DNA of 64,000 nt from Candidatus Latescibacterota bacterium (GTDB lineage: Bacteria; Latescibacterota; UBA2968; UBA8231): the NCBI GenBank assembly GCA_965206595.1, contig OZ242214.1, forward strand, positions 928,001 through 992,000, in the 5' to 3' direction. Under the pieces are notes generated by a model, which saw nothing but the letters and a program-made list of their open reading frames with translations, did not search any database and was not told where the DNA came from. A program made the translations under genes and the position numbers. Shown here piece by piece: positions 1-64,000 of this stretch (the first letter of the stretch is position 1; each line of letters starts with the position of its first letter).

Positions 1-966
1 TTCCACCTCGAGTGGCTCGCTCACCTCCGGTGTCACCAGGTAAGGCGCGAGGGTGCGCAGTTCCGCGGTCAGGTCCGCCCACTGCGCCCAGTAGCCAGGC
101 GACGATTCGTTCACCCACCACTCCTCGTCGCCGGTCCCGTAGTGGAAGCTGAAGTAGGCGACGCCGCTGATGCCGTGCGCGACGGCCATGTAGGTCATGC
201 AGCGGACCTCCGTCATGGTCGGGGGCCGATCCCCTTCTCCCCCCTGAATCGGTGCCATCTGCACGTACATCCATCCGAGCTTGCCTTCTGTACCAGCACC
301 GGCACCCTTGACGACGGCGTCGGAGAATTGTGCCATGTGGGTCAGCGGAAACAGTGGAACGGGATAGACGTCGTCGGAGTGGATGTCGGCCACATGCCGG
401 TATTCGCGGTGGTCCTTCTCATATCCGTAGGCCAGGTTGAGCCACACCGGATGGTCGGGATCCAGCCTCCTGATCAACTCGTATGCCGGCAGAAGCTCTT
501 CCGGCGGCATCGTGTAAGGCAGATCGAGATGCGGCTTGCCTTCGTCACCCGGTCCGGGGTTGCGGATATTCGGCTCGTCTTCCAGATCCCAAACCAGCAG
601 GCCCGGAGCATCGCGACATGCCAGCACGATCTGTTCGACCTGCTCGAGGTTGCGGCAGATGCCGTTGCCCAGATGAACCGCCGCGTACATGCCGTTGGCG
701 AAGGCGTCGTCGACGTCGGCGCGAAAGCTTTCGGGGTCGGCTCGGAGCCCGTGGGTGTTGACCATGTTGAAGCCTTGTTCTCCCGCCTCGGGCAGAGAGA
801 AATGCCAGTGCGCCGCCCAGGCGATGCTGATCGGGAAGAAAGGCAACCCGTTCACGTAGAGGCCCTCGTCCCGGATTTCGACCCGCTCGACCGGTGGGGG
901 TGGTTTTCCCCACGCGGAAACGCTCAATACCACGACAAGCCCCGCCCGCATGAGCACCATATCCAT
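1..966 (-). CDS. Secreted glycoside-hydrolase-like (TIM-barrel) protein, 3'-partial (runs off window start)
   Basis: Not in the ORF track. Manual translation from ATG 966 (RBS GGAGG upstream) gives MDMVLMRAGLVVVLSVSAWGKPPPPVERVEIRDEGLYVNGLPFFPI...LLVWDLEDEPN...AIAHGISGVAYFSF. Signal peptide plus 'W-x-L-x-D-E-P' motif typical of clan GH-A-like enzymes. Confidence 0.65.
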   Translation of the reverse strand, partial: MDMVLMRAGLVVVLSVSAWGKPPPPVERVEIRDEGLYVNGLPFFPISIAWAAHWHFSLPEAGEQGFNMVNTHGLRADPESFRADVDDAFANGMYAAVHLGNGICRNLEQVEQIVLACRDAPGLLVWDLEDEPNIRNPGPGDEGKPHLDLPYTMPPEELLPAYELIRRLDPDHPVWLNLAYGYEKDHREYRHVADIHSDDVYPVPLFPLTHMAQFSDAVVKGAGAGTEGKLGWMYVQMAPIQGGEGDRPPTMTEVRCMTYMAVAHGISGVAYFSFHYGTGDEEWWVNESSPGYWAQWADLTAELRTLAPYLVTPEVSEPLEVE

Positions 967-1153
967 GACCTCCTGCTCCAGGATTGCGAGAACTGCTGAT
1001 TGGCCATACTGACGTGTCCGATACTCACCCGATAGACGAAATCGTTGGCGGCGTCCCCTTTCCCCGAACCGGCCTGCTTGGGGCAGAGCCAAGTTTCATG
1101 CCGCGACACCGACATGCCTCGGCAGTCCGGGACGCAGGCTCGCCGGTACCCGC

Positions 1154-2800
1154 TCACGCCTTCGGTACCACGAAGACTTCCACTTCCTCGATGACGATGT
1201 CTCCATCTGCCTCCGGGTCGGCGGCGACCAGCTCGACCAGCAGCTCGTTCCAGCCCCAGACCGCCGGGGGAGCGCTAAGCGCCATCCAGCAGGTCGCAAA
1301 CGGAGGATCGGGGGCGGGCTGAAAGCTCTCGGCCACTTCCCGCGAATACCCCTGGCGCATTTGTGCTGAGACCATGTTTTGGTCGAGGGGCTCACGAAAA
1401 TCGACGCGCGCCTCGTTGTCGCGTATCCGCAGGTCGGCGGCGGGTATCGGGGTGCCGTTGACGGCCACCTTCAGGTGATCGCGGAGCGTCATGTGGGCGC
1501 AGCGGAAGAGCAGCATGGCGGCCTTGGCCTCGTGCAGATTTTCGCGAATGGAGAAGCGATAGACCCCCGCCGACGAAAGCGAAGTCCGGTGGAGAACGAC
1601 GCGCTGCGCCTTGACGGCACCCGTGGAGGTGCGGTCCCGCCCGAATCCCATGTACCCTCCCCAGGTGGCGTCGAATATGTAGTGCCGGCGAGCCTGGAGG
1701 ACCCGTTCGGGCTTCAGGTCGCAGGCATCGAACAGCGCAAAAGGGTAAAAGGGTGGGTGTGCGTCACCCCAGTCGTGGCCACCATGCATGTACTCGAAGT
1801 GGTTGTACAAAGAGACCCCGTCCGCCCCGGCTCCGTACATGTTCTGGGCGAGGGCGCGCCGGGTATCATGGGAAATAGGCTCCTGCTTGAGACGGCGGCG
1901 GGCCCCGACGCTGGTCCAGGGCATTATTCCGGGGTAGAGCATGCAGTCGAATGACCGGGTGAGCTCGGCGAACTCCTCGTAGGCGACGTTGAAATCGGCG
2001 TGCATGGTGTCCTGAGGCGAGATGTAGTCGACCGTCGCTCCGCGAATCCATTCCTCGACGTCGAGGCCCATGTTGCGGCATTCCTCCAGCGAGGAAAACA
2101 CGCGCGCCCCGAACACCCTCGGCTTGCCCGAGTGCCGGGAAGGTTCGTCGAGGGCGGCGCGGATCCGCCCCAGCATGCTGGTCATCAGATCGCGGCGGTC
2201 GTTCCCGGTGTCCGGTGGAAAGTAGCGGTGGTCGCGGTAGCAGAGCTCCACCCCGTCGACGGGGAAGCGCCGCGCCACTTCGGTCACCACCGAGACCATG
2301 AAGTCACGTACCTCGTCATGGGTAAAGTCCAGGGGCGTGCTCTCTCGATAATGTTCTCCCTCCGGCGGAGATTCCGCGATCAGGAACCGGGGGTTGTCGA
2401 CGATGAAGCCTGCCCCGGCCCCGACCCCCTGGGCCGTTGAGACGGCGCCGTGGTTGTCGTTGACGCGAAAACCGGCGAAGCACTCGATGCCGCGGCGGTG
2501 GCATTGATCGACGAGGATCTCGAAGGGCTGCACCCCGGAGTCGAGCAAGGGCAGGAATCGCCTGTGTTGTGGCCGCGCGTCGTACTCGAAAGCGTCTCCG
2601 CGCCAGTACACCGACCATCCCTGGGTATAAACCTCCTGGACGAACGTATCGATTTCGGCGGCCGCGACGGCGTCGATCCAACCTCTCAGATCCTCTTCGC
2701 GAACCGGATCCGGGAGGTACCGGGAGGCGACGCTGGAAGGGTCGCTGACGTACAGGATGCGGCGGCTGCCGCGCGGTTTCAAACCATCGGAACTCGTCAT
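1154..2800 (-). CDS. Family-10 glycosylhydrolase-like (GHL10-type) TIM-barrel protein
   Basis: 548 aa ORF with 'FRVNDNH', 'LDFTHDEVRD', 'DGVELCY', 'GLDVEEW' and 'GADGVSLYN' motifs; RBS GGAGG upstream. Confidence 0.6.
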   Translation of the reverse strand: MTSSDGLKPRGSRRILYVSDPSSVASRYLPDPVREEDLRGWIDAVAAAEIDTFVQEVYTQGWSVYWRGDAFEYDARPQHRRFLPLLDSGVQPFEILVDQCHRRGIECFAGFRVNDNHGAVSTAQGVGAGAGFIVDNPRFLIAESPPEGEHYRESTPLDFTHDEVRDFMVSVVTEVARRFPVDGVELCYRDHRYFPPDTGNDRRDLMTSMLGRIRAALDEPSRHSGKPRVFGARVFSSLEECRNMGLDVEEWIRGATVDYISPQDTMHADFNVAYEEFAELTRSFDCMLYPGIMPWTSVGARRRLKQEPISHDTRRALAQNMYGAGADGVSLYNHFEYMHGGHDWGDAHPPFYPFALFDACDLKPERVLQARRHYIFDATWGGYMGFGRDRTSTGAVKAQRVVLHRTSLSSAGVYRFSIRENLHEAKAAMLLFRCAHMTLRDHLKVAVNGTPIPAADLRIRDNEARVDFREPLDQNMVSAQMRQGYSREVAESFQPAPDPPFATCWMALSAPPAVWGWNELLVELVAADPEADGDIVIEEVEVFVVPKA

Positions 2801-2847
2801 TCTTCCAACCTCCTAAGGGACAAATGATCCTGCTTGCGAAAAAGCTG

Positions 2848-4755
2848 TCAAAACGTCATCACCGGGTTGAAGCTTCCGCCCACCAGGTAGTCAATCCCGT
2901 ACCAGACGCCCGCAGTGACGAACTGGCCTAGAATAAGCCCCATGAAGAAGGGGCGGCTGTGCAGGTAGAGTTGGATTCCACCGTATTTCATCACCACGGA
3001 CTTGATGGCCCAGGCCAGGAAGACGCTGAAGAACATGGTGCCGAAAACGGCGCTGGTGGGAAAGCCCAGCGGGTGGATGGGCCACCAGGAAAAGCGCTGG
3101 CGGCCCAGCATCAGCAGGCCCATGACGGTGGCGCCGATGGCGGTGTAGCCCCAGTTCTGCCAGTGAGGACCCTCGATGGTCTCGAGTCGGGCGGCGGCGA
3201 TCTGGAAGGGGAGTTGGGCCGACCCGAGGAAAAACACGTCCGCGTTGACGCCGCCGTAACGGTAGCTCAACTCGAGGATCGCCCAGACCGAGCTGCACAG
3301 GGTCACCACGATCGCCACCAGCATTGCCCAGAAGATCAGGCGCATGCCCTTGCGTATGGTTTCGGCGGCGAGTTTCAGGGCATTTGCAGAGGAGGCCATG
3401 ACGAAGGTCAGAATATCGCTCGCCCACACGTAGGTGAAGGCGAAAGCCATGATGCCGGAAGCACCCAGGACACGAGTGCCGAAGCCGGCGGTGACGAAGT
3501 CGGAGGCGATCATCGGGGCGAAAATGAAGGCCAGCCCCCCTTCGGCGACCACGCGGGTGATGCCGATGAAGAGAACGAAGGCGAACAAAAGGTAGATCGG
3601 CGTAACCCAGCCCGGCAGCCCCGACTGCCACAACCAGACGCCGACGAAGAGCAGGCTGCCGATCAGCAGGAGTACGGCTGCCCGGTAGGAGAGGATCTCC
3701 TCCGAGTCGTCGACTTCGCTTGCAGAAGAAAGGGCCTTGCCGAAAACCTGGCGCAGGTGGCCGCGGGCCGTCCACAGGCCGAACAGGACGAGCATGATGA
3801 CGGCGCCGAAGCCCTGGTGCACGACGATGCTGCCGGTGTAGGCGCTGTAGTTGCCCAGGAGCGGATCGAATTCCTGAACGCCGAGCACGTTGAGGACGCC
3901 CTGCTCGACGGTGTTGAGCAGGTAGAAGAAGCAGAGGCCGAACGCTATCTCCCTGTTGATGAAGTAGGAGAAGCCGAGCATCTGGAAACTCACGTTCAGG
4001 GGCACGTGCACCGAGTCGCGGAAAAGCCCAATCGAGCCGCCGTACAGGGTGGCGGACGGGATGCTGGGGATGTAGTGATTGAGGCCGTTGAGGCTCTGGA
4101 GGATGGCGGGGACGGCGAAGCCCGCCCACATCACCGGATTCTTGAAGAAGGGCCTGATGATGCCAGGTCTCTCGTCGTCGTCCTGAATCATGGCGATGGG
4201 CAACTGCACCAGGGGATAGACGAGCCGCTCGCGCTCGACCCACTGCCTGCGCAGGATGACGGTGATGCAGATCATGGCCAGGTACACGGCGATGATGAAG
4301 GACAGCCAGTAAAGCAGGGGAGGCAGCCACATCCCCCACGGTATGCCGCGTCCGAGGGGACCCCCTTCGTAAAAACCCTTGACATCCGCGAATTCGGTGG
4401 AGGGCATGATCCAGTCGGGAATGTGTGGCAAAAGCAGTTCACCCCAGTTGTTTTCTGGAGTAGCGTAGTAGATGACACCGGTGATGTCGGGGAGCAGGAA
4501 GGCAGTGAATCCCCACTCTGGAATGGCGGTGGCGACGATCCACATGATATAGACGAGGGCGAGTTCGGCCCGACTCAACATCCAGGAACGGCGCAGCAGG
4601 CCCAGGAAGGGGTTGAAGAACAGAACCAGGAAGAAAAAGAGGATGATGGCGGCGGGGGTGTTGAAGTAGGAGGCGATGCGGGAGCCGTGGAGCACCATGT
4701 TGCAATAGGGCACCGCGCTGCCGATGGCCGCCGCTCCCAGGGCGCCGAGGATCAA
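2848..4755 (-). CDS. Polytopic membrane protein, DUF6785/DUF6784-like (putative peptide/oligosaccharide transporter)
   Basis: 635 aa, many TM helices, motifs 'LRRQWVERERLVYPLVQLP', 'WWPIHPLG', 'KYGG...PFFMGLILG'. True start may lie slightly upstream. Confidence 0.7.
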   Translation of the reverse strand: MILGALGAAAIGSAVPYCNMVLHGSRIASYFNTPAAIILFFFLVLFFNPFLGLLRRSWMLSRAELALVYIMWIVATAIPEWGFTAFLLPDITGVIYYATPENNWGELLLPHIPDWIMPSTEFADVKGFYEGGPLGRGIPWGMWLPPLLYWLSFIIAVYLAMICITVILRRQWVERERLVYPLVQLPIAMIQDDDERPGIIRPFFKNPVMWAGFAVPAILQSLNGLNHYIPSIPSATLYGGSIGLFRDSVHVPLNVSFQMLGFSYFINREIAFGLCFFYLLNTVEQGVLNVLGVQEFDPLLGNYSAYTGSIVVHQGFGAVIMLVLFGLWTARGHLRQVFGKALSSASEVDDSEEILSYRAAVLLLIGSLLFVGVWLWQSGLPGWVTPIYLLFAFVLFIGITRVVAEGGLAFIFAPMIASDFVTAGFGTRVLGASGIMAFAFTYVWASDILTFVMASSANALKLAAETIRKGMRLIFWAMLVAIVVTLCSSVWAILELSYRYGGVNADVFFLGSAQLPFQIAAARLETIEGPHWQNWGYTAIGATVMGLLMLGRQRFSWWPIHPLGFPTSAVFGTMFFSVFLAWAIKSVVMKYGGIQLYLHSRPFFMGLILGQFVTAGVWYGIDYLVGGSFNPVMTF

Positions 4756-4973
4756 GGCGCGACAGGTAGGTTTGAGGGAGGGGGTTTTCGTGTTCAGGAC
4801 GGGCCTCGGGCAGGAAGGATGGCCGCGGAAGGGCGTGGAGGGTACCCGGATTGGTGGAAACTGTCAACGAATCCCCCCCTCGCCAGGGGGCGATTCTCAA
4901 AGAAGCTTCGATAATTGCCGTATCTCATTGTAGAATAACACATTACGAGTATATCCCGGTATGGAAATTGTTC

Positions 4974-5008
4974 TTGACACGCAAGCTTGGATTAACGTAT
5001 GGTATGAT
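4974..5008 (+). promoter_or_regulatory. Sigma70-type promoter for the 5101 gene/cluster
   Basis: TTGACA at 4974-4979, TATGGT 18 bp later and an overlapping extended -10 TGnTATGAT, in an AT-rich divergent intergenic region. Confidence 0.55.
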
Positions 5009-5100
5009 ATACATCCCCTGCAGACTGCAGGTGTACACAAGTGTAGTAAATCGCACACTCTCTTGTAGTAACACACTTTCTCCCAAGGAGGATTGGAACC

Positions 5101-5976
5101 ATGCGAAAGCTACTTTTTCTGCCGCTGGCGGTGGCCATAATGGCCATACCGGCGTCTGCACACCAAGGCTCCGGCCCGTTTCTGGCCGTTCAGTTTCCCG
5201 ACGATGGGTTGCCCACGATCGATGGGGACATAGGCGAGTGGCAAGCGCTTCCCGATTATTTCCAGGTTCTGATCGAGGATGGTAATGGGCCCCCAGCCGA
5301 CTGGAACACTGAAATCGACAAGGCGGACCTGGACTTTGGTTATTGGGGGGGCTACAACGCCAGCAACGATAAGTTGTACGCGGCCGCCTGGGCGTTCGAC
5401 GACATTCACGTGAGAGATGACCCCGACGGCACGGACTGCGCCTGTAATGACGACAGCTACGAGTTCTTCACGGACGCCGATCACAGTGTCGACACTGGCG
5501 GGGACTACGGTATCGGCTGGTGGAATATCACGTGGCCTCCAGTGAATGGTGTGTCCCATGCTGGCGGCGGAGGACCCGGGTTCAATCATGATCCGGAGTA
5601 CTTGAATTACGCCGTCACTTTCGAGGGCGAGGAGTTCGGCGAGAGCACTTATTACTACGAAGTGGAATTCGCTCCTTTTGACGTATTGACGAAGGATGCC
5701 GACGGAAACGACAACGGCTCTGTCCAGTCCACGCTCGATCCGGGCGAGACCATCCATTGGGAGATGATCATGACGGACGACGACGCCGAATTGAGCGACC
5801 GAGCCGAGCAGTACCCCAATGGCCGGTGGAAGAACGACGGCTGGTGGTCCCTCGGAGTAGGAGCTGCCCACAGCGATACAGCTCCTGACTGGGAGCTGGA
5901 CACCGATGTCACCAGCGCCATGGCCACGGCGGTGGAGAGCAAGACCTGGGGCCGCTTGAAGTCCCGGTTTCGCTAG
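5101..5976 (+). CDS. Secreted CBM9/DOMON-like sugar-binding protein with C-terminal 'TAVESKTWGRLK' tail
   Basis: RBS AAGGAGG; signal peptide (..PASA/H); 'PTIDGDIGEW', 'DDSYEFFTDADHS', 'YEVEF' pattern resembling CBM9-like beta-sandwiches. Confidence 0.7.
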   Translation: MRKLLFLPLAVAIMAIPASAHQGSGPFLAVQFPDDGLPTIDGDIGEWQALPDYFQVLIEDGNGPPADWNTEIDKADLDFGYWGGYNASNDKLYAAAWAFDDIHVRDDPDGTDCACNDDSYEFFTDADHSVDTGGDYGIGWWNITWPPVNGVSHAGGGGPGFNHDPEYLNYAVTFEGEEFGESTYYYEVEFAPFDVLTKDADGNDNGSVQSTLDPGETIHWEMIMTDDDAELSDRAEQYPNGRWKNDGWWSLGVGAAHSDTAPDWELDTDVTSAMATAVESKTWGRLKSRFR

Positions 5977-6032
5977 TCTTCGGATTGAGGCCGATCAATA
6001 CGATCAGGCGCAATCTTTTTTTGAGGATACTG

Positions 6033-6072
6033 AACGAGGGAGGGGTTGCATTACCTCCCTCGTTTTTCTTTT
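6033..6072 (+). terminator. Rho-independent terminator/attenuator after the 5101 gene
   Basis: Stem AACGAGGGAGG (6033-6043) / CCTCCCTCGTT (6054-6064) followed by TTTCTTTT. Confidence 0.7.
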
Positions 6073-6103
6073 CACGCCCTGACAGAGAGTCGGGAGACCT
6101 CAT

Positions 6104-9100
6104 ATGTACGGATCTCCCTCAATGACGAGGGCACCCCTCTGGGCCGCGATCCTGCTGCTCTGGTCGAATCCGGGTTTTTCCCAGGAACAGCCGGGTTACC
6201 GGATCGATATCCAGAAGCGGCAGATCACCGTCAACACGGACAAGCAGTGGGGCCAGTGGCTCCTGGGGGATCTGGAGCAACCGCTCGATTCGGTCAGCCA
6301 GGACGTCCTGGAAGTGCGGATGAAGAACGGCGGCCGGGATGCCCTGATCGTCCCCCGCGAGTTCCGCAGGCAGGTGGACGCGCTGACCGATGCGCCCGGC
6401 TTCAGCCACGTCATCGACGCCAAGGACAAGGCGCAGTTCATCTCCGTCTTCGAGGAAGGGGGACCGCGCGCGCCCGGCGGCATCAAGAACGCCGGCTCCA
6501 ACCTGGCGCTGGCAGACGGTGCCATCGACCGGGGTGACGACCGGTTAGAGACCTACTGGGAGCCGGACCTGGACGAGCCGTCGTTCAAGTGGTGGATCGA
6601 ATTCGACATGGGCCGGTTGGTTTCGGCCGAAAAGATCATCCTGCGCTTCGTCGACGAAGAGCTGGGGGATCCGTTCCTGCAGTTCCGGGTTCTGGTCTCT
6701 ACCGGATTGCTCAAGTTTGACAGCAGTGTGCGGCCCCTGGACTACCGCACCGTCGGCGGCACCACCCGGGGGATTCGGGATCAGCGGGAGTTCACGTTCG
6801 ACCTCGAACCGGACGTGAAGGCCGACCCTGATTTCACCGGAACGCCCTTGCAGTACGTCCGCATCGTGGTGACCGACAGCAACCTGGACCGGGCCGAGGA
6901 AGTAACCCGGGAAGTTTATGAGAATGACCTGTCGCCGGAGAGCCGGGGGAGAATCGAGTACTATCTCAAGAGCTTTGACGGCGACGTGGTTCTAACGACG
7001 AGGGAAGCGTACGAGACCATCGAGACAGAAGAGCCCGACCGCCTGGGTCCGGTGCGCTACTATCGCAGGGAACGTCCGCGCCTGGCGGACGTGGAAGTTA
7101 TCACCGCAGGCGACAATATAGCTCTCGGGATTTTTGAAAGGGGTGGCAAACTCACCTACCAGGGCACGTCGCCGGGTATCCTGGCCAATGCTTTCAACGG
7201 CAGCTTCCTGGACGAATGGCGTGCCAGACTGGTCATGCAACCTGGACAATCCGGGACAAGCGACGGTGGCGGGGGGCCGCTCATCATCGATCTGGGGGCC
7301 TTGTTCTGGGTGGACGCCTTCCGCATCCTGGGCGACCCGACAGAGGCCCAATACCCACTCTGGGGGTGGACGGTCCGGGTTTCAGACGGTTCCACCGCCT
7401 CGGACGGTACCCCGATCTGGAACATGGTCTCGCCGCCTGAACGGGAACGCAACGCGACCACGAACAGGTTCATCTATGCGGAGGACCGTTTCGAACCGCT
7501 TCGAACCCGTTTCATCGAATTCGTCCACCTCGACGGCTCCAACACGGCGACGCCCACGCATGTCGGCGTGCGCGCAATGCAGGTGTTCGGCGAGGGCCGT
7601 GTCGCCGGGGTGGTTCTCACCTCCCCCCTGATCGAGTTCAAGGACAGGAGTAACCGGCGCCAGGCGCACGCCCTGACCCGGGTGGAATGGGTCGGCGAGA
7701 CCCCGCCCGGGACCCGTATCGAAGTCCGCACCCAGACCGGCAACGAGGTCATTCCGAAATGGCGGTTCTTCCTCACCAATGGAACAGAGGTGACCCGCGA
7801 CAACTACTGGAACAGGAGGACGAAACCAAAAGACAGAGGCGATTCCCTCGCGACCTTTTCCCAGGGGGTGGATTGGAGCGCCTGGAGCAGGGCCTACGAG
7901 CATTCCGGGGACCGATTTATTTCGCCCTCGCCGCGTCGGTTCCTCAGACTGCAGGCTACGCTGGATTCAGACCGGCCGGATGCCGTCGCCACCCTGGACT
8001 CGATCATCGTCCACTTCACCGATCCCTTCGCCAGCCAGGTCCTGGCGGAGGTAACCCCCCAGATCGATGTCGCCAGTGGCGTGCCGGACACCTTCTCCGT
8101 CTTCGTGCGGCCGATCTTCCGAGCCGACGAGCCGGATACCAGCACCCGTTTCGACGAAATACGGGTGCTGGCTTCGCATCGAACGGAAATGGAATTGATA
8201 GAGGTGCGTGTAGGCGGACAGGACGCGCTCCTGGCAGGCGAAGAAGCCGAAGTTGAAGAATTCGGAGACGATGGCCAGGGTGGTTTCGTCAATTCAGCGG
8301 GAGATCGCCTCGAGATCCTCTCGACCCGTGCCGACACCTTGTGGATAAGGCTGCCGGGCTTCGTGGACTACGACGCCGGCAGCCCCCCGGTTTACTACCG
8401 CATCGCAGTGGCGCGGGATGAAGCCCCGCTCGACAAATCCGGTGGCGTGCTCACCGAGGCGGCTTGGAGCCGGTTGCCGACGGAGCCGCTCAACGAGCAG
8501 GGCCGCATCGACTATTTCGAGGTCACGGCGACCGATCCCGAGACGGGCGCCCAGACTCTGCGCCTGGTGAATGAGGGCGACTACAACGAACTTCCCTTTG
8601 AATCCCAGGGGCCGGTGCGCTACTATCGCGCACTTTTCGATGGCGAAGAGGTGGCAATTGGCAACGACGGAGAGTCCTTGACCCGGACCAGCTACAACCA
8701 GCTGTCCAGCAGCCAGAAAGGGCCGGTCTTGCGCGAAGGCGAGGTGGTGGAGCTGCGCTTCCGTTCCCGCATCTTCGTGAGCGGCACGACCTTCTCCGCC
8801 GAGGTGGCCAACTCGAAGGAAGCTGACACGAGGATCCCCGAACTCTGGCAGAAAGCGGACCCCGGCAACGCCATGGAGGAGATCGACGGTCAAGGGACGG
8901 CCGTCATTACCCCCATAGGCGACCAGCCGGCGCTGTCCGCTCTGGAGATCGGGCCGAATCCCTTCACTCCCAACGGCGACGGCATCAACGACCGGGTGAG
9001 GCTCCTGCTTTCGGTGTCGAATGTCGATGCGCCCCGCCGGATCGAAGCCCGGTTCTTCACCCTGGCCGGCGTCGAGGTCGCCGTGGTTTCGAGTATGGCA

Positions 9101-9256
9101 GCGGGCGGAGAACGGGTGCTGGAATGGCATGGTCGCAGCGGTCGCGACAACGCCGGGGAGCTCGTGGCGCCCGGGCTCTATCTGTGCCGCGTTCACGTGG
9201 ACAGCGACGCGGGCTCTGGAAACACGCTGGTCCGCCTCGTCAGCCTGGCATTTTGA
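6104..9256 (+). CDS. Large secreted multidomain protein with discoidin-like modules and C-terminal FlgD-Ig/'gliding-motility CTD'-like domain (paralog 1)
   Basis: Signal peptide; 'WWIEFDMG', 'IIDLGALF'; 'WSAWS..Y...ISPSPRRFL'; C-terminal 'GPNPFTPNGDGIND...WHGR...GELVAPGLYL'. Confidence 0.75.
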   Translation: MYGSPSMTRAPLWAAILLLWSNPGFSQEQPGYRIDIQKRQITVNTDKQWGQWLLGDLEQPLDSVSQDVLEVRMKNGGRDALIVPREFRRQVDALTDAPGFSHVIDAKDKAQFISVFEEGGPRAPGGIKNAGSNLALADGAIDRGDDRLETYWEPDLDEPSFKWWIEFDMGRLVSAEKIILRFVDEELGDPFLQFRVLVSTGLLKFDSSVRPLDYRTVGGTTRGIRDQREFTFDLEPDVKADPDFTGTPLQYVRIVVTDSNLDRAEEVTREVYENDLSPESRGRIEYYLKSFDGDVVLTTREAYETIETEEPDRLGPVRYYRRERPRLADVEVITAGDNIALGIFERGGKLTYQGTSPGILANAFNGSFLDEWRARLVMQPGQSGTSDGGGGPLIIDLGALFWVDAFRILGDPTEAQYPLWGWTVRVSDGSTASDGTPIWNMVSPPERERNATTNRFIYAEDRFEPLRTRFIEFVHLDGSNTATPTHVGVRAMQVFGEGRVAGVVLTSPLIEFKDRSNRRQAHALTRVEWVGETPPGTRIEVRTQTGNEVIPKWRFFLTNGTEVTRDNYWNRRTKPKDRGDSLATFSQGVDWSAWSRAYEHSGDRFISPSPRRFLRLQATLDSDRPDAVATLDSIIVHFTDPFASQVLAEVTPQIDVASGVPDTFSVFVRPIFRADEPDTSTRFDEIRVLASHRTEMELIEVRVGGQDALLAGEEAEVEEFGDDGQGGFVNSAGDRLEILSTRADTLWIRLPGFVDYDAGSPPVYYRIAVARDEAPLDKSGGVLTEAAWSRLPTEPLNEQGRIDYFEVTATDPETGAQTLRLVNEGDYNELPFESQGPVRYYRALFDGEEVAIGNDGESLTRTSYNQLSSSQKGPVLREGEVVELRFRSRIFVSGTTFSAEVANSKEADTRIPELWQKADPGNAMEEIDGQGTAVITPIGDQPALSALEIGPNPFTPNGDGINDRVRLLLSVSNVDAPRRIEARFFTLAGVEVAVVSSMAAGGERVLEWHGRSGRDNAGELVAPGLYLCRVHVDSDAGSGNTLVRLVSLAF

Positions 9257-9272
9257 GAAGGAATCCACCACC

Positions 9273-11267
9273 ATGCGTGCCAGGGGTTTCGTCTACGGGT
9301 TGGCCGGCCTTCTCATCGGCCTCGCCGCCTCCACAAGCGTGCATTCGCGCAGCATGCTGGTGATCGGTGAACGCGACAATCCGTGGTCATCCGACCCCGG
9401 AATGTCGGTGGAGCACCGCACCTGGGGCGAGGCCAGGGCTGAAAGAGAGGAGGGCCTCTACCCGGACTACAACGAGACAGCCCTGGGAATCATCAATCTG
9501 GACACTTCCGCGACACACGTGATGCCGATCAGGGTGACCCCGGACTTCAATCTTTCCCTGGGCTATGAGGAGCGGGGAGGCTGGCAGCGAGAGCGGGTTT
9601 TTCAGCGCGTCCCGGGGTATTTCGAACGGGCTTTGGATGGAGACATCACCACCGTCTACAATTACCGGGGCGATTTCGGGGGCCCGGAGGGAACACCCCA
9701 GCCGACCGTGGACCTGGGAGGCATTTTCCCCATCAACCGGATCGTCTTCTACACCCACCCGGACTCCAGCGAAAAGTACGCCGATGTTTTCAGACTGTAC
9801 GTCGACGGGGCGCTGGTCCGCGAGGAGCTGGACAACAAGAAGGACAGCGTGGAAGTCACCTTTCCAATGCGGCACGGGCAAGTCGTCGCCATAGAGCCCA
9901 TAATCCGAAGAAACAAGGCTGGCATCTCGATCCCTCCCAAAACCTGGCAGCTCGCCGAGTTCGAGATCTACGGCGACGGCTACGTGCCCAAAGCCTCCTA
10001 TATCTCCGAGATCATCGACATTGAGCAGGTGGCGCCCCTGGGGTCCGGGGAGCAGGCCAGCTGGGGCCGGCTATACTGGACCGGCACCCGGGACCCGGGT
10101 GCCCGGACCGTCATCCGCACCCGCACCGGCCGCGCCGGGGACACGCCCAACAACGGCGATTTTCCCGACCCCAGTGTCTATTCCGTGTTCACCGGGCGGG
10201 GTGACGAATTGTCGACTTTGACGGTTGACGGCGAGCCATTGACCCTGGCCGACTACAGCAGTCTGGACTATGCCCCCCAGCAAGCTGCCATCACCTACGA
10301 TATCGAAAACTGGAGCTTCTGGTCGACGCCCTACGATTTCGACAAGGGCGCCGAGGGGGTGCCCGTGGTTTCGCCGGGGCCGCGGCGCTATATCCAGTTT
10401 CGCATCGACTTCTTTCCCACGATCACCGACGGCAGTCGCCTGGAGGCGATCGGGTTCGACTTTTCCAAGCCGCCCAGCGCCAGCAGGGCCGTCGCCGAGA
10501 TCTTCCCGAAGGAGGTGCCGGCGGCGGTCGACACCACCTTCACCTACACCCTCCTGCCCGAACTGGCAGACACCGATCGCGGCTTCGACAGCCTGGAGAT
10601 CGAGACATTCGTGGAGCCTTCGGCGGTGCGCCTGGTTCGGATTGACGGTGCGGGCACTGAAAAGATCATCTGCGAACCGTGCCTTCTTCACCCGGACGAC
10701 ACCCACCCGAACGCCGAGATCATGGACGATCGTCTCGTCGTGCACTTCGACACTCTCAAGGGAGTCGCCGATGCCGGGAAGCGGGTGCAGGTGGTGTTCG
10801 ACGCCTCCGTGGTGAAGTTCGGCACGGAGTTCAAGGGCCGCATATTCATCGATGGCAGCGACGAAGTGCGACAGCTTGTGGACGGCGGGGATGCCATCGA
10901 TCGCTACAGCGCAGGCGGGGTCGTGGTGACCATCCCCTTGAGCGAGGAGCTGATCAGTCAGGTGCGGGTGCAGCCGAGCCCGTTCACGCCCAACGGGGAT
11001 GGGATCAACGACGAGATTAAGCTCTCCTATGCGCTGCTCAACCTGACCGACGCAGCTGCCGCCGACGTGGCCATCTACGATCTGACCGGCCGCCGGGTGA
11101 GGCAGCTGCGAAGCGAATCGCTGGTCAGCGGCATTCACGGTGAGAATTGGAACGGGCGCGACGATGATGGCAGGCTCGCCCCTCCGGGAATTTACATCTA
11201 CCGGATATCGATCGAGACGGACGAGAGGAATGAAGACCATAGCGGCATCGTCTACGTGGCCTACTAG
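9273..11267 (+). CDS. Secreted FlgD-Ig-tailed protein (paralog 2)
   Basis: Start reassigned to ATG 9273 (MRARGFVYGLAGLLIGLAASTSVHS, RBS AAGGA); 'VDLGGIFPINRIVFY', 'WSFWSTPY', 'SPGPRRYIQ', 'PSPFTPNGDGIND...WNGRDDDGRLAPPGIY'. Confidence 0.75.
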   Translation: MRARGFVYGLAGLLIGLAASTSVHSRSMLVIGERDNPWSSDPGMSVEHRTWGEARAEREEGLYPDYNETALGIINLDTSATHVMPIRVTPDFNLSLGYEERGGWQRERVFQRVPGYFERALDGDITTVYNYRGDFGGPEGTPQPTVDLGGIFPINRIVFYTHPDSSEKYADVFRLYVDGALVREELDNKKDSVEVTFPMRHGQVVAIEPIIRRNKAGISIPPKTWQLAEFEIYGDGYVPKASYISEIIDIEQVAPLGSGEQASWGRLYWTGTRDPGARTVIRTRTGRAGDTPNNGDFPDPSVYSVFTGRGDELSTLTVDGEPLTLADYSSLDYAPQQAAITYDIENWSFWSTPYDFDKGAEGVPVVSPGPRRYIQFRIDFFPTITDGSRLEAIGFDFSKPPSASRAVAEIFPKEVPAAVDTTFTYTLLPELADTDRGFDSLEIETFVEPSAVRLVRIDGAGTEKIICEPCLLHPDDTHPNAEIMDDRLVVHFDTLKGVADAGKRVQVVFDASVVKFGTEFKGRIFIDGSDEVRQLVDGGDAIDRYSAGGVVVTIPLSEELISQVRVQPSPFTPNGDGINDEIKLSYALLNLTDAAAADVAIYDLTGRRVRQLRSESLVSGIHGENWNGRDDDGRLAPPGIYIYRISIETDERNEDHSGIVYVAY

Positions 11268-13071
11268 GAGCTCGTGGCGGACTCCCCGTCACCGCAGTAT
11301 CGCGGGCTGCTGCTTCATCGGGGTGACCGTTTTCTTCGTCCACGGGAGCCTGGCGCTGGACACCCTCGTCGGCGGCGGAGTGGAGAACACCTGGTCCGAT
11401 TTCGGCACTGCCCCCGGGAACGTCATCGATTTCGCAACGGAGCCCGGCTGGATCGCGCCCATCCAGATCGACCCCGAGGTCAACCTCATCGAGCAGATCC
11501 GCGCCAGGGGGGGAACAGTGGATATCGATTCTCCGAACAGTCCGGTCCGCAGGACCCAGGGCGACCAGGTGCTGCAGGATGCCCTGGACAACATCATGAA
11601 CGGCTCGGTTTCCGAGGTGTACGACCGCAAGATCGCCAACTCGACCTTCGGGGAGCACATCGACATCGATCTGGGTGCTCCCCTCGGCATGGATCGCATC
11701 GTCTTCTATCCCAGCTCCCTCTTTCCCCGGGAGTTTCTGAGGGCCTTCTACATCCAGGTCAACGACGGCAAGAGCAATCTCGCCGAGTCCGGCAACCCCG
11801 AATGGAACACGATCGGCAGATTCCACGAACGGCAGAATACCAGGACCCGGGCCGAGATGCGGATACCGCTCCAGTTCGTCCGCTACCTGCGCCTGACATC
11901 CCAGTACCACGGGGGATTCGAGATCGACGAGATCGAGCTTTACGGTCGCGGCTACGTGTCGGACGGCAGCTACCTGTCCAATCCCTTCGACCTGGGGGAG
12001 CAGGGCTCACTGTGGGGCCGGATAAACTGGTCTGCCGCGGCCATCGGCGATCCCTTTCGTTCCGGCATTACCGTGCGCACCCGAAGCGGCCGGGATGCGC
12101 AGGATTGGAGCCCCTGGTCGGAGCCTTATCGGCTGGCCGAAGACCGCGGTATCCAGATCACCTCACCGGCCCCCCGTCGGTTCTTTCAATTCGAGATCCG
12201 CTTTGCCAGCGAGGACCTGGAGGCGGCACACAAGGTCGATTCCCTCTCCTTCGAGCACTCGCCGCCGGTCGCCCAGGAACTCGTCGCGGAGATTTTCCCG
12301 CGTCAGGCGCAAATCGGCGAGGGCAAGGAATTCGTCTATGCCGTGCGGGCCTTCGGGCCTTCCGACAGGGGCTTCGACACCTTCGAGGTCCGGACCTCGG
12401 CCCCCATCGAGCGCCTCGAAGAGATTAAGATCCTCAGTCAGGAGGGGGATCTGCTCCTGAACAAACAGGGTGCAGATGCGGACGAACACCTGGTGTCCCC
12501 GCATCCTTTCAAGGTGCGTTTTCCCCCCATCACGGAAGATGGTTCCGTGCTGAAACTCCGCTTCGTCACATCGGTTCTGCGCTACGGCATCGTCTTCGAC
12601 GGATGGGGGTTGAACGAGGGATCCGACGAGTTGCCGCAGCCTGCGGTTCCCGGCAACGCCGTGGATCTCAGCGGCGACTTTCCCGGGCTGAACCTCCTGG
12701 ATGAAGACAAGCGCTCGAACCTGACCGTTCTCACCGACATCGAGGGGGTGGCTCTTGTGGACGCCGTGGAGGCTGTGCCCAACCCCTTCACCCCCAACGG
12801 CGACGGCATCAACGACAGCGCCGAGATCCGCTCCGACGTCTTCAAGCTCACCAAGGCGACGCCAGTCGAGGTCGTCGTCTACGATCTTTCCGGCCGCCGC
12901 ATCGCCGTCCTGTTCGCGGGCGAGATCGAGAGCGGCCGCCACTCCGTACCGTGGGACGGCACCTACGCTGACGATCGGCTCGTGCCGCCCGGACTCTATC
13001 TGCTCAAGCTCGAGGTAAAAGCGGACGTCAAATCAGAAGAGGTCCTGGGAACGGTCGTCGTCGTCTATTGA
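11230..13071 (+). CDS. Secreted FlgD-Ig-tailed protein (paralog 3); start uncertain (11230 or 11323)
   Basis: 'IDLGAPLGMDRIVFY', 'EIELYGRGY', 'WSPWSEPY', 'SPAPRRFFQ', 'PNPFTPNGDGIND...WDGT...VPPGLY'. Confidence 0.72.
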   Translation: MKTIAASSTWPTRSSWRTPRHRSIAGCCFIGVTVFFVHGSLALDTLVGGGVENTWSDFGTAPGNVIDFATEPGWIAPIQIDPEVNLIEQIRARGGTVDIDSPNSPVRRTQGDQVLQDALDNIMNGSVSEVYDRKIANSTFGEHIDIDLGAPLGMDRIVFYPSSLFPREFLRAFYIQVNDGKSNLAESGNPEWNTIGRFHERQNTRTRAEMRIPLQFVRYLRLTSQYHGGFEIDEIELYGRGYVSDGSYLSNPFDLGEQGSLWGRINWSAAAIGDPFRSGITVRTRSGRDAQDWSPWSEPYRLAEDRGIQITSPAPRRFFQFEIRFASEDLEAAHKVDSLSFEHSPPVAQELVAEIFPRQAQIGEGKEFVYAVRAFGPSDRGFDTFEVRTSAPIERLEEIKILSQEGDLLLNKQGADADEHLVSPHPFKVRFPPITEDGSVLKLRFVTSVLRYGIVFDGWGLNEGSDELPQPAVPGNAVDLSGDFPGLNLLDEDKRSNLTVLTDIEGVALVDAVEAVPNPFTPNGDGINDSAEIRSDVFKLTKATPVEVVVYDLSGRRIAVLFAGEIESGRHSVPWDGTYADDRLVPPGLYLLKLEVKADVKSEEVLGTVVVVY

Positions 13072-13135
13072 CGAAAACCTCCATCGCCGGTCGTGCACAG
13101 CAGAGTTTGTTAGGGTATCCAGAGGAGGGTTTGTA

Positions 13136-15856
13136 GTGAAAAGACCGGCTTTTTCCAACCGTGCTGCTCTGTTCGCCTTGACCGTCATCGCGGGTTCCGT
13201 TCCCGTTCTCGCGCAGCAGGACTATGGCTCGCGCCTGGGCACGCGCAAGGCGGACGTCTGGAGCTACCAACCCCAGGGGACCAGTGTGCTCACGGGCACT
13301 CTCGATCCGGCCATGCGCAAATGGTACGTGCCTGGCGAGCTCTACCAGGAATTCCGCTGGCGCCAGTGGGAGTACACCAACTACGCCCGCGAACCCTTCC
13401 AACGCTACGTCGACATCAATCTCGAGGGCGACTATTTCTACGATCTCTACGGCAATTACATCTCCAAAGGCTGGCTTATCTACAACCACAGCCAGAATCA
13501 ACCCCGGGCCCAGTTGGGAAATTCACTCTTCAAGGACGACAGGTTCAAAAATTGGTTCTCCGGTGTCCTGATCGCATCCGACCACAAGGGCCAGTACCAC
13601 ACGTCGTTGAGCATCGGGAGCTCACTGCGCACCGTTCTCACGCCGATGACCTTTTCCAAGCCCGACTTCGACGGTCTGCAATGGGACTTCGCCTCCGACA
13701 AGTACGAAGCCACCGTCCTCTATTCCCGCATCAACCTGCCTGGCGGCGAGAAGACCCCGACGGCTATCGAGCTGACCAACAACACCACCCTGTTCGGCGG
13801 CCGGGTGACCGCCCAGGTGGGGGATTTCATCAAGCTCGGCGCCAATTTGGTCAACGCGCATCAGTCCCACACCGACCTGGAGAGTTTCGAAGGCAGTCTC
13901 ATCAAGGGGGAATTGACCCAGGATCAGAACGGGTCCCCGGTCGAGTGGGTCGAGCTCATCCTGAGGGACGACTCGCCGGAAGACGGCGAGGGAGGGACCT
14001 CCTTTTTCGAGGGAGGCTCCGATCTCGTCATCACCTACATCGACGGAGAGCAGGAGACCGCCAGGCAGATCGGTTTCGAACCGGTGGTCCAGGGAGGGTT
14101 CGAGCGCACCGGCTTCAGGGCCGCGGACGGCAGTGAAGAGATCAGCGTGAGATACGATTTCGACAGCACCGGCCCCGCAGGTTTCGTGGACAATGCCCGC
14201 GGAGACAAATCGGAGATCGAACGGGTCCGCTTTCAACTGCCGGTCGGCAACGACTACCAGGTCTGGGTGAATTCCAATCGCCAGACCACCCATTTGGGCG
14301 GGGGGAGCGCGACTGCCGATCAGACCACGCCCCTGCTCGTGGCCCGGGCCGAGGGCAACGTCCAGGACAACTCCAACCTGCGCCTGCTCAGCTTCGATTA
14401 CGGCCTGCCAACGGGTACCCAGGTCGTCGGCGCTACTATCGAGATGACGGATGTGTTCGGCGTCAGCGTCTATGGCGAGTACGACGTGTCCTACAACTAC
14501 AGGATGTACCCCAACGCCAACCTGATAACCCATGACTCCTTCTCCGGCGTCAGGGGTGATCGCCGCGCCGACGCCTGGATGGTGAACCTTTCCAAACAGG
14601 CCTACCCATTTTTCCTCTTTGGTGAGGCCTTCAGCATGGATCACGATTACTCCACCAGCACGGTCACCACGAGCACCACGCCGCGGACGGGGTTCGTCGA
14701 CTACGGGAACCCGCGCTTCTTCTATGAATTCGTCGACGACAACGACGACCAGGACCGGATCCCCGACCTCGCGCGCAAAGGAGCGGGCAACGGCGACTTC
14801 GACATATTCCCCGGATGGGACGAAAACAACGACTTCATCTCCGACTTCAACCAGAACGACAACCGCCGCAGCGCACGACGCAACGAGTTTCCGGACTACG
14901 AAGAGCCCTTTCTCCGCTTCAATGTCGATCGACCGGAGTTCCTCTTCGGTCCCGACATGAACAACAACGGCTGGATCGACAGGTTCGAGAACGACAACGA
15001 GCCCGATTATCCCTACCGGCGGGATCACCGCGGCTACAACGTATATGCCGGCGCCAACATCACCCCGGAAATTCGAGCGATCGTCGGCCGCATGGACGAG
15101 CGCCTCCTCTCGGAAGACCGGCACAACGAGACCAACTACCTGCTCGCCACTTTCGACCGGGACTATCCGGGGTTCGGTCGTCTGCGCGTTTACGACATGG
15201 TCAAGCGCGCCCAGGACAACATTCGCGAGAACCTGCTGCAGTGGGCTTACCAGACCGCCGAGTCCGAAGGGCAACCAGTCAACATCACCGACCCCCTCCT
15301 GCTCGAGGACGGCTGGCACAACAGCCTGTGGTTGAATTTCGACTACACCGGGGTGCGGAGCCTGCGTTTCATCAACAAGGTCAAGTACGACCTGACCCAC
15401 ACCCAGCTCGGCAAGGAGGATCGCAGAATTCGCGGCCAGCTGCAGAACGAGCATTTCTTCGGCGTCATCAGCAAGGTCGGCTACGAGTTCAGCCTGGGCC
15501 GGATGAAACTGGAGCCGCGATGGAAGAGCGAGTACCGGAACCAGACGCGCGATCATGCCGCGGTCGGTGAGCGCGAAGAGCTCACGGAGCTGTTCTCCGT
15601 GCTCGCTCGCTTCCCCATCCTGAGGAGCTCCTATGTCGAGGCGGGGGTGGAGTACATCCAGTTCAGGGATCTGCGGCAGGATCTCAACGATCTGAACAAT
15701 CGGGTCCTCGCCGTGCAGTTCACCAACACCAGGGATTATCTGGGCTACAAACTGAGCACCCAGATGGGGGTCAAGTTCGACCGGCGCGACCCCGAAAACG
15801 GGCCGGCCAGGAGCCTGCAGAGCAGCTTCATCAGCGTTTTCGCCGGGCTGGAGTGA
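13136..15856 (+). CDS. 906-aa secreted/outer-membrane protein, probable beta-barrel with Asp/Asn-rich Ca-binding-like loops
   Basis: RBS GAGGAGG, GTG start, signal peptide (..PVLA/Q); amphipathic beta-strand pattern in the C-terminal third; DDNDDQD, DENNDFISDFNQNDN and DMNNNGWID motifs. Confidence 0.65.
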   Translation: MKRPAFSNRAALFALTVIAGSVPVLAQQDYGSRLGTRKADVWSYQPQGTSVLTGTLDPAMRKWYVPGELYQEFRWRQWEYTNYAREPFQRYVDINLEGDYFYDLYGNYISKGWLIYNHSQNQPRAQLGNSLFKDDRFKNWFSGVLIASDHKGQYHTSLSIGSSLRTVLTPMTFSKPDFDGLQWDFASDKYEATVLYSRINLPGGEKTPTAIELTNNTTLFGGRVTAQVGDFIKLGANLVNAHQSHTDLESFEGSLIKGELTQDQNGSPVEWVELILRDDSPEDGEGGTSFFEGGSDLVITYIDGEQETARQIGFEPVVQGGFERTGFRAADGSEEISVRYDFDSTGPAGFVDNARGDKSEIERVRFQLPVGNDYQVWVNSNRQTTHLGGGSATADQTTPLLVARAEGNVQDNSNLRLLSFDYGLPTGTQVVGATIEMTDVFGVSVYGEYDVSYNYRMYPNANLITHDSFSGVRGDRRADAWMVNLSKQAYPFFLFGEAFSMDHDYSTSTVTTSTTPRTGFVDYGNPRFFYEFVDDNDDQDRIPDLARKGAGNGDFDIFPGWDENNDFISDFNQNDNRRSARRNEFPDYEEPFLRFNVDRPEFLFGPDMNNNGWIDRFENDNEPDYPYRRDHRGYNVYAGANITPEIRAIVGRMDERLLSEDRHNETNYLLATFDRDYPGFGRLRVYDMVKRAQDNIRENLLQWAYQTAESEGQPVNITDPLLLEDGWHNSLWLNFDYTGVRSLRFINKVKYDLTHTQLGKEDRRIRGQLQNEHFFGVISKVGYEFSLGRMKLEPRWKSEYRNQTRDHAAVGEREELTELFSVLARFPILRSSYVEAGVEYIQFRDLRQDLNDLNNRVLAVQFTNTRDYLGYKLSTQMGVKFDRRDPENGPARSLQSSFISVFAGLE

Positions 15857-15868
15857 ATTGAGGGATAT

Positions 15869-18169
15869 TTGATTCGAAGAATAGTTCCGGGTTGTCTCCT
15901 CTTCGTCGTCGCCTGCGCCGACACCCCTCCCGGCGAACAGGCCGACGCCCCCTCGGCGGTCATTGCCCGGGTCGTTGAGGAGTCCATCGACAGGCGCGAA
16001 GTCGAGGAGTTCGCCGCTTCGCTGTTGCCGGGATTGCGCACTGAGAAGGGCGGGGATGCCGCCCGACGCGACTACCTGCAGACGCTCATCGACGAAAAGC
16101 TGCTGGTGCTCGAAGCCCGCCGTCGGGGAATCGACACCACCAGCGCGTTTCAGGCCGGCTACCAGTACGCGGTTCGAAGGCACGTAGTCGATCAGTACGA
16201 GAGACGCCACCTCCACCCTCTCGTCAGCATCACCGGGCAGGAGGTGCGGGCGCGTCTCGCCAGGGACGGACTCGACCGCGAGAGGCTCCTGAGCTGGATA
16301 GTTGTGGAGACCGAAGAGCAGGCCGCCCGTCTTCGCCGGCGCCTGGAAGAGGGGGCCGATTTCGCCGAGCTGGCGCGGCTCCACTCGATCGATGAGCGGT
16401 TTGTCGACACGGGTGGGGAAGTCGGTTTTGTCGACGGATCCGTGGCTGGCCGGGCGGGTATTCCCGTCGAGCTTTTCCGCGAGCTGGAATCGGGCGAAGT
16501 CTCGGAGCCGCTGCCATCGCGCGGAGCTTATCTCCTGGTCCGCTTTACCCGGGAGCGGGAAGAGATCTCACCCAGGAACCGCCGCATGGCGCGCGCCGAT
16601 CTCGGGAAGGAGAAACTGGCGGTCGAAAGGCGGGCGCTGGTCGAGGAATTGGCCTACGAATCAGGCCTTTCGCTGAAACCGGAGGGACTGGCGATCCTGG
16701 TGGGCAAGGAGCCTGGTGGAACGTCGCGGCCACAGCTCACGCCTGCCGAGGCGGCCGCCACGCTCTTTACCTACGAAGGGGGAGAAATAACCGTCGGTGA
16801 CTACGACTGGGCGTTTCGCCATCTCGGACGCAAGCCCGGGCTTGGGGACAGTGTCGCCGTGGTGGAGGCCGCCCGGGTCTGGGTACTGCCCGACATCATG
16901 ATCTGGGAGGCGGCTCGGAAGCTGGCCTATCACGAGACCCCCTCAGTGCTCGAATGGAAAAAACGCAAGGAAGTCGAGCTCCTGCTGATGGCTCTGCGCC
17001 GGACGGTCCGCGACCAGGTGGAGGTCAGCGAGGAGGATGCCAGGCAGTTCTATCTCGATCACTCCGGCCTGTTCGTCGAGTCCTCCCAGATCTGGATCCA
17101 GGAGATTCTCGTGGATGATCCGGACGCGGCCACCGTCGTGCGTCAACGGTTGGAGTCGGGAGAACCGTTCGAGGACCTGGCACATCTGACCGAGCGATCG
17201 GGTACCGAGGACGGGAATCTGCACTTGCACGGGCATCAGCGGGCCCGGTACGGGGAGCTGGTGGACCGGGCGCTCGCCGCGGATGTGGGTCAGTTCGTCG
17301 GTCCAGTGCAAGTCCCGCAGGGCTATTCCGTCTTCCGTGTGCAGGACAGGAGGGTGGGCCAATTGCAACCTTTCGCCGCGGCTGAAAGAAGGGCGACGGC
17401 CTCCCTTCGGGTGATGAGAGAGGAAGAGCTGTTCAACAGCCTGGTCGCCGAAGTGCGGGAGAAGTATGCGGATCGGGTGCGAATCTTCGAGCCGGAACTC
17501 GGCGCCATACAGCTTCCCGAGGATGACTTGAGGCAGCTGGCAGCGCGGGACAGCGTCTACGACCTGGGCATCGCCCACGCTCAGAAGGGCCGCACAGCGG
17601 AGGCTATCGAGGCTTTTCGGACGGCCATCCGCATCGATTCGACGTTTCTCTCTTCCTACCATGACCTCGCGCTCGCGCACGCGGCCGAGGGAGACTTCGA
17701 GGCCGCGTACGCCGAAATGGAAAACGCCCTTCGCGTGGGCGGGGAAGGATCCGCCTACACGTACCGCCTGTTGGCCTTTTTCCATTCCAATCAGGGACGC
17801 TACGAAGAGGCGGAAAAAGCCCTGTGGCAGGCCACCGAAGTCGATTCGAACGGCGAGGAAGCGCATTACGAGCTCGGAGTCCTGTACAACAGACAAGGTC
17901 GTCCCGGGGAGGCTGAAAGTTCGTTCATGCAGGCTTTGAGGCTCGATCCAGCTTACAAGGAAGTGTGGAATGAGCTCGGCGGACTCTATACGAACGCAGG
18001 ACGCCATGACGAAGCGGACAGGGCCTTGAGGCGGGCCCTTGAAATCGATTCGGGCTATGCGCAGGCCTACTACAATCTGTCCCAACTGCGCTCGGCGCAG
18101 GGCCAGGCGGAGGAGGCAACGGCCCTGCTAAAGCGTTTCGAGAGCCTGTCCGGCAGCCCGGCAAAGTAA
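15869..18169 (+). CDS. PpiC/parvulin-type peptidyl-prolyl isomerase (SurA/PrsA-like) lipoprotein with C-terminal TPR repeats
   Basis: Lipobox-like 'FVVAC'; two rotamase modules ('EGADFAELARLHSID..GGEVG', 'SGEPFEDLA'); several TPR-like repeats at the C-terminus. Confidence 0.8.
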   Translation: MIRRIVPGCLLFVVACADTPPGEQADAPSAVIARVVEESIDRREVEEFAASLLPGLRTEKGGDAARRDYLQTLIDEKLLVLEARRRGIDTTSAFQAGYQYAVRRHVVDQYERRHLHPLVSITGQEVRARLARDGLDRERLLSWIVVETEEQAARLRRRLEEGADFAELARLHSIDERFVDTGGEVGFVDGSVAGRAGIPVELFRELESGEVSEPLPSRGAYLLVRFTREREEISPRNRRMARADLGKEKLAVERRALVEELAYESGLSLKPEGLAILVGKEPGGTSRPQLTPAEAAATLFTYEGGEITVGDYDWAFRHLGRKPGLGDSVAVVEAARVWVLPDIMIWEAARKLAYHETPSVLEWKKRKEVELLLMALRRTVRDQVEVSEEDARQFYLDHSGLFVESSQIWIQEILVDDPDAATVVRQRLESGEPFEDLAHLTERSGTEDGNLHLHGHQRARYGELVDRALAADVGQFVGPVQVPQGYSVFRVQDRRVGQLQPFAAAERRATASLRVMREEELFNSLVAEVREKYADRVRIFEPELGAIQLPEDDLRQLAARDSVYDLGIAHAQKGRTAEAIEAFRTAIRIDSTFLSSYHDLALAHAAEGDFEAAYAEMENALRVGGEGSAYTYRLLAFFHSNQGRYEEAEKALWQATEVDSNGEEAHYELGVLYNRQGRPGEAESSFMQALRLDPAYKEVWNELGGLYTNAGRHDEADRALRRALEIDSGYAQAYYNLSQLRSAQGQAEEATALLKRFESLSGSPAK

Positions 18170-18187
18170 AAAACGGAGGATCGTGCC

Positions 18188-18580
18188 ATGAGAGTGCTGA
18201 TTTTCCTGACCGTGCTGCTCTCGTCGTTCGTTTTTTCCGACTGTGGCGGAAGAAAGTTGGTCGACAGCGGTGGAGGGGGTGACGACGAAATCCTGTTTTT
18301 GAACGAAACCCCCGAGAACGTCTACCGGATCACGGTGGTGGGTACCACTGCGGACTTCACCCTCCGAGCATCTTCCCGCAAGGCCGTAAAGGTTCCGGTG
18401 GAAGAAGACCATCCTGGCTTCAACGTCAATATCGAGAAGATCGAGGGCGAGGTCGGTGAGGCGCGAAAAACGCTGTTCGGCGTCAAGCCGGGTGAAACGG
18501 TTCGCATTTCCTTCGAGGCGGGCACCACGAGCGGAGGGGAGCTGGGTGCGGGTCTGGTTTCCATCGAGGTCGTGTTCTGA
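18188..18580 (+). CDS. Small probable lipoprotein, beta-rich
   Basis: RBS GGAGG; hydrophobic signal ending in Cys ('FVFSDC'); 130 aa. Confidence 0.6.
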   Translation: MRVLIFLTVLLSSFVFSDCGGRKLVDSGGGGDDEILFLNETPENVYRITVVGTTADFTLRASSRKAVKVPVEEDHPGFNVNIEKIEGEVGEARKTLFGVKPGETVRISFEAGTTSGGELGAGLVSIEVVF

Positions 18581-18593
18581 CAAAGCGGCACTA

Positions 18594-20882
18594 GTGCCGA
18601 GGGACACTGACAACACACACTCCGCGAACCTGGTCGTCCGACTGACCAGGAGGGCGAAACGGCTTTACCAGGAGTGCTCGCGCCGAACGTGGTGCGGTGC
18701 CGTGCTGCTGTTCTCGTTCGCCCTCCTCTGGCGCGCGCTCTACCTCTACCAGATGGCGGCTCGGAGTCCATTCTTCGATGCCCCCATGGTGGATGCACAG
18801 ACCTATTCCCAGCAAGCGGAACAGCTCGCCGCGACGTTCAGCCTGGGAGACGGGCCGTTCACATGGCCGCCGCTCTATCCCGCCTTCCTGGGCATTCTCT
18901 ACTGGCTCTTCGGGGCTGATTTTTACGCCTGCCGCCTGATCCAGTTCAGCCTGGGCGCGCTCAGCGTCGTACTCCTCTACCTGATCGGCCGGCGGGTATT
19001 TTCCCCGGGCATCGGTCTGGCCGCCGGGGCCGTGGCCGCGGTGTACGGACCGCTGATCTACTTCGAGGGGGAACTTCTGCCCCCGGTGCTGGCCATTATG
19101 CTCAATTCGAGCCTCGTACTCTTTCTCCTTCGCGCAGGTACCGTCAGACATCCCTGGTCCTGTCTTGCTGCCGGACTCCTGCTGGGCGTGGCCGGCCTCG
19201 CCGTTGCCCATGTGTTCCTCTTCGGCCTGGGGGTGGCCGGATGGATTTTCCGGCGCAGAGATATGGGGCTGCCTGCCCGGCTCGGCCGCGTCCTGTTGCT
19301 GGCCCTGGGGATGCTTCTCGTCATCGGCGGCACGACGTGGCGAAACTACCACAAGGGTGGCGACCTGGTCCTGCTCTCCTCGGACTCGGGCTTGAATTTT
19401 TATCTGGGCAACAACCCGGATCAGGCGCGAACGGTCAGGTTGGGACCGGGCGCGGAGTGGGATGAGCTGGTCCGGCAGCCGGTCCGGCAGGGACTGGAAA
19501 AACCCTCGGAACAATCGGCCTATTTCTGGCGGGCGGCGGCCTCGTTCGTCAGAGAGGAGCCGGCAGCCTGTCTGCGGTCTCTGGCCACGAAAGCGTTCGA
19601 CTTCTGGCAGGGAGGCGAAATCGGGCGTCACACCGATATCTATTTTGCCCGCGCCCATTCCGCGTTGCTGGCCGGGCTGGTGTGGCATCACTGGCTCGCC
19701 TTCCCGTTCGGCATCGTTGGCCCGTTGGCGCTGGTCGGACTGCTGCTGGCCATCGTCGAAAGACGAGCGGGTCTGATCGTATTGTTTGTCCTGTGTTATG
19801 CAGGAGCGGTCGTCGCCTTCTCGGTGACCGCCCGCTACCGTCTCCCCGCGGTGCCGATGTTGATCCTGCTGGCCTGCTACGCGGGCGCGTGGTTGAAGGA
19901 CCAGGTGTCGGCCAGGCAGTGGCGGAACGTGTTGCCGGCGGCAGGTCTCCTCCTCCTTGTCGCGTGGCCGCTGAACGCAAGAGCCATCACGCTGGCGGAC
20001 GACGCCCAGGACCGGTATTACGCCGGACTGGCCTACGCCCGCAAAGGTATGCCGGCGAGGGCGACCTTGGAGCTGCGAAGAGCCCTCGACTTGGATGAAG
20101 GTCACTACGATGCACGCCTGAAGTTGGGTGAGCTCCTGGTCGATCTCGACAACCCCGCTGAGGCTCGAGAACAATTCCGGCTGCTGGCACAACGTTTTCC
20201 GCTGCGGGCGGATCCCCGGCGCAATCTGGCCAATCTCTATCTCGAGGAGAAGAGAATCGAAGAGGCCGTGGTCCTCTTCGAGGAGATCGTCGACCTGGAA
20301 CCGACAGCTGCCCGCTCACACTTTGGCTTGGCCGGGGCCCTGCGTCTGGCGGGACGCCTGGAGGCAGCCAGGGACTCCTACCTGAAGGCCGTGGAACTGG
20401 ACCCCGATCATTTTGAAGCCGGGTATCATCTGGCAGTCCTCTACCAGCAGGAGGGACGGTGGCGGGAAGCGGAGCACGTGTACCTGCTGCTCCTGCAGCA
20501 GCAGCCCGGGCATGACGACGTGCGCAACAATCTGGGATACAGCTACCTGAGACGGCGGGAATTCCCGGCGGCTGCTGCGGAGTTTTCCCATGTTCTCGAC
20601 AGCAACCCGGATCACGTGCTTGCTCGCCGGAATCTGGCCATTGCCTACGAAGGGCTGGAACGCAACCGCGAGGCGGTGCGGGAGTACGAGCGTCTCATCC
20701 AGCAGGGGGAAGAGATCGAGGTGTACAATCATCTGAGCCGTCTCTACGGCAAGATGGGGCAACCGGAAAAAGCCGAGGAGGCACGGCAGAAGCACCGGAT
20801 GGTGCTGCGGCGCGAGGAAATTTTCGGAGAGTTGCGCGAGCTCGCAGAGCAGATGTTCCAGGGAGCTCCAGGAGCCCGATGA
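18594..20882 (+). CDS. GT-C fold (ArnT/PMT-like, GT39/GT83-type) membrane glycosyltransferase with C-terminal TPR repeats
   Basis: 'DAQTY', 'PPLYPAFLG', 'GLNFYLGNNP', 'RYRLP' motifs, many TMs, then TPRs. Start moved to GTG 18594 to avoid overlap with the upstream gene. Confidence 0.75.
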   Translation: MPRDTDNTHSANLVVRLTRRAKRLYQECSRRTWCGAVLLFSFALLWRALYLYQMAARSPFFDAPMVDAQTYSQQAEQLAATFSLGDGPFTWPPLYPAFLGILYWLFGADFYACRLIQFSLGALSVVLLYLIGRRVFSPGIGLAAGAVAAVYGPLIYFEGELLPPVLAIMLNSSLVLFLLRAGTVRHPWSCLAAGLLLGVAGLAVAHVFLFGLGVAGWIFRRRDMGLPARLGRVLLLALGMLLVIGGTTWRNYHKGGDLVLLSSDSGLNFYLGNNPDQARTVRLGPGAEWDELVRQPVRQGLEKPSEQSAYFWRAAASFVREEPAACLRSLATKAFDFWQGGEIGRHTDIYFARAHSALLAGLVWHHWLAFPFGIVGPLALVGLLLAIVERRAGLIVLFVLCYAGAVVAFSVTARYRLPAVPMLILLACYAGAWLKDQVSARQWRNVLPAAGLLLLVAWPLNARAITLADDAQDRYYAGLAYARKGMPARATLELRRALDLDEGHYDARLKLGELLVDLDNPAEAREQFRLLAQRFPLRADPRRNLANLYLEEKRIEEAVVLFEEIVDLEPTAARSHFGLAGALRLAGRLEAARDSYLKAVELDPDHFEAGYHLAVLYQQEGRWREAEHVYLLLLQQQPGHDDVRNNLGYSYLRRREFPAAAAEFSHVLDSNPDHVLARRNLAIAYEGLERNREAVREYERLIQQGEEIEVYNHLSRLYGKMGQPEKAEEARQKHRMVLRREEIFGELRELAEQMFQGAPGAR

Positions 20883-21010
20883 AACTGAATCGCTCCGGTT
20901 CAGGGATTCCTTCCTCAGGGATGGCGCCGGAAGCCAGATCGCCGGGTGCGCGAAGGAAGATGTCCCTTGACAGCGCAGACAGGTGGAAACCCTGCAACAG
21001 GCAGTTGACA

Positions 21011-22588
21011 ATGAAAGCTACCGCCCGTTTGGCACACAGACTCTTTACCGGATTGTTGGGACTTGCCCTGAGCACAGGCCTGCAGGCCCAAGCCAAGCCT
21101 CAGCGAACAACCCAGGAAATTGCGGCCCTCAAGAAACAGTACTGCGGTGGCTGCCATTTCCCCCCTCCGGCGAATCTAATGCCTAAAAAAGACTGGCCCA
21201 GAGTGATTAAAGCCATGCAGGACCTGACCATAGAGCGCGATGGCCGCCCTTTCTTCCCCGACGATGTGCTCAGGGATCTTACCGCTTTCTACTACGACAG
21301 TGCTCCGGCCGAGCTGCCCAGGCTGCCCTATTTCGACAACACTGACAGTCCAGTTGCTTTCCACATGAGAGAGATCGGCGAGAAATCGGTGTTGCCATCG
21401 GTGATCAAAATCAGCAGCACCGATTTGAACAGCGACGACAAATTGGAATTTCTGCTGTGTGACGGAGAGAGCAATCAGGTAAACCTGTTGCAACAGGTCG
21501 AGGGCCAATGGCAGGAATCGAAACTGGCGGATGTGGCTATTCCAGTGAACACCGAGGTGGTGGACTATGACGCGGATGGCGACAAGGATATCCTGGTGGC
21601 GGCGTTGGGTTATTACCCCCCATCAGACGAGCTGGCCGGCAGGGTGGTGGTATTGGAACAGACCAGGCTCGATCAATTTGAGAAAAAGATCCTTCTGGAG
21701 GGGGTGGGTCGCATCACCGATGTTCGCAGCGCTGATATAGACAAGGACGGCGACCTGGATATTGCCGTGGCAATTTTCGGCGGCAATACTGTGGGAGAAC
21801 TGGCCTGGCTGGAAAATCGCGGCGAGGGCCAGTATCAAAAACATACCATGGTGAATACTCGCGGCGGCTTGAACCTCACGCCCACAGACCTCAACGGCGA
21901 TGACATGGTGGACTTTGTCAGTTTTGTCTCCCAGGAGTATGAGGCCATAATCGGCATCGTCAATCTGGGCGATGGCAAGTTTAAATCCGACACCTTGACT
22001 CAAGCCCCGCATCCCATGTTCGGCTCCACCGGCATGAGCCTGGCCGACCTGGACAGTGACGGCGATCAGGATATCGTCTTTACCAACGGCGACAACTACG
22101 ATCTGCAGTGGGACCCCAAACCGTATCACGGGGTGCAGTGGCTGGAAAATCTCGGCAGCTTGAAGTTGACGGGAGCCGCCGGCGCCGGCTCCGAGGGCGA
22201 GGTGTTCTACGCTATTCAGTATCACGAAATCGGCCGCTTTTACGGTGCCGTGGATGCGGTGGTTGGAGATTTGGACAAGGATGGGGATATGGACATTGTC
22301 GCCAGCAGCTGGTCCAATTACTGGGAGGATCCCAGGCGCCAGAGCCTGATCTGGTTTGAAAATGACGGCTCGCAGAGGTTCAAGCGCCACAATATTGCCA
22401 AGCGTCCGCAAAGTGTAGTTTCACTGGACCTGCGTGATATCAACAATGACGAGCGGCTGGATATTATTGCCGGGGTATTCCGGGTAGACCTGCTGATGAA
22501 TGTGTTGAGGGATCCGAAAAATGGTTTGGGTGAGGAAACAGGCCCCAAAACACGGGTGATTGTCTTGGAAAACAAACCAGCGAGATAA
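21011..22588 (+). CDS. Secreted protein with N-terminal c-type heme motif and FG-GAP/VCBS beta-propeller repeats
   Basis: Signal peptide from ATG 21011; CGGCH (CxxCH); repeated D-x-D-x-D-G-D-x-D-I motifs. Confidence 0.8.
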   Translation: MKATARLAHRLFTGLLGLALSTGLQAQAKPQRTTQEIAALKKQYCGGCHFPPPANLMPKKDWPRVIKAMQDLTIERDGRPFFPDDVLRDLTAFYYDSAPAELPRLPYFDNTDSPVAFHMREIGEKSVLPSVIKISSTDLNSDDKLEFLLCDGESNQVNLLQQVEGQWQESKLADVAIPVNTEVVDYDADGDKDILVAALGYYPPSDELAGRVVVLEQTRLDQFEKKILLEGVGRITDVRSADIDKDGDLDIAVAIFGGNTVGELAWLENRGEGQYQKHTMVNTRGGLNLTPTDLNGDDMVDFVSFVSQEYEAIIGIVNLGDGKFKSDTLTQAPHPMFGSTGMSLADLDSDGDQDIVFTNGDNYDLQWDPKPYHGVQWLENLGSLKLTGAAGAGSEGEVFYAIQYHEIGRFYGAVDAVVGDLDKDGDMDIVASSWSNYWEDPRRQSLIWFENDGSQRFKRHNIAKRPQSVVSLDLRDINNDERLDIIAGVFRVDLLMNVLRDPKNGLGEETGPKTRVIVLENKPAR

Positions 22589-22671
22589 AGAAGAAGAAGA
22601 AGAAGGCGGGAATATCTGGAGCACGCCAGCTCGCATCATCGGCGCTGTCCACTGCACGATGTGGCCGCGCA

Positions 22672-24063
22672 TCAGTCGAACAAGGCGGAGGGCAGGGGCT
22701 CTACGAGGGGCATGATCCAATCTTTATGTTTGAAAGTCCGGGTCTTGGCCAGCAAATCAATTTCGGGATCTATGAGAAATTGGGACTTTCTTCCGTTCAG
22801 CCTGAGGCGTGATTCCACCGTTACAGCTATCCGTCCCAACTTATGCAGCTCGAGGTATCTTTCCCCGATGTAATGCGCCGCTTGCAGGATTTTATCAGGG
22901 TCTGTGGCCATAACCTCAATTTGTAATGGTGTAAACATATCACGGGTCCTGACCAACAACTTTTTGTTTCTTTCCTTGTCGTGAATATAGAAATCCAGTT
23001 TATATCTTTTGATGCTTGAGCGCATCCCCCAACTGAATACTATCCCTTCTTCGGTCCAATGGGCATTGCCATCTATCAAATGATGGCGGAGGGGAATGAG
23101 TAATTGCAATATTACACATATGCTGATAAAGGAAATGGTTAACTGCTGCCGCTTGTTCAGGTTACTGCCCGGAGTCCATTCCGGTGTTTCAGGATTGAAA
23201 TTTGCGAAGGCTTTCTTCCTGAATTTTTCAAAAATGTCCCGAGGCCAGGATGGAGGCAGCAGAATCAGCGTTGTTACAAGCATGAACAGGGCGAAGAAGC
23301 CGACATTGGTGATGAAGAAATTCATTATGTGAAACAAAAACAATGAGATAATTCCCAGCTTTCGAAAAGGCCGAAAAACCAGCATGGGGACGAGGAACAG
23401 ATCAAGAAGGAGGCCACCGTAGGCCGTCCCGTATATAAACCAGGGATCCTGGCAAAATTGTCCAAAAAAGGGAAGGTGGGTTCTCGATGAGAAGAGACCT
23501 TTGGTGACAAAACCCCTCAACCAGTCCTCATTTAACTTTGTTATTCCTCCAAACAGATAAGGCATGGCGATCTGAAATCGCAATATCCAGACAGTCCACG
23601 CCGGAACCGTTGCAGAGCAATGACTTCGACCTCTCCAGGCGTCGTATGAAAATTTGTTGCCTGCGGGAACGAAGATCAGGATCAGACTGATCCACCAGGC
23701 CAGATAGAAGTAGGTGTCCCAGATAATCTGATTTATGAGCAAAAAGTAGGTCAATCCCAGGAAGAACAGGGAACAGCTCAAGGTATAGCGATAGCCTATA
23801 CAGATAGAGAGAGCCAGCAGTATAAGTAGCACAAAAAACAGATACATGTATGGACCAGGTAGTGGGTCGACCCATGCGAAACCTATATAGTGGAAATGAA
23901 ACTGAGGATCGATCCAGTTTGCTTTAATGTCGAACTGGTCCAGAAAAAGGACAAAAGTCAAAATCATCATTAAACTGTAGACTATGCGAAAACAAATCAG
24001 GGAGGATATATCAACCGGTTTGAAAAACCAGGCAAAATCAATTTTCATTTTATGGGAATTCAT
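22672..24063 (-). CDS. HTTM-domain / vitamin K-dependent gamma-carboxylase-like membrane protein
   Basis: 'FHFHYIGFAWV', 'RFQIAMPYLFGGITKLNEDWLRG', 'WTEEG..FSW.M', 'MATDPD.ILQ.AHY', 'LNGR..Q.LIDP..DL'; visibly AT-richer than its neighbours. Confidence 0.85.
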   Translation of the reverse strand: MNSHKMKIDFAWFFKPVDISSLICFRIVYSLMMILTFVLFLDQFDIKANWIDPQFHFHYIGFAWVDPLPGPYMYLFFVLLILLALSICIGYRYTLSCSLFFLGLTYFLLINQIIWDTYFYLAWWISLILIFVPAGNKFSYDAWRGRSHCSATVPAWTVWILRFQIAMPYLFGGITKLNEDWLRGFVTKGLFSSRTHLPFFGQFCQDPWFIYGTAYGGLLLDLFLVPMLVFRPFRKLGIISLFLFHIMNFFITNVGFFALFMLVTTLILLPPSWPRDIFEKFRKKAFANFNPETPEWTPGSNLNKRQQLTISFISICVILQLLIPLRHHLIDGNAHWTEEGIVFSWGMRSSIKRYKLDFYIHDKERNKKLLVRTRDMFTPLQIEVMATDPDKILQAAHYIGERYLELHKLGRIAVTVESRLRLNGRKSQFLIDPEIDLLAKTRTFKHKDWIMPLVEPLPSALFD

Positions 24064-24404
24064 CGCTCAGAAGCTCCTTCGCACGCGCTCGGAAGGACCC
24101 CCAGGCAGAGGGGCCGTCGAAATCGTCCTTTTATGTGCACGAGTCCTGCGGCGCTGCCCCGCTGTCCCCCCTTGCGCTGTAGCGCGATGGGGCCGGGCGG
24201 GTAAGCGGCGTTCCGGAGCGGACAGTTGGCATCTCTCCAACGCACAACACCTGATGGATCCACTTCGAGAAATACGTCTCCGTCTCGTGCATGCAGGTTT
24301 GTATCATTTGCGTAAACCTCCCGGACAGGGTTGGTGTGATCGCTCTATTATAGATTAGGTTATAGGCCAAGTCCACGGTTTTCAGGCCGGTTCGTAAGGT
24401 TCAC

Positions 24405-26024
24405 GTAACCGTTCAGTCCCCCCTGCAGTAGTTTGAGCATATAAAGAAATACCTAAGCGGGTTTTCGGGTTCGTCGGTATTTTCGGGATTGGTTGTGTGT
24501 TGGAGATTTCCCTGGATACGGCGACCCCATGAAGAGACCTCCTGAGAGTACGATTTCCGAAGGCGACCTGCGCCAGCGCATTGTCCAGCTTGAGCAGATC
24601 GTGGAACAACAGACGGCGCGCATTGGGGAGCTGGAGCGGGAATTGGCCCGCCGCAAAGGGCGCTCCCGCCGCGGTGCCCGGGCCGCCTCGTCGCAATCGG
24701 GCGCTTCCTCCTCGCCGCGCACCGACACCTCCCGTCGCCGGTCCTCGGGGCGCTCGCCGGGCGGACAGCCCGGGCACGAAGGACCCGGCCGCTCGTGGGT
24801 ATCGGTCGAGCAGGTGGACGAACGGATCCCGGTCAAGCCCAGCCATTGCCACGGATGCGGGCACCGGTTGACGGGAGACGATCCTCATCCGCAGCGTCAC
24901 CAGGAAGTCGTCCTCCCGCCGCTGCGGGCCGAGGTCATCGAGTATCAGTTGCACACCCTGCGCCGCGCTCACTGCGACCGCCTGACCGCAGCCGGTTGGC
25001 CCGAGGGCGTGTCGCGCCACACCTTCGGTCCCAGCGTGCAAGCCTGGGTCGGCCTGCTGGCCGGGGCCTACCGGCTGAGCAAGCGCAACATCCGGGCGTT
25101 GTTGTCCGACGCCTTCGGCCTCGAGGTGTCGCTGGGTACGGTCAGCCGACTGGAACGGGAGGTGGCCGCGGCCCTGGCGGCTCCGGTCGAGGAGGCGCGC
25201 GCCTTCGTTCGCCGACAGGGCCTCGTCAACGTCGACGAGACCGGCTGGCGCCAGCGCCGCGCCAAGGCCTGGTTGTGGACCGCGGTGACGGCCGGCGTCA
25301 CCGTGTTCGCCATTCGCCCAAGCCGGGGACGGGACGGGGTCGATGAGGTGCTGGGTGCGGACAACCGGGCGGTGGTCGGCTCCGATCGCTATTCGGCCTA
25401 CGCGCATCTGCCGCTACGACGCCGGCACGTGTGCTGGGCTCATCTGCGGCGCGCCTTCGAGGAGTTCGTGGCCCGGGGCGGAGAGGCCGGGCGCGTCGGT
25501 CAACACCTGTTGGACCGCAGCGAGCAGCTGTTTACCTGGTGGCATCAAGTCCGCGACGGCACCCTGTCCCGCGCCCGCTTCCAGGACTATATCGACGATT
25601 TGTGTCTGCGCTTTCGTTTTCATTTGTGCTATGGTCAGCAGTTCGCCGACGCCAAGACGGCGGCCACCTGCGCCAATCTCCTCGACCTCGGGCCGGCCCT
25701 GTGGACCTTCGCACGCCGGCCCGGCGTCGAGCCGACCAACAACGAAGCCGAACGAGCCCTTCGCCATGGCGTGTTGTGGCGTCACACCAGCTTCGGTACC
25801 CACAGTGCCGAAGGCAGCCGTTTCGTAGAGCGCCTGCTCACGGTACGCGATACCCTGCGCCAGCAGCAGCGCAACGTCCTCGACTATCTCAGGATGGCCT
25901 GTGACGCGGCCGTGTCTCAGCAGCCGGCGCCCTCGCTGCTGCCTTCAACCCACTCCGCCATTCGTTAATATTCTGCTACCATTCCGCCCCCGGCCCCAAC
26001 CTGCCAGGGGAACTGAACGGTTAC
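24405..26024 (+). mobile_element. IS66-family (single-ORF, ISBst12-like) element, copy 1, apparently complete
   Basis: Terminal IRs GTAACCGTTCAGT / ACTGAACGGTTAC; 8-bp target duplication AGGTTCAC (24397-24404 and 26025-26032). Confidence 0.92.
24493..25968 (+). CDS. IS66-family transposase (likely start ATG 24529)
   Basis: 'GGQPGHEG', Zn-finger CHGC, 'VDETGW', 'DRYSAY', 'CWAHLRR', 'EPTNNEAERALR'. Confidence 0.92.
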   Translation: MCVGDFPGYGDPMKRPPESTISEGDLRQRIVQLEQIVEQQTARIGELERELARRKGRSRRGARAASSQSGASSSPRTDTSRRRSSGRSPGGQPGHEGPGRSWVSVEQVDERIPVKPSHCHGCGHRLTGDDPHPQRHQEVVLPPLRAEVIEYQLHTLRRAHCDRLTAAGWPEGVSRHTFGPSVQAWVGLLAGAYRLSKRNIRALLSDAFGLEVSLGTVSRLEREVAAALAAPVEEARAFVRRQGLVNVDETGWRQRRAKAWLWTAVTAGVTVFAIRPSRGRDGVDEVLGADNRAVVGSDRYSAYAHLPLRRRHVCWAHLRRAFEEFVARGGEAGRVGQHLLDRSEQLFTWWHQVRDGTLSRARFQDYIDDLCLRFRFHLCYGQQFADAKTAATCANLLDLGPALWTFARRPGVEPTNNEAERALRHGVLWRHTSFGTHSAEGSRFVERLLTVRDTLRQQQRNVLDYLRMACDAAVSQQPAPSLLPSTHSAIR

Positions 26025-26519
26025 AGGTTCACTACCCGCTTCGGCGACTGTAAATCCTCGCCGGTGTCCCGGCCCACGGATAACGTGAAAACTTCCGGCG
26101 CCGAGACGGGATGGATCGCCGCCCGACAATTGCATGGGATTCCCGGGATCCCACACCAGGTCCTGCCTTGCACCTCTCGCGGGTGTCCAAATGCGGAGGT
26201 GCTGGAGGAAGGCGGCATAGTCGGATGAGCCGGATCAGGATGACAGTCCCGCCAACCTGCTTCCGCATCGACTCCCAGCGGATGGAGTGCACGTGCCGGG
26301 CGTAACCCGCGACCTTCGCGATCCGAACCGGGCGATTTGTCATGTCGCCGATTGGGCGGTCCTCCCTCATCCCCGGCAGCGACCGTCAGCGCTGACTTTT
26401 CATGGCTGCTTCGAAACAGCCCGGGGGGTGTTCGATGTCGAAGGCGGTTGGAGGCAACGCGTGAGCCCGGGTCAGGCGAATGGCTCCCATCCGGGAATTC
26501 CACCCCGGCGAGTGCCGGC

Positions 26520-26690
26520 ATGACCGCAATAGTGTACCTCCTCTTCTTCTTTTCGGGGGCCGCCGGCCTGATCTACCAGGTCATCTGGGTCCGCCAGTTC
26601 GGCAACGTCTTCGGCAACAACGTCTACTCCGCCTCCCTCGTGATCGCGGTGTTCATGTGCGGGCTCGGGCTCGGCAGCTACCTGGCCGGT
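26520..26690 (+). pseudogene. 5' remnant of fused MFS/spermidine-synthase-like membrane protein
   Basis: MTAIVYLLFFFSGAAGLIYQVIWVRQFGNVFG...GLGLGSYLAG is the characteristic N-terminus; the similarity ends abruptly before the IS1380 element. Confidence 0.7.
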
Positions 26691-26799
26691 AACCGCTGCC
26701 TGCTCCCGGCAGCCTGCAACCGAGAAATCCTCAGTCACCCTCCTTGCTCGCTTGTCAACCCTAACGTTGCATAAATCAGCTTGAAGGAGGTGGTTGTGA

Positions 26800-29769
26800 T
26801 CAGGCCGCATCCTTCAGTGTATCGAGAAAATGCAACAGATCTTTTTCGATTTTTGGATTCGAGTTCATGGTCAGGGTCAACTCGCCCTTGGGCTGAGTGA
26901 GACGCCCGGCGCGATGCAGGAAGCGCTGACGCAAGGTTCCCAGGGTCTGGAAGGTCCACGCCGCCGGACGTTTGGCACGCGAATAGTTGGATCGCGCCTG
27001 CGCCAGCATCTGCATTTCGCGCCCCAGGTTGTGGGCCATCATCGCACCCAAAGTAACCATTCGGTTTCCGAGCAGCCGTCGGGTGGGGATCAGATCCAGC
27101 CCGGCCTGTTGCTTGGCCTCGGCGAAGATCCCTTCCTGAGCGCCGCGGCCATAGTGGAAGAGGAGCACGCTACGTGCCGAGCTCGGCTTGTTGGTAACCA
27201 CAACGCGGTACTCGTGATCGAATGCTCGGGGTTCGAACAGTGTAACCGTTCAGTCTCCCTGCAGTAGTTTGCGCATGTAAAGAAATACCTAAGCGGGTTT
27301 TCGGGTTCGTCGGTATTTTCGGATTGGTTGTGTGTTGCAGATTCTCCGGATACGAGCAACCCCATGAAGAGACCCCCTGAGGGTGCGATTTCCGAAGGCG
27401 ACTTGCGTCAGCGCATTGTCCAGCTCGAGCGGATCGTGGAACAACAGACGTCCCGCATCGCCGAGCTGGAGCAGGAATTGGCCCGTCGCAAGGGGCGATC
27501 CCGCCGTGGCGCTCAAACCTCCTCGTCGGGTTCCTCCACGCGGCGTACCGATGCCTCCGGCCGTCGCCGGTCCTCGGGGCGCTCGCCGGGCGGACAGCCC
27601 GGGCACGAAGGACCCGGCCGCTCGTGGGTATCGGTCGAGCAGGTGGACGAACGGATCCCGGTCAAGCCCAGCCATTGCCACGGATGCGGGCACCGGTTGA
27701 CGGGAGACGATCCTCATCCGCAGCGTCACCAGGAAGTCGTCCTCCCGCCGCTGCGGGCCGAGGTCATCGAGTATCAGTTGCACACCCTGCGCCGCGCTCA
27801 CTGCGACCGCCTGACCGCAGCCGGTTGGCCCGAGGGCGTGTCGCGCCACACCTTCGGTCCCAGCGTGCAAGCCTGGGTCGGCCTGCTGGCCGGGGCCTAC
27901 CGGCTGAGCAAGCGCAACATCCGGGCGTTGTTGTCCGACGCCTTCGGCCTCGAGGTGTCGCTGGGTACGGTCAGCCGACTGGAACGGGAGGTGGCCGCGG
28001 CCCTGGCGGCTCCGGTCGAGGAGGCGCGCGCCTTCGTTCGCCGACAGGGCCTCGTCAACGTCGACGAGACCGGCTGGCGCCAGCGCCGCGCCAAGGCTTG
28101 GTTGTGGACCGCGGTGACGGACGGCGTCACCGTGTTCTCCGTCCGCAAAAGACGCAACCGCGACGGCGTCGATGAGATGCTGGGTCGCGATCGCTATTCG
28201 GCCTACGCGCATCTGCCGCTGCGACGCCGGCACGTGTGCTGGGCTCATCTGCGGCGCGCCTTCGAGGAGTTCGTGGCCCGGGGCGGAGAGGCCGAGCGCG
28301 TCGGTCACCACCTGTTGGACCGCAGCGAGCAGCTGTTTACCCGGTGGCATCAAGTCCGCGACGGCACCCTGTCCCGCGCCCGCTTCCAGGACTATATCGA
28401 CGATTTGTGTCTGCGCTTTCGTTTTCATTTGTGCTATGGGCAGCGGTTCGCCGACGCCAAGACGGCGGCCACCTGCGCCAATCTCCTCGACCTCGGGCCG
28501 GCCCTGTGGACCTTCGCACGCCGGCCCGGCGTCGAGCCGACCAACAACGAAGCCGAACGAGCCCTTCGCCATGGCGTGTTGTGGCGTCACACCAGCTTCG
28601 GTACCCACAGTGCCGAAGGCAGCCGTTTCGTAGAGCGCCTGCTCACGGTACGCGATACCCTGCGCCAGCAGCAGCGCAACGTCCTCGACTATCTCAGGAT
28701 GGCCTGTGACGCGGCCGTGTCTCAGCAGCCGGCGCCCTCGCTGCTGCCTTCAACCCACTCCGCCATTCGTTAATATTCTGCTACCATTCCGCCCCCGGCC
28801 CCAACCTGCCAGGGAACTGAACGGTTACTCGAACAGATCCAGTTGCAGTGCTTCCTTGGTCTGGCGCTGTACCCTACGGCGCACGAAGAGAAACCGGTAC
28901 GAGGCCGGCCAGCTTTTGGGTTTCCAGTCCCTCTCGAAATAGGAGCATTGCTCATCGAGATAGCACCAGCGCTGGCGCGCCTCGATTTTGTCCTTGAGTA
29001 GCGCAAAGCGTTCGCAAGGGACACTGATCGTGCATCCGACGCCATACAGGTCCATGAGGGTAAGCGTGTGGTGGCTGAAGAAGGCGCTGTCCAGTCGGGA
29101 CTCGAGCACGGGGTGCGCCAGTTCGTCGCGCACGCGATCGAAAACGTTCATCATGAATTCATGAGCGTCCTTGCTGTCATGGACGTTGCCGGGCCGGTGA
29201 AGGACATCGAAGAATTGACCGGTTTGGGCCACCGTGCAAAACAGGTTGTAGTAGCTGCGCGCCCCTTTTTTCTTGGGATGGTAGCCGACCGCGGTACCTT
29301 CGGCATGACCACAAGTGGAGGACACCGAGCCGTCGAAGTCGAGGGTCAGGCGAGGACAGCGTTCGCGCCGGAGCGCTTGCACCACCAAGGTCGAAGACAG
29401 GTGGCGCACTTTTTCGACACTGGAAGGGCCCATTTTCGCCAGCGTGCGACTGACGGTGGCCACATCTGGAAGGCGACGTACGCCCAACAAGCGCAAGACC
29501 ACGGGATCGTCCCGGTAATAATCGACGTCGCGCAGCCGCCGGAAGCCCAGCAGCAGATGCAAGATGAGCCACATTACAATGAGATGGGGACCAAAGATCG
29601 CTGAGCTCTTGGCGGGGAAGCATGGCTTCAGTCGAGCCTTGAGATCCAGGCGCTGGAAGAGGAGTTGAAAAACAATCGTTCCGGCAAAGGAGGTAAGCTG
29701 TTGATCCTCGAAGCGAAGACGCGGGAGCTTGTGAAAACGGGCTAAAATGGCTTGGTTGCTACACTTCAC
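26800..29769 (-). pseudogene. IS1380 transposase, split by insertion
   Basis: Two ORF fragments (314 aa and 133 aa) contiguous once the IS66 is removed. Confidence 0.85.
27242..28828 (+). mobile_element. IS66-family element, copy 2
   Basis: Same IRs; target duplication TCGAACAG (27233-27240 and 28829-28836, one extra T on the left). Transposase 27328-28773 has an 8-codon in-frame deletion before 'DRYSAY'. Confidence 0.92.
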
Positions 29770-30132
29770 TTGCGGTGTCCTCCTGGAAGGGGTCGATAAA
29801 TGTCTTGGTCGACATCATCAATACCCCATTTTCAGAGACGCCGCAAGTGAAGTGTGGCAGTTCAGAGATGAAAAATGCCCTGTTTTTATGCAACCAGAGG
29901 GTGAACCAAACGGAATGATTCCTCACCCCAGCGGCTTAACCCGTGGTATCAATCTGACATGCTTCCGAGTTTCCGGGCTAAACACTTGAGGACCTGGATG
30001 TCCTTCTCTCTGGTATTTTCTCTACTATATTATACCAGATTTTCTTTAAATTCGCGGATTAGTTTACTAAAGTTGCGCTTGCGTAGTTATCTATATAATT
30101 CCCATGCAATCTTCCTCGGCCTGCTCACTGCC

Positions 30133-30738
30133 ATGAGTGCCACTGGCGAGACTCCTTCTTTCGAGAACGACTACGGCCGCGCCGATATCGGCAAGCCGTG
30201 GGAGTCGATGGTAGACGGTCAGGGCCTCTCTGGATGGCACGCCAGTGAAGGTCCTTTTACGCCTTCCGTATGGCGCCGCGAGGGAGACGCAATCATCGCC
30301 GACACAAAAGCGGCCAGCCGCGGGCGGCTCGTCCAGGGAGATGGGACGTGGGCTGCCTATGAATTCAAGGTACAGGCCACCATAGAGAAGGGATGGGCCG
30401 GTCCGCAGCTCGTGTTCGGAATCTCGGACGACGGCATTTCGTCGCACTTCCTGACATATCTGACCGGTTGGAAGACCATGGTCATTGTCCGCCGCAACGA
30501 GGAGACTCGTGAGGACGTCAAACTCGATGTCGTCGACTTCGTTATGGAGCCTGGTCGGGAATATGACCTTGTCCTCAAGGTCCGGGATCACTCGGTGACG
30601 AGCTACGTCGACGGTGTTCTGATCAATCGGTTGACGCTGCCGGGGGCGCCGCGCGGTGCCGTTGGGCTGGCTGTCTGGGGTAACGACTCTGTCGTTCTGT
30701 TCCGCGACCCGAAGATCAGGCACTACTACAAGCGATAA
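30133..30738 (+). CDS. DUF1080 (3-keto-disaccharide hydrolase-like) domain protein
   Basis: 'WESMVDGQGLSGW', 'WRREGDAI', 'YEFKVQ', 'VDGVLI', 'GAVGL....V.FRDPKI'. Start uncertain. Confidence 0.7.
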   Translation: MSATGETPSFENDYGRADIGKPWESMVDGQGLSGWHASEGPFTPSVWRREGDAIIADTKAASRGRLVQGDGTWAAYEFKVQATIEKGWAGPQLVFGISDDGISSHFLTYLTGWKTMVIVRRNEETREDVKLDVVDFVMEPGREYDLVLKVRDHSVTSYVDGVLINRLTLPGAPRGAVGLAVWGNDSVVLFRDPKIRHYYKR

Positions 30739-30882
30739 CCGCCACCACCACTGACCAGGAGGCACCATGGAAGACTGCATATTTTGTCAGGTGACTTCAG
30801 GGAATGCGGAATTGCTCGCCAAACTGACATGATGAATCACGTCACCTAACAGCACAAACTTGAACACTCGCTACAAGAACGA

Positions 30883-33114
30883 TCACTGATTCAGGATACG
30901 GACATCAGCCAGAAGCGTTTCGGAATCCGAAGCAAGGGCTTCGACGCGCCCTGACAGTCCGTCTCTTTTGCCCTCGAGCAGCCTGCCGTAGGCCTCGGCC
31001 CACCGCGCGTGCAGTTGCCAGTAAGGCTGGCGGTACGGCGCCATGATCTTGACGATTTCCGCATCGCGGTGGTCTTCCCACATGGCAGGCTCCACCTCGC
31101 CCATGCGCTTGCCGATCCGATCAAGCTGTGATCTGATGCCGGCATAAGGTTCGCACCCGGCCAGCAGGGTCTCGAGCAGTTCGCCTGCCTGGCGCGCGTT
31201 TTCCCCACCCAGTTCCAAGCCTCCCTCCTGCTGCAGGGCGTTCCTGGCAATTTCCTGCAAATGAAGCACTTGCGAAATATCCAATTCCCAACTTTTCGCC
31301 GTTGATATATCCGGCGTCATAACCCGCAAGGACTCTTCGATGCGATTGGCGCGGATGGCATCGGCTTCAGCCCGGCATTGCTGTGCAGAACCGATCATAT
31401 AGATATGCCCGTCACCCGGTAACAACGACACCTGCGATTTATCCGTAGCGTCCTTCAAGCTTCTCAGGTCCAGGACCTTTCGATCCTGCCAAGCAGCGGG
31501 AAGCTCCAAGGTCGCGGATTCGGAAGCGCTGACATTCTTGTTGACGACCACGAGATAATGGACGTCTCGCCTGGGCGCATGCAGCACGCCAACGATCACC
31601 CGATCTTCATTGTCCGTTCTTACCACGGTTTCGAAGTCCACCTCGGCGTCGAGCAGACGCCTGCCGATCGGTATCAGCAGTTCGCCAAGTCGAGAGATTT
31701 CCTCAAGGAGATTGTTTAGTGGATTGCACCATTGGTCGGCGAGCGTTTCGGCGCGATCCCAGTTGAAGTTGTAATAGATGATGCCCCGTGCCCCGCCGGC
31801 GATGGACCCGTAGGTCATGAGTCGAAGCTGGGCAAGGTTGGGAAGAATGGCACCCGGACGCCATTGCCGCGAGCGCGAATCACCGAATGTCTGCAGAACA
31901 ATCCAATGGCGCTTGTTATTCGATTCCTTGGCTACTTTATAGCACCATTCATACAAGTAGTCTGGGCTCTTGCCGAATCCCAGAGGGTAATTGTCGCTGA
32001 GATACAGGCATAAGTGTGGTTTGTATGCCTGAATGTTTGCTGGCTGAAAATGCGCAAAGGTCAGCGAGCTGAAACGCGTCGTGTCGAGCCGCGCCAATAC
32101 CCTGGCCGCCCCGGCCGCCGGCCAAAAGTCGAGAATCGGTCGCTCATCACCGATGTCATAGCCGATCACGGCTCGGTCACCGGCGATGGCGTCGACCCAG
32201 GGTTTGACGTATGCCTCGGCAGCGTCGGGGCCCCCTTGTCCGAAATGATGAAGGATAGGACGCACACGCGCGCTCATGCGCATGCCGGTTTGCTCGGCCG
32301 CCTTGGGGGTGGGGCCGAGCGTCAGGCTACCGTCATGGATATGCAGGAATGCCGATTGTTTGTAATTCAGGTGATGCCTTGCCATCACATCGAAAACGTG
32401 ACGGTGCGTGAGGTGGTGTTCCCCGATATCCGACGAGTCATCATACATCCCGAAGGGAAAGAACTCACGCAAGACAGCCGGTTCAGCCAGCGGGCCGTCA
32501 CTTGTCATTGAAAGCCATTGCCCTTCACGTTCCTGCTCCGTGGCGCTGAACTCACGCAAGCGCATCCAGTCGATTTCCAGTTCTGCGGGATGTTTGCAAT
32601 GAACCTTGATTGACAAGCCAACCAAAGCCTGCGGCCGCCATGCCTCGGGAATCGCCTCATCCGGAAACAGGCGCCACGCTGTCGTCTGCCATTGGACCAG
32701 GGGAGAAATATAGAAAGTGACCGTTCTCTCCGATCCGTCGGCAGACAGATACGTTGGCTGAACCTCCACGTGGATGACTGGATCCGGAGCAGTAAGCCTA
32801 TGGCGTATTTCCAGCATGGGATTGTTCCCAAGCGACAACTCACCAAGCTTTGGCCACGTCAGCTCTGCGCGATCCTCCATTTTGTCGAACTGTCCCCCAA
32901 GGGTGACAACACCTTCCCTTGAATGAAAGATCAGACGATCGGGCTCTGAGTTTTTCGAACTTCCGTTGATGAAGACGGGCTTGTCGGCACCATTCAGATT
33001 GCCGCCATCGAAATCCGTTCGCCAGGCTTCCTTCATATCTTCTCCCAAAACCGATTTGTTTGTAAACAAGATCACCAAGAACAGACACCAATATCTGCAA
33101 CAACTCTTTGCCAT
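30883..33114 (-). CDS. Secreted glycoside-hydrolase-like protein (743 aa)
   Basis: Signal peptide; 'FFPFGMY', 'GYDIGDERP', 'LRLMTYGSIAGGARGIIYY' resemble the 1-966 protein. Confidence 0.6.
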   Translation of the reverse strand: MAKSCCRYWCLFLVILFTNKSVLGEDMKEAWRTDFDGGNLNGADKPVFINGSSKNSEPDRLIFHSREGVVTLGGQFDKMEDRAELTWPKLGELSLGNNPMLEIRHRLTAPDPVIHVEVQPTYLSADGSERTVTFYISPLVQWQTTAWRLFPDEAIPEAWRPQALVGLSIKVHCKHPAELEIDWMRLREFSATEQEREGQWLSMTSDGPLAEPAVLREFFPFGMYDDSSDIGEHHLTHRHVFDVMARHHLNYKQSAFLHIHDGSLTLGPTPKAAEQTGMRMSARVRPILHHFGQGGPDAAEAYVKPWVDAIAGDRAVIGYDIGDERPILDFWPAAGAARVLARLDTTRFSSLTFAHFQPANIQAYKPHLCLYLSDNYPLGFGKSPDYLYEWCYKVAKESNNKRHWIVLQTFGDSRSRQWRPGAILPNLAQLRLMTYGSIAGGARGIIYYNFNWDRAETLADQWCNPLNNLLEEISRLGELLIPIGRRLLDAEVDFETVVRTDNEDRVIVGVLHAPRRDVHYLVVVNKNVSASESATLELPAAWQDRKVLDLRSLKDATDKSQVSLLPGDGHIYMIGSAQQCRAEADAIRANRIEESLRVMTPDISTAKSWELDISQVLHLQEIARNALQQEGGLELGGENARQAGELLETLLAGCEPYAGIRSQLDRIGKRMGEVEPAMWEDHRDAEIVKIMAPYRQPYWQLHARWAEAYGRLLEGKRDGLSGRVEALASDSETLLADVRILNQ

Positions 33115-33177
33115 ATCAAGGGCCCCTTTCTACCGATAATATCAAAAACAATCAAGCCGCCACAAAATGGATACGGG

Positions 33178-33236
33178 AAGGCGAGGCGGCCGTCGCGGCC
33201 TGTAATCGCGCCGTCGGTGGTGTCGACGATCTGCAC
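33178..33236 (-). repeat. 59-bp diverged copy of a segment of the TonB-receptor gene (36183-36241)
   Basis: Direct comparison shows 5 mismatches in 59 bp, four synonymous in the receptor reading frame (VQIVDTTDGAITGRDGRF/LA). Confidence 0.8.
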
Positions 33237-33350
33237 TCTTGGGGACTCTGAAACCGGGGAGTAACCCCTTCAGCCTCGCGCAAGTTCATCGATTGCCCAC
33301 CCACCCAGCTCGGGGCATCTCTTACCTCGTACCCGTGCCGGGACGGACCG

Positions 33351-34121
33351 CTAATTCTCCTCTTCCAATTCCGGCAGCAGCACGTACTTCACCCACCCGA
33401 AATCCGGGTCGATCTCGAGCGCCTTCTGAAAGGCCGCCCCCGCCGGCTCCCTTTCGTCCCTGTCCATATAAGCGAGGCCGAGCCAGGCGTAGGCTTCGCT
33501 GTGCCCCCATGCAGGCTCGACGGGTTCGGCAGGCTTCTCCAGGGCAAAGAGCTCCGCGGCCCGCTGAAATCCCTGCATGGCCCTTTCCTTGTTGCCTCCG
33601 AACATCCTGGGAGTGTTGTAATCGCCGATGGCCGCGCTCAGCACCACGCGCGGATTGTCGGGGGCGAGCTCCATGGCCTTCTTGATAGCCTTCCCGGCCT
33701 TGGGTCCGATGAACATGCTTTTGACAGAACTCAGGCCGATCTGGCGGCCGTACGCGCTTGAAAGCAGGGCATGGGCTTCCGCCGCCTCCGGATCGATCCG
33801 GGTCGCTTCCTTCAGATGCCCCACCGCGCTGTCGAGGTGTTCGGAAGCGGCGTCCTTGTTCTTCTCGCCCTCAGCCAGCAGCAGGTTGACGATGCGGAAA
33901 TCGGCCAGGGCGATGTAGTAGTGCGACCACGCGGCCAGGCTGGTATCGGCCAGGGCGCGCTCGAACGTCGCCCGGGCCGCGTACATCGCATCGAGGGACC
34001 CCTGGTTTTCTCCGGCATGCAGCATTCGTCTTCCACTGACGAGAAGAGAATCCGCCGATTGCGGGAAGGCGGGACAGGCGATCGAGAGCATGAAAGCGAG
34101 GGAGAGCGGAAAGCGCAGCAT
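33351..34121 (-). CDS. Secreted TPR-repeat protein
   Basis: Signal peptide; TPR helices; 'APDNPRV', 'TPRMFGG', 'PAWG' motifs typical of receptor-associated TPR proteins. Confidence 0.8.
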   Translation of the reverse strand: MLRFPLSLAFMLSIACPAFPQSADSLLVSGRRMLHAGENQGSLDAMYAARATFERALADTSLAAWSHYYIALADFRIVNLLLAEGEKNKDAASEHLDSAVGHLKEATRIDPEAAEAHALLSSAYGRQIGLSSVKSMFIGPKAGKAIKKAMELAPDNPRVVLSAAIGDYNTPRMFGGNKERAMQGFQRAAELFALEKPAEPVEPAWGHSEAYAWLGLAYMDRDEREPAGAAFQKALEIDPDFGWVKYVLLPELEEEN

Positions 34122-34148
34122 GGTTGGCCTCTTTGGTGAAGATGAAGG

Positions 34149-36367
34149 TCAGTAGTTCAGGGAGACGGTGGTGCCGAAGTAAACGGACCGGCGAAAGAGG
34201 GAGGTGCGCGGCCGTCGCCGGGTATAGTCGATGCTGTAATCGTAGTCGAGCACGTTGGCGCGGTTGAGCAGGTTGTTGACAGCGAGGTAGAAGACCGCCC
34301 GGTGCCCGGAGCCGAAGAACAGCAGATAGCTGAACTGTCCGTCCACCTGTTGAAAGGAGGGCAGCCGTTCCGAGCCGACCGGTCCTTCCACCGGCAGGTA
34401 GTAGCCTCTGCCCGCCACGGGCACGGCATCGACGACCGGGGTGATGGGACGGCCGCTGGCGTATCTCAGGGTCAGGCCGCCGCTCAAGGTGCGGACGATC
34501 CGCATTTTCGCGACCCAGGTCAGGTTGTGGGTGATATCGAACGGTGAAGGAGCTTCTTCGCGCAGCGTCTCAAACCCCAGGTGGCGCACCTGCATCCGGC
34601 GCGAGCGCAGCAGACTGTAGGCCATCCAGCCGCTGAAGCGCGTGTCGAGAAAGGCGCCGTACTTGCAGAAGAGGTCGACACCGGAGGCCCGCCCGCTGCC
34701 TGTATTTGCAAGGTTCAGGACGGGGTCATCCAGCACCAGATTGCGGTAGGGCTTGTAGTACCCCTCCAGCCGCACCAGGAACCGCCCGCGTTCGTGGTGC
34801 AGGCCGCCGATCCAGTGCTGGGCGCGCTGGGGTCCCAGATTCGGGTTGCCGCTGGTGGGGTTGTATGCGAACGGGGCGGGGAACTGGTGGTAGATGCCCC
34901 AGGCGAGCCGGGCGTTCGTGTCTTGCGAGAGCTGGTATCGCGCCGACAGGCGCGGGTCCACGACCAGACCGCCCCCGAGGCTGTGGCGGTCGGCGCGCAT
35001 ACCGGCATTGGCGACGATGCGGCGCCCTGGTTTGAAATCGACCTCGAACCAGGCGCCGGTACGCCGGGCGCTGTAGGAGGCGTCGAGCTCGAAGACCTCT
35101 GCCTCCGGGTCGAGGATGTCGCCCTGGGGGATGCTGCCCACGAAGCGGTTGCCGGCGTGCTCCACTTCGCTCCCGAAACGCAGGATCCCGAATGCCCCGA
35201 GGAAGCGTTCCCAGTCCGTGCGGATCTTGCCGGTCAGGTCGCTGGGAGTCAGGTCGAGGTTGCCCAGTTGCCGCCGGGCCGAGTGCCGGTTGAGCGAGGC
35301 GCTGGTCCGGATGGACCAGTCCGCCCATACATCCGTCCACTGGAGATTGTGCAGTGAGTTGTCGCTGCGGCCCCGGTAATGGCCGTCGAACGAAGGCTCG
35401 GCCACGCGCACGCCGATCTCGTTCCCCCCGTTGAAGCTGAACAGCTTGAGGCGTCCGGTCGGCGAGTACCGGTAGACCAGGTTGAGGTTGCCGTCGCGCC
35501 CCCGCGGAGTGATGACGAATCCGTCGCGGTGACCGTTGAGGCGGAACATGAGATCGGTAAGGCTGAGATTCTCCGTGAAGCGCAGGCCGAGCTTGTCCTC
35601 GACAAGGGGCAGGTCGAGTCCCACGGAGCCGGCGGCAAGGCCCAGACCGAGCGTATAGCTCCGTTGCGCGGGCATGTCCAGGCTCTCCATCGCCAGCACC
35701 GCGGAAAGCGCGTTGCCGTAGCGGGCGGAGAATCCACCCGTGGAAAAGGCCGTGCCCTTGACCATGAACGGAGGGATCGTGCCGAACACCCCGCCGGTGG
35801 GGGATTCGTACCGGTAGGGATGGACCACCGTGGCCTGGTCGAGCAGAACGACGGTCTCGCTCACGTCGCCGCCGCGGACGAAAAGGCCGGCCCCATCATC
35901 CACGGTGGCCACCCCGGGGAAGGTCTTGAAGGCGCGGAAGATGTCGGCGGAAGCCCCCGGCGTCGTGACCACATCGAGGGGGGAAAGGGTGACGGTCTCG
36001 TCCTCCCCGGTGGTGTAGGTGCTGGCCGTGACGAAAAGGTTTCGCCGAGCTCGATGAGGGCTTGCCGCAGCACCAGGCGAACCGTCGCGGTATCGCCCGC
36101 GGCCAGGTGCAGGGTCTGCCGGGCCGGTTCGAAGCCGATGAAGGTGGCGGCCAGGCCGCGCCCTCCGAGGTGCCGGGTGGAAAAGGCGAAACGGCCGTCG
36201 CGGCCCGTTATGGCGCCGTCGGTGGTGTCGACGATCTGCACGTTGACGAAGGCCATCGGCCGCTGTGATTCGTCGACGACCTGTCCCTGAACGAAAGCCC
36301 TGCCCTGCGCCAGGGCCGGCAAGGAGAAACAGGCGCCGAAAAGGAGAGCCAGCACTCGCGCGCGCAT
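34149..36367 (-). pseudogene. TonB-dependent receptor with N-terminal carboxypeptidase-regulatory-like domain, frameshifted near 36035
   Basis: 168-aa N-terminal ORF plus 607-aa plug/barrel ORF ('PGV....GLFVRGG', 'STGGFSARYGNALS'); frames change at ACC TTTTC GTC ACG GCC AGC. Confidence 0.8.
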
Positions 36368-36368
36368 C

Positions 36369-36704
36369 TCAGAGCCTGGCGCCGGCGATCACCGTCTGCA
36401 GGGCCTCGAGGTGGGTCTGCAGGGCCTTGGCGCCTTTTTTGGTGAGGCGGTACCAGGTCACCGGCCTGCGGTTCTCGAAGCGCTTGGACACGCCGAGGTA
36501 GCCGGCGTCCTCCAGCTTGCGCAGGTGCGCCCCGAGGTTGCCGTCCGTCTCCTGGAGGAGCTGCTTCAGGCTGGTGAAGGTCATGGCGTCGACGTCGGCC
36601 AGCAGCACGCAGGCGCCGAGGCGGCTGCGGTGTTCCAGCAGCTTGTCCAGCCGAACCAGGCCCCCGGAGGTGACCTCAGCCGGTTGCGACGGCTTCTTCA
36701 TCAT
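36369..36704 (-). CDS. Winged-helix transcriptional regulator (HTH_34/ArsR-like)
   Basis: 'F..LK.LL..TDGNLGAHLRKLEDAGY...K.F..RRP.TWY.LT..G'. Confidence 0.85.
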   Translation of the reverse strand: MMKKPSQPAEVTSGGLVRLDKLLEHRSRLGACVLLADVDAMTFTSLKQLLQETDGNLGAHLRKLEDAGYLGVSKRFENRRPVTWYRLTKKGAKALQTHLEALQTVIAGARL

Positions 36705-37263
36705 CCCTCGGTTTCATCCACAGGGCGCTGGCCACGAGAGCCGCGGCCGTGGCCAGTCCGACGATAGTCCAGGGCCAGGCCGGGATGTGGTCGACCGCGG
36801 CCGATCCGCAGATGAGCAGGACCCCCGGCCAGAGGGTGCGCCGGTCGAGGTGCAGACCGCCCAGGAAGAACACGGCGCCGGAGAGAAGGGCGAAGAGCTG
36901 ACCGATTACCCAGCCGTCGAACCGGTGGGAGAAAGCGATGGACATCACCGCCACCCCGCCGAAGAAGATGCAGCCCCAGTGCAGGGCACTCCTGGCGCCC
37001 AGACCGGACCTGAGGAGTCCCCGCTTCCTCTCCTGCCGGGTGCCCAGGCCGAGGCTGACCAGGAAGCCGGCGGCCGGGGCGACCATCCAGTACACGGGGG
37101 CGTACTCCATGGCGAAATCGTTGAGAGCGTACCCGGCGGCGATGATCACCGCCCACATGAGGGTTATACCCAGGTAGCGGTACTGCCCCTCCTCCCGCCG
37201 CTCCACCGCCTGGCGGACGAAGGACACGTCCTCTTCGAGCTTCTGCGTCACGTTGGGTTCCAT
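36676..37263 (-). CDS. Six-TM membrane protein coupled to the wHTH regulator
   Basis: ATG 37263 with RBS AAGGAG; 'EDVSFVRQAVER' N-terminus then hydrophobic helices. Confidence 0.7.
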   Translation of the reverse strand: MEPNVTQKLEEDVSFVRQAVERREEGQYRYLGITLMWAVIIAAGYALNDFAMEYAPVYWMVAPAAGFLVSLGLGTRQERKRGLLRSGLGARSALHWGCIFFGGVAVMSIAFSHRFDGWVIGQLFALLSGAVFFLGGLHLDRRTLWPGVLLICGSAAVDHIPAWPWTIVGLATAAALVASALWMKPRDDEEAVATG

Positions 37264-37333
37264 TCGTGAGTCTCCTTTCGCGGCTGCCGTCCCGGGAGCC
37301 GGGGGAGCGGCGGCCCTTTCCATTTGGTAAGGC

Positions 37334-37398
37334 TGCAGAGTTTTTCCAACTCATGCAGAGTTCTCTATAAAATAGAGTTGACAGGCCCATTGTCAACT
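37334..37398. promoter_or_regulatory. Divergent promoter/operator region
   Basis: Direct repeat TGCAGAGTT at 37334 and 37354; palindrome AGTTGACA-N7-TGTCAACT (37376-37398) giving TTGACA on both strands. Confidence 0.55.
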
Positions 37399-37438
37399 GT
37401 TTATTCAATACAGAATCCCCTACGTCTGGAGGCTACCC

Positions 37439-37921
37439 ATGAGACATCCGAAGAAAGCGACGCTGGCGATACTTGCCCTGCTGCTGTCCGTGCACGCCGG
37501 TCTGGCCCTGCCTGCGCCGCCCGACTCGGTGGTGGCAGCGCCATTCACCCCGGCGGGGGTCCAGGACCAGGGCCGCTTCATCCTCTTGATTTGGAATGCG
37601 GTGGAGGGAGCGGACGGATACCGGATTTACCGGGAGATAGCGGTCACTACGGGCACCGATGAACAGGGAAACCTGGTAGAGCAGGATCCCCCCGAGACTG
37701 CCCTCGTGCGGTGGGGCAGCATCGATCCAATGGAGCCTGTCGTCAGGGTCGTCGTCGCTACCGTGGACAGCGATACGAACAGTCTGTGGGCGGTCACGAC
37801 GGTGCAGAATACCGATGACGGGCCGGTGGAATCGGAGCCGGTGTACTTCCATGTACAGGTGGAAGGGATAGCGACGGGAGTGCAGGCACGCAGTTGGGGG
37901 GCTGTGAAAGCCGCCCAGTGA
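37439..37921 (+). CDS. Small secreted fibronectin-III-like protein with C-terminal 'TGVQARSWGAVK' tail
   Basis: Signal peptide; 'LIWNAVEGADGYRIYR' Fn3-like motif; tail motif shared with the 5101 and 55.4-58 kb proteins. Confidence 0.7.
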   Translation: MRHPKKATLAILALLLSVHAGLALPAPPDSVVAAPFTPAGVQDQGRFILLIWNAVEGADGYRIYREIAVTTGTDEQGNLVEQDPPETALVRWGSIDPMEPVVRVVVATVDSDTNSLWAVTTVQNTDDGPVESEPVYFHVQVEGIATGVQARSWGAVKAAQ

Positions 37922-38270
37922 GATCACTCTTTCGGCGCGGAGAAGCCAAAGGCTTCGAAGAGCACAACCCCCGCCTGGTGCCTGCTTGCGCAATTCCGCG
38001 TGAATTCGGTCGCCGCTTCATTACGCGCGCAGGCACTATTCCGGTTCTCGATGGACTACCCCGAGTCCAGCCGGAGATTGACCGCCTTCTCAGGCTCGTC
38101 CTGGCGATCCCGGTCCTCATCCTGTCGTCCTGATCACTGCCTCCCCTTCTGCGGTTCCAGGGTTTGGTCGAGGATCGGGTGGTTTCGTCAAAAGGGTTGC
38201 TATCGGCCTTCAGTAGTCGACGGTCTCAGGTTGTCCGAGAGCCAGTGGGTGGTAATGTTTTTGGGACCCT

Positions 38271-38540
38271 TTAAATTCCTTGCTGATCCCTTCCATTATC
38301 GCTATCTCGGCTTCCGACCTTTACTAATCTGTCTTCGGGCGTCATTGACAGGACGACTGTGTCGCTGGCGAAGCTAGGCACGTTGTTGTCCAGTGCGATC
38401 ACCTGCAATCTGCCTTGATAGTTTTTAACTTCCGCCATCAGCAACCGGTAGGTATCATCGCGACGCTCGAGTGCCTTCATTGGATCGAAATACAAACCCT
38501 CTGGAAAGGCCATCAGCCTGGATGTCCTGTCGTCGCTCAA
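38271..38540 (-). pseudogene. Possible C-terminal remnant of an SMC/ABC-type ATPase
   Basis: 'YRLLM...GRLQVIALDNNVP...VVLSMTPEDRLV' resembles the H-loop strand/C-terminus of defence-associated ABC ATPases; no upstream part found. Confidence 0.3.
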
Positions 38541-38701
38541 GTAAACCGGTCCTATCTTCTGACAATCACACCATTGTTGTAAGTAAATCCAGAAATTTGT
38601 GACGGATAGCCGGATATGCGGTGCATCATTGGCGGAAAAATGCTTCCGCTGTATTCCTTTAGAAGTTGTGTGGCATCGTTAGTGAAATGAAGGAAATAGA
38701 T

Positions 38702-39199
38702 TCAAGAAAATCGGCGTTCGCCAACACGGCGTGCGTGATCAGCTATCGCAGTAAGCGAACGTTCATGTTCCAATGCTGCACGTATGGAGTTGATCACCTC
38801 CGTGCCTGGCAACCTTGATAACTTGGCGCGGGAAATACCGAATCGGGAAGCCCCCAACTCGACGATTTGCTTCTTCAAATACCGTTCGTCACTGAGAATC
38901 CTTTCGACCTCTTCACCAGCCATGGACGCAAGGTCCGGCGGAAGTTCGATTGGCGGCTTGGTGCCCGATTTGTGGTGTTTTGACCCTGTAGACGCATGCA
39001 ACAATTCTGGCAACTCATCAATGGTGCGGGACTTGAAGGGCTTCAATACCTCTGCAAGACGACTAAGCCCATCGCTCATTTGTGGATTACCAGTTCGGGC
39101 GTCCGCCTGCATGCCTGCCAAGCGAGACAGGTATTTTACAAGATCGCCAACCAGCAAGTCGGTGTTACCCTTCTGGGTCTGTGCTCCCGCTTTTCTCAT
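38702..39199 (-). CDS. Hypothetical helical protein translationally coupled to the ParA-like ATPase
   Basis: 165 aa; ATGA overlap with the ATPase stop codon. Confidence 0.7.
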   Translation of the reverse strand: MRKAGAQTQKGNTDLLVGDLVKYLSRLAGMQADARTGNPQMSDGLSRLAEVLKPFKSRTIDELPELLHASTGSKHHKSGTKPPIELPPDLASMAGEEVERILSDERYLKKQIVELGASRFGISRAKLSRLPGTEVINSIRAALEHERSLTAIADHARRVGERRFS

Positions 39200-41516
39200 A
39201 GGGCATCAATCCGATTGAGAATGTTTTGAGTCAGAGCTTCAAATTGGGCGTGGATGCCGCGACCACCGATATTTTGCGAAGATGAGCGGTCAAAGACCGG
39301 AACCCGGCCAGTCAGGGCTTCGGATACACCCGTACCTTGATGAATAAAGGGTTCTAGGAGAAGATTTCCCCACCGCCTTTGCATGGACCTCAAGTGTTGT
39401 GTGTGATCGTTGGTATAGCCCGAATCTGCATTACCCGCAACCTGAATACGACAGACCACTAATCCAACCAGTTGAGTTTCAGAGACGAACATTCTTCTCT
39501 CTTCGCCCATCGCTGCCAATTCATTGAGTCTGACATCTATACCGGACTGGATCATGTTGCGGAGATGAGGAGCGCCTCGCTCCATAACGGCTTCCGGGAC
39601 TACAGGGACAATATATCCATGGCTGGCGGCAATGGCATTCTGGGAAACTATCTTGGTTGCCGGGGCGCAATCGAAAAGGATATAATCGTAGGAACCATCG
39701 GCACCCGTATCCTCGATCCAGCGAGACATTAGAGTACGTTTGTTCCACTCGGATTGAATGGCGTTCCCTTGATGCGATGCCGTGAGTTCGATTTCCGTAT
39801 CATCCAAGGCAAGATTTGCGGGAACAATGTGGATATTTGCATAGCTGCCGTGCACACCGAACTGAGATGGCTGGATGATTTCTCTACCGGGCGCTTGGTG
39901 GTATAACTGGACTTTTGCAAACTCCGCTTTTTTACTAAAGTTTGAGATGTGCGACAATTCGCTGCTCTGTCCACCCTATTGAGGCTTGGTCCACTACCCA
40001 GGAGATGGTTTTGCTGAGCGTCTCTCGCGACACGGCTCGACAGGCTTCGCCAATGGTCGTCAGCACGGTATGAGCCCAGTCACGCGCACGGCCCTGCCGC
40101 ATCCGTGCCATGAGCAGACTGTGCGTCAGCATCACGAGGTACCTATGCCGGGTCTGGCCCTCGCCGCTGCGTAACTGACAGTCTCCCATGCCCAGATGGT
40201 GCTTGCCGTCCCGATGAAAAGTCTCGGTGCCCGTCCAGCGTTTGCGATAAACATTCAGAATACGACTGATCTCCCAGTGCACGCGATTGGTCAGTAGAAA
40301 CTTGACCGCTTCCCTGCCGTTCTTGCGATCCCACAGGATCACCAGGCGAACCCGGTGCTCGAGCTTGGGCAGACTCAGGGTTTTGGTGAAATACCATTGT
40401 TTGCGCTTGCCGATGCTGACCTGTTTGCGATCCTCGGGCGGGATATTCGCAGCCACTTCCGCGGCCTTCATCAGGCCGCCCTTGAACTCGACCTTGCGGT
40501 TGCTCTTCAGGGCTCCTACGTAGCCGCGCTCATGACTATGGAGGTGATCGAGACACTCGACACTGCTGAAGTAGCAGTCGAAGGCGAAATCGCCCGGGAT
40601 CTGTCGGAACACGACCCAGTCCACCAGCTCTTTGAACAGCTCGGTATGGCTCTTGAAGGAGGGGTCCGTCTCCCCTTCCCGGCCCTTGCGAAAGCGACGG
40701 AATTCCAACGGATAGTATTTCCCCGAGGTGCACACGTAGTTGGCGATGACGTAGTCGTGCGCAATCATATGGCGCTTGTCCGAGTGATCCCAAAACCACC
40801 CCACATCCTCGATCTTTTCTCCGCTGTGGCCGACCAAGGTGTTGTCGATGGCGATCACCCCGCGCCCTGAATAGCGCGTCGAAGGGTGCTCCTGCAACCA
40901 TTCCAGGCGATGTTCGTTGAGCCATTTTCCGTCCCACCGCACCTGCGTAATCCAGCGGTTCAGGCAGGACTGATCGGTGGTCTCGACGAACTCGGCGTTG
41001 ATCGCCGATACATTTTTGCGTTCGGCCACCATCAACCCGGTTAGATACTCGCCAAAGTGACGGCGCTCCGGGGCGTTGGCGAAGAGGCCGCCGAACTCGG
41101 CCACCGCTTCTTCAACCACCGTGGGAAAATCAACAATACCTGGCATGAACAACCTCTCTCATGGCCAGGGGAAACCGAGGCCGGGGATGCCTTCGTCCTA
41201 CCAAACATACCAAGTTCCATCGAATTCGTGCTACCCTCTAATCCTTGACCGATTATCCAGGAATTCTGCCTTTTGCAAAAGTCCAGGTGGAGCCAAGAAA
41301 ATTTCGGAAAATAAGGTCGACGGTTTCTCCTGAACCCGCGGCCTGTTCCCAGGCGCTAGTTCCCAAGCAGACTATCGATAGACTGCTTTGGTGGTCCATA
41401 TCGACGAGCAATACCCGCGCACCGTGAAACCTCGCAAGGCCAGCGGCGAGATTAAATGCGAGCGTGGTTTTTCCTACGCCCCCTTTGAAATTGATGACAC
41501 TGATACGTTTTGCCAT
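39196..41516 (-). pseudogene. ParA/Soj-family (AAA_31) ATPase split by IS701
   Basis: N-part '[11 protein letters not shown]...VLLVDMDHQ' (41287-41516); C-part 'YDYILFDCAP...NAIAAS..YIVPV.PE' (39196-39906). Confidence 0.88.
39907..41286 (-). mobile_element. IS701-family element (transposase 39935-41146)
   Basis: 15-bp perfect IR CTGGACTTTTGCAAA at both ends; transposase 'IAIDNT', 'FDCYF', 'YRKRWTGTETFHRDGK..LG.GDCQLR'. Confidence 0.9.
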
Positions 41517-41754
41517 TCGTAGTTCTCCTCTTTTAAAGACAATTTAGTCTAAAAAGACGCGAGTCTGGAGTGGTTGTCAAGGGAGTTTCTACGTTTGCAC
41601 TGCGGTCAAGGTCCGTCTTCTAGACCGGGGTCAGGTTCGAAGGCTTTTCCGGCCGTTGGAAAGCCCCTGGCTTTATGGGAGCTATGATACACCGGGGGAA
41701 AGGCCGACCACGCGTAGATTAGGCAGTCCTCCTGCAAGACAAGGGCGGCCAAAA

Positions 41755-42479
41755 TTACCACGCCAACCCCACCCCCCGCTCCCGCAGATCCGCCCGCTGG
41801 CGCTCATAGTCCGGCATGAGCCGCCCCAGGGCCCGCCAGTAGTCGCGCCCGTGGCCCCGGTGCCGAAGGTGCACCAGCTCGTGGACCACCACGTAATCCA
41901 CCAGACGCATGGGGGCCTGGATGATGCGCCAGTTCAGCCGGATTGTCCCGCTGCGGTTGCAGCTCCCCCAGCGCTTCTGCTGGTCCGCGATAACCACCCG
42001 GGGCATCGCGACGCCAACCTTCGACCGCCACGCCTCCACGCGTTCCGGCAACCGCTCCGCGGCGTGACGCCGCAGCCACGCGACCAAAGCCGCTCTCACG
42101 TGATCCCTCTGCCCCTCCCCCGCTGGCGCGGGCACGTGCAGCCACCCCCCGCGCAGCTTCGCCTCCCCCGGCCCCCCGGAATCAACCTTCAGCCGGTAGT
42201 GCCGTCCCAGGTACATCACGCTCTCGCCGCTGACGAACTCCCGCGGCGGAGGAGGATCCCCCGACTCCACCCCCCGGAGCCGCTTCACGATCCACGGTGC
42301 TTTCCGCCGGACCATCGCATCCAGTCGGCTGGTGCTGATCTGCTCCGGGGCCACGAGCAACACCCAGCCTCCGGAATCCACCGTCACCGCCACGGTCTTC
42401 TTCCGCCGGGCGCTGCGGCGGATGGCATAGGTCAGGCGCGTATCCCCCCAGGCGATCTCCGAAGTTTCCAGGCTGCCGG

Positions 42480-42483
<4 letters not shown>
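41755..42483 (-). CDS. M48/SprT-like (YgjP/DUF45) zinc metalloprotease associated with type I R-M
   Basis: 'RWGSC', 'YVVVHELVHL..H...YW'; ATGA overlap with hsdR; true start 42483. Confidence 0.9.
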
Positions 42484-45491
<3,008 letters not shown>

Positions 45492-45495
<4 letters not shown>

Positions 45496-46258
45496 GCGGC
45501 CTCGGTGTCCGGGGTGACGCGGAGCTCGCCGGTGAGAAGGGCAGCCATAAGGGACTGTTTGGCTCTTTGAAGTCCCTCCATCTTCTCCTCTTCTACTTGC
45601 AGCCTAATCTCAAATCCACCGAGTACCCCTTCCATCTCGTCTTGTTCCGAGAGCGGGGGCAGGGGAACTCTCAGATCATGGATTGGACCTTGCGTAACGA
45701 GCGGCTGTCCAGATTTCTTCCGCAGCTTGGCCAAGTTCTCGAACTGCAGAAGAGGGGTCAGAAACCCAACGTTTACCGGCCGCAGCCAGTCCCGAGTATA
45801 GAGCGCGTTATCAGACACCCAACAAGCCCGATCCGGGCGGTGAACTACCCCACAATATTCCCCGACTCGTCCAACTACCAAGAGTGGCGGCTCCGCGTTC
45901 GATGACGACGTAAACCCGGCAATACCATTACCACCGAATACAGGGTATGGATTCTCGGTCGAGGTGGTCTCTTCGAGGGATCGAACCGCGATGCTCTTGC
46001 CACTTGTCAATTTGAAGATTTGCCCCAACTGAACTACTTCCCACTCCGCTGGAATCTCCCCAATCTCCGTCTGCTTGAACCGCGTGTGCCGGCCCGGCAG
46101 GCCCCGCGTGAGCAGCTCCTGCATCAGGCCGCGCTTGACGACCTGCACTTGGTCGATGACCGCCTGAGTCTTCTCGATGGCGTCGTCCACCGAGGAGAGG
46201 ATGGCGGCAATCTTGCGCTGCTCGGGAACGGGCGGAATCGGAACATTCAGGCTCTTCG
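45492..46258 (-). pseudogene. hsdS: Type I R-M specificity subunit, 5'-truncated by IS256 (one TRD left)
   Basis: 'IPPVPEQRKIAAILSSVDDAI', 'KRGLMQELLT', 'FKQTEIGEIPAEW', 'LPPLSEQ', 'KQSLMAALLTG'. Confidence 0.88.
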
Positions 46259-47684
46259 GGCAAGTCCCATTTTCAGTTGAAACAAAGCACAGGCTCGGTT
46301 GAATAGATCAGCCCGTCATAGCGAGCTGTTTGATACCGAGCTCGCCTTGCAGGGCGTGCCGCATCGTCGGTAAGTGACGGTAGCCCTTGACCCGGCGCAG
46401 ACGCGGTTCGATGTCCAACAGCGCCGTGGCTACCCAGCGGTGACGCTGCGATGAGTTGCTCCAGCGCCGCACGTTATGCGTCAACTGCTCCAGGAGACCG
46501 TTGACGTTCTCGATGCAGTTGGTGGTACGGAAGGAATTCTTCAACATCGGCATCACTCCCAAGCGGTGCAGGGTGAGGGTCTCTTCCAGGCCTTCCTCGA
46601 GGCTGCGCAGGGCGGACTGGTTCGTCAGCTCCAAGCCCGGTTTGAGCGCCTCCAGGGCAGCCTTGGCCTCCTCGTACGTCGCTTGCCCGTAGGCCGCTTC
46701 CATTTTGTAACGGATCCGGGCCTGCTCGCTCTTGGGCAGATACGAGACGACGTTCTGGCGTTTGTGATACTGGCAGCGCTGCACGCAGGCATGCCCTTTC
46801 AGCACCGACCGCACCGCCTTGTACAGTCCCTTGCCGCCGTCGAGGACGACCAGCAGTCCGGCTTCATACTGCAAGCCTCGTTCGACCAGATCGGACAGGA
46901 AGCGCCGGCAGACGCGCTCGTTCTCGGTGGCCGCCTGCACGAAGCCTAGCGGAATCTTGTGTCCGTCCAGGGTGACGCCCAAGGCGATGAGGATCTCCTC
47001 GTCGGCGAAGCTCTTGCCGTCGAGAAACAGCGCCACCAGATCGTATCCTTGCAAAGATCGCTCCTGGAATTCGGCCAGCTTTCGCGCCGTGCCTTTCACG
47101 TAGCGCCGCGACACCGAGGAACCGGACCGGCCGAAGGCGGCCGGGACGGCCTCGGCGCAGGCCTCGTAGTCGCGCGTGGCGATCCCTTTCAACACGCGCA
47201 GCAACAGACCCTCGTCCTGGTTCCGGGGCCTCTGCAGGGCCGGGTAGGCCGCCAGCGGCACCTCGGTCCGGCTGGCCACATTGCGCACCCGCGGCACTTC
47301 GACCCTCAGTTTCTGATCGCCCAGATACACCGATCCGGACTGAGATCCCCAGCGGCGCACCGGCTGCTCGGCCCCCTTGCGCTGATAGCGCGGCCCGGCC
47401 AACTCCTCGACCGCCCGTTGCAATTCCTCGGCGACGGCTTGCAGACCCAAAGGAATCAGGCATTGGATCCCCTCGATGCGCGTATCCAGATCGCCGGTAA
47501 GGGCGGCGGCCTCCGCATTCACGGGGCCGATTTCCAGGCTGCGTTTGACCTGCTTCCGGGGTCCTGATAGCTTGCTCATGGCAGGCTCCTTTCTGTTACC
47601 TGATACGAGGTTTTCCGCAAAAACTTCCCGTACCAAGGTAGCGAGGGGAGCCTGTGCTGTTTCAACTAAGATCGGGACAATGCC
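46259..47684 (-). mobile_element. IS256-family element (transposase 46308-47579)
   Basis: Imperfect IR GGCA..GTCCC....AGTTGAAACA..GCACAGGCTC at both ends; 'LFLDGK', 'VLDGGKGL', 'QRCQYHK', 'TTNCIE'; no target duplication. Confidence 0.9.
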
Positions 47685-47716
47685 TTCTCTTATCCCCCTT
47701 CTGAAAGGAGAGACCT

Positions 47717-48745
47717 ATGGTGACGGGGCGTCCATTACCGCCGTTAGAGCTGAGTCCGTCGGACCGGGAACGATTGGAATCGATGGCCAAATCCCGGAGC
47801 CTTTCCCACGGGTTGGTGCGGCGAGCCGAGATTAGTCTGCTGGCCGCAGAAGGCTGGCCCAATGAAGCCGTCGCCGCCGCCGTGGGTGTGACGCGTGCTA
47901 CGGTCGGCAAGTGGCGCCGGCGCTTTCTCGAAAACGGGCTCCCGGGCTTGCATGATGAGCTGCGCTCAGGGGCGCCACGATCGAGTACGGATGAACAGGT
48001 AGCCGAGGTGGTATACAAGACCCTGAAGACCAAGCCCAAAGACGAAACACAGTGGTCGGTGCGCTCCATGGGCGAAGAAACCGGCTTGACCAAGGACGCG
48101 GTTCATCGCATTTGGCGCACGTATGGTTTGCAGCCCCATCGACACAAGCACTTCACGCTTTCCACCGATCCTTTCTTTGTCGACAAAGTACGGGATATCG
48201 TCGGCTTGTACCTGAATCCCCCCGAGCACGCCCTGGTGCTGTGCGTCGACGAGAAGAGCCGGATCCAGGCGTTGGAACGAAGTCAGCCCATGCTGCCCCT
48301 GGGACTGGGATACGTGGAAGGGATTACGCACGATTACAAGCGCCATGGCACCACCACCCTGTTTGCCGCCTTGGACGTAGCCACCGGGGAAGTGATGACC
48401 CAGTGCAAGCCCCGTCATCGTCACCAGGAGTTCCTTCAGTTCCTGCGCCACATCGAGGCCCACGTCCCCGCTGACCTCGATATTCATCTCGTCGTCGACA
48501 ACTACGCCACGCATAAGCATGCCAAGGTCAAGCGATGGTTGGCACGGCGTCCCCGATTTCACGTTCACTACACCCCCACCTATGCTTCGTGGCTCAATCA
48601 GGTGGAGATCTGGTTCAATATCCTTACCCGCCAGGCGGTTCGCCGGGACTCGTTCCGCAAGGTGTCGGAGCTCATCGAGCGCATCGAACGCTACACGGCC
48701 AAATGGAACGCCAACGCACACCCTTTCGTCTGGACGGCTACCTGA
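47717..48745 (+). mobile_element. IS630-family transposase, 3' end clipped
   Basis: HTH 'W..RF...G..GL.DE.RSGAP', 'LCVDEKS', 'DYKRHGT', 'VVDNYATHK', 'SWLNQVE.WF'; ends at 'FVWTAT' fused to an IS66 terminus. Confidence 0.88.
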
Positions 48746-48753
48746 ACGGTTAC
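48742..48753 (+). repeat. Orphan IS66 right terminal repeat
   Basis: CTGAACGGTTAC, identical to the last 12 bp of the three IS66 copies. Confidence 0.7.
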
Positions 48754-50181
48754 CTCCACCCATCCTGACCGCCCTGCACGAAGACGTGGCGGATGGCTTC
48801 GTTATTTGTGCGGGCGCACATCGCCTGTTGAAACAAGCGACCGTTTGTGAGGAAGCGAACAAATCCTTCTGGTTGCAACTTGTCGGCACCGGGATCACCA
48901 CAACATGGGCAGCCCACCTCGGTGCCGTATGCGCTCAAGCCAAGTGGCCGGCGATTACCTGTATGAATATCTGGGAGAGCCAACTCATCACCGAACCGAT
49001 CGAGTTGCGCGGCGGTTTCTACCGTGTGTCTGAAAAACCGGGTATTGGTGTGGAAGTTGATCAAACAGCCATGCAGAGATACGAGGTGGACTACTCCTTC
49101 GTGGACCTGCCCCGCCAGGAACCTATCTCAAAATAGGCAAACTTAAACTTATTCTCGAAATAACAGTGATGTCCCATTGGTGTATGGTCAATCTGACCGA
49201 CATGCAATGGCAACGAATCCGCCATCACTTTCCTGAAGAACTTCGTCCCAAGAGCCATCCGGGTCGCAAACCGGTTTGCACGCGTGATGTTTTTGAAGCC
49301 GTCCTTTGGATTCTAAACACCGGGGCTCAATGGCATATGTTGCCGCCGTGCTATCCGAACTACAAAACCGTGCATCGCCGTTTTCAAAACGGGTGTCGTC
49401 AAGGGGTGGTACGCGAAGTTCTCATGGACCTGGCCCAGACCCTTCACGAGCAAGGGGGCCTGGACGAATCGGAGGCTTTCATCGATGGCATGTTCTCGGC
49501 GGCCAAGGGTGGAGGTGCCGATATCGGCCACACCAAGCGAGGTAAGGGGGTGCGGGTCATGGGGATCGTGGACGGCAATGGGCTTCCCTTGTCGGTGAGC
49601 ACGCATGCAGCGAACCATCATGAAGTGACGCTGGTTCAGTTGACCTTTGACTTTTACCTCATCGAAGACCAACCTGACAACTTGATCGGCGACAAGGCGT
49701 ACGACAGCGATTCGTTGGATGAAGAACGTAAGAAAGACGGGATCGAGATGATCGCCCCGCATCGCCAGAATCGGACCAAGAAAAAGACTCAGGACGGACG
49801 GCGATTGCGGCGTTATGTGCGGCGTTGGATGGTTGAGAGATTCTTTGCTTGGCTTCAATGGCAGCGTCGAGTGATCACTCGCTGGGAATTGTATCCGGAG
49901 AATTTTCTTGGCTTCGTCCAACTTGCATCCATTTTGATTTTACTTAAACAATTTCAATTTTGAGATAGGTTCATGTCTATCGCTATGCCCGCGCCAGCAG
50001 AGAAACCACCTACTACGGCTGCAGCAAACAGGAACTCCATGCGGTCTATCCGAACGACGCCATGCCTGCTTCCGAGACGGGATCTTCTCTGGAAGCCGTT
50101 CCCGACGACGGAAGTGATGTGTTCAAGGAACTCCATGATGCCGTGCAGGGCGGCAGGACTGTGCGCCGGCTCGAGCAATAA
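48754..50181 (+). pseudogene. 3' part of enolase-superfamily (mandelate racemase-like) gene, 5'-deleted and split by IS5
   Basis: 'WLQLVGTGIT...AHL...PGIGVEVD...VDLPR' rejoins 'HVYRYARA..PDDGS..RRLEQ*' across the IS5. Confidence 0.75.
49119..49972 (+). mobile_element. IS5-family element (transposase 49166-49963)
   Basis: 16-bp perfect IR GAACCTATCTCAAAAT; 'LTD.QW', 'TG.QW..LP', 'IDG', 'GDKAYDS', 'RWMVERFFAW'. Confidence 0.9.
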
Positions 50182-50383
50182 AGGGGCCTGGACCCGGCCG
50201 CGAGTCTCCGCTGCAATCAACCGGCCGTAGGATCTGAACCGCGGCCGCGAATCCCGGATTACTCTGCATCAAACCGGATCCAACCATCCATCTGCCCCTG
50301 CTGGCCATCTCGCTCCTCTTTGTGGCTCCACCGCTGCCAGCGGGGATGGGAGCGGGGTTGCTGTTAAAGAAACGACTGAACAT

Positions 50384-50773
50384 TCAAGATGCGGGAACAC
50401 CAATCGAGGCGTGGATCTGTGCAAACATCCACACCTCATCAACTTTTTCCAACACGCCCGTCATTCGCATCACGAACTCCTCCAGTGTGCCTTGCCATTT
50501 GAGTCGCCACACCTGACGCGTGTAGAACCACCCGACGTTTTCCCGTTCATGGACGTCAAGATTGATAAACTTAATGCTGAAATCCTCTGTGCTTGCGACG
50601 TGGTTTCGGTAATACGCCGCGATCTCTGCGCCCCCCTCAACAACTTCATCAGAGTCGGTGCCGATCTTAACATAGTGAGAGGCAGGACGCATCATTGCAA
50701 TGAGGGTTTCAGCATCTCCAATAACAAGCGCGTCAAAATACGCCCGCACCGTATCATGCGCATTCGACATCAT
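50384..50773 (-). CDS. SnoaL-like / NTF2-family protein
   Basis: 'IGTDSDE...G', 'RMTGVLEK....W.FAQIHASIG'. Confidence 0.75.
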   Translation of the reverse strand: MMSNAHDTVRAYFDALVIGDAETLIAMMRPASHYVKIGTDSDEVVEGGAEIAAYYRNHVASTEDFSIKFINLDVHERENVGWFYTRQVWRLKWQGTLEEFVMRMTGVLEKVDEVWMFAQIHASIGVPAS

Positions 50774-50789
50774 GAAATCCCGTAAGGGC

Positions 50790-50843
50790 ATCCCAATTGC
50801 GGCAATCCCACATGTGTCGATGCGTATCGACGATGGGTAGCAT
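50790..50843 (-). pseudogene. N-terminal stub of amidohydrolase-family gene
   Basis: RBS AAGGAAGG plus MLPIVDTHRHMWD (D-x-H-x-H metal motif), then loss of similarity. Confidence 0.55.
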
Positions 50844-50863
50844 GGTCTTTCCTTCCTTTATTA

Positions 50864-52346
50864 GTAACCGTTCAGTCTCCCTGCAGTAGTTTGCGCATGT
50901 AAAGAAATACCTAAGCGGGTTTTCGGGTTCGTCGGTATTTTCGGATTGGTTGTGTGTTGCAGATTCTCCGGATACGAGCAACCCCATGAAGAGACCCCCT
51001 GAGGGTGCGATTTCCGAAGGCGACTTGCGTCAGCGCATTGTCCAGCTCGAGCGGATCGTGGAACAACAGACGTCCCGCATCGCCGAGCTGGAGCAGGAAT
51101 TGGCCCGTCGCAAGGGGCGATCCCGCCGTGGCGCTCAAACCTCCTCGTCGGGTTCCTCCACGCGGCGTACCGATGCCTCCGGCCGTCGCCGGTCCTCGGG
51201 GCGCTCGCCGGGCGGACAGCCCGGGCACGAAGGACCCGGCCGCTCGTGGGTATCGGTCGAGCAGGTGGACGAACGGATCCCGGTCAAGCCCAGCCATTGC
51301 CACGGATGCGGGCACCCGTTGACGGGAGACGATCCTCATCCGCAGCGTCACCAGGAAGTCGTCATCCCGCCGCTGCGGGCCGAGGTCATCGAGTATCAGT
51401 TGCACACCCTGCGCTGCGCTCACTGCGACCGCCTGACCGCAGCCGGTTGGCCCGAGGGCGTATCGCGGCACACCTTCGGTCCCAGCGTGCAGGCCTGGGT
51501 CGGCCTGCTGGCCGGGGCCTACCGGCTGAGCAAGCGCAACATCCGGGCGCTGTTGTCCGACGCCTTCGGCCTCGAGGTGTCGCTGGGTACCGTCAGCCGG
51601 CTGGAACGGGAAGTGGCTGCGACCCTGGCGGCTCCGGTCGAGGAGGCGCGCGCCTTCGTTCGCCGACAGGGCCTCGTCAACGTCGACGAGACCGGCTGGC
51701 GCCAGGGCCGCGCCAAGGCCTGGTTGTGGACCGCGGTGACCGAGGGCGTCACCGTATTCTCCATTCGCCCCAGCCGGGGACGCGACGGGGTCGATGAGAT
51801 GCTGGGTGCGGATAACACGGCGGTGGTCGGCTGCGATCGCTATTCGGCCTATGGGCATCTGCCGCTTCGACGCCGGCAAGTGTGCTGGGCGCATCTGCGG
51901 CGCGCCTTCGAGGAGTTCGTGGCCCGGGGCGGAGAGGCCGGGCGCGTCGGTCACCACCTGTTGGACCGCAGCGAGCAGCTGTTTACCTGGTGGCATCAAG
52001 TCCGCGACGGCACCCTGTCCCGCGCCCGCTTCCAGGACTATATCGACGATTTGTGTCTGCGCTTTCGTTTTCATTTGTGCTATGGGCAGCGGTTCGCCGA
52101 CGCCAAGACGGCGGCCACCTGCGGAAATCTCCTCGACCTCGGGCCGGCCCGAGCGCCTGCTCACGGTGCGCGATACCCTGGGCCAGCAACAGCGCAACGT
52201 CCTCGACTATCTCAGGATGGCCTGTCAGGCTGCCGTGTCTCAGCAGCCGGCGCCCTCGCTGCTGCCTTCAGCCCACTCCCCCATTCGTTAATATTCTGCT
52301 ACCATTCCGCCCCCGGCCCCAACCTGCCAGGGAACTGAACGGTTAC
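50864..52346 (+). mobile_element. IS66-family element, copy 3, with 128-bp internal deletion
   Basis: Same IRs; 8-bp target duplication CTTTATTA; lacks the segment equal to 25700-25827 (EPTNNEAER motif), causing a frameshift. Confidence 0.92.
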
Positions 52347-52359
52347 CTTTATTAAGTGG

Positions 52360-52869
52360 TTAAATCTCAACTCGGCTCTCGTACACCTGGGCATGACCAC
52401 TTTGGTCCGACGCAAAAACCACGTAGCGTTCACCCGGGGAGAAATGCGGATGCGGATGCGTGTGCTGCGGCGCATGGACCGCGACCACTCGCACCACCAC
52501 CTCCTGTTCCCGCCCCACCCGGATCATCTCCCGCGCCTGCGCCACCAAACTGCACCAAGTGGTCTCGCACAAATTGTGGATGCCGTGGCTCGACAGGTAT
52601 ATCGAATACGCGTAGTGCGAGGGCACCGGCGTGACGACCAACGCCGCCTCGGCGATCCCGTCCCTGACCAATTCGCGCACATCGTAAGCCCGCACGCCGA
52701 GCGCTGCGGCCGCCCGGTCGCAATGCTCCTCGACCGGATCGACGCAAGCCACCACCTCGACCCAGTCTTCAAGCGACGGCAGCAAAGGCTGATAAATGGT
52801 GCTGGCGCGATTGTAAGGATTTCGGCGCCTTTCTGATCCGAAGCTCCTTCCGGCGGGGGGCTCGAGCAA
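52360..52869 (-). pseudogene. Chimeric remnant: Gfo/Idh/MocA oxidoreductase N-domain fused to oligogalacturonate-lyase-like C-terminus
   Basis: 'VVACVDP..E', 'VVTPVPSH....L..G.H.LCE' then abruptly 'HPHPHFSPGERYVVFASDQSGHAQVY'. Confidence 0.65.
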
Positions 52870-52955
52870 ATCAGGTGAGGAAAGTCACTTCAGCGTCCAC
52901 ATAGTAGGCGCATTGACTGCAATTGACTATTATGCGCCGGTGAGGAAACACCCCC

Positions 52956-54125
52956 ATGAAAATCGAATCGATCGACTTCCAAATCCTCGAAAGCGATCCC
53001 GTTGAACCGGAGTGGCGTCCACTGCGGGCGATGCGAGAGTATCCGGGGTCGACCAAGGTGCGGTTCGGGCATCGGCTGTTCAGCGGGGACGGGATCCGCT
53101 TGGAGCCCAGGCCGGCTTACACGTGTCTGCTCCGGATCCGAACCGATGCGAATCTCGAGAGCATCGGATCCTTCTCCTCCGGCTGGGGGAAAGAGGATCT
53201 CGAGTGGGGGGCGCGTACGTTCAAGGTCCAGTGGGAGCCGGAACTCGTCGGGCAGGATGCACTGAATCGCGAGTATATGTGGCACAAAATGTGGATGGCC
53301 CGGCGCTACTTTCATATGACATCGACAGGTCCTCTCGCTTTGATCGACACGCTTTTGTGGGATCTGGCGGGGCTCCACGCCAGGTTGCCTGTCCACAAGC
53401 TGCTCGGTGGATTTCGCGATCGTGTCCCGGCCTATCTCACGGAAACGGGCATCCCCTACGAAGACACGCTGAAGTCGGCGCAACGGGCAGTGGACGAGGG
53501 TTACAAGGGGTTCAAGGACCACTCGATGCTGGGCGTCGAAACAAACCTCGCCCTCGCCAGGGACATCCGCAGTCTGGTCGGCAACGAGATGGCATTAATG
53601 CACGATCCCGTCCAGCAATACACCGTTGAAGATGCCATCAAAGTGTCGCGCGGGTTGGAAGAGCTGGGGTACATATGGATCGAAGAGCCCCTGCAGGAGT
53701 TCGACATCAACGGGCTGAAACGTCTTTCCGACGCGGTTGATCTACCGGTGATGGCGCTCGAATCGATACATGGAAATCCCTACCTGGCGACGCCCTATCT
53801 TGTGGCGGGAGCGATCGATATCGTGCGGAATACCGGGCTCGGGATCACCGGCAAGATGAAGCTCGCGAATCTTGCAGAGATGTTCGGACTGAATGTCCAC
53901 GGTGGAGGGGCGCAGGTTGTGGCCGCGACCCGAAACGACGACTGGTGGGAAGTGGGGGCGTGGCTGCCGACGGTCGCTGACCGCTCGATTTCTGCGGCAT
54001 TTGCTGGCCTGATACGGGAAACTACGGAGGTCAGGGACGGCTATATGTATGTGCCACAGACGCCTGGGTTGGGGCGGGAGATAGACTGGGCGCAGATTGA
54101 GGCGAGGACCATTTTAAGGGTGTAG
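52956..54125 (+). CDS. Mandelate racemase/muconate lactonizing enzyme family protein
   Basis: 'ID..LWDLAG....PV.KLLGGFRDRVPAY', 'GYKGFKDH', 'LMHD', 'WIEEP', 'PGLG.EIDW'; stop codon lies in an IS-end sequence. Confidence 0.88.
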   Translation: MKIESIDFQILESDPVEPEWRPLRAMREYPGSTKVRFGHRLFSGDGIRLEPRPAYTCLLRIRTDANLESIGSFSSGWGKEDLEWGARTFKVQWEPELVGQDALNREYMWHKMWMARRYFHMTSTGPLALIDTLLWDLAGLHARLPVHKLLGGFRDRVPAYLTETGIPYEDTLKSAQRAVDEGYKGFKDHSMLGVETNLALARDIRSLVGNEMALMHDPVQQYTVEDAIKVSRGLEELGYIWIEEPLQEFDINGLKRLSDAVDLPVMALESIHGNPYLATPYLVAGAIDIVRNTGLGITGKMKLANLAEMFGLNVHGGGAQVVAATRNDDWWEVGAWLPTVADRSISAAFAGLIRETTEVRDGYMYVPQTPGLGREIDWAQIEARTILRV

Positions 54126-54160
54126 CCGCGTTTTTACGCAGCCATCGTGCGGGGTTGAAA
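54118..54160 (-). mobile_element. Orphan terminus of the ISKra4-like element seen at 63252
   Basis: GGGTGTAGCCGCGTTTTTACGCAGCCAT identical to 63252-63279, with continued partial match. Confidence 0.75.
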
Positions 54161-54184
54161 TGAACAACAACGACTGAAAAAATG

Positions 54185-55405
54185 GGCTCCTCTGGAGAAT
54201 CTGTGGGTGAGGAGGGGAGGCTGCGGCGATGGGAATAGAGGAGGCCAGGTAGCCCAGGCGCATCATCCCCCGGTATGTTGGGACAGTCCACCAAGACGGA
54301 ACCCAACTACCTGTGGAGGGAATGATGCGCCTGATCACGGTACTAAACCGGTGCACGACCTTCAAGCGGTTTGTGTTTGAGGGCAGTCATTTTGACCGGC
54401 ACGGAAGGATAATGGTGAGGATAAGGCCACGGAAAAACTCCCGGGGCGCGTGCAGCGGCTGCGGTCACTTGGCCCCCACCTATGACACGGCCCCCGAGGC
54501 CCGGCTGTTCGAGTTTGTTCCCCTCTGGGGGTTTCCGGTCTTTCTGGTGTATCGCATGCGCCGGGTTGCCTGCAAAGCCTGCGGCCGGGTGGTCGTCGAG
54601 AAGGTCCCCTGGAGCACGGGCAAGCACCACCTGACCGACCTCTACCGCTGCTTCCTGGCCCAGGGGGCCAAAAAACTGTCGTGGATCGAGGTGGCGCGTT
54701 CCTTCCGGACCCGTTGGGACAAGGTCTACCACTCCGTCCAGTACGTCGTGGACTATGGGCTCGCTCATCGCTGCCTCGACCAGGTCACGGCCCTCGGCGT
54801 GGATGAAATCCAGTATCGTAAGGGGCCTCATTATCTGACGTTGCTGTACCAGATCGACCCCCACCGCCGCCGCCTGTTGTGGATGGGCGAGAAGCGGACG
54901 AAGAAGGCCTTGAACGACGGCTTTACCGAACGGGAGCAGGAGCACCGGCGCAAGCAGGAAGCCGACGGCGAGCAGGAGCCGACCCGTTTCCTCGACCAGA
55001 AGCGACTCCCAAGGCTTGAAGCTGTCGGAGCTATTGAAGATGAACCTGCGGACGGTCAGAGCCTACCTGCTCAAGGAGGACTTCCAGCGCTTCTGGGACT
55101 ACACCTACTCCGCGTGGGCTGAGAAGTTCCTCCAGCGCGGGTGTTTCCGTACGATGAGAAGCAACATCGAACCGATGAAAGACATCGCCGGAATGCTGCG
55201 GCGTCACCAAGAGCTCATCCTCAATTGGTTCAGGGCCAGGAAGCAGTTCAACAACGGCATGGTCGAGGGCTTGAACCTGAAATGGAATCTGACAGGGAGA
55301 AAAGCATTCGGATGCCGCACCTTCAAGGCACTCCAAATCGCTTCATTCCATCAGCTTGGCGATTTACCCGAGCCACAATTCACCCACGAATTCTACTGAC
55401 GAGCC
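54185..55405 (+). mobile_element. Degenerate ISL3-family element
   Basis: IRs GGCTCCTCTGGAGAATCTGTGGGTGA / GGCTCGTCAGTAGAATTCGTGGGTGA; transposase in two frames ('CSGCG', 'LGVDEI', 'AYLLKE', 'NGMVEGLN'). Confidence 0.88.
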
Positions 55406-56004
55406 GAATTTATTGACTACTACAACGACTGTATTGTTCTGGTGATCGACGGAGATCACGGCGGCGGTGCGGGTAGTGACAACATTGTCTCGGTGGAAGA
55501 GGCCGCGGAAATTCGGAACAGAAGCCAGGAATATTTCGCCATCGCCCGCACCCCGGAAGGGCCGATTCTGGATGAAACGTTCACCAGGTCCAGGTCGGGA
55601 GAGTTCGCCTGGACGGTCCTGCCCCCTTATGGGGACGGCGGAGAGGGGGGTGGCCGGAGAAAACCCGATCATCAGCGTGATCGAGCTGTACGTCACCCCG
55701 TTCGACCGCTGGGCGTGGGACGACATCGAGGGGAGCGCGGTCAGCGATCTGGCCCCGAACAAAACAATCGGCTTCGGGATCATGGTGAATGAGGAGGACC
55801 CTCCTGAAGACGAATGGGGCGCGCCCTGGGTCGAAGCCTCGCAACCTGTCGATCACTACAGTCGATCACTACAATGGCATTTGGGCCCTGCAAGCCGACG
55901 GCTATCTCGACGGCCTGCTGCTGCCTCCGGAAGGCGAACTGGAAGACAGCGCGGTCGAGTCGGTATCCTGGGGCCGGATCAAGGCCGCCCTGGAGATGGA
56001 GTAG
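55406..56004 (+). pseudogene. CBM9-like secreted paralog A: 5'-truncated by ISL3, two frameshifts
   Basis: Matches paralogs B and C ('IDGDHGGG', 'WTVLPPYGD', 'VTPFDRW', 'DSAVESVSWGRIK'); extra G near 55645 and 13-bp tandem duplication GTCGATCACTACA at 55848-55873. Confidence 0.85.
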
Positions 56005-56071
56005 CCGCATACCCGGCCATCCCTGACGCCGCCACCGATCCTTCGATGGCGTCCAGCAAGGAGGAAGATTC

Positions 56072-57025
56072 ATGGCCCCTTCCCATCCCAGCAAGCAGTT
56101 GCAAGCCCTCGGCCTGCTTATCTGGCTGGCCGTCTCCGCCGGAGCCCACATCGGCGACCGCTTGTACCCGATCCACTATCTCAGCGACGAGATGCTGGAA
56201 AAGATCGACCTCAAGGACGGCTCGGTGGAGGAGTGGCAGGAGCTGATCAGCGAGCCGTCCATGACCCTGCTGGATTTCAGAGAGGTAAATGACAGGTCAC
56301 TCGATCCGTCCGACCTCGACTTCCGCATCTGGCTGGCCTGGCACGACGACCCCGCCCGTTTCTACGTGGCCTACGTTGCCAGCGACGACATATACCAGAA
56401 CACCCACGAGTACAACGTCAGCGAAACTTCCGTACGAGATTTAATGATCCTGCATGACAGTATCACCTTCGTGATCGACGGGGATCACAGTGGTGGTGCG
56501 GGCTGTCCCGGTAATTGCTCCATGGAAGAGTGGACGGAGATTCGCAGGCGAAGTCAGGAATACCAAGCCATCGCCCGAACCCCTGACGGCCCGACCTTGG
56601 ATGACAGGCCGACCAGGTATTTGTCGGGAGAGTTCGCCTGGACGGTCCTGCCCCCCTACGGGGACGCCGGCGGAAGCGTGGCCGGAGAAAACCCGACCAT
56701 CAGCGTGATCGAGCTGTTCGTCACGCCGTTCGACCGCTGGGCGTACGACGACATCGAGGGGAGCGTGGCCAGCGATCTGACCGCGGGACAGGTCGTCGGC
56801 TTCGGGATCATGTTGTATGACGAGGACCCACCTGAAGACGAGTGGGGGCATGTCTGGGTCGAAGCCACCCAGCCTGTCGATCACTCCAATGCCATCTGGG
56901 GGATGCAGGAGGATGGGTATCTCGACGGCATGCTGCTGCCCCCCGCCGGCGCGGAATCCGGGGAAGACAGCGCGGTCGAGTCGGTTTCCTGGGGCCGGAT
57001 CAAGGCCTCCCTGGAGATGGAGTAA
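56072..57025 (+). CDS. CBM9/DOMON-like secreted paralog B with 'SAVESVSWGRIK' tail
   Basis: RBS AAGGAGG; signal peptide '..SAGA/H'; 'DG...EW', 'DPSDLDFRIWLAW', 'DGDHSGG'; homologous to the 5101 protein. Confidence 0.8.
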   Translation: MAPSHPSKQLQALGLLIWLAVSAGAHIGDRLYPIHYLSDEMLEKIDLKDGSVEEWQELISEPSMTLLDFREVNDRSLDPSDLDFRIWLAWHDDPARFYVAYVASDDIYQNTHEYNVSETSVRDLMILHDSITFVIDGDHSGGAGCPGNCSMEEWTEIRRRSQEYQAIARTPDGPTLDDRPTRYLSGEFAWTVLPPYGDAGGSVAGENPTISVIELFVTPFDRWAYDDIEGSVASDLTAGQVVGFGIMLYDEDPPEDEWGHVWVEATQPVDHSNAIWGMQEDGYLDGMLLPPAGAESGEDSAVESVSWGRIKASLEME

Positions 57026-57038
57026 GGAGGGAAAGCAG

Positions 57039-58005
57039 ATGACTGGTATGCGAATCGAAAAGCATTGCTGCGCCGCCCTGGGCCTCGTCCTGTGGCTGGC
57101 CGTCTCGGCCGGGGCTCACGTAGGCGACCGCGTGTACCCGATCGCCTACCTCAGCGACGAGATGCTGGAACGGATCGATCTCAGGGACGGCTTGGTGGAG
57201 GAGTGGCAGGAGCTGCTCGGCGAACCCACAATGACCACCCTGGATTTCGGGAGTATGCTGGATCCTGATCCGTCCGACCTGGACTTCCGCATATGGCTGG
57301 CCTGGCACGACGATCCGGACCGTTTCTACGTAGCCTTCGTGGCCAGCGACGACGAGTATCAGAACACCCACGACTACAATGTCAGCGAAACCTCCGTACG
57401 GTCCCATATGGACCAGCATGACAGTATCACCCTGGGGATGGACGGAGATCACAGCGGGGGTGCGGGCTGTCCCGGTAATTGTTCGGTGGAAGAATGGACG
57501 GAGATTCGCAGGCGAAGTCAGAAATACGACGCCATCGCCCACATCCCTGACGGCCCGACCTTGGATGACCGGGTGACCAGGGAGGCGATGGGTGAGTTCG
57601 CCTGGATGGTCCTGCCCCCCTACGGGGACGCCGGCGGAGGCGTGGCCGGAGAAAACCCGACCATCAGCGTCATCGAGCTCTACGTCACCCCGTTCGACCG
57701 CTGGGCGTACGACGACATCGAGGGGAGCGTTACCAGCGATCTGACTGCAGGACAGGTCATCGGCTTGGGGATCCAGGTGTACGACACGGACCCGGCCGGA
57801 GACCCACCTGAATTCGACGGGTTCGCGCTGCCTTGGTCATCCGACCCCATTGAGCATAATGTTCTCTACTGGGCCATCTTCGGCATGCAAGAGGACGGCT
57901 ATCTCGACGGCATGCTGCTGCCCCCCGCTGGCGCGGAATCCGGGGAGGACAGCGCGGTCGAGTCGGTATCCTGGCCGGATCAAGGCCCCCCTGGAGATGG
58001 AGTAG
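57039..58005 (+). pseudogene. CBM9/DOMON-like secreted paralog C; 2-bp deletion inside the tail motif
   Basis: Start ATG 57039 (RBS AAGGAGG); TCCTGGGGCCGG became TCCTGGCCGG near 57973, so the ORF reads on to 58067 instead of 'SWGRIK..LEME*'. Confidence 0.75.
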
Positions 58006-58153
58006 CGGGCGTACCCGCTGTCCCGTCGTCCTCCCTACGCCACCACCCTTACCTCGGGCCGGCCTGACACTTGGCCAGCCTGCATTCCTTCGGCTCCGGG
58101 AAATCCCGTGGCGGTGCCGGCGATTTTTCCGAAACCAGGATCGCTCCCGCCGG

Positions 58154-58822
58154 CTACAGCAGCGGAAGAGCCTCTTCCAGAGAGATCTCCCTGAAGCTCT
58201 GGCGAGCCCCGTCCCGCGGCATGCCGTCGAGGAAGCGCTCGCGCCGCCGCTGCCAATCGCCGTCCCCTTCCACCGAGTCGAACATCGCCGCCGCCCAATC
58301 GCGGATCGGTTCCGCCTTGGAGGTGGCGACCTCGAGGGTCGGCTCCTCCACCTGCCCCTCCTCTGAGTACAGGAGGCAGCGCCTGACGTTGCGCTCCAGG
58401 CTCGCCATCTGCACCCGCTGAAACTCGTTGCTCCGCGGCGGCCGGTCAGGCAGCAGCAGGATGCCGACGCCGCGGTCGGTGATGGCCGCGGCGGTTTCGT
58501 TGGCCCCTTCGGGGACCGGCACGTCCTTGCGCCCGGGCCAGATGTCGAACATGGAGTACGACGCCGGCGGCTGCCGCCGTTGGAACGAGAAGAAGTCGGG
58601 GTAGGCGAAGAAGTCGCCCCCCTCCTCGCGGTAGCGGTCGTAGAAGGCGGTGACGCAGGCCATGATCAGCAGGGTGGCTCCCGCCCCTTCGCAGCCCTCC
58701 GGAGCGAACAGCCCGAGCCGGTCGGTCCTGGCGAAGCCGGCGAAGTAGCGGGCGTGCGTCGTCGCCTGCCCGCGGTCGACGATCTCGAAATCGGTGCTCG
58801 CGAAGACTGCCGTGCTGTGCAT
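58154..58822 (-). CDS. Hypothetical protein (222 aa)
   Basis: RBS AAGGAG before ATG 58822; MHSTAVFAS...TAFYD...FFAYPDFF..DIWP; strong GC3 bias. Confidence 0.7.
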   Translation of the reverse strand: MHSTAVFASTDFEIVDRGQATTHARYFAGFARTDRLGLFAPEGCEGAGATLLIMACVTAFYDRYREEGGDFFAYPDFFSFQRRQPPASYSMFDIWPGRKDVPVPEGANETAAAITDRGVGILLLPDRPPRSNEFQRVQMASLERNVRRCLLYSEEGQVEEPTLEVATSKAEPIRDWAAAMFDSVEGDGDWQRRRERFLDGMPRDGARQSFREISLEEALPLL

Positions 58823-58869
58823 GTGCTCTCCTTGTGCGTAAAGCGCGAGGACTTTCGTGCCGTGAATAG

Positions 58870-59688
58870 CTACAGGTCGAACAGGGAGGGCGGGTCCCCC
58901 TCCGGATAGCGGTCGAGGTATCTCTGAATGTACTTCCGGGTCACGGGGGGCATGCGGTCCAAGTGCCCATCCCGGGTCAGCGGCTCGCGCTGTCCGTGCT
59001 CGTGAGCCATCACCGTGGCCCCGGCGCTCCAGAAGGCGCAGTGCAGGGTCCAGCGCTTGCGCCCCTCCGGGTTCCAGCCGCGGTGCCAGAGGTTGGCGTT
59101 GTAGTAGGCGATGTCCCCCGGCTCCAGGCCGACGACGAGGGCGTTCGGCATCGCTCCGGATTCGCTGCGGGACGCCTCGATCTCCGCGGCCGTCGACGCC
59201 CGCCGGTGACTCCCGGGGACGATGTGGAGGAAGCGGTCCCCGGCAACGAGCGGCGCGTTGAACTGCACGAAGCTGCCCTCGTGCCGGCGCAGGTACGCGG
59301 TCTCGTCCGCGTCTCCCGGACGGCACAGGTCGCGGTGCCATTTCTGGGTGTACGGCTGCCCGCCGCCCCCGGCGAGCATTCCGAACAGGCAGTGGCGTAC
59401 CTCCCCGCCGCTAACCAGGGCCTCGAGATGGGGTGCGAGGTCCGCGTCGATCCAGTCGGCGAAGGCCGGGTGGTACTTGTCGGGGTTCAGCAGGTGGCCG
59501 GTGCGTGCCGGCAGACGGAGCTCGCGGTCGATCCAGCCCAGCTCGCATTCTCCCGCAAGGCCCTTGTCGATCATCCGCTCCACCCCCTCGAGAAGGGCCT
59601 GTACGCGGGATTCCGCAAAGGCCTGCCGCAGAACGAGGACCCCTTCCGTGGCGTACGTCCCCTGGTCTTTTTCCGAGATGGCCTTCAA
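58870..59688 (-). CDS. Phytanoyl-CoA dioxygenase (PhyH) family 2OG-Fe(II) oxygenase
   Basis: 'WHRD', 'VPGSHRR', 'LEPGD......LWHRG..R'; likely TTG start 59688. Confidence 0.8.
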   Translation of the reverse strand: MKAISEKDQGTYATEGVLVLRQAFAESRVQALLEGVERMIDKGLAGECELGWIDRELRLPARTGHLLNPDKYHPAFADWIDADLAPHLEALVSGGEVRHCLFGMLAGGGGQPYTQKWHRDLCRPGDADETAYLRRHEGSFVQFNAPLVAGDRFLHIVPGSHRRASTAAEIEASRSESGAMPNALVVGLEPGDIAYYNANLWHRGWNPEGRKRWTLHCAFWSAGATVMAHEHGQREPLTRDGHLDRMPPVTRKYIQRYLDRYPEGDPPSLFDL

Positions 59689-59873
59689 CGGTGGATCAAT
59701 CTCCGTGAACAGTTGGCGGTCCGGCGCTGCCCGCCTTGTCTCACGCCTTCCAAGCGCCGTGCCGCGGTCCCTCCTTCGGGGCGCCGCGGCGTTTGCCTGA
59801 ACCGCGGGCGTGGAGTCGTGCGGAAATGTAACGCCCTTCGCACAACCATCCGCGGTTTTAAACTTGCCCGGCT

Positions 59874-60311
59874 TCATCCAGACCCAATCCCGTCAAATTC
59901 GCAATATGCCCTGCCAGCTCGGCTTCGTACAGCCGCCAGATCACGCATGCAATACGCGATCATCAGCACTTTACCCGAGGTTGCAGATGCGGCAATCAGT
60001 TCCTGGCAGGCCGCTTCATCATTGGCCATGGGTTTTTCGAGCAGGACGTGAACGCCCGCATTGAGACAGGCACATCCTGCGGAAGAGTGCAAATCGTGGG
60101 GCAGCGCGAGCAATACGGCATCTACCGTGTCCAGGATCTCGCGATAATCCGTCGCCACACAGGCTCCGGGAAATTGCTGCGCGACTGCTTCTGCGCGTTC
60201 GGGAACGACATCGACGGCAGCGGCCAATGCGACCCGGTCGCTCAGGGTGTGAAACCGCCGCATGTGGACACCCCCCATGCCGCCACATCCGATCATACCC
60301 AGTTTGATCAT
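59874..60311 (-). pseudogene. Gfo/Idh/MocA oxidoreductase, C-terminal domain missing
   Basis: 'GMIGCGGMG..H', 'LPHDLH', 'HVLLEKPMA', 'LMIAYCMR' then unrelated sequence; only 145 aa. Confidence 0.75.
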
Positions 60312-60390
60312 GTGCCTTTCCCTTTCCCTTGGCCGGGGTTCACTCCTGTAGAGTCCGATAGCTGACTGATATGAATAAGGGCTTTTTTGA

Positions 60391-60545
60391 GGGGGTCAGG
60401 TCAAGCGGTGCAGGTGTCTTGGGAGTTGCCCGGCGCAGGCTTCTCGGTCGGCGGGAAAACCCCGCTGAAACTGCGATCCGCCCTCGGGCAATCCAGCCGG
60501 CTGCACGGGGCGCGGTAACCTTGAGTCATGCGGTAAGGCCCCCGT
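60391..60545 (-). ncRNA. Structured RNA, 6S RNA-like candidate
   Basis: Nested pairings (GGGGGTC/GGCCCCC, TCAAG/CTTGA, GTGCAG/CTGCAC, TTGCCCG/CGGGCAA, CGCAG/CTGCG, GCGGG/CCCGC) form one bulged rod; minus strand has CCGACCGAGAAGCCT, resembling my recollection of the enterobacterial 6S apical segment. Confidence 0.45.
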
Positions 60546-60737
60546 CTTGTTCTTCAAACAGAACCTGCCCCCGCCGCGGGACCGTTGAAGGGAGCGGGCG
60601 TTTTTTGGTGTCTCCGGTACCGGCTCGTACTTTTTCTGTCCGCACAACTCCTTGCGCCGGCGCCGCACTTTTCGTGCGCCAATCATCATCCGCACCTTCG
60701 CGACAACTCCATGGCAAATCAGGAAACAGGCATATCA

Positions 60738-62825
60738 ATGAGAAACAGTCTGCTCCTTCCCGCCTCGCTGACCGCCCTCTGCCTCTTCGCGCAATGCGGC
60801 GATCCCGGGCAGGAACCGCCCGCGCCGCAGACCCCGGAGGCGGCTCCGAAATACACCGGCGATCTTCCCGACCTGCGGTCGCGCGGCGTCCTGCGGGTGA
60901 TCGTGCCGCTGGATGCGATCTCCTACATGCCCCGGCAAGGGGAGCAGGTGACCCTCGACTACGACATCGCCCGCGACCTGGCCGAGGCCCTCAAGCTGAA
61001 AGTCGAGCTGGTCGAGGTCGGGGATTTCTCCCAAATGATGGGTAAGCTCCTGGAAGGGGAGGGGGACGTGGTCGCCGCCAGCCTGACCATCACCCCGGAC
61101 CGGCAGAAGCGGACGGCGTTCTCGGTCCCCTATCTCCACGTCGACGAGTACCTGGTCACGAGGTCGGGGGGGGATCTCCCCGAGACGGTCGACGACCTCG
61201 CCGGCATGGAGGTCAGCGTGCGCAAGTCGAGCTCGTACTACGGGACCCTGGTCGAGCTTCAGAAGCAGGTCCCGACCCTGCGCATCGACACCGTGGAGGA
61301 AACCCTCAACATCGAGGGAATACTCGCAGGAGTCGCCGGCGGCAAGTACGAGGCGACCGTGGCGGACGCGCACCTGTGGCAGGCCCTGTCCAGTTACTAC
61401 GACGGTCTGGCGACCCCGCTGGTGCTGGCCATGGAGCGGCCGATCGCACTGATGATGCGGCCAGGCGACAGCGAGCTCAAGGCGAAGGTGGACGAGTTCC
61501 TCCACGCCCGGCAGTTCACGCGCGGGGGCCAGCAGGAGTTCACCGACGACCTGCCCGGACTGATCGAACGCGGCCGCTTGCGCATGATCACGCGCAACAA
61601 CGCCATGACCTACTTCATCCACCGCGGCCTGCAGGTCGGGTTCGAGTACGAGCTGATGAAGAAGTTCGCTTCCGAACATGGCCTGCGTCTCGAGATCGTC
61701 ATCCCGGACAGCCACGCCGAGTTGCTGCAGTTCCTGAACGAGGGCAAGGGGGACGTCGTGGCCGCGGCCATGACCATAACCCCGGAGAGGCAGGCCCTGG
61801 CCGCCTTCAGCCGGCCCTACAACGAAGTGGACGAGCTGGTAGTGGTACGGGCGGACAACGATACGATCTCCAGTCTTGGCGACCTTGTCGGCCGCACCAT
61901 CCACGTGCGCGCCAGCTCCTCGTTCTACACGACGCTGACGGCCCTGCAGGATTCCCTTGAGGGCCTCGAAATCGTGGCGCTGCCGGACGACGTGGAGACC
62001 GAGGATATCCTCGCCGGGGTCGAGGAGGGCCTCTACGACATCACCATGTGCGACTCCAACCTGCTCGAGGTGGAGCTCGCCTACGGCCGCCGGCTGAAAG
62101 CGGCCTTCAGCATCAAGTCGACGGAGCTGGGCTGGGCCGTGCGCAAGGGGAACCCGGCCCTGCTCGCGTCGCTCGACCACTACGTGAAACGGGAGAAGGG
62201 CGGCCTCTTCTTCAACATGATGAAGAAGCGGTACTTCAAGAACTCGCGGGCAATCGCCCGTGCCAAGGACTCCATGCGGGTCGACCTCGGCGGGCAGCTG
62301 TCCCCCTTCGACGGGCTGGCGAAGAAATACGCGGTGCGCTTCGGCCAGGACTGGCGCCTGCTCACCGCGCAGATGTACCAGGAATCGAAGTTCGATCCGG
62401 ATGCCGTGAGCTGGGTCGGGGCCCAGGGACTGATGCAGATCATGCCAAAAACCGGGCAGCAGCTGGGATTCAGCAACCTGCAGGATCCCGAGGAGAGCAT
62501 CCACGCCGGGGCCAAGTACATGCACCAGCTCCTCGACCGCTTCGGCCGCGAGATCCCGGTGGAGGAGCGCATCCGCTTCGCCCTGGCGTCCTACAACGTC
62601 GGCTACGGCCACCTGCTCGACGCCCGCCACCTGGCGCGGGAGCAGGGGTGGGATCCCGACCGCTGGTTCGGCCAGGTGGAGGAGGCGATGCGCCTGCTAT
62701 CGCAACCGGCCTACTACAAGCGGGCGCGCTACGGCTTCTGCCGCGGCGGCCAGCCGGTGCACTACGTCGAGAACATACAGGACCTGTACGGCGCCTACGT
62801 CGCCATACTGGAGAACGCGAGGTGA
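60738..62825 (+). CDS. mltF: MltF-like lytic transglycosylase lipoprotein with two tandem SBP_bac_3 domains plus SLT domain
   Basis: Lipobox-like 'LFAQC'; two 'G.LR...D..AA..TITP.R' modules; SLT motifs 'YQESKF', 'GAQGLMQIMP', 'ASYNVGYGH', 'GFCRG.QPVHYV'. Confidence 0.85.
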   Translation: MRNSLLLPASLTALCLFAQCGDPGQEPPAPQTPEAAPKYTGDLPDLRSRGVLRVIVPLDAISYMPRQGEQVTLDYDIARDLAEALKLKVELVEVGDFSQMMGKLLEGEGDVVAASLTITPDRQKRTAFSVPYLHVDEYLVTRSGGDLPETVDDLAGMEVSVRKSSSYYGTLVELQKQVPTLRIDTVEETLNIEGILAGVAGGKYEATVADAHLWQALSSYYDGLATPLVLAMERPIALMMRPGDSELKAKVDEFLHARQFTRGGQQEFTDDLPGLIERGRLRMITRNNAMTYFIHRGLQVGFEYELMKKFASEHGLRLEIVIPDSHAELLQFLNEGKGDVVAAAMTITPERQALAAFSRPYNEVDELVVVRADNDTISSLGDLVGRTIHVRASSSFYTTLTALQDSLEGLEIVALPDDVETEDILAGVEEGLYDITMCDSNLLEVELAYGRRLKAAFSIKSTELGWAVRKGNPALLASLDHYVKREKGGLFFNMMKKRYFKNSRAIARAKDSMRVDLGGQLSPFDGLAKKYAVRFGQDWRLLTAQMYQESKFDPDAVSWVGAQGLMQIMPKTGQQLGFSNLQDPEESIHAGAKYMHQLLDRFGREIPVEERIRFALASYNVGYGHLLDARHLAREQGWDPDRWFGQVEEAMRLLSQPAYYKRARYGFCRGGQPVHYVENIQDLYGAYVAILENAR

Positions 62826-63025
62826 TTGGGAAGGGAAGTAGGGATCGCCGTGGTTAACGTCCTCCATCAGGAGACCGAGACGGACCGCCTTGTTTGCCCG
62901 TCGCTGACCGGTTTATTCTTTGGGGGCGGGGAAGAAGAACGGCAGCATTACGTAGTAGCTCATCGGCCTCCGGTGGCGGCTCGATGACCGTGGGCCTAAT
63001 GCGGTCATATCGCGAGAGGTACGGA

Positions 63026-63217
63026 ATGGATTATCATAAGTATGTCTTTTGGAAGGATGGCGATATGTGGCTTGGTTACCTGGAGCGCTATCCCGACTAT
63101 TGGACCCAAGGTGAGACGCAAGAAGAGTTGCGAGAAAACCTGAAGGATCTGTACGGCGACCTCACAGGCGGCCTTATCCCTTGCGTGCGCGAGGCTGCTG
63201 TGTTGGAAATCGGATGA
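63026..63217 (+). CDS. hicB: HicB-family antitoxin (short form)
   Basis: 'WLGYLE.YPDYWTQGET.EEL.ENLKDLY'; RBS GAGG. Confidence 0.8.
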   Translation: MDYHKYVFWKDGDMWLGYLERYPDYWTQGETQEELRENLKDLYGDLTGGLIPCVREAAVLEIG

Positions 63218-63251
63218 AGCGGCGAGACTTGATCCGAGCTTTGGAAAGTAT
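63214..63251 (+). pseudogene. hicA: HicA-family toxin truncated by IS after ~13 codons
   Basis: ATGA overlap with hicB; MKRRDLIRALESMG is a typical HicA start, immediately followed by the IS terminus. Confidence 0.7.
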
Positions 63252-64000
63252 GGGTGTAGCCGCGTTTTTACGCAGCCATGGTGTAGGGTTGAGAGGTAGT
63301 CTTTTTAAGGTGCCAGTTCCAGAAAGCCTGCCATCGTTTCGATTGCACGTGGATTCGTAAGTTGAGAATCTGCTGTCCGCCTTCGCGCCTCCAGCGCATG
63401 CCGCTGCGTTTGAGTCGATGGCCGACCAGGGTCTTGGCGGCCGCCTCCACGGGACCACTGGAGAGGATCAAGCCCGAAGCGTGATAGCCGGCGTAGTCCA
63501 TTTTATCCCGGTTGTTGCGGAAGTAGCCCAGTTCGGTGGTCGCCTGACGATGGCGTTGTGATCCTTTTGGGAGTTGGCGCCGATGGTAGGCCAGGGAACG
63601 GATCAGGCCCTGAACGGCACCGGGCTCATGGCGCAGTTTGTGGCGCCATCGTCGATACCAGCGAAAAGCTTTTCCCGACCGCTTGCCGAAGAGGTGCTCG
63701 GCGGCGTGGTAGAAGTCGAGAATGCGGGTGAAGCCGTCGAACACCCCGAGCCCATCCATGGTACGCCAGATCTCGCGCTTGCCGTCGGCCAACACCACCC
63801 GGTGCTCGTAGCTCCCTTGCTGCAGCGCCCGATCCGTCTGGTTCACCAGGCCGTTGACCAAAGTTTCCATTTTCGCCTCCGGCATACGGGCGGCATAGCG
63901 CACGTCGACGCGTTGGGGTTCCTCCGCCTCGGGATCCAGCGGCGTCAGGTAGGTGGCGACCATGCCCACCCCCGCCTCTTTCCAGGCCGTGGGGGCGCTG
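63252..64000 (-). mobile_element. ISKra4/UPF0236-type element, partial (runs off window end)
   Basis: Transposase motifs 'WKEA', 'LADG...IW', 'LDFYHAAEHL', 'SGPVEAA.K..VG.RLKRSGMRW'. Confidence 0.85.

Follow-up and report, generated by a model that had tools for sequence, protein, structure and literature searches.

What does a set of secreted, envelope-folding and glycosylating proteins accomplish around a giant barrel, and why would Latescibacterota encode such a set repeatedly? The question arises from a run of genes at positions 5101–20882 of a 64,000-nucleotide stretch of a Candidatus Latescibacterota genome (contig OZ242214.1; hereafter the window). A preliminary description, made from the sequence alone, had read them as a self-contained module that folds, modifies and displays or exports a heteromeric surface complex. 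Overall, the conserved cassette and the membrane barrel of this reading stood, while a link to ExbB/ExbD/TonB-like genes, which it had missed, points beyond export.

Gene content of the locus

All eight co-oriented open reading frames (ORFs) of that description are present on the forward strand. The first, A (5101–5976), encodes a secreted CBM9-like protein with a short [ST]WG-x-[IL]K tail at its end. A itself has no Pfam match; the earlier assignment is borne out by its nearest Atlas clusters, in which 13%, 37% and 100% of members carry CBM9_1, and by its paralogues, two of three scanned being over the CBM9_1 cut-off. The tail closes 96 ORFs of this genome compared to 1 in a shifted control. 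A linker motif common to this WG tail and the type-A tails was also considered and is unsupported (10 of 75 type-A and 4 of 57 type-B tails).

Three secreted paralogues follow on the same strand: B (6104–9256), a member of a long subfamily with F5/8-type C (CBM32-like) domain(s), beta domains and a type-B-like C-terminal domain (CTD), and C (9273–11267) and D (11230–13071), each with a CBM32-like body and a type-B-like CTD. The start of D is inferred: its longest ORF spans 11140–13071, and the likely ATG at 11230 leaves a 38-nt overlap with C. All three end in an FTPNGDGIND-type domain, as first proposed. C (CHU_C 41.4, cut-off 27; FlgD_ig 29.8) and D (CHU_C 31.5; FlgD_ig 32.8), the latter an architecture that rests on profiles, exceed the Pfam cut-offs, whereas B remains under them (CHU_C 19.4, E 1.2e-3; F5_F8_type_C E 1.2e-4). 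For TIGR04131 (cut-off 35), C (26.7) and D (25.8) both score under the threshold, and B passes neither TIGR04131 nor CHU_C. While the single proteins stay under the Pfam cut-off for the discoidin-fold (F5/8 type C) domain, their family profile matches CBM32/F5-8C structures in the PDB (best 7jnb, E 1.5e-9, and further CBM32 chains). By these profiles, B, C and D carry a discoidin-fold CBM32-like domain, with sugar binding predicted, and their tails are type-B-like in sequence, distinct from the 75 type-A-like tails of this genome. They are predicted sugar-binding proteins, likely exported by type IX secretion (T9SS), and we refer to them as cargo.

Downstream of the barrel gene E, F (15869–18169) carries Rotamase, Rotamase_2 and TPR domains (Pfam) and a lipobox-like motif, in line with the foldase lipoprotein of the preliminary description, here a PpiC/SurA-type protein with a C-terminal TPR extension. 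Its paralogues align only up to about residue 545 and do not share its TPR tail. G (18188–18580) is a small predicted lipoprotein and H (~18630–20882, start approximate) a GT-C glycosyltransferase, as had been recognised, judged from a PMT_2 domain (28.7, cut-off 26.1) and TPRs (Pfam) in a protein with 8 hydrophobic segments in a crude scan, i.e., a multi-pass membrane protein. Since conservation begins only at about residue 50 of the longest ORF (18456–20882), H probably starts near 18630. RNA contigs do not cover 18722–20563 and are uninformative on H. A ninth gene, I (20879–22588, forward strand), had been overlooked: it overlaps the stop codon of H and encodes an FG-GAP repeat protein (FG-GAP_3, Pfam), a possible accessory member; of the 75 related loci, L011 and L013 carry close homologues and another 19 weak FG-GAP ones.

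The predicted giant barrel and its cassette

E (13136–15856) has no match in Pfam, NCBIfam or PDB sequences (best profile-search E 0.021), and matches no Plug, TonB-dependent receptor or usher family in Pfam or NCBIfam. Its AlphaFold2 model (pLDDT 86.7, pTM 0.87) is a beta-barrel of ~24 strands, 22 to 24 depending on how model residues 45–125 are read; it carries an inserted beta domain as well as a long loop rich in Asp/Asn. The 906-aa protein accordingly models as an outer-membrane barrel and not as a soluble protein, and its earlier separation from PorP is sustained: PorP/SprF proteins have ~300 aa and 14 strands and are described by PF11751/TIGR03519, whereas the barrel here has 880–906 aa and matches neither model. 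Fold searches return outer-membrane barrels at low TM or high rmsd (top Z 14.0), with no specific relative of E among them and no FadL/PorV-type barrels among the matches listed. We therefore predict, from the model, that E represents an undescribed family of large outer-membrane barrels; although none of its members has been described, the family was detected in 69 of the 121 phylum genomes. The E of the window falls in a separate clade (support 1.0). DUF6029 surfaced as an Atlas lead (0.88, 158 shared features), under the threshold of the tool.

To evaluate conservation, we fetched 75 loci from the best 80 of 414 E matches, 56 of them with full flanks. In 38 of these 56, all six partner families (A, B, C, D, F and H) lie within 10 kb of E; individually, B is within this distance in 55, C and D in 54 each, F in 52, H in 49 and A in 45. 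Gene orders are permuted, and the exact order of the window recurs in 4 of 75 loci. What is conserved across Latescibacterota is thus the gene set, not the gene order: of the synteny envisaged for the FlgD triplet, barrel and PPIase, the conserved, multi-copy set was recovered and the fixed order was not. Likewise, the eight-gene module becomes a cassette of seven genes, repeated and reshuffled across the phylum, to which G (single copy in this genome, found at 5 of 75 related loci) is accessory. This genome alone encodes 32 E-type barrels, along with 57 CBM32-like proteins that end in a type-B-like T9SS tail; the two families together fill about 3% of it. For 31 of the 32 E genes, a cargo gene is found within 10 kb. 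In a mirror-tree comparison over the first 41–45 loci, E correlated with B, C, D and A at rho 0.92–0.98 (permutation maximum 0.38), values that are confounded by kinship and are no proof of co-evolution. No published description of the cassette was found with queries on Latescibacter plus type IX secretion/T9SS and on DUF4159 plus ExbD, made mostly without subscription papers; within this literature, the statement that no named system has this gene set holds.

Export machinery and the TonB/ExbB/ExbD linkage

The cassette is not self-contained, contrary to the initial reading, because SprA (614.9, cut-off 200), PorU (617.6, cut-off 420) and PorV (43.8, cut-off 27; all curated cut-offs) as well as a third PorV/PorP-family barrel are encoded elsewhere in this genome, with porU adjoining porV. 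SprA exceeds its cut-off in 119 of the 121 genomes of the phylum, although T9SS has been called exclusive to Bacteroidota (PMC12618676). Of the proteins of the PorL/PorM motor and the PorK/PorN ring, the two searched, GldM (PF12080, TIGR03517) and GldN (PF19841), had no match in the genome, which is 92.9% complete, and the controls were silent too; the T9SS here may lack a PorLM motor.

This third barrel, a small one (G000:222100-223035), scores 71.1 for PorV_fam (cut-off 90). Its homologues (E 1e-15 to 1e-17; ~310 aa) sit directly between a type-B cargo gene and E in loci of four distant genomes (L128, L131, L132 and L133), and the L128 copy is over the PorP_SprF cut-off (24.3, cut-off 22.3). 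In the window and in the 75 related loci (0/75), no PorP/SprF-type gene directly follows the cargo. Both the cargo-then-shuttle gene order and a common orphan shuttle match those reported in PMC12618676, which makes the small barrel a shuttle candidate. Across the phylum, PF11751 gives marginal matches (20–28 bits) in 27 of the 121 genomes, and 25 of these 27 belong to one family (f2). The idea that PorP is absent and replaced by E was dropped upon discovery of the small barrel; nor can E be a one-to-one PorP replacement, since one genome (G010) has 68 E matches but 2 tails.

Next, we compared distributions across the 121 genomes: E was found in 69, the tail in 62 and a TonB-C/AgmX-PglI family in 68. 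All three were missed in the same 52 genomes, every one of which has SprA; as these 52 fall in four families, the profile rests on few independent losses. Cargo-body matches occurred in 24 of the 52, and 5 of the 24 were inspected: all turned out to be an unrelated, tailless protein (propeller-like by visual judgement) that matches over a single short segment, and were rejected as true cargo.

The linkage also appears in gene neighborhoods. E genes are followed by giant TPR, DUF4159, TonB-like and ExbB/ExbD genes in L132 and L133, and partly so in L140 and in three loci of this genome. The TonB-like proteins encoded next to related barrels score 61 for an AgmX/PglI C-terminal model (cut-off 40). 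In G010, several E genes stand alone, with no cargo, and have a rhamnosidase, an esterase-like gene or DUF6785/6784 genes nearby (9 hand-picked windows from one genome, without background count). The association of the barrel family with ExbB/ExbD/TonB-like genes speaks for energised transport over export alone.

Candidate functions and known systems

The best explanation, which we favor tentatively and put at somewhat under an even chance, is that the cassette supplies T9SS-exported lectin lids for a new Ton-energised uptake barrel. Guided by the tail, B, C and D would pass SprA, the small PorV/PorP-family barrel acting as their common shuttle; in the periplasm, F would fold and H glycosylate the cassette proteins. 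B, C and D would end up on E as lids, the inserted domain and an acidic, probably Ca2+-binding loop facing outward by strand counting. E would then open under Ton-type force, for which ExbB/ExbD and TonB-like proteins encoded elsewhere would supply the energy, and let oligosaccharides through; A would be one more binding protein. Our confidence falls along this series, from SprA routing through folding and glycosylation by F and H to docking on E and, last, Ton-driven passage. For the docking, complex prediction of E (model residues 45–880) with the D tail scored 0.00 in two runs without folded controls and is uninformative.

Several observations count against this explanation. TonB-dependent transporters match E at Z 8.7–9.7 and rmsd 7–11, compared to the top Z of 14.0; the cassette contains no hydrolase; 22 of the 57 cargo genes of this genome lie >10 kb from any E; and loci of the window clade mostly lack motor genes (TonB-like 9/75, ExbB/ExbD 3/75, small barrel 0/75, giant TPR 0/75). 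A fuller version, a separate Latescibacterota utilisome with giant barrels, T9SS lectin caps, a dedicated ExbB/ExbD motor and dozens of substrate-specific copies per genome, is one that we would put forward with more reserve still; if true, it would provide the first T9SS cargo acting as transporter lids.

Part of the same evidence fits an unlikely alternative, in which E serves as a terminal anchor or a platform for display and the exported B, C and D form a glycosylated adhesive or protective coat without import. The near-constant proximity of E genes to cargo, the genomic share of both families, the core status of foldase and GT-C, and the lack of motor genes in cis in the window clade all speak for it, and type-B cargo remains barrel-bound in Bacteroidota (PMC9143113). 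However, a PorP-like barrel for anchoring already exists, E co-distributes with the TonB-C family, and barrels outnumber tails in G010 as well as in G033 (17 E matches, no tail at the threshold used). The Deinococcus SlpA S-layer porin, also a large barrel, is the second Foldseek match of E, and SlpA_C scores weakly in 3 of 8 distant E homologues, but these matches are weak (TM 0.26, rmsd 17.6; 17–22 bits, cut-off 35).

The strong reading of the preliminary description, that E is a usher-like export or assembly pore which threads or polymerises B, C and D independently of SprA with F as chaperone, appears improbable. A set of three ancient paralogous subunits with a single barrel and a single chaperone does recur, and the FimD translocation domain, from a similar-size barrel with an inserted beta domain like that of E, gives the lowest-rmsd fold match (Z 11.1, rmsd 3.6 over 251 residues). 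Yet this match has 7% identity and is tied with generic barrels, and the 24-stranded FimD has an inserted plug and a PapD-type chaperone, whereas the cassette has no usher or pilin match, a PpiC-type chaperone and T9SS-like tails. SprA, PorU and PorV are present, a PorP-like gene directly follows the cargo gene in the four distant genomes, and E often occurs without cargo.

Most improbable is that E and its cargo form the outer-membrane end of a motor-driven machine for Agl-Glt-like adhesion, surface sensing or polymer movement rather than an importer: AgmX/PglI-type TonB-like proteins accompany giant TPR and ExbB/ExbD genes as in the core complex of PMC3169522, and for two of three tandem barrel positions, the barrels of distant families group in supported clades (1.0), but no Glt protein is over its own cut-off (GltG 42, cut-off 650), and barrels multiply without the motor (in G010, 68 matches and 1 TonB-like gene), so that many substrates fit better than one machine.

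How, then, does the cassette compare with known systems? The sister loci share with the Agl-Glt core complex and non-TonB force transducers (PMC3169522, PMC12204202) the giant TPR, ExbB/TolQ, paired ExbD/TolR and AgmX/PglI-type TonB-C domain, genes that are absent from the window cassette; the function of the core complex is given as unknown in PMC3169522, and PMC12204202 mentions neither Latescibacter* nor DUF4159. With type-B T9SS and PorP/SprF (PMC12618676, PMC9143113), the likeness lies in the CHU_C-type tail, in SprA, PorU and PorV in the genome and, in distant families, in the PorV/PorP-family gene directly after the cargo; unlike there, the tail stays short of the TIGR04131 cut-off, its last residue is aromatic, and the core set includes a foldase, a GT-C and CBM9-like proteins. 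Two questions thereby become testable: what energises a T9SS in which PorM/PorN go undetected, and the final place of type-B cargo.

TonB-dependent transporters have 22 strands and an N-terminal plug, compared to 22–24 strands by model in E. In SusC/SusD utilisomes, many paralogous loci per genome encode a barrel and a binding protein, with SusD lipoproteins as lids and energy from a Ton system. E has no TonB-dependent receptor/Plug match, its putative lids are T9SS-tailed and CBM32-like, and hydrolases are missing from the cassette; shared with SusC/SusD are the many paralogous loci, the carbohydrate-binding domains and the ExbB/ExbD/TonB-like linkage. The proposed machine would thus work like SusC/SusD from unrelated parts and, if E imports glycans, would be an independent solution to the same problem that could explain how these uncultured bacteria feed.

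Composition and conservation of the cassette

The eight co-oriented envelope ORFs of the preliminary description are present in the window, all in the same orientation and with the GC of the window itself. We evaluated their conservation around E, the 906-aa predicted outer-membrane barrel (13136-15856), in 75 loci retrieved from the best 80 of 414 genome matches, a sample biased toward the window's subfamily; the closest loci came in majority from Candidatus Latescibacterota. Among the 56 loci with full 10-kb flanks, the three CBM32-like secreted paralogues with a type-B-like T9SS tail (“cargo”) were found in 55 (B), 54 (C) and 54 (D), the PpiC-type foldase lipoprotein F in 52, the GT-C glycosyltransferase H in 49 and the CBM9-like protein A in 45, with all six partners together in 38. 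The synteny suggested earlier thus holds for the gene set but not for a fixed order: A-B-C-D-E-F-H occurred in only 4/75 loci, the remaining related loci carrying the same set shuffled and divided over both strands. The immediate upstream neighbor of E was B in 52/75 loci and D in 12/75, and the small lipoprotein G was present in 5/75.

The expected multiplicity was also borne out. The whole genome (G000; 7.05 Mb, 92.9% complete) encodes 32 E-family genes and 57 proteins in which the shared body is combined with the tail; 31/32 barrels lie ≤10 kb from a cargo gene, and 35/57 cargo genes ≤10 kb from a barrel. Literature searches, like the preliminary description, yielded no named system with this gene set: the cassette is real and conserved, and undescribed so far as these searches went.

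Tails were compared by profile score: 56 seed proteins (aromatic or similar end residue) reached ≥88, by construction, B scored 75, and type-A-like tails (basic end motif) scored ≤61, a gap that separates two tail classes; G000 has 75 type-A-like proteins. A further tail, of the AVE-x-x-[ST]WG-x-[IL]K type, ends 96 ORFs in G000 versus 1 in a shifted control and is possibly a third sorting signal; one bearer is A (5101-5976), for which neither Pfam nor NCBIfam gave a hit. From a single sponge-metagenome study, contigs of four RNA runs, placed at ≥88% likeness, cover portions of A through F, one of them crossing the A-B junction (5086-6324); carrying no strand or level information and possibly including DNA admixture, they hint at transcription of the cassette in a close relative.

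Divergent from the cassette promoter lie genes for a DUF6785/DUF6784 membrane protein (2848-4755, minus strand) and a GHL10 hydrolase-like protein (1154-2800, minus), whose products could provide an inner-membrane uptake step. Barrels in L138, and probably those in L139, L149 and at G000:4967825, likewise have DUF6785/6784 genes beside them. Elsewhere, an HTTM/VKGC-like gene (22672-24063, minus) sits within a low-GC stretch (0.49) and is followed by an ORF (24493-25968, plus) that we take to resemble an IS transposase, and an in-frame TAG occurs close to the beginning of the E orthologue in L014 (L014:10396-10400).

The predicted barrel

The AlphaFold2 model of E (133-sequence alignment; pLDDT 86.7, pTM 0.87) has a beta domain inserted at residues 245-396; 22–24 barrel strands, many with alternating hydrophobic residues, were counted from predicted secondary structure, and a 125-residue loop holds 20 aspartates and many of the most conserved columns. 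The last strand of outer-membrane barrels usually ends in the periplasm, in which case the insert and acidic loop would face outward. Top Foldseek matches were the outer-membrane barrels MtrB, SlpA, LptD and FimD, at TM ≤0.30, and VIA-align returned an undifferentiated barrel list (top Z 14.0, rmsd 10.9, 247 residues); since no single match stands out, E is a predicted barrel with no specific known relative. By sequence it falls outside the PorP family, as previously proposed. The 50%-cluster library contains 763 matches at E ≤0.001, and in a midpoint-rooted tree of 78 sequences the window's barrel falls in a clade (support 1.0) separate from the motor-linked barrels.

Cargo export and motor genes

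SprA, PorU and PorV of G000 scored above curated cut-offs, with porU adjoining porV, and SprA did so in 119/121 Latescibacterota genomes. PorP, GldM and GldN models found no match in G000, at 92.9% completeness and with controls likewise silent, so that this genome may have a T9SS without its known motor. Type-B cargo is reported to require a PorP/SprF shuttle, mostly encoded adjacently, which orphan cargo may share (PMC12618676), and to remain bound to the 14-stranded PorP/SprF (PMC9143113). In four genomes of other families, cargo is followed by a ~310-aa barrel scoring to PorV_fam, FadL or PorP_SprF and then by two or three E genes; G000 has a single clear homologue of this small barrel (G000:222100-223035). 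Given these components, this gene order and the shuttle reports, the simplest export route would run through SprA, encoded elsewhere in the genome, and the small barrel, leaving a different role for E, and the self-contained export once envisaged gives way. A second PorU-like protein (1841 aa; 254 bits, below cut-off) is encoded at G000:5014598-5020123 (L110), beside a sister cassette (4996305-5011761). The sprA gene and a co-oriented sister cassette are ~5 kb apart, with lptF/G-like genes in the interval (G000:6656657-6686000; L104, L105).

Motor genes adjoin some barrels. At L132 and L133, E genes precede a giant TPR protein, DUF5683, a lipoprotein, ExbB, two ExbD, DUF4159 and an AgmX/PglI-type TonB-C protein. 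At three G000 loci, barrels have TPR, DUF5683, DUF4159 and TonB-like genes as neighbors, and two of these loci also have ExbB or ExbD genes in the vicinity. One more such locus (L148, G000:220227-228894) includes the small barrel but lacks E; its operon, a candidate source of the shuttle and motor of the cassette, encodes a CBM9-like tailed protein, a TonB-like protein, the PorV/PorP-family barrel, a giant TPR protein, ExbB, ExbD and DUF4159. Loci of the window's clade rarely include TonB-like genes (9/75) or ExbB/ExbD (3/75); any energizing of the window's copy would occur in trans. Of 121 phylum genomes, each ≥80% complete, 69 gave matches to E, 62 to the type-B-like tail and 68 to the TonB-like family, whereas the other 52 (families f2, f3, f4, f8) matched none of the three, though all have SprA; these 52 are kin, and the pattern reflects few losses rather than 52.

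Possible functions and known systems

We tentatively consider that the cassette functions most plausibly as a SusC/SusD-like uptake unit. A display platform, with E holding cargo at the surface, is less likely: a second Latescibacterota genome, G010, has 68 E matches (several split or fragmentary) versus 2 type-B tails and a single TonB-like gene, and this extreme multiplication of barrels lacking cargo argues against E as a one-to-one anchor or usher. An usher-like pore formed by E, for which FimD gave the lowest rmsd among VIA-align matches (3.6 over 251 residues, Z 11.1), is improbable given the same excess. By sequence, E belongs to neither the usher nor the TonB-receptor families. A mechanical machine is slightly less probable still.

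In nine hand-picked G010 windows, type-B cargo was absent from the surroundings of most barrels. Among the neighbors were genes for a rhamnosidase and an esterase-like protein, DUF6785/6784 genes and type-A cargo, a setting that, for these chosen windows, may fit substrate-specific channels. Motor-linked and solitary barrels repeatedly have beside them a type-A cargo of ~650 aa that contains two FlgD_ig stretches (L150:806-2803, L153:246-2156, L138, L145, L146) and is possibly their lid protein.

Related motor cores with no assigned function appear in passages of PMC3169522 and PMC12204202, which do not describe the present system. The favored uptake unit would resemble SusC/SusD in its mode of working, but E itself lies outside the TonB-receptor family by sequence.
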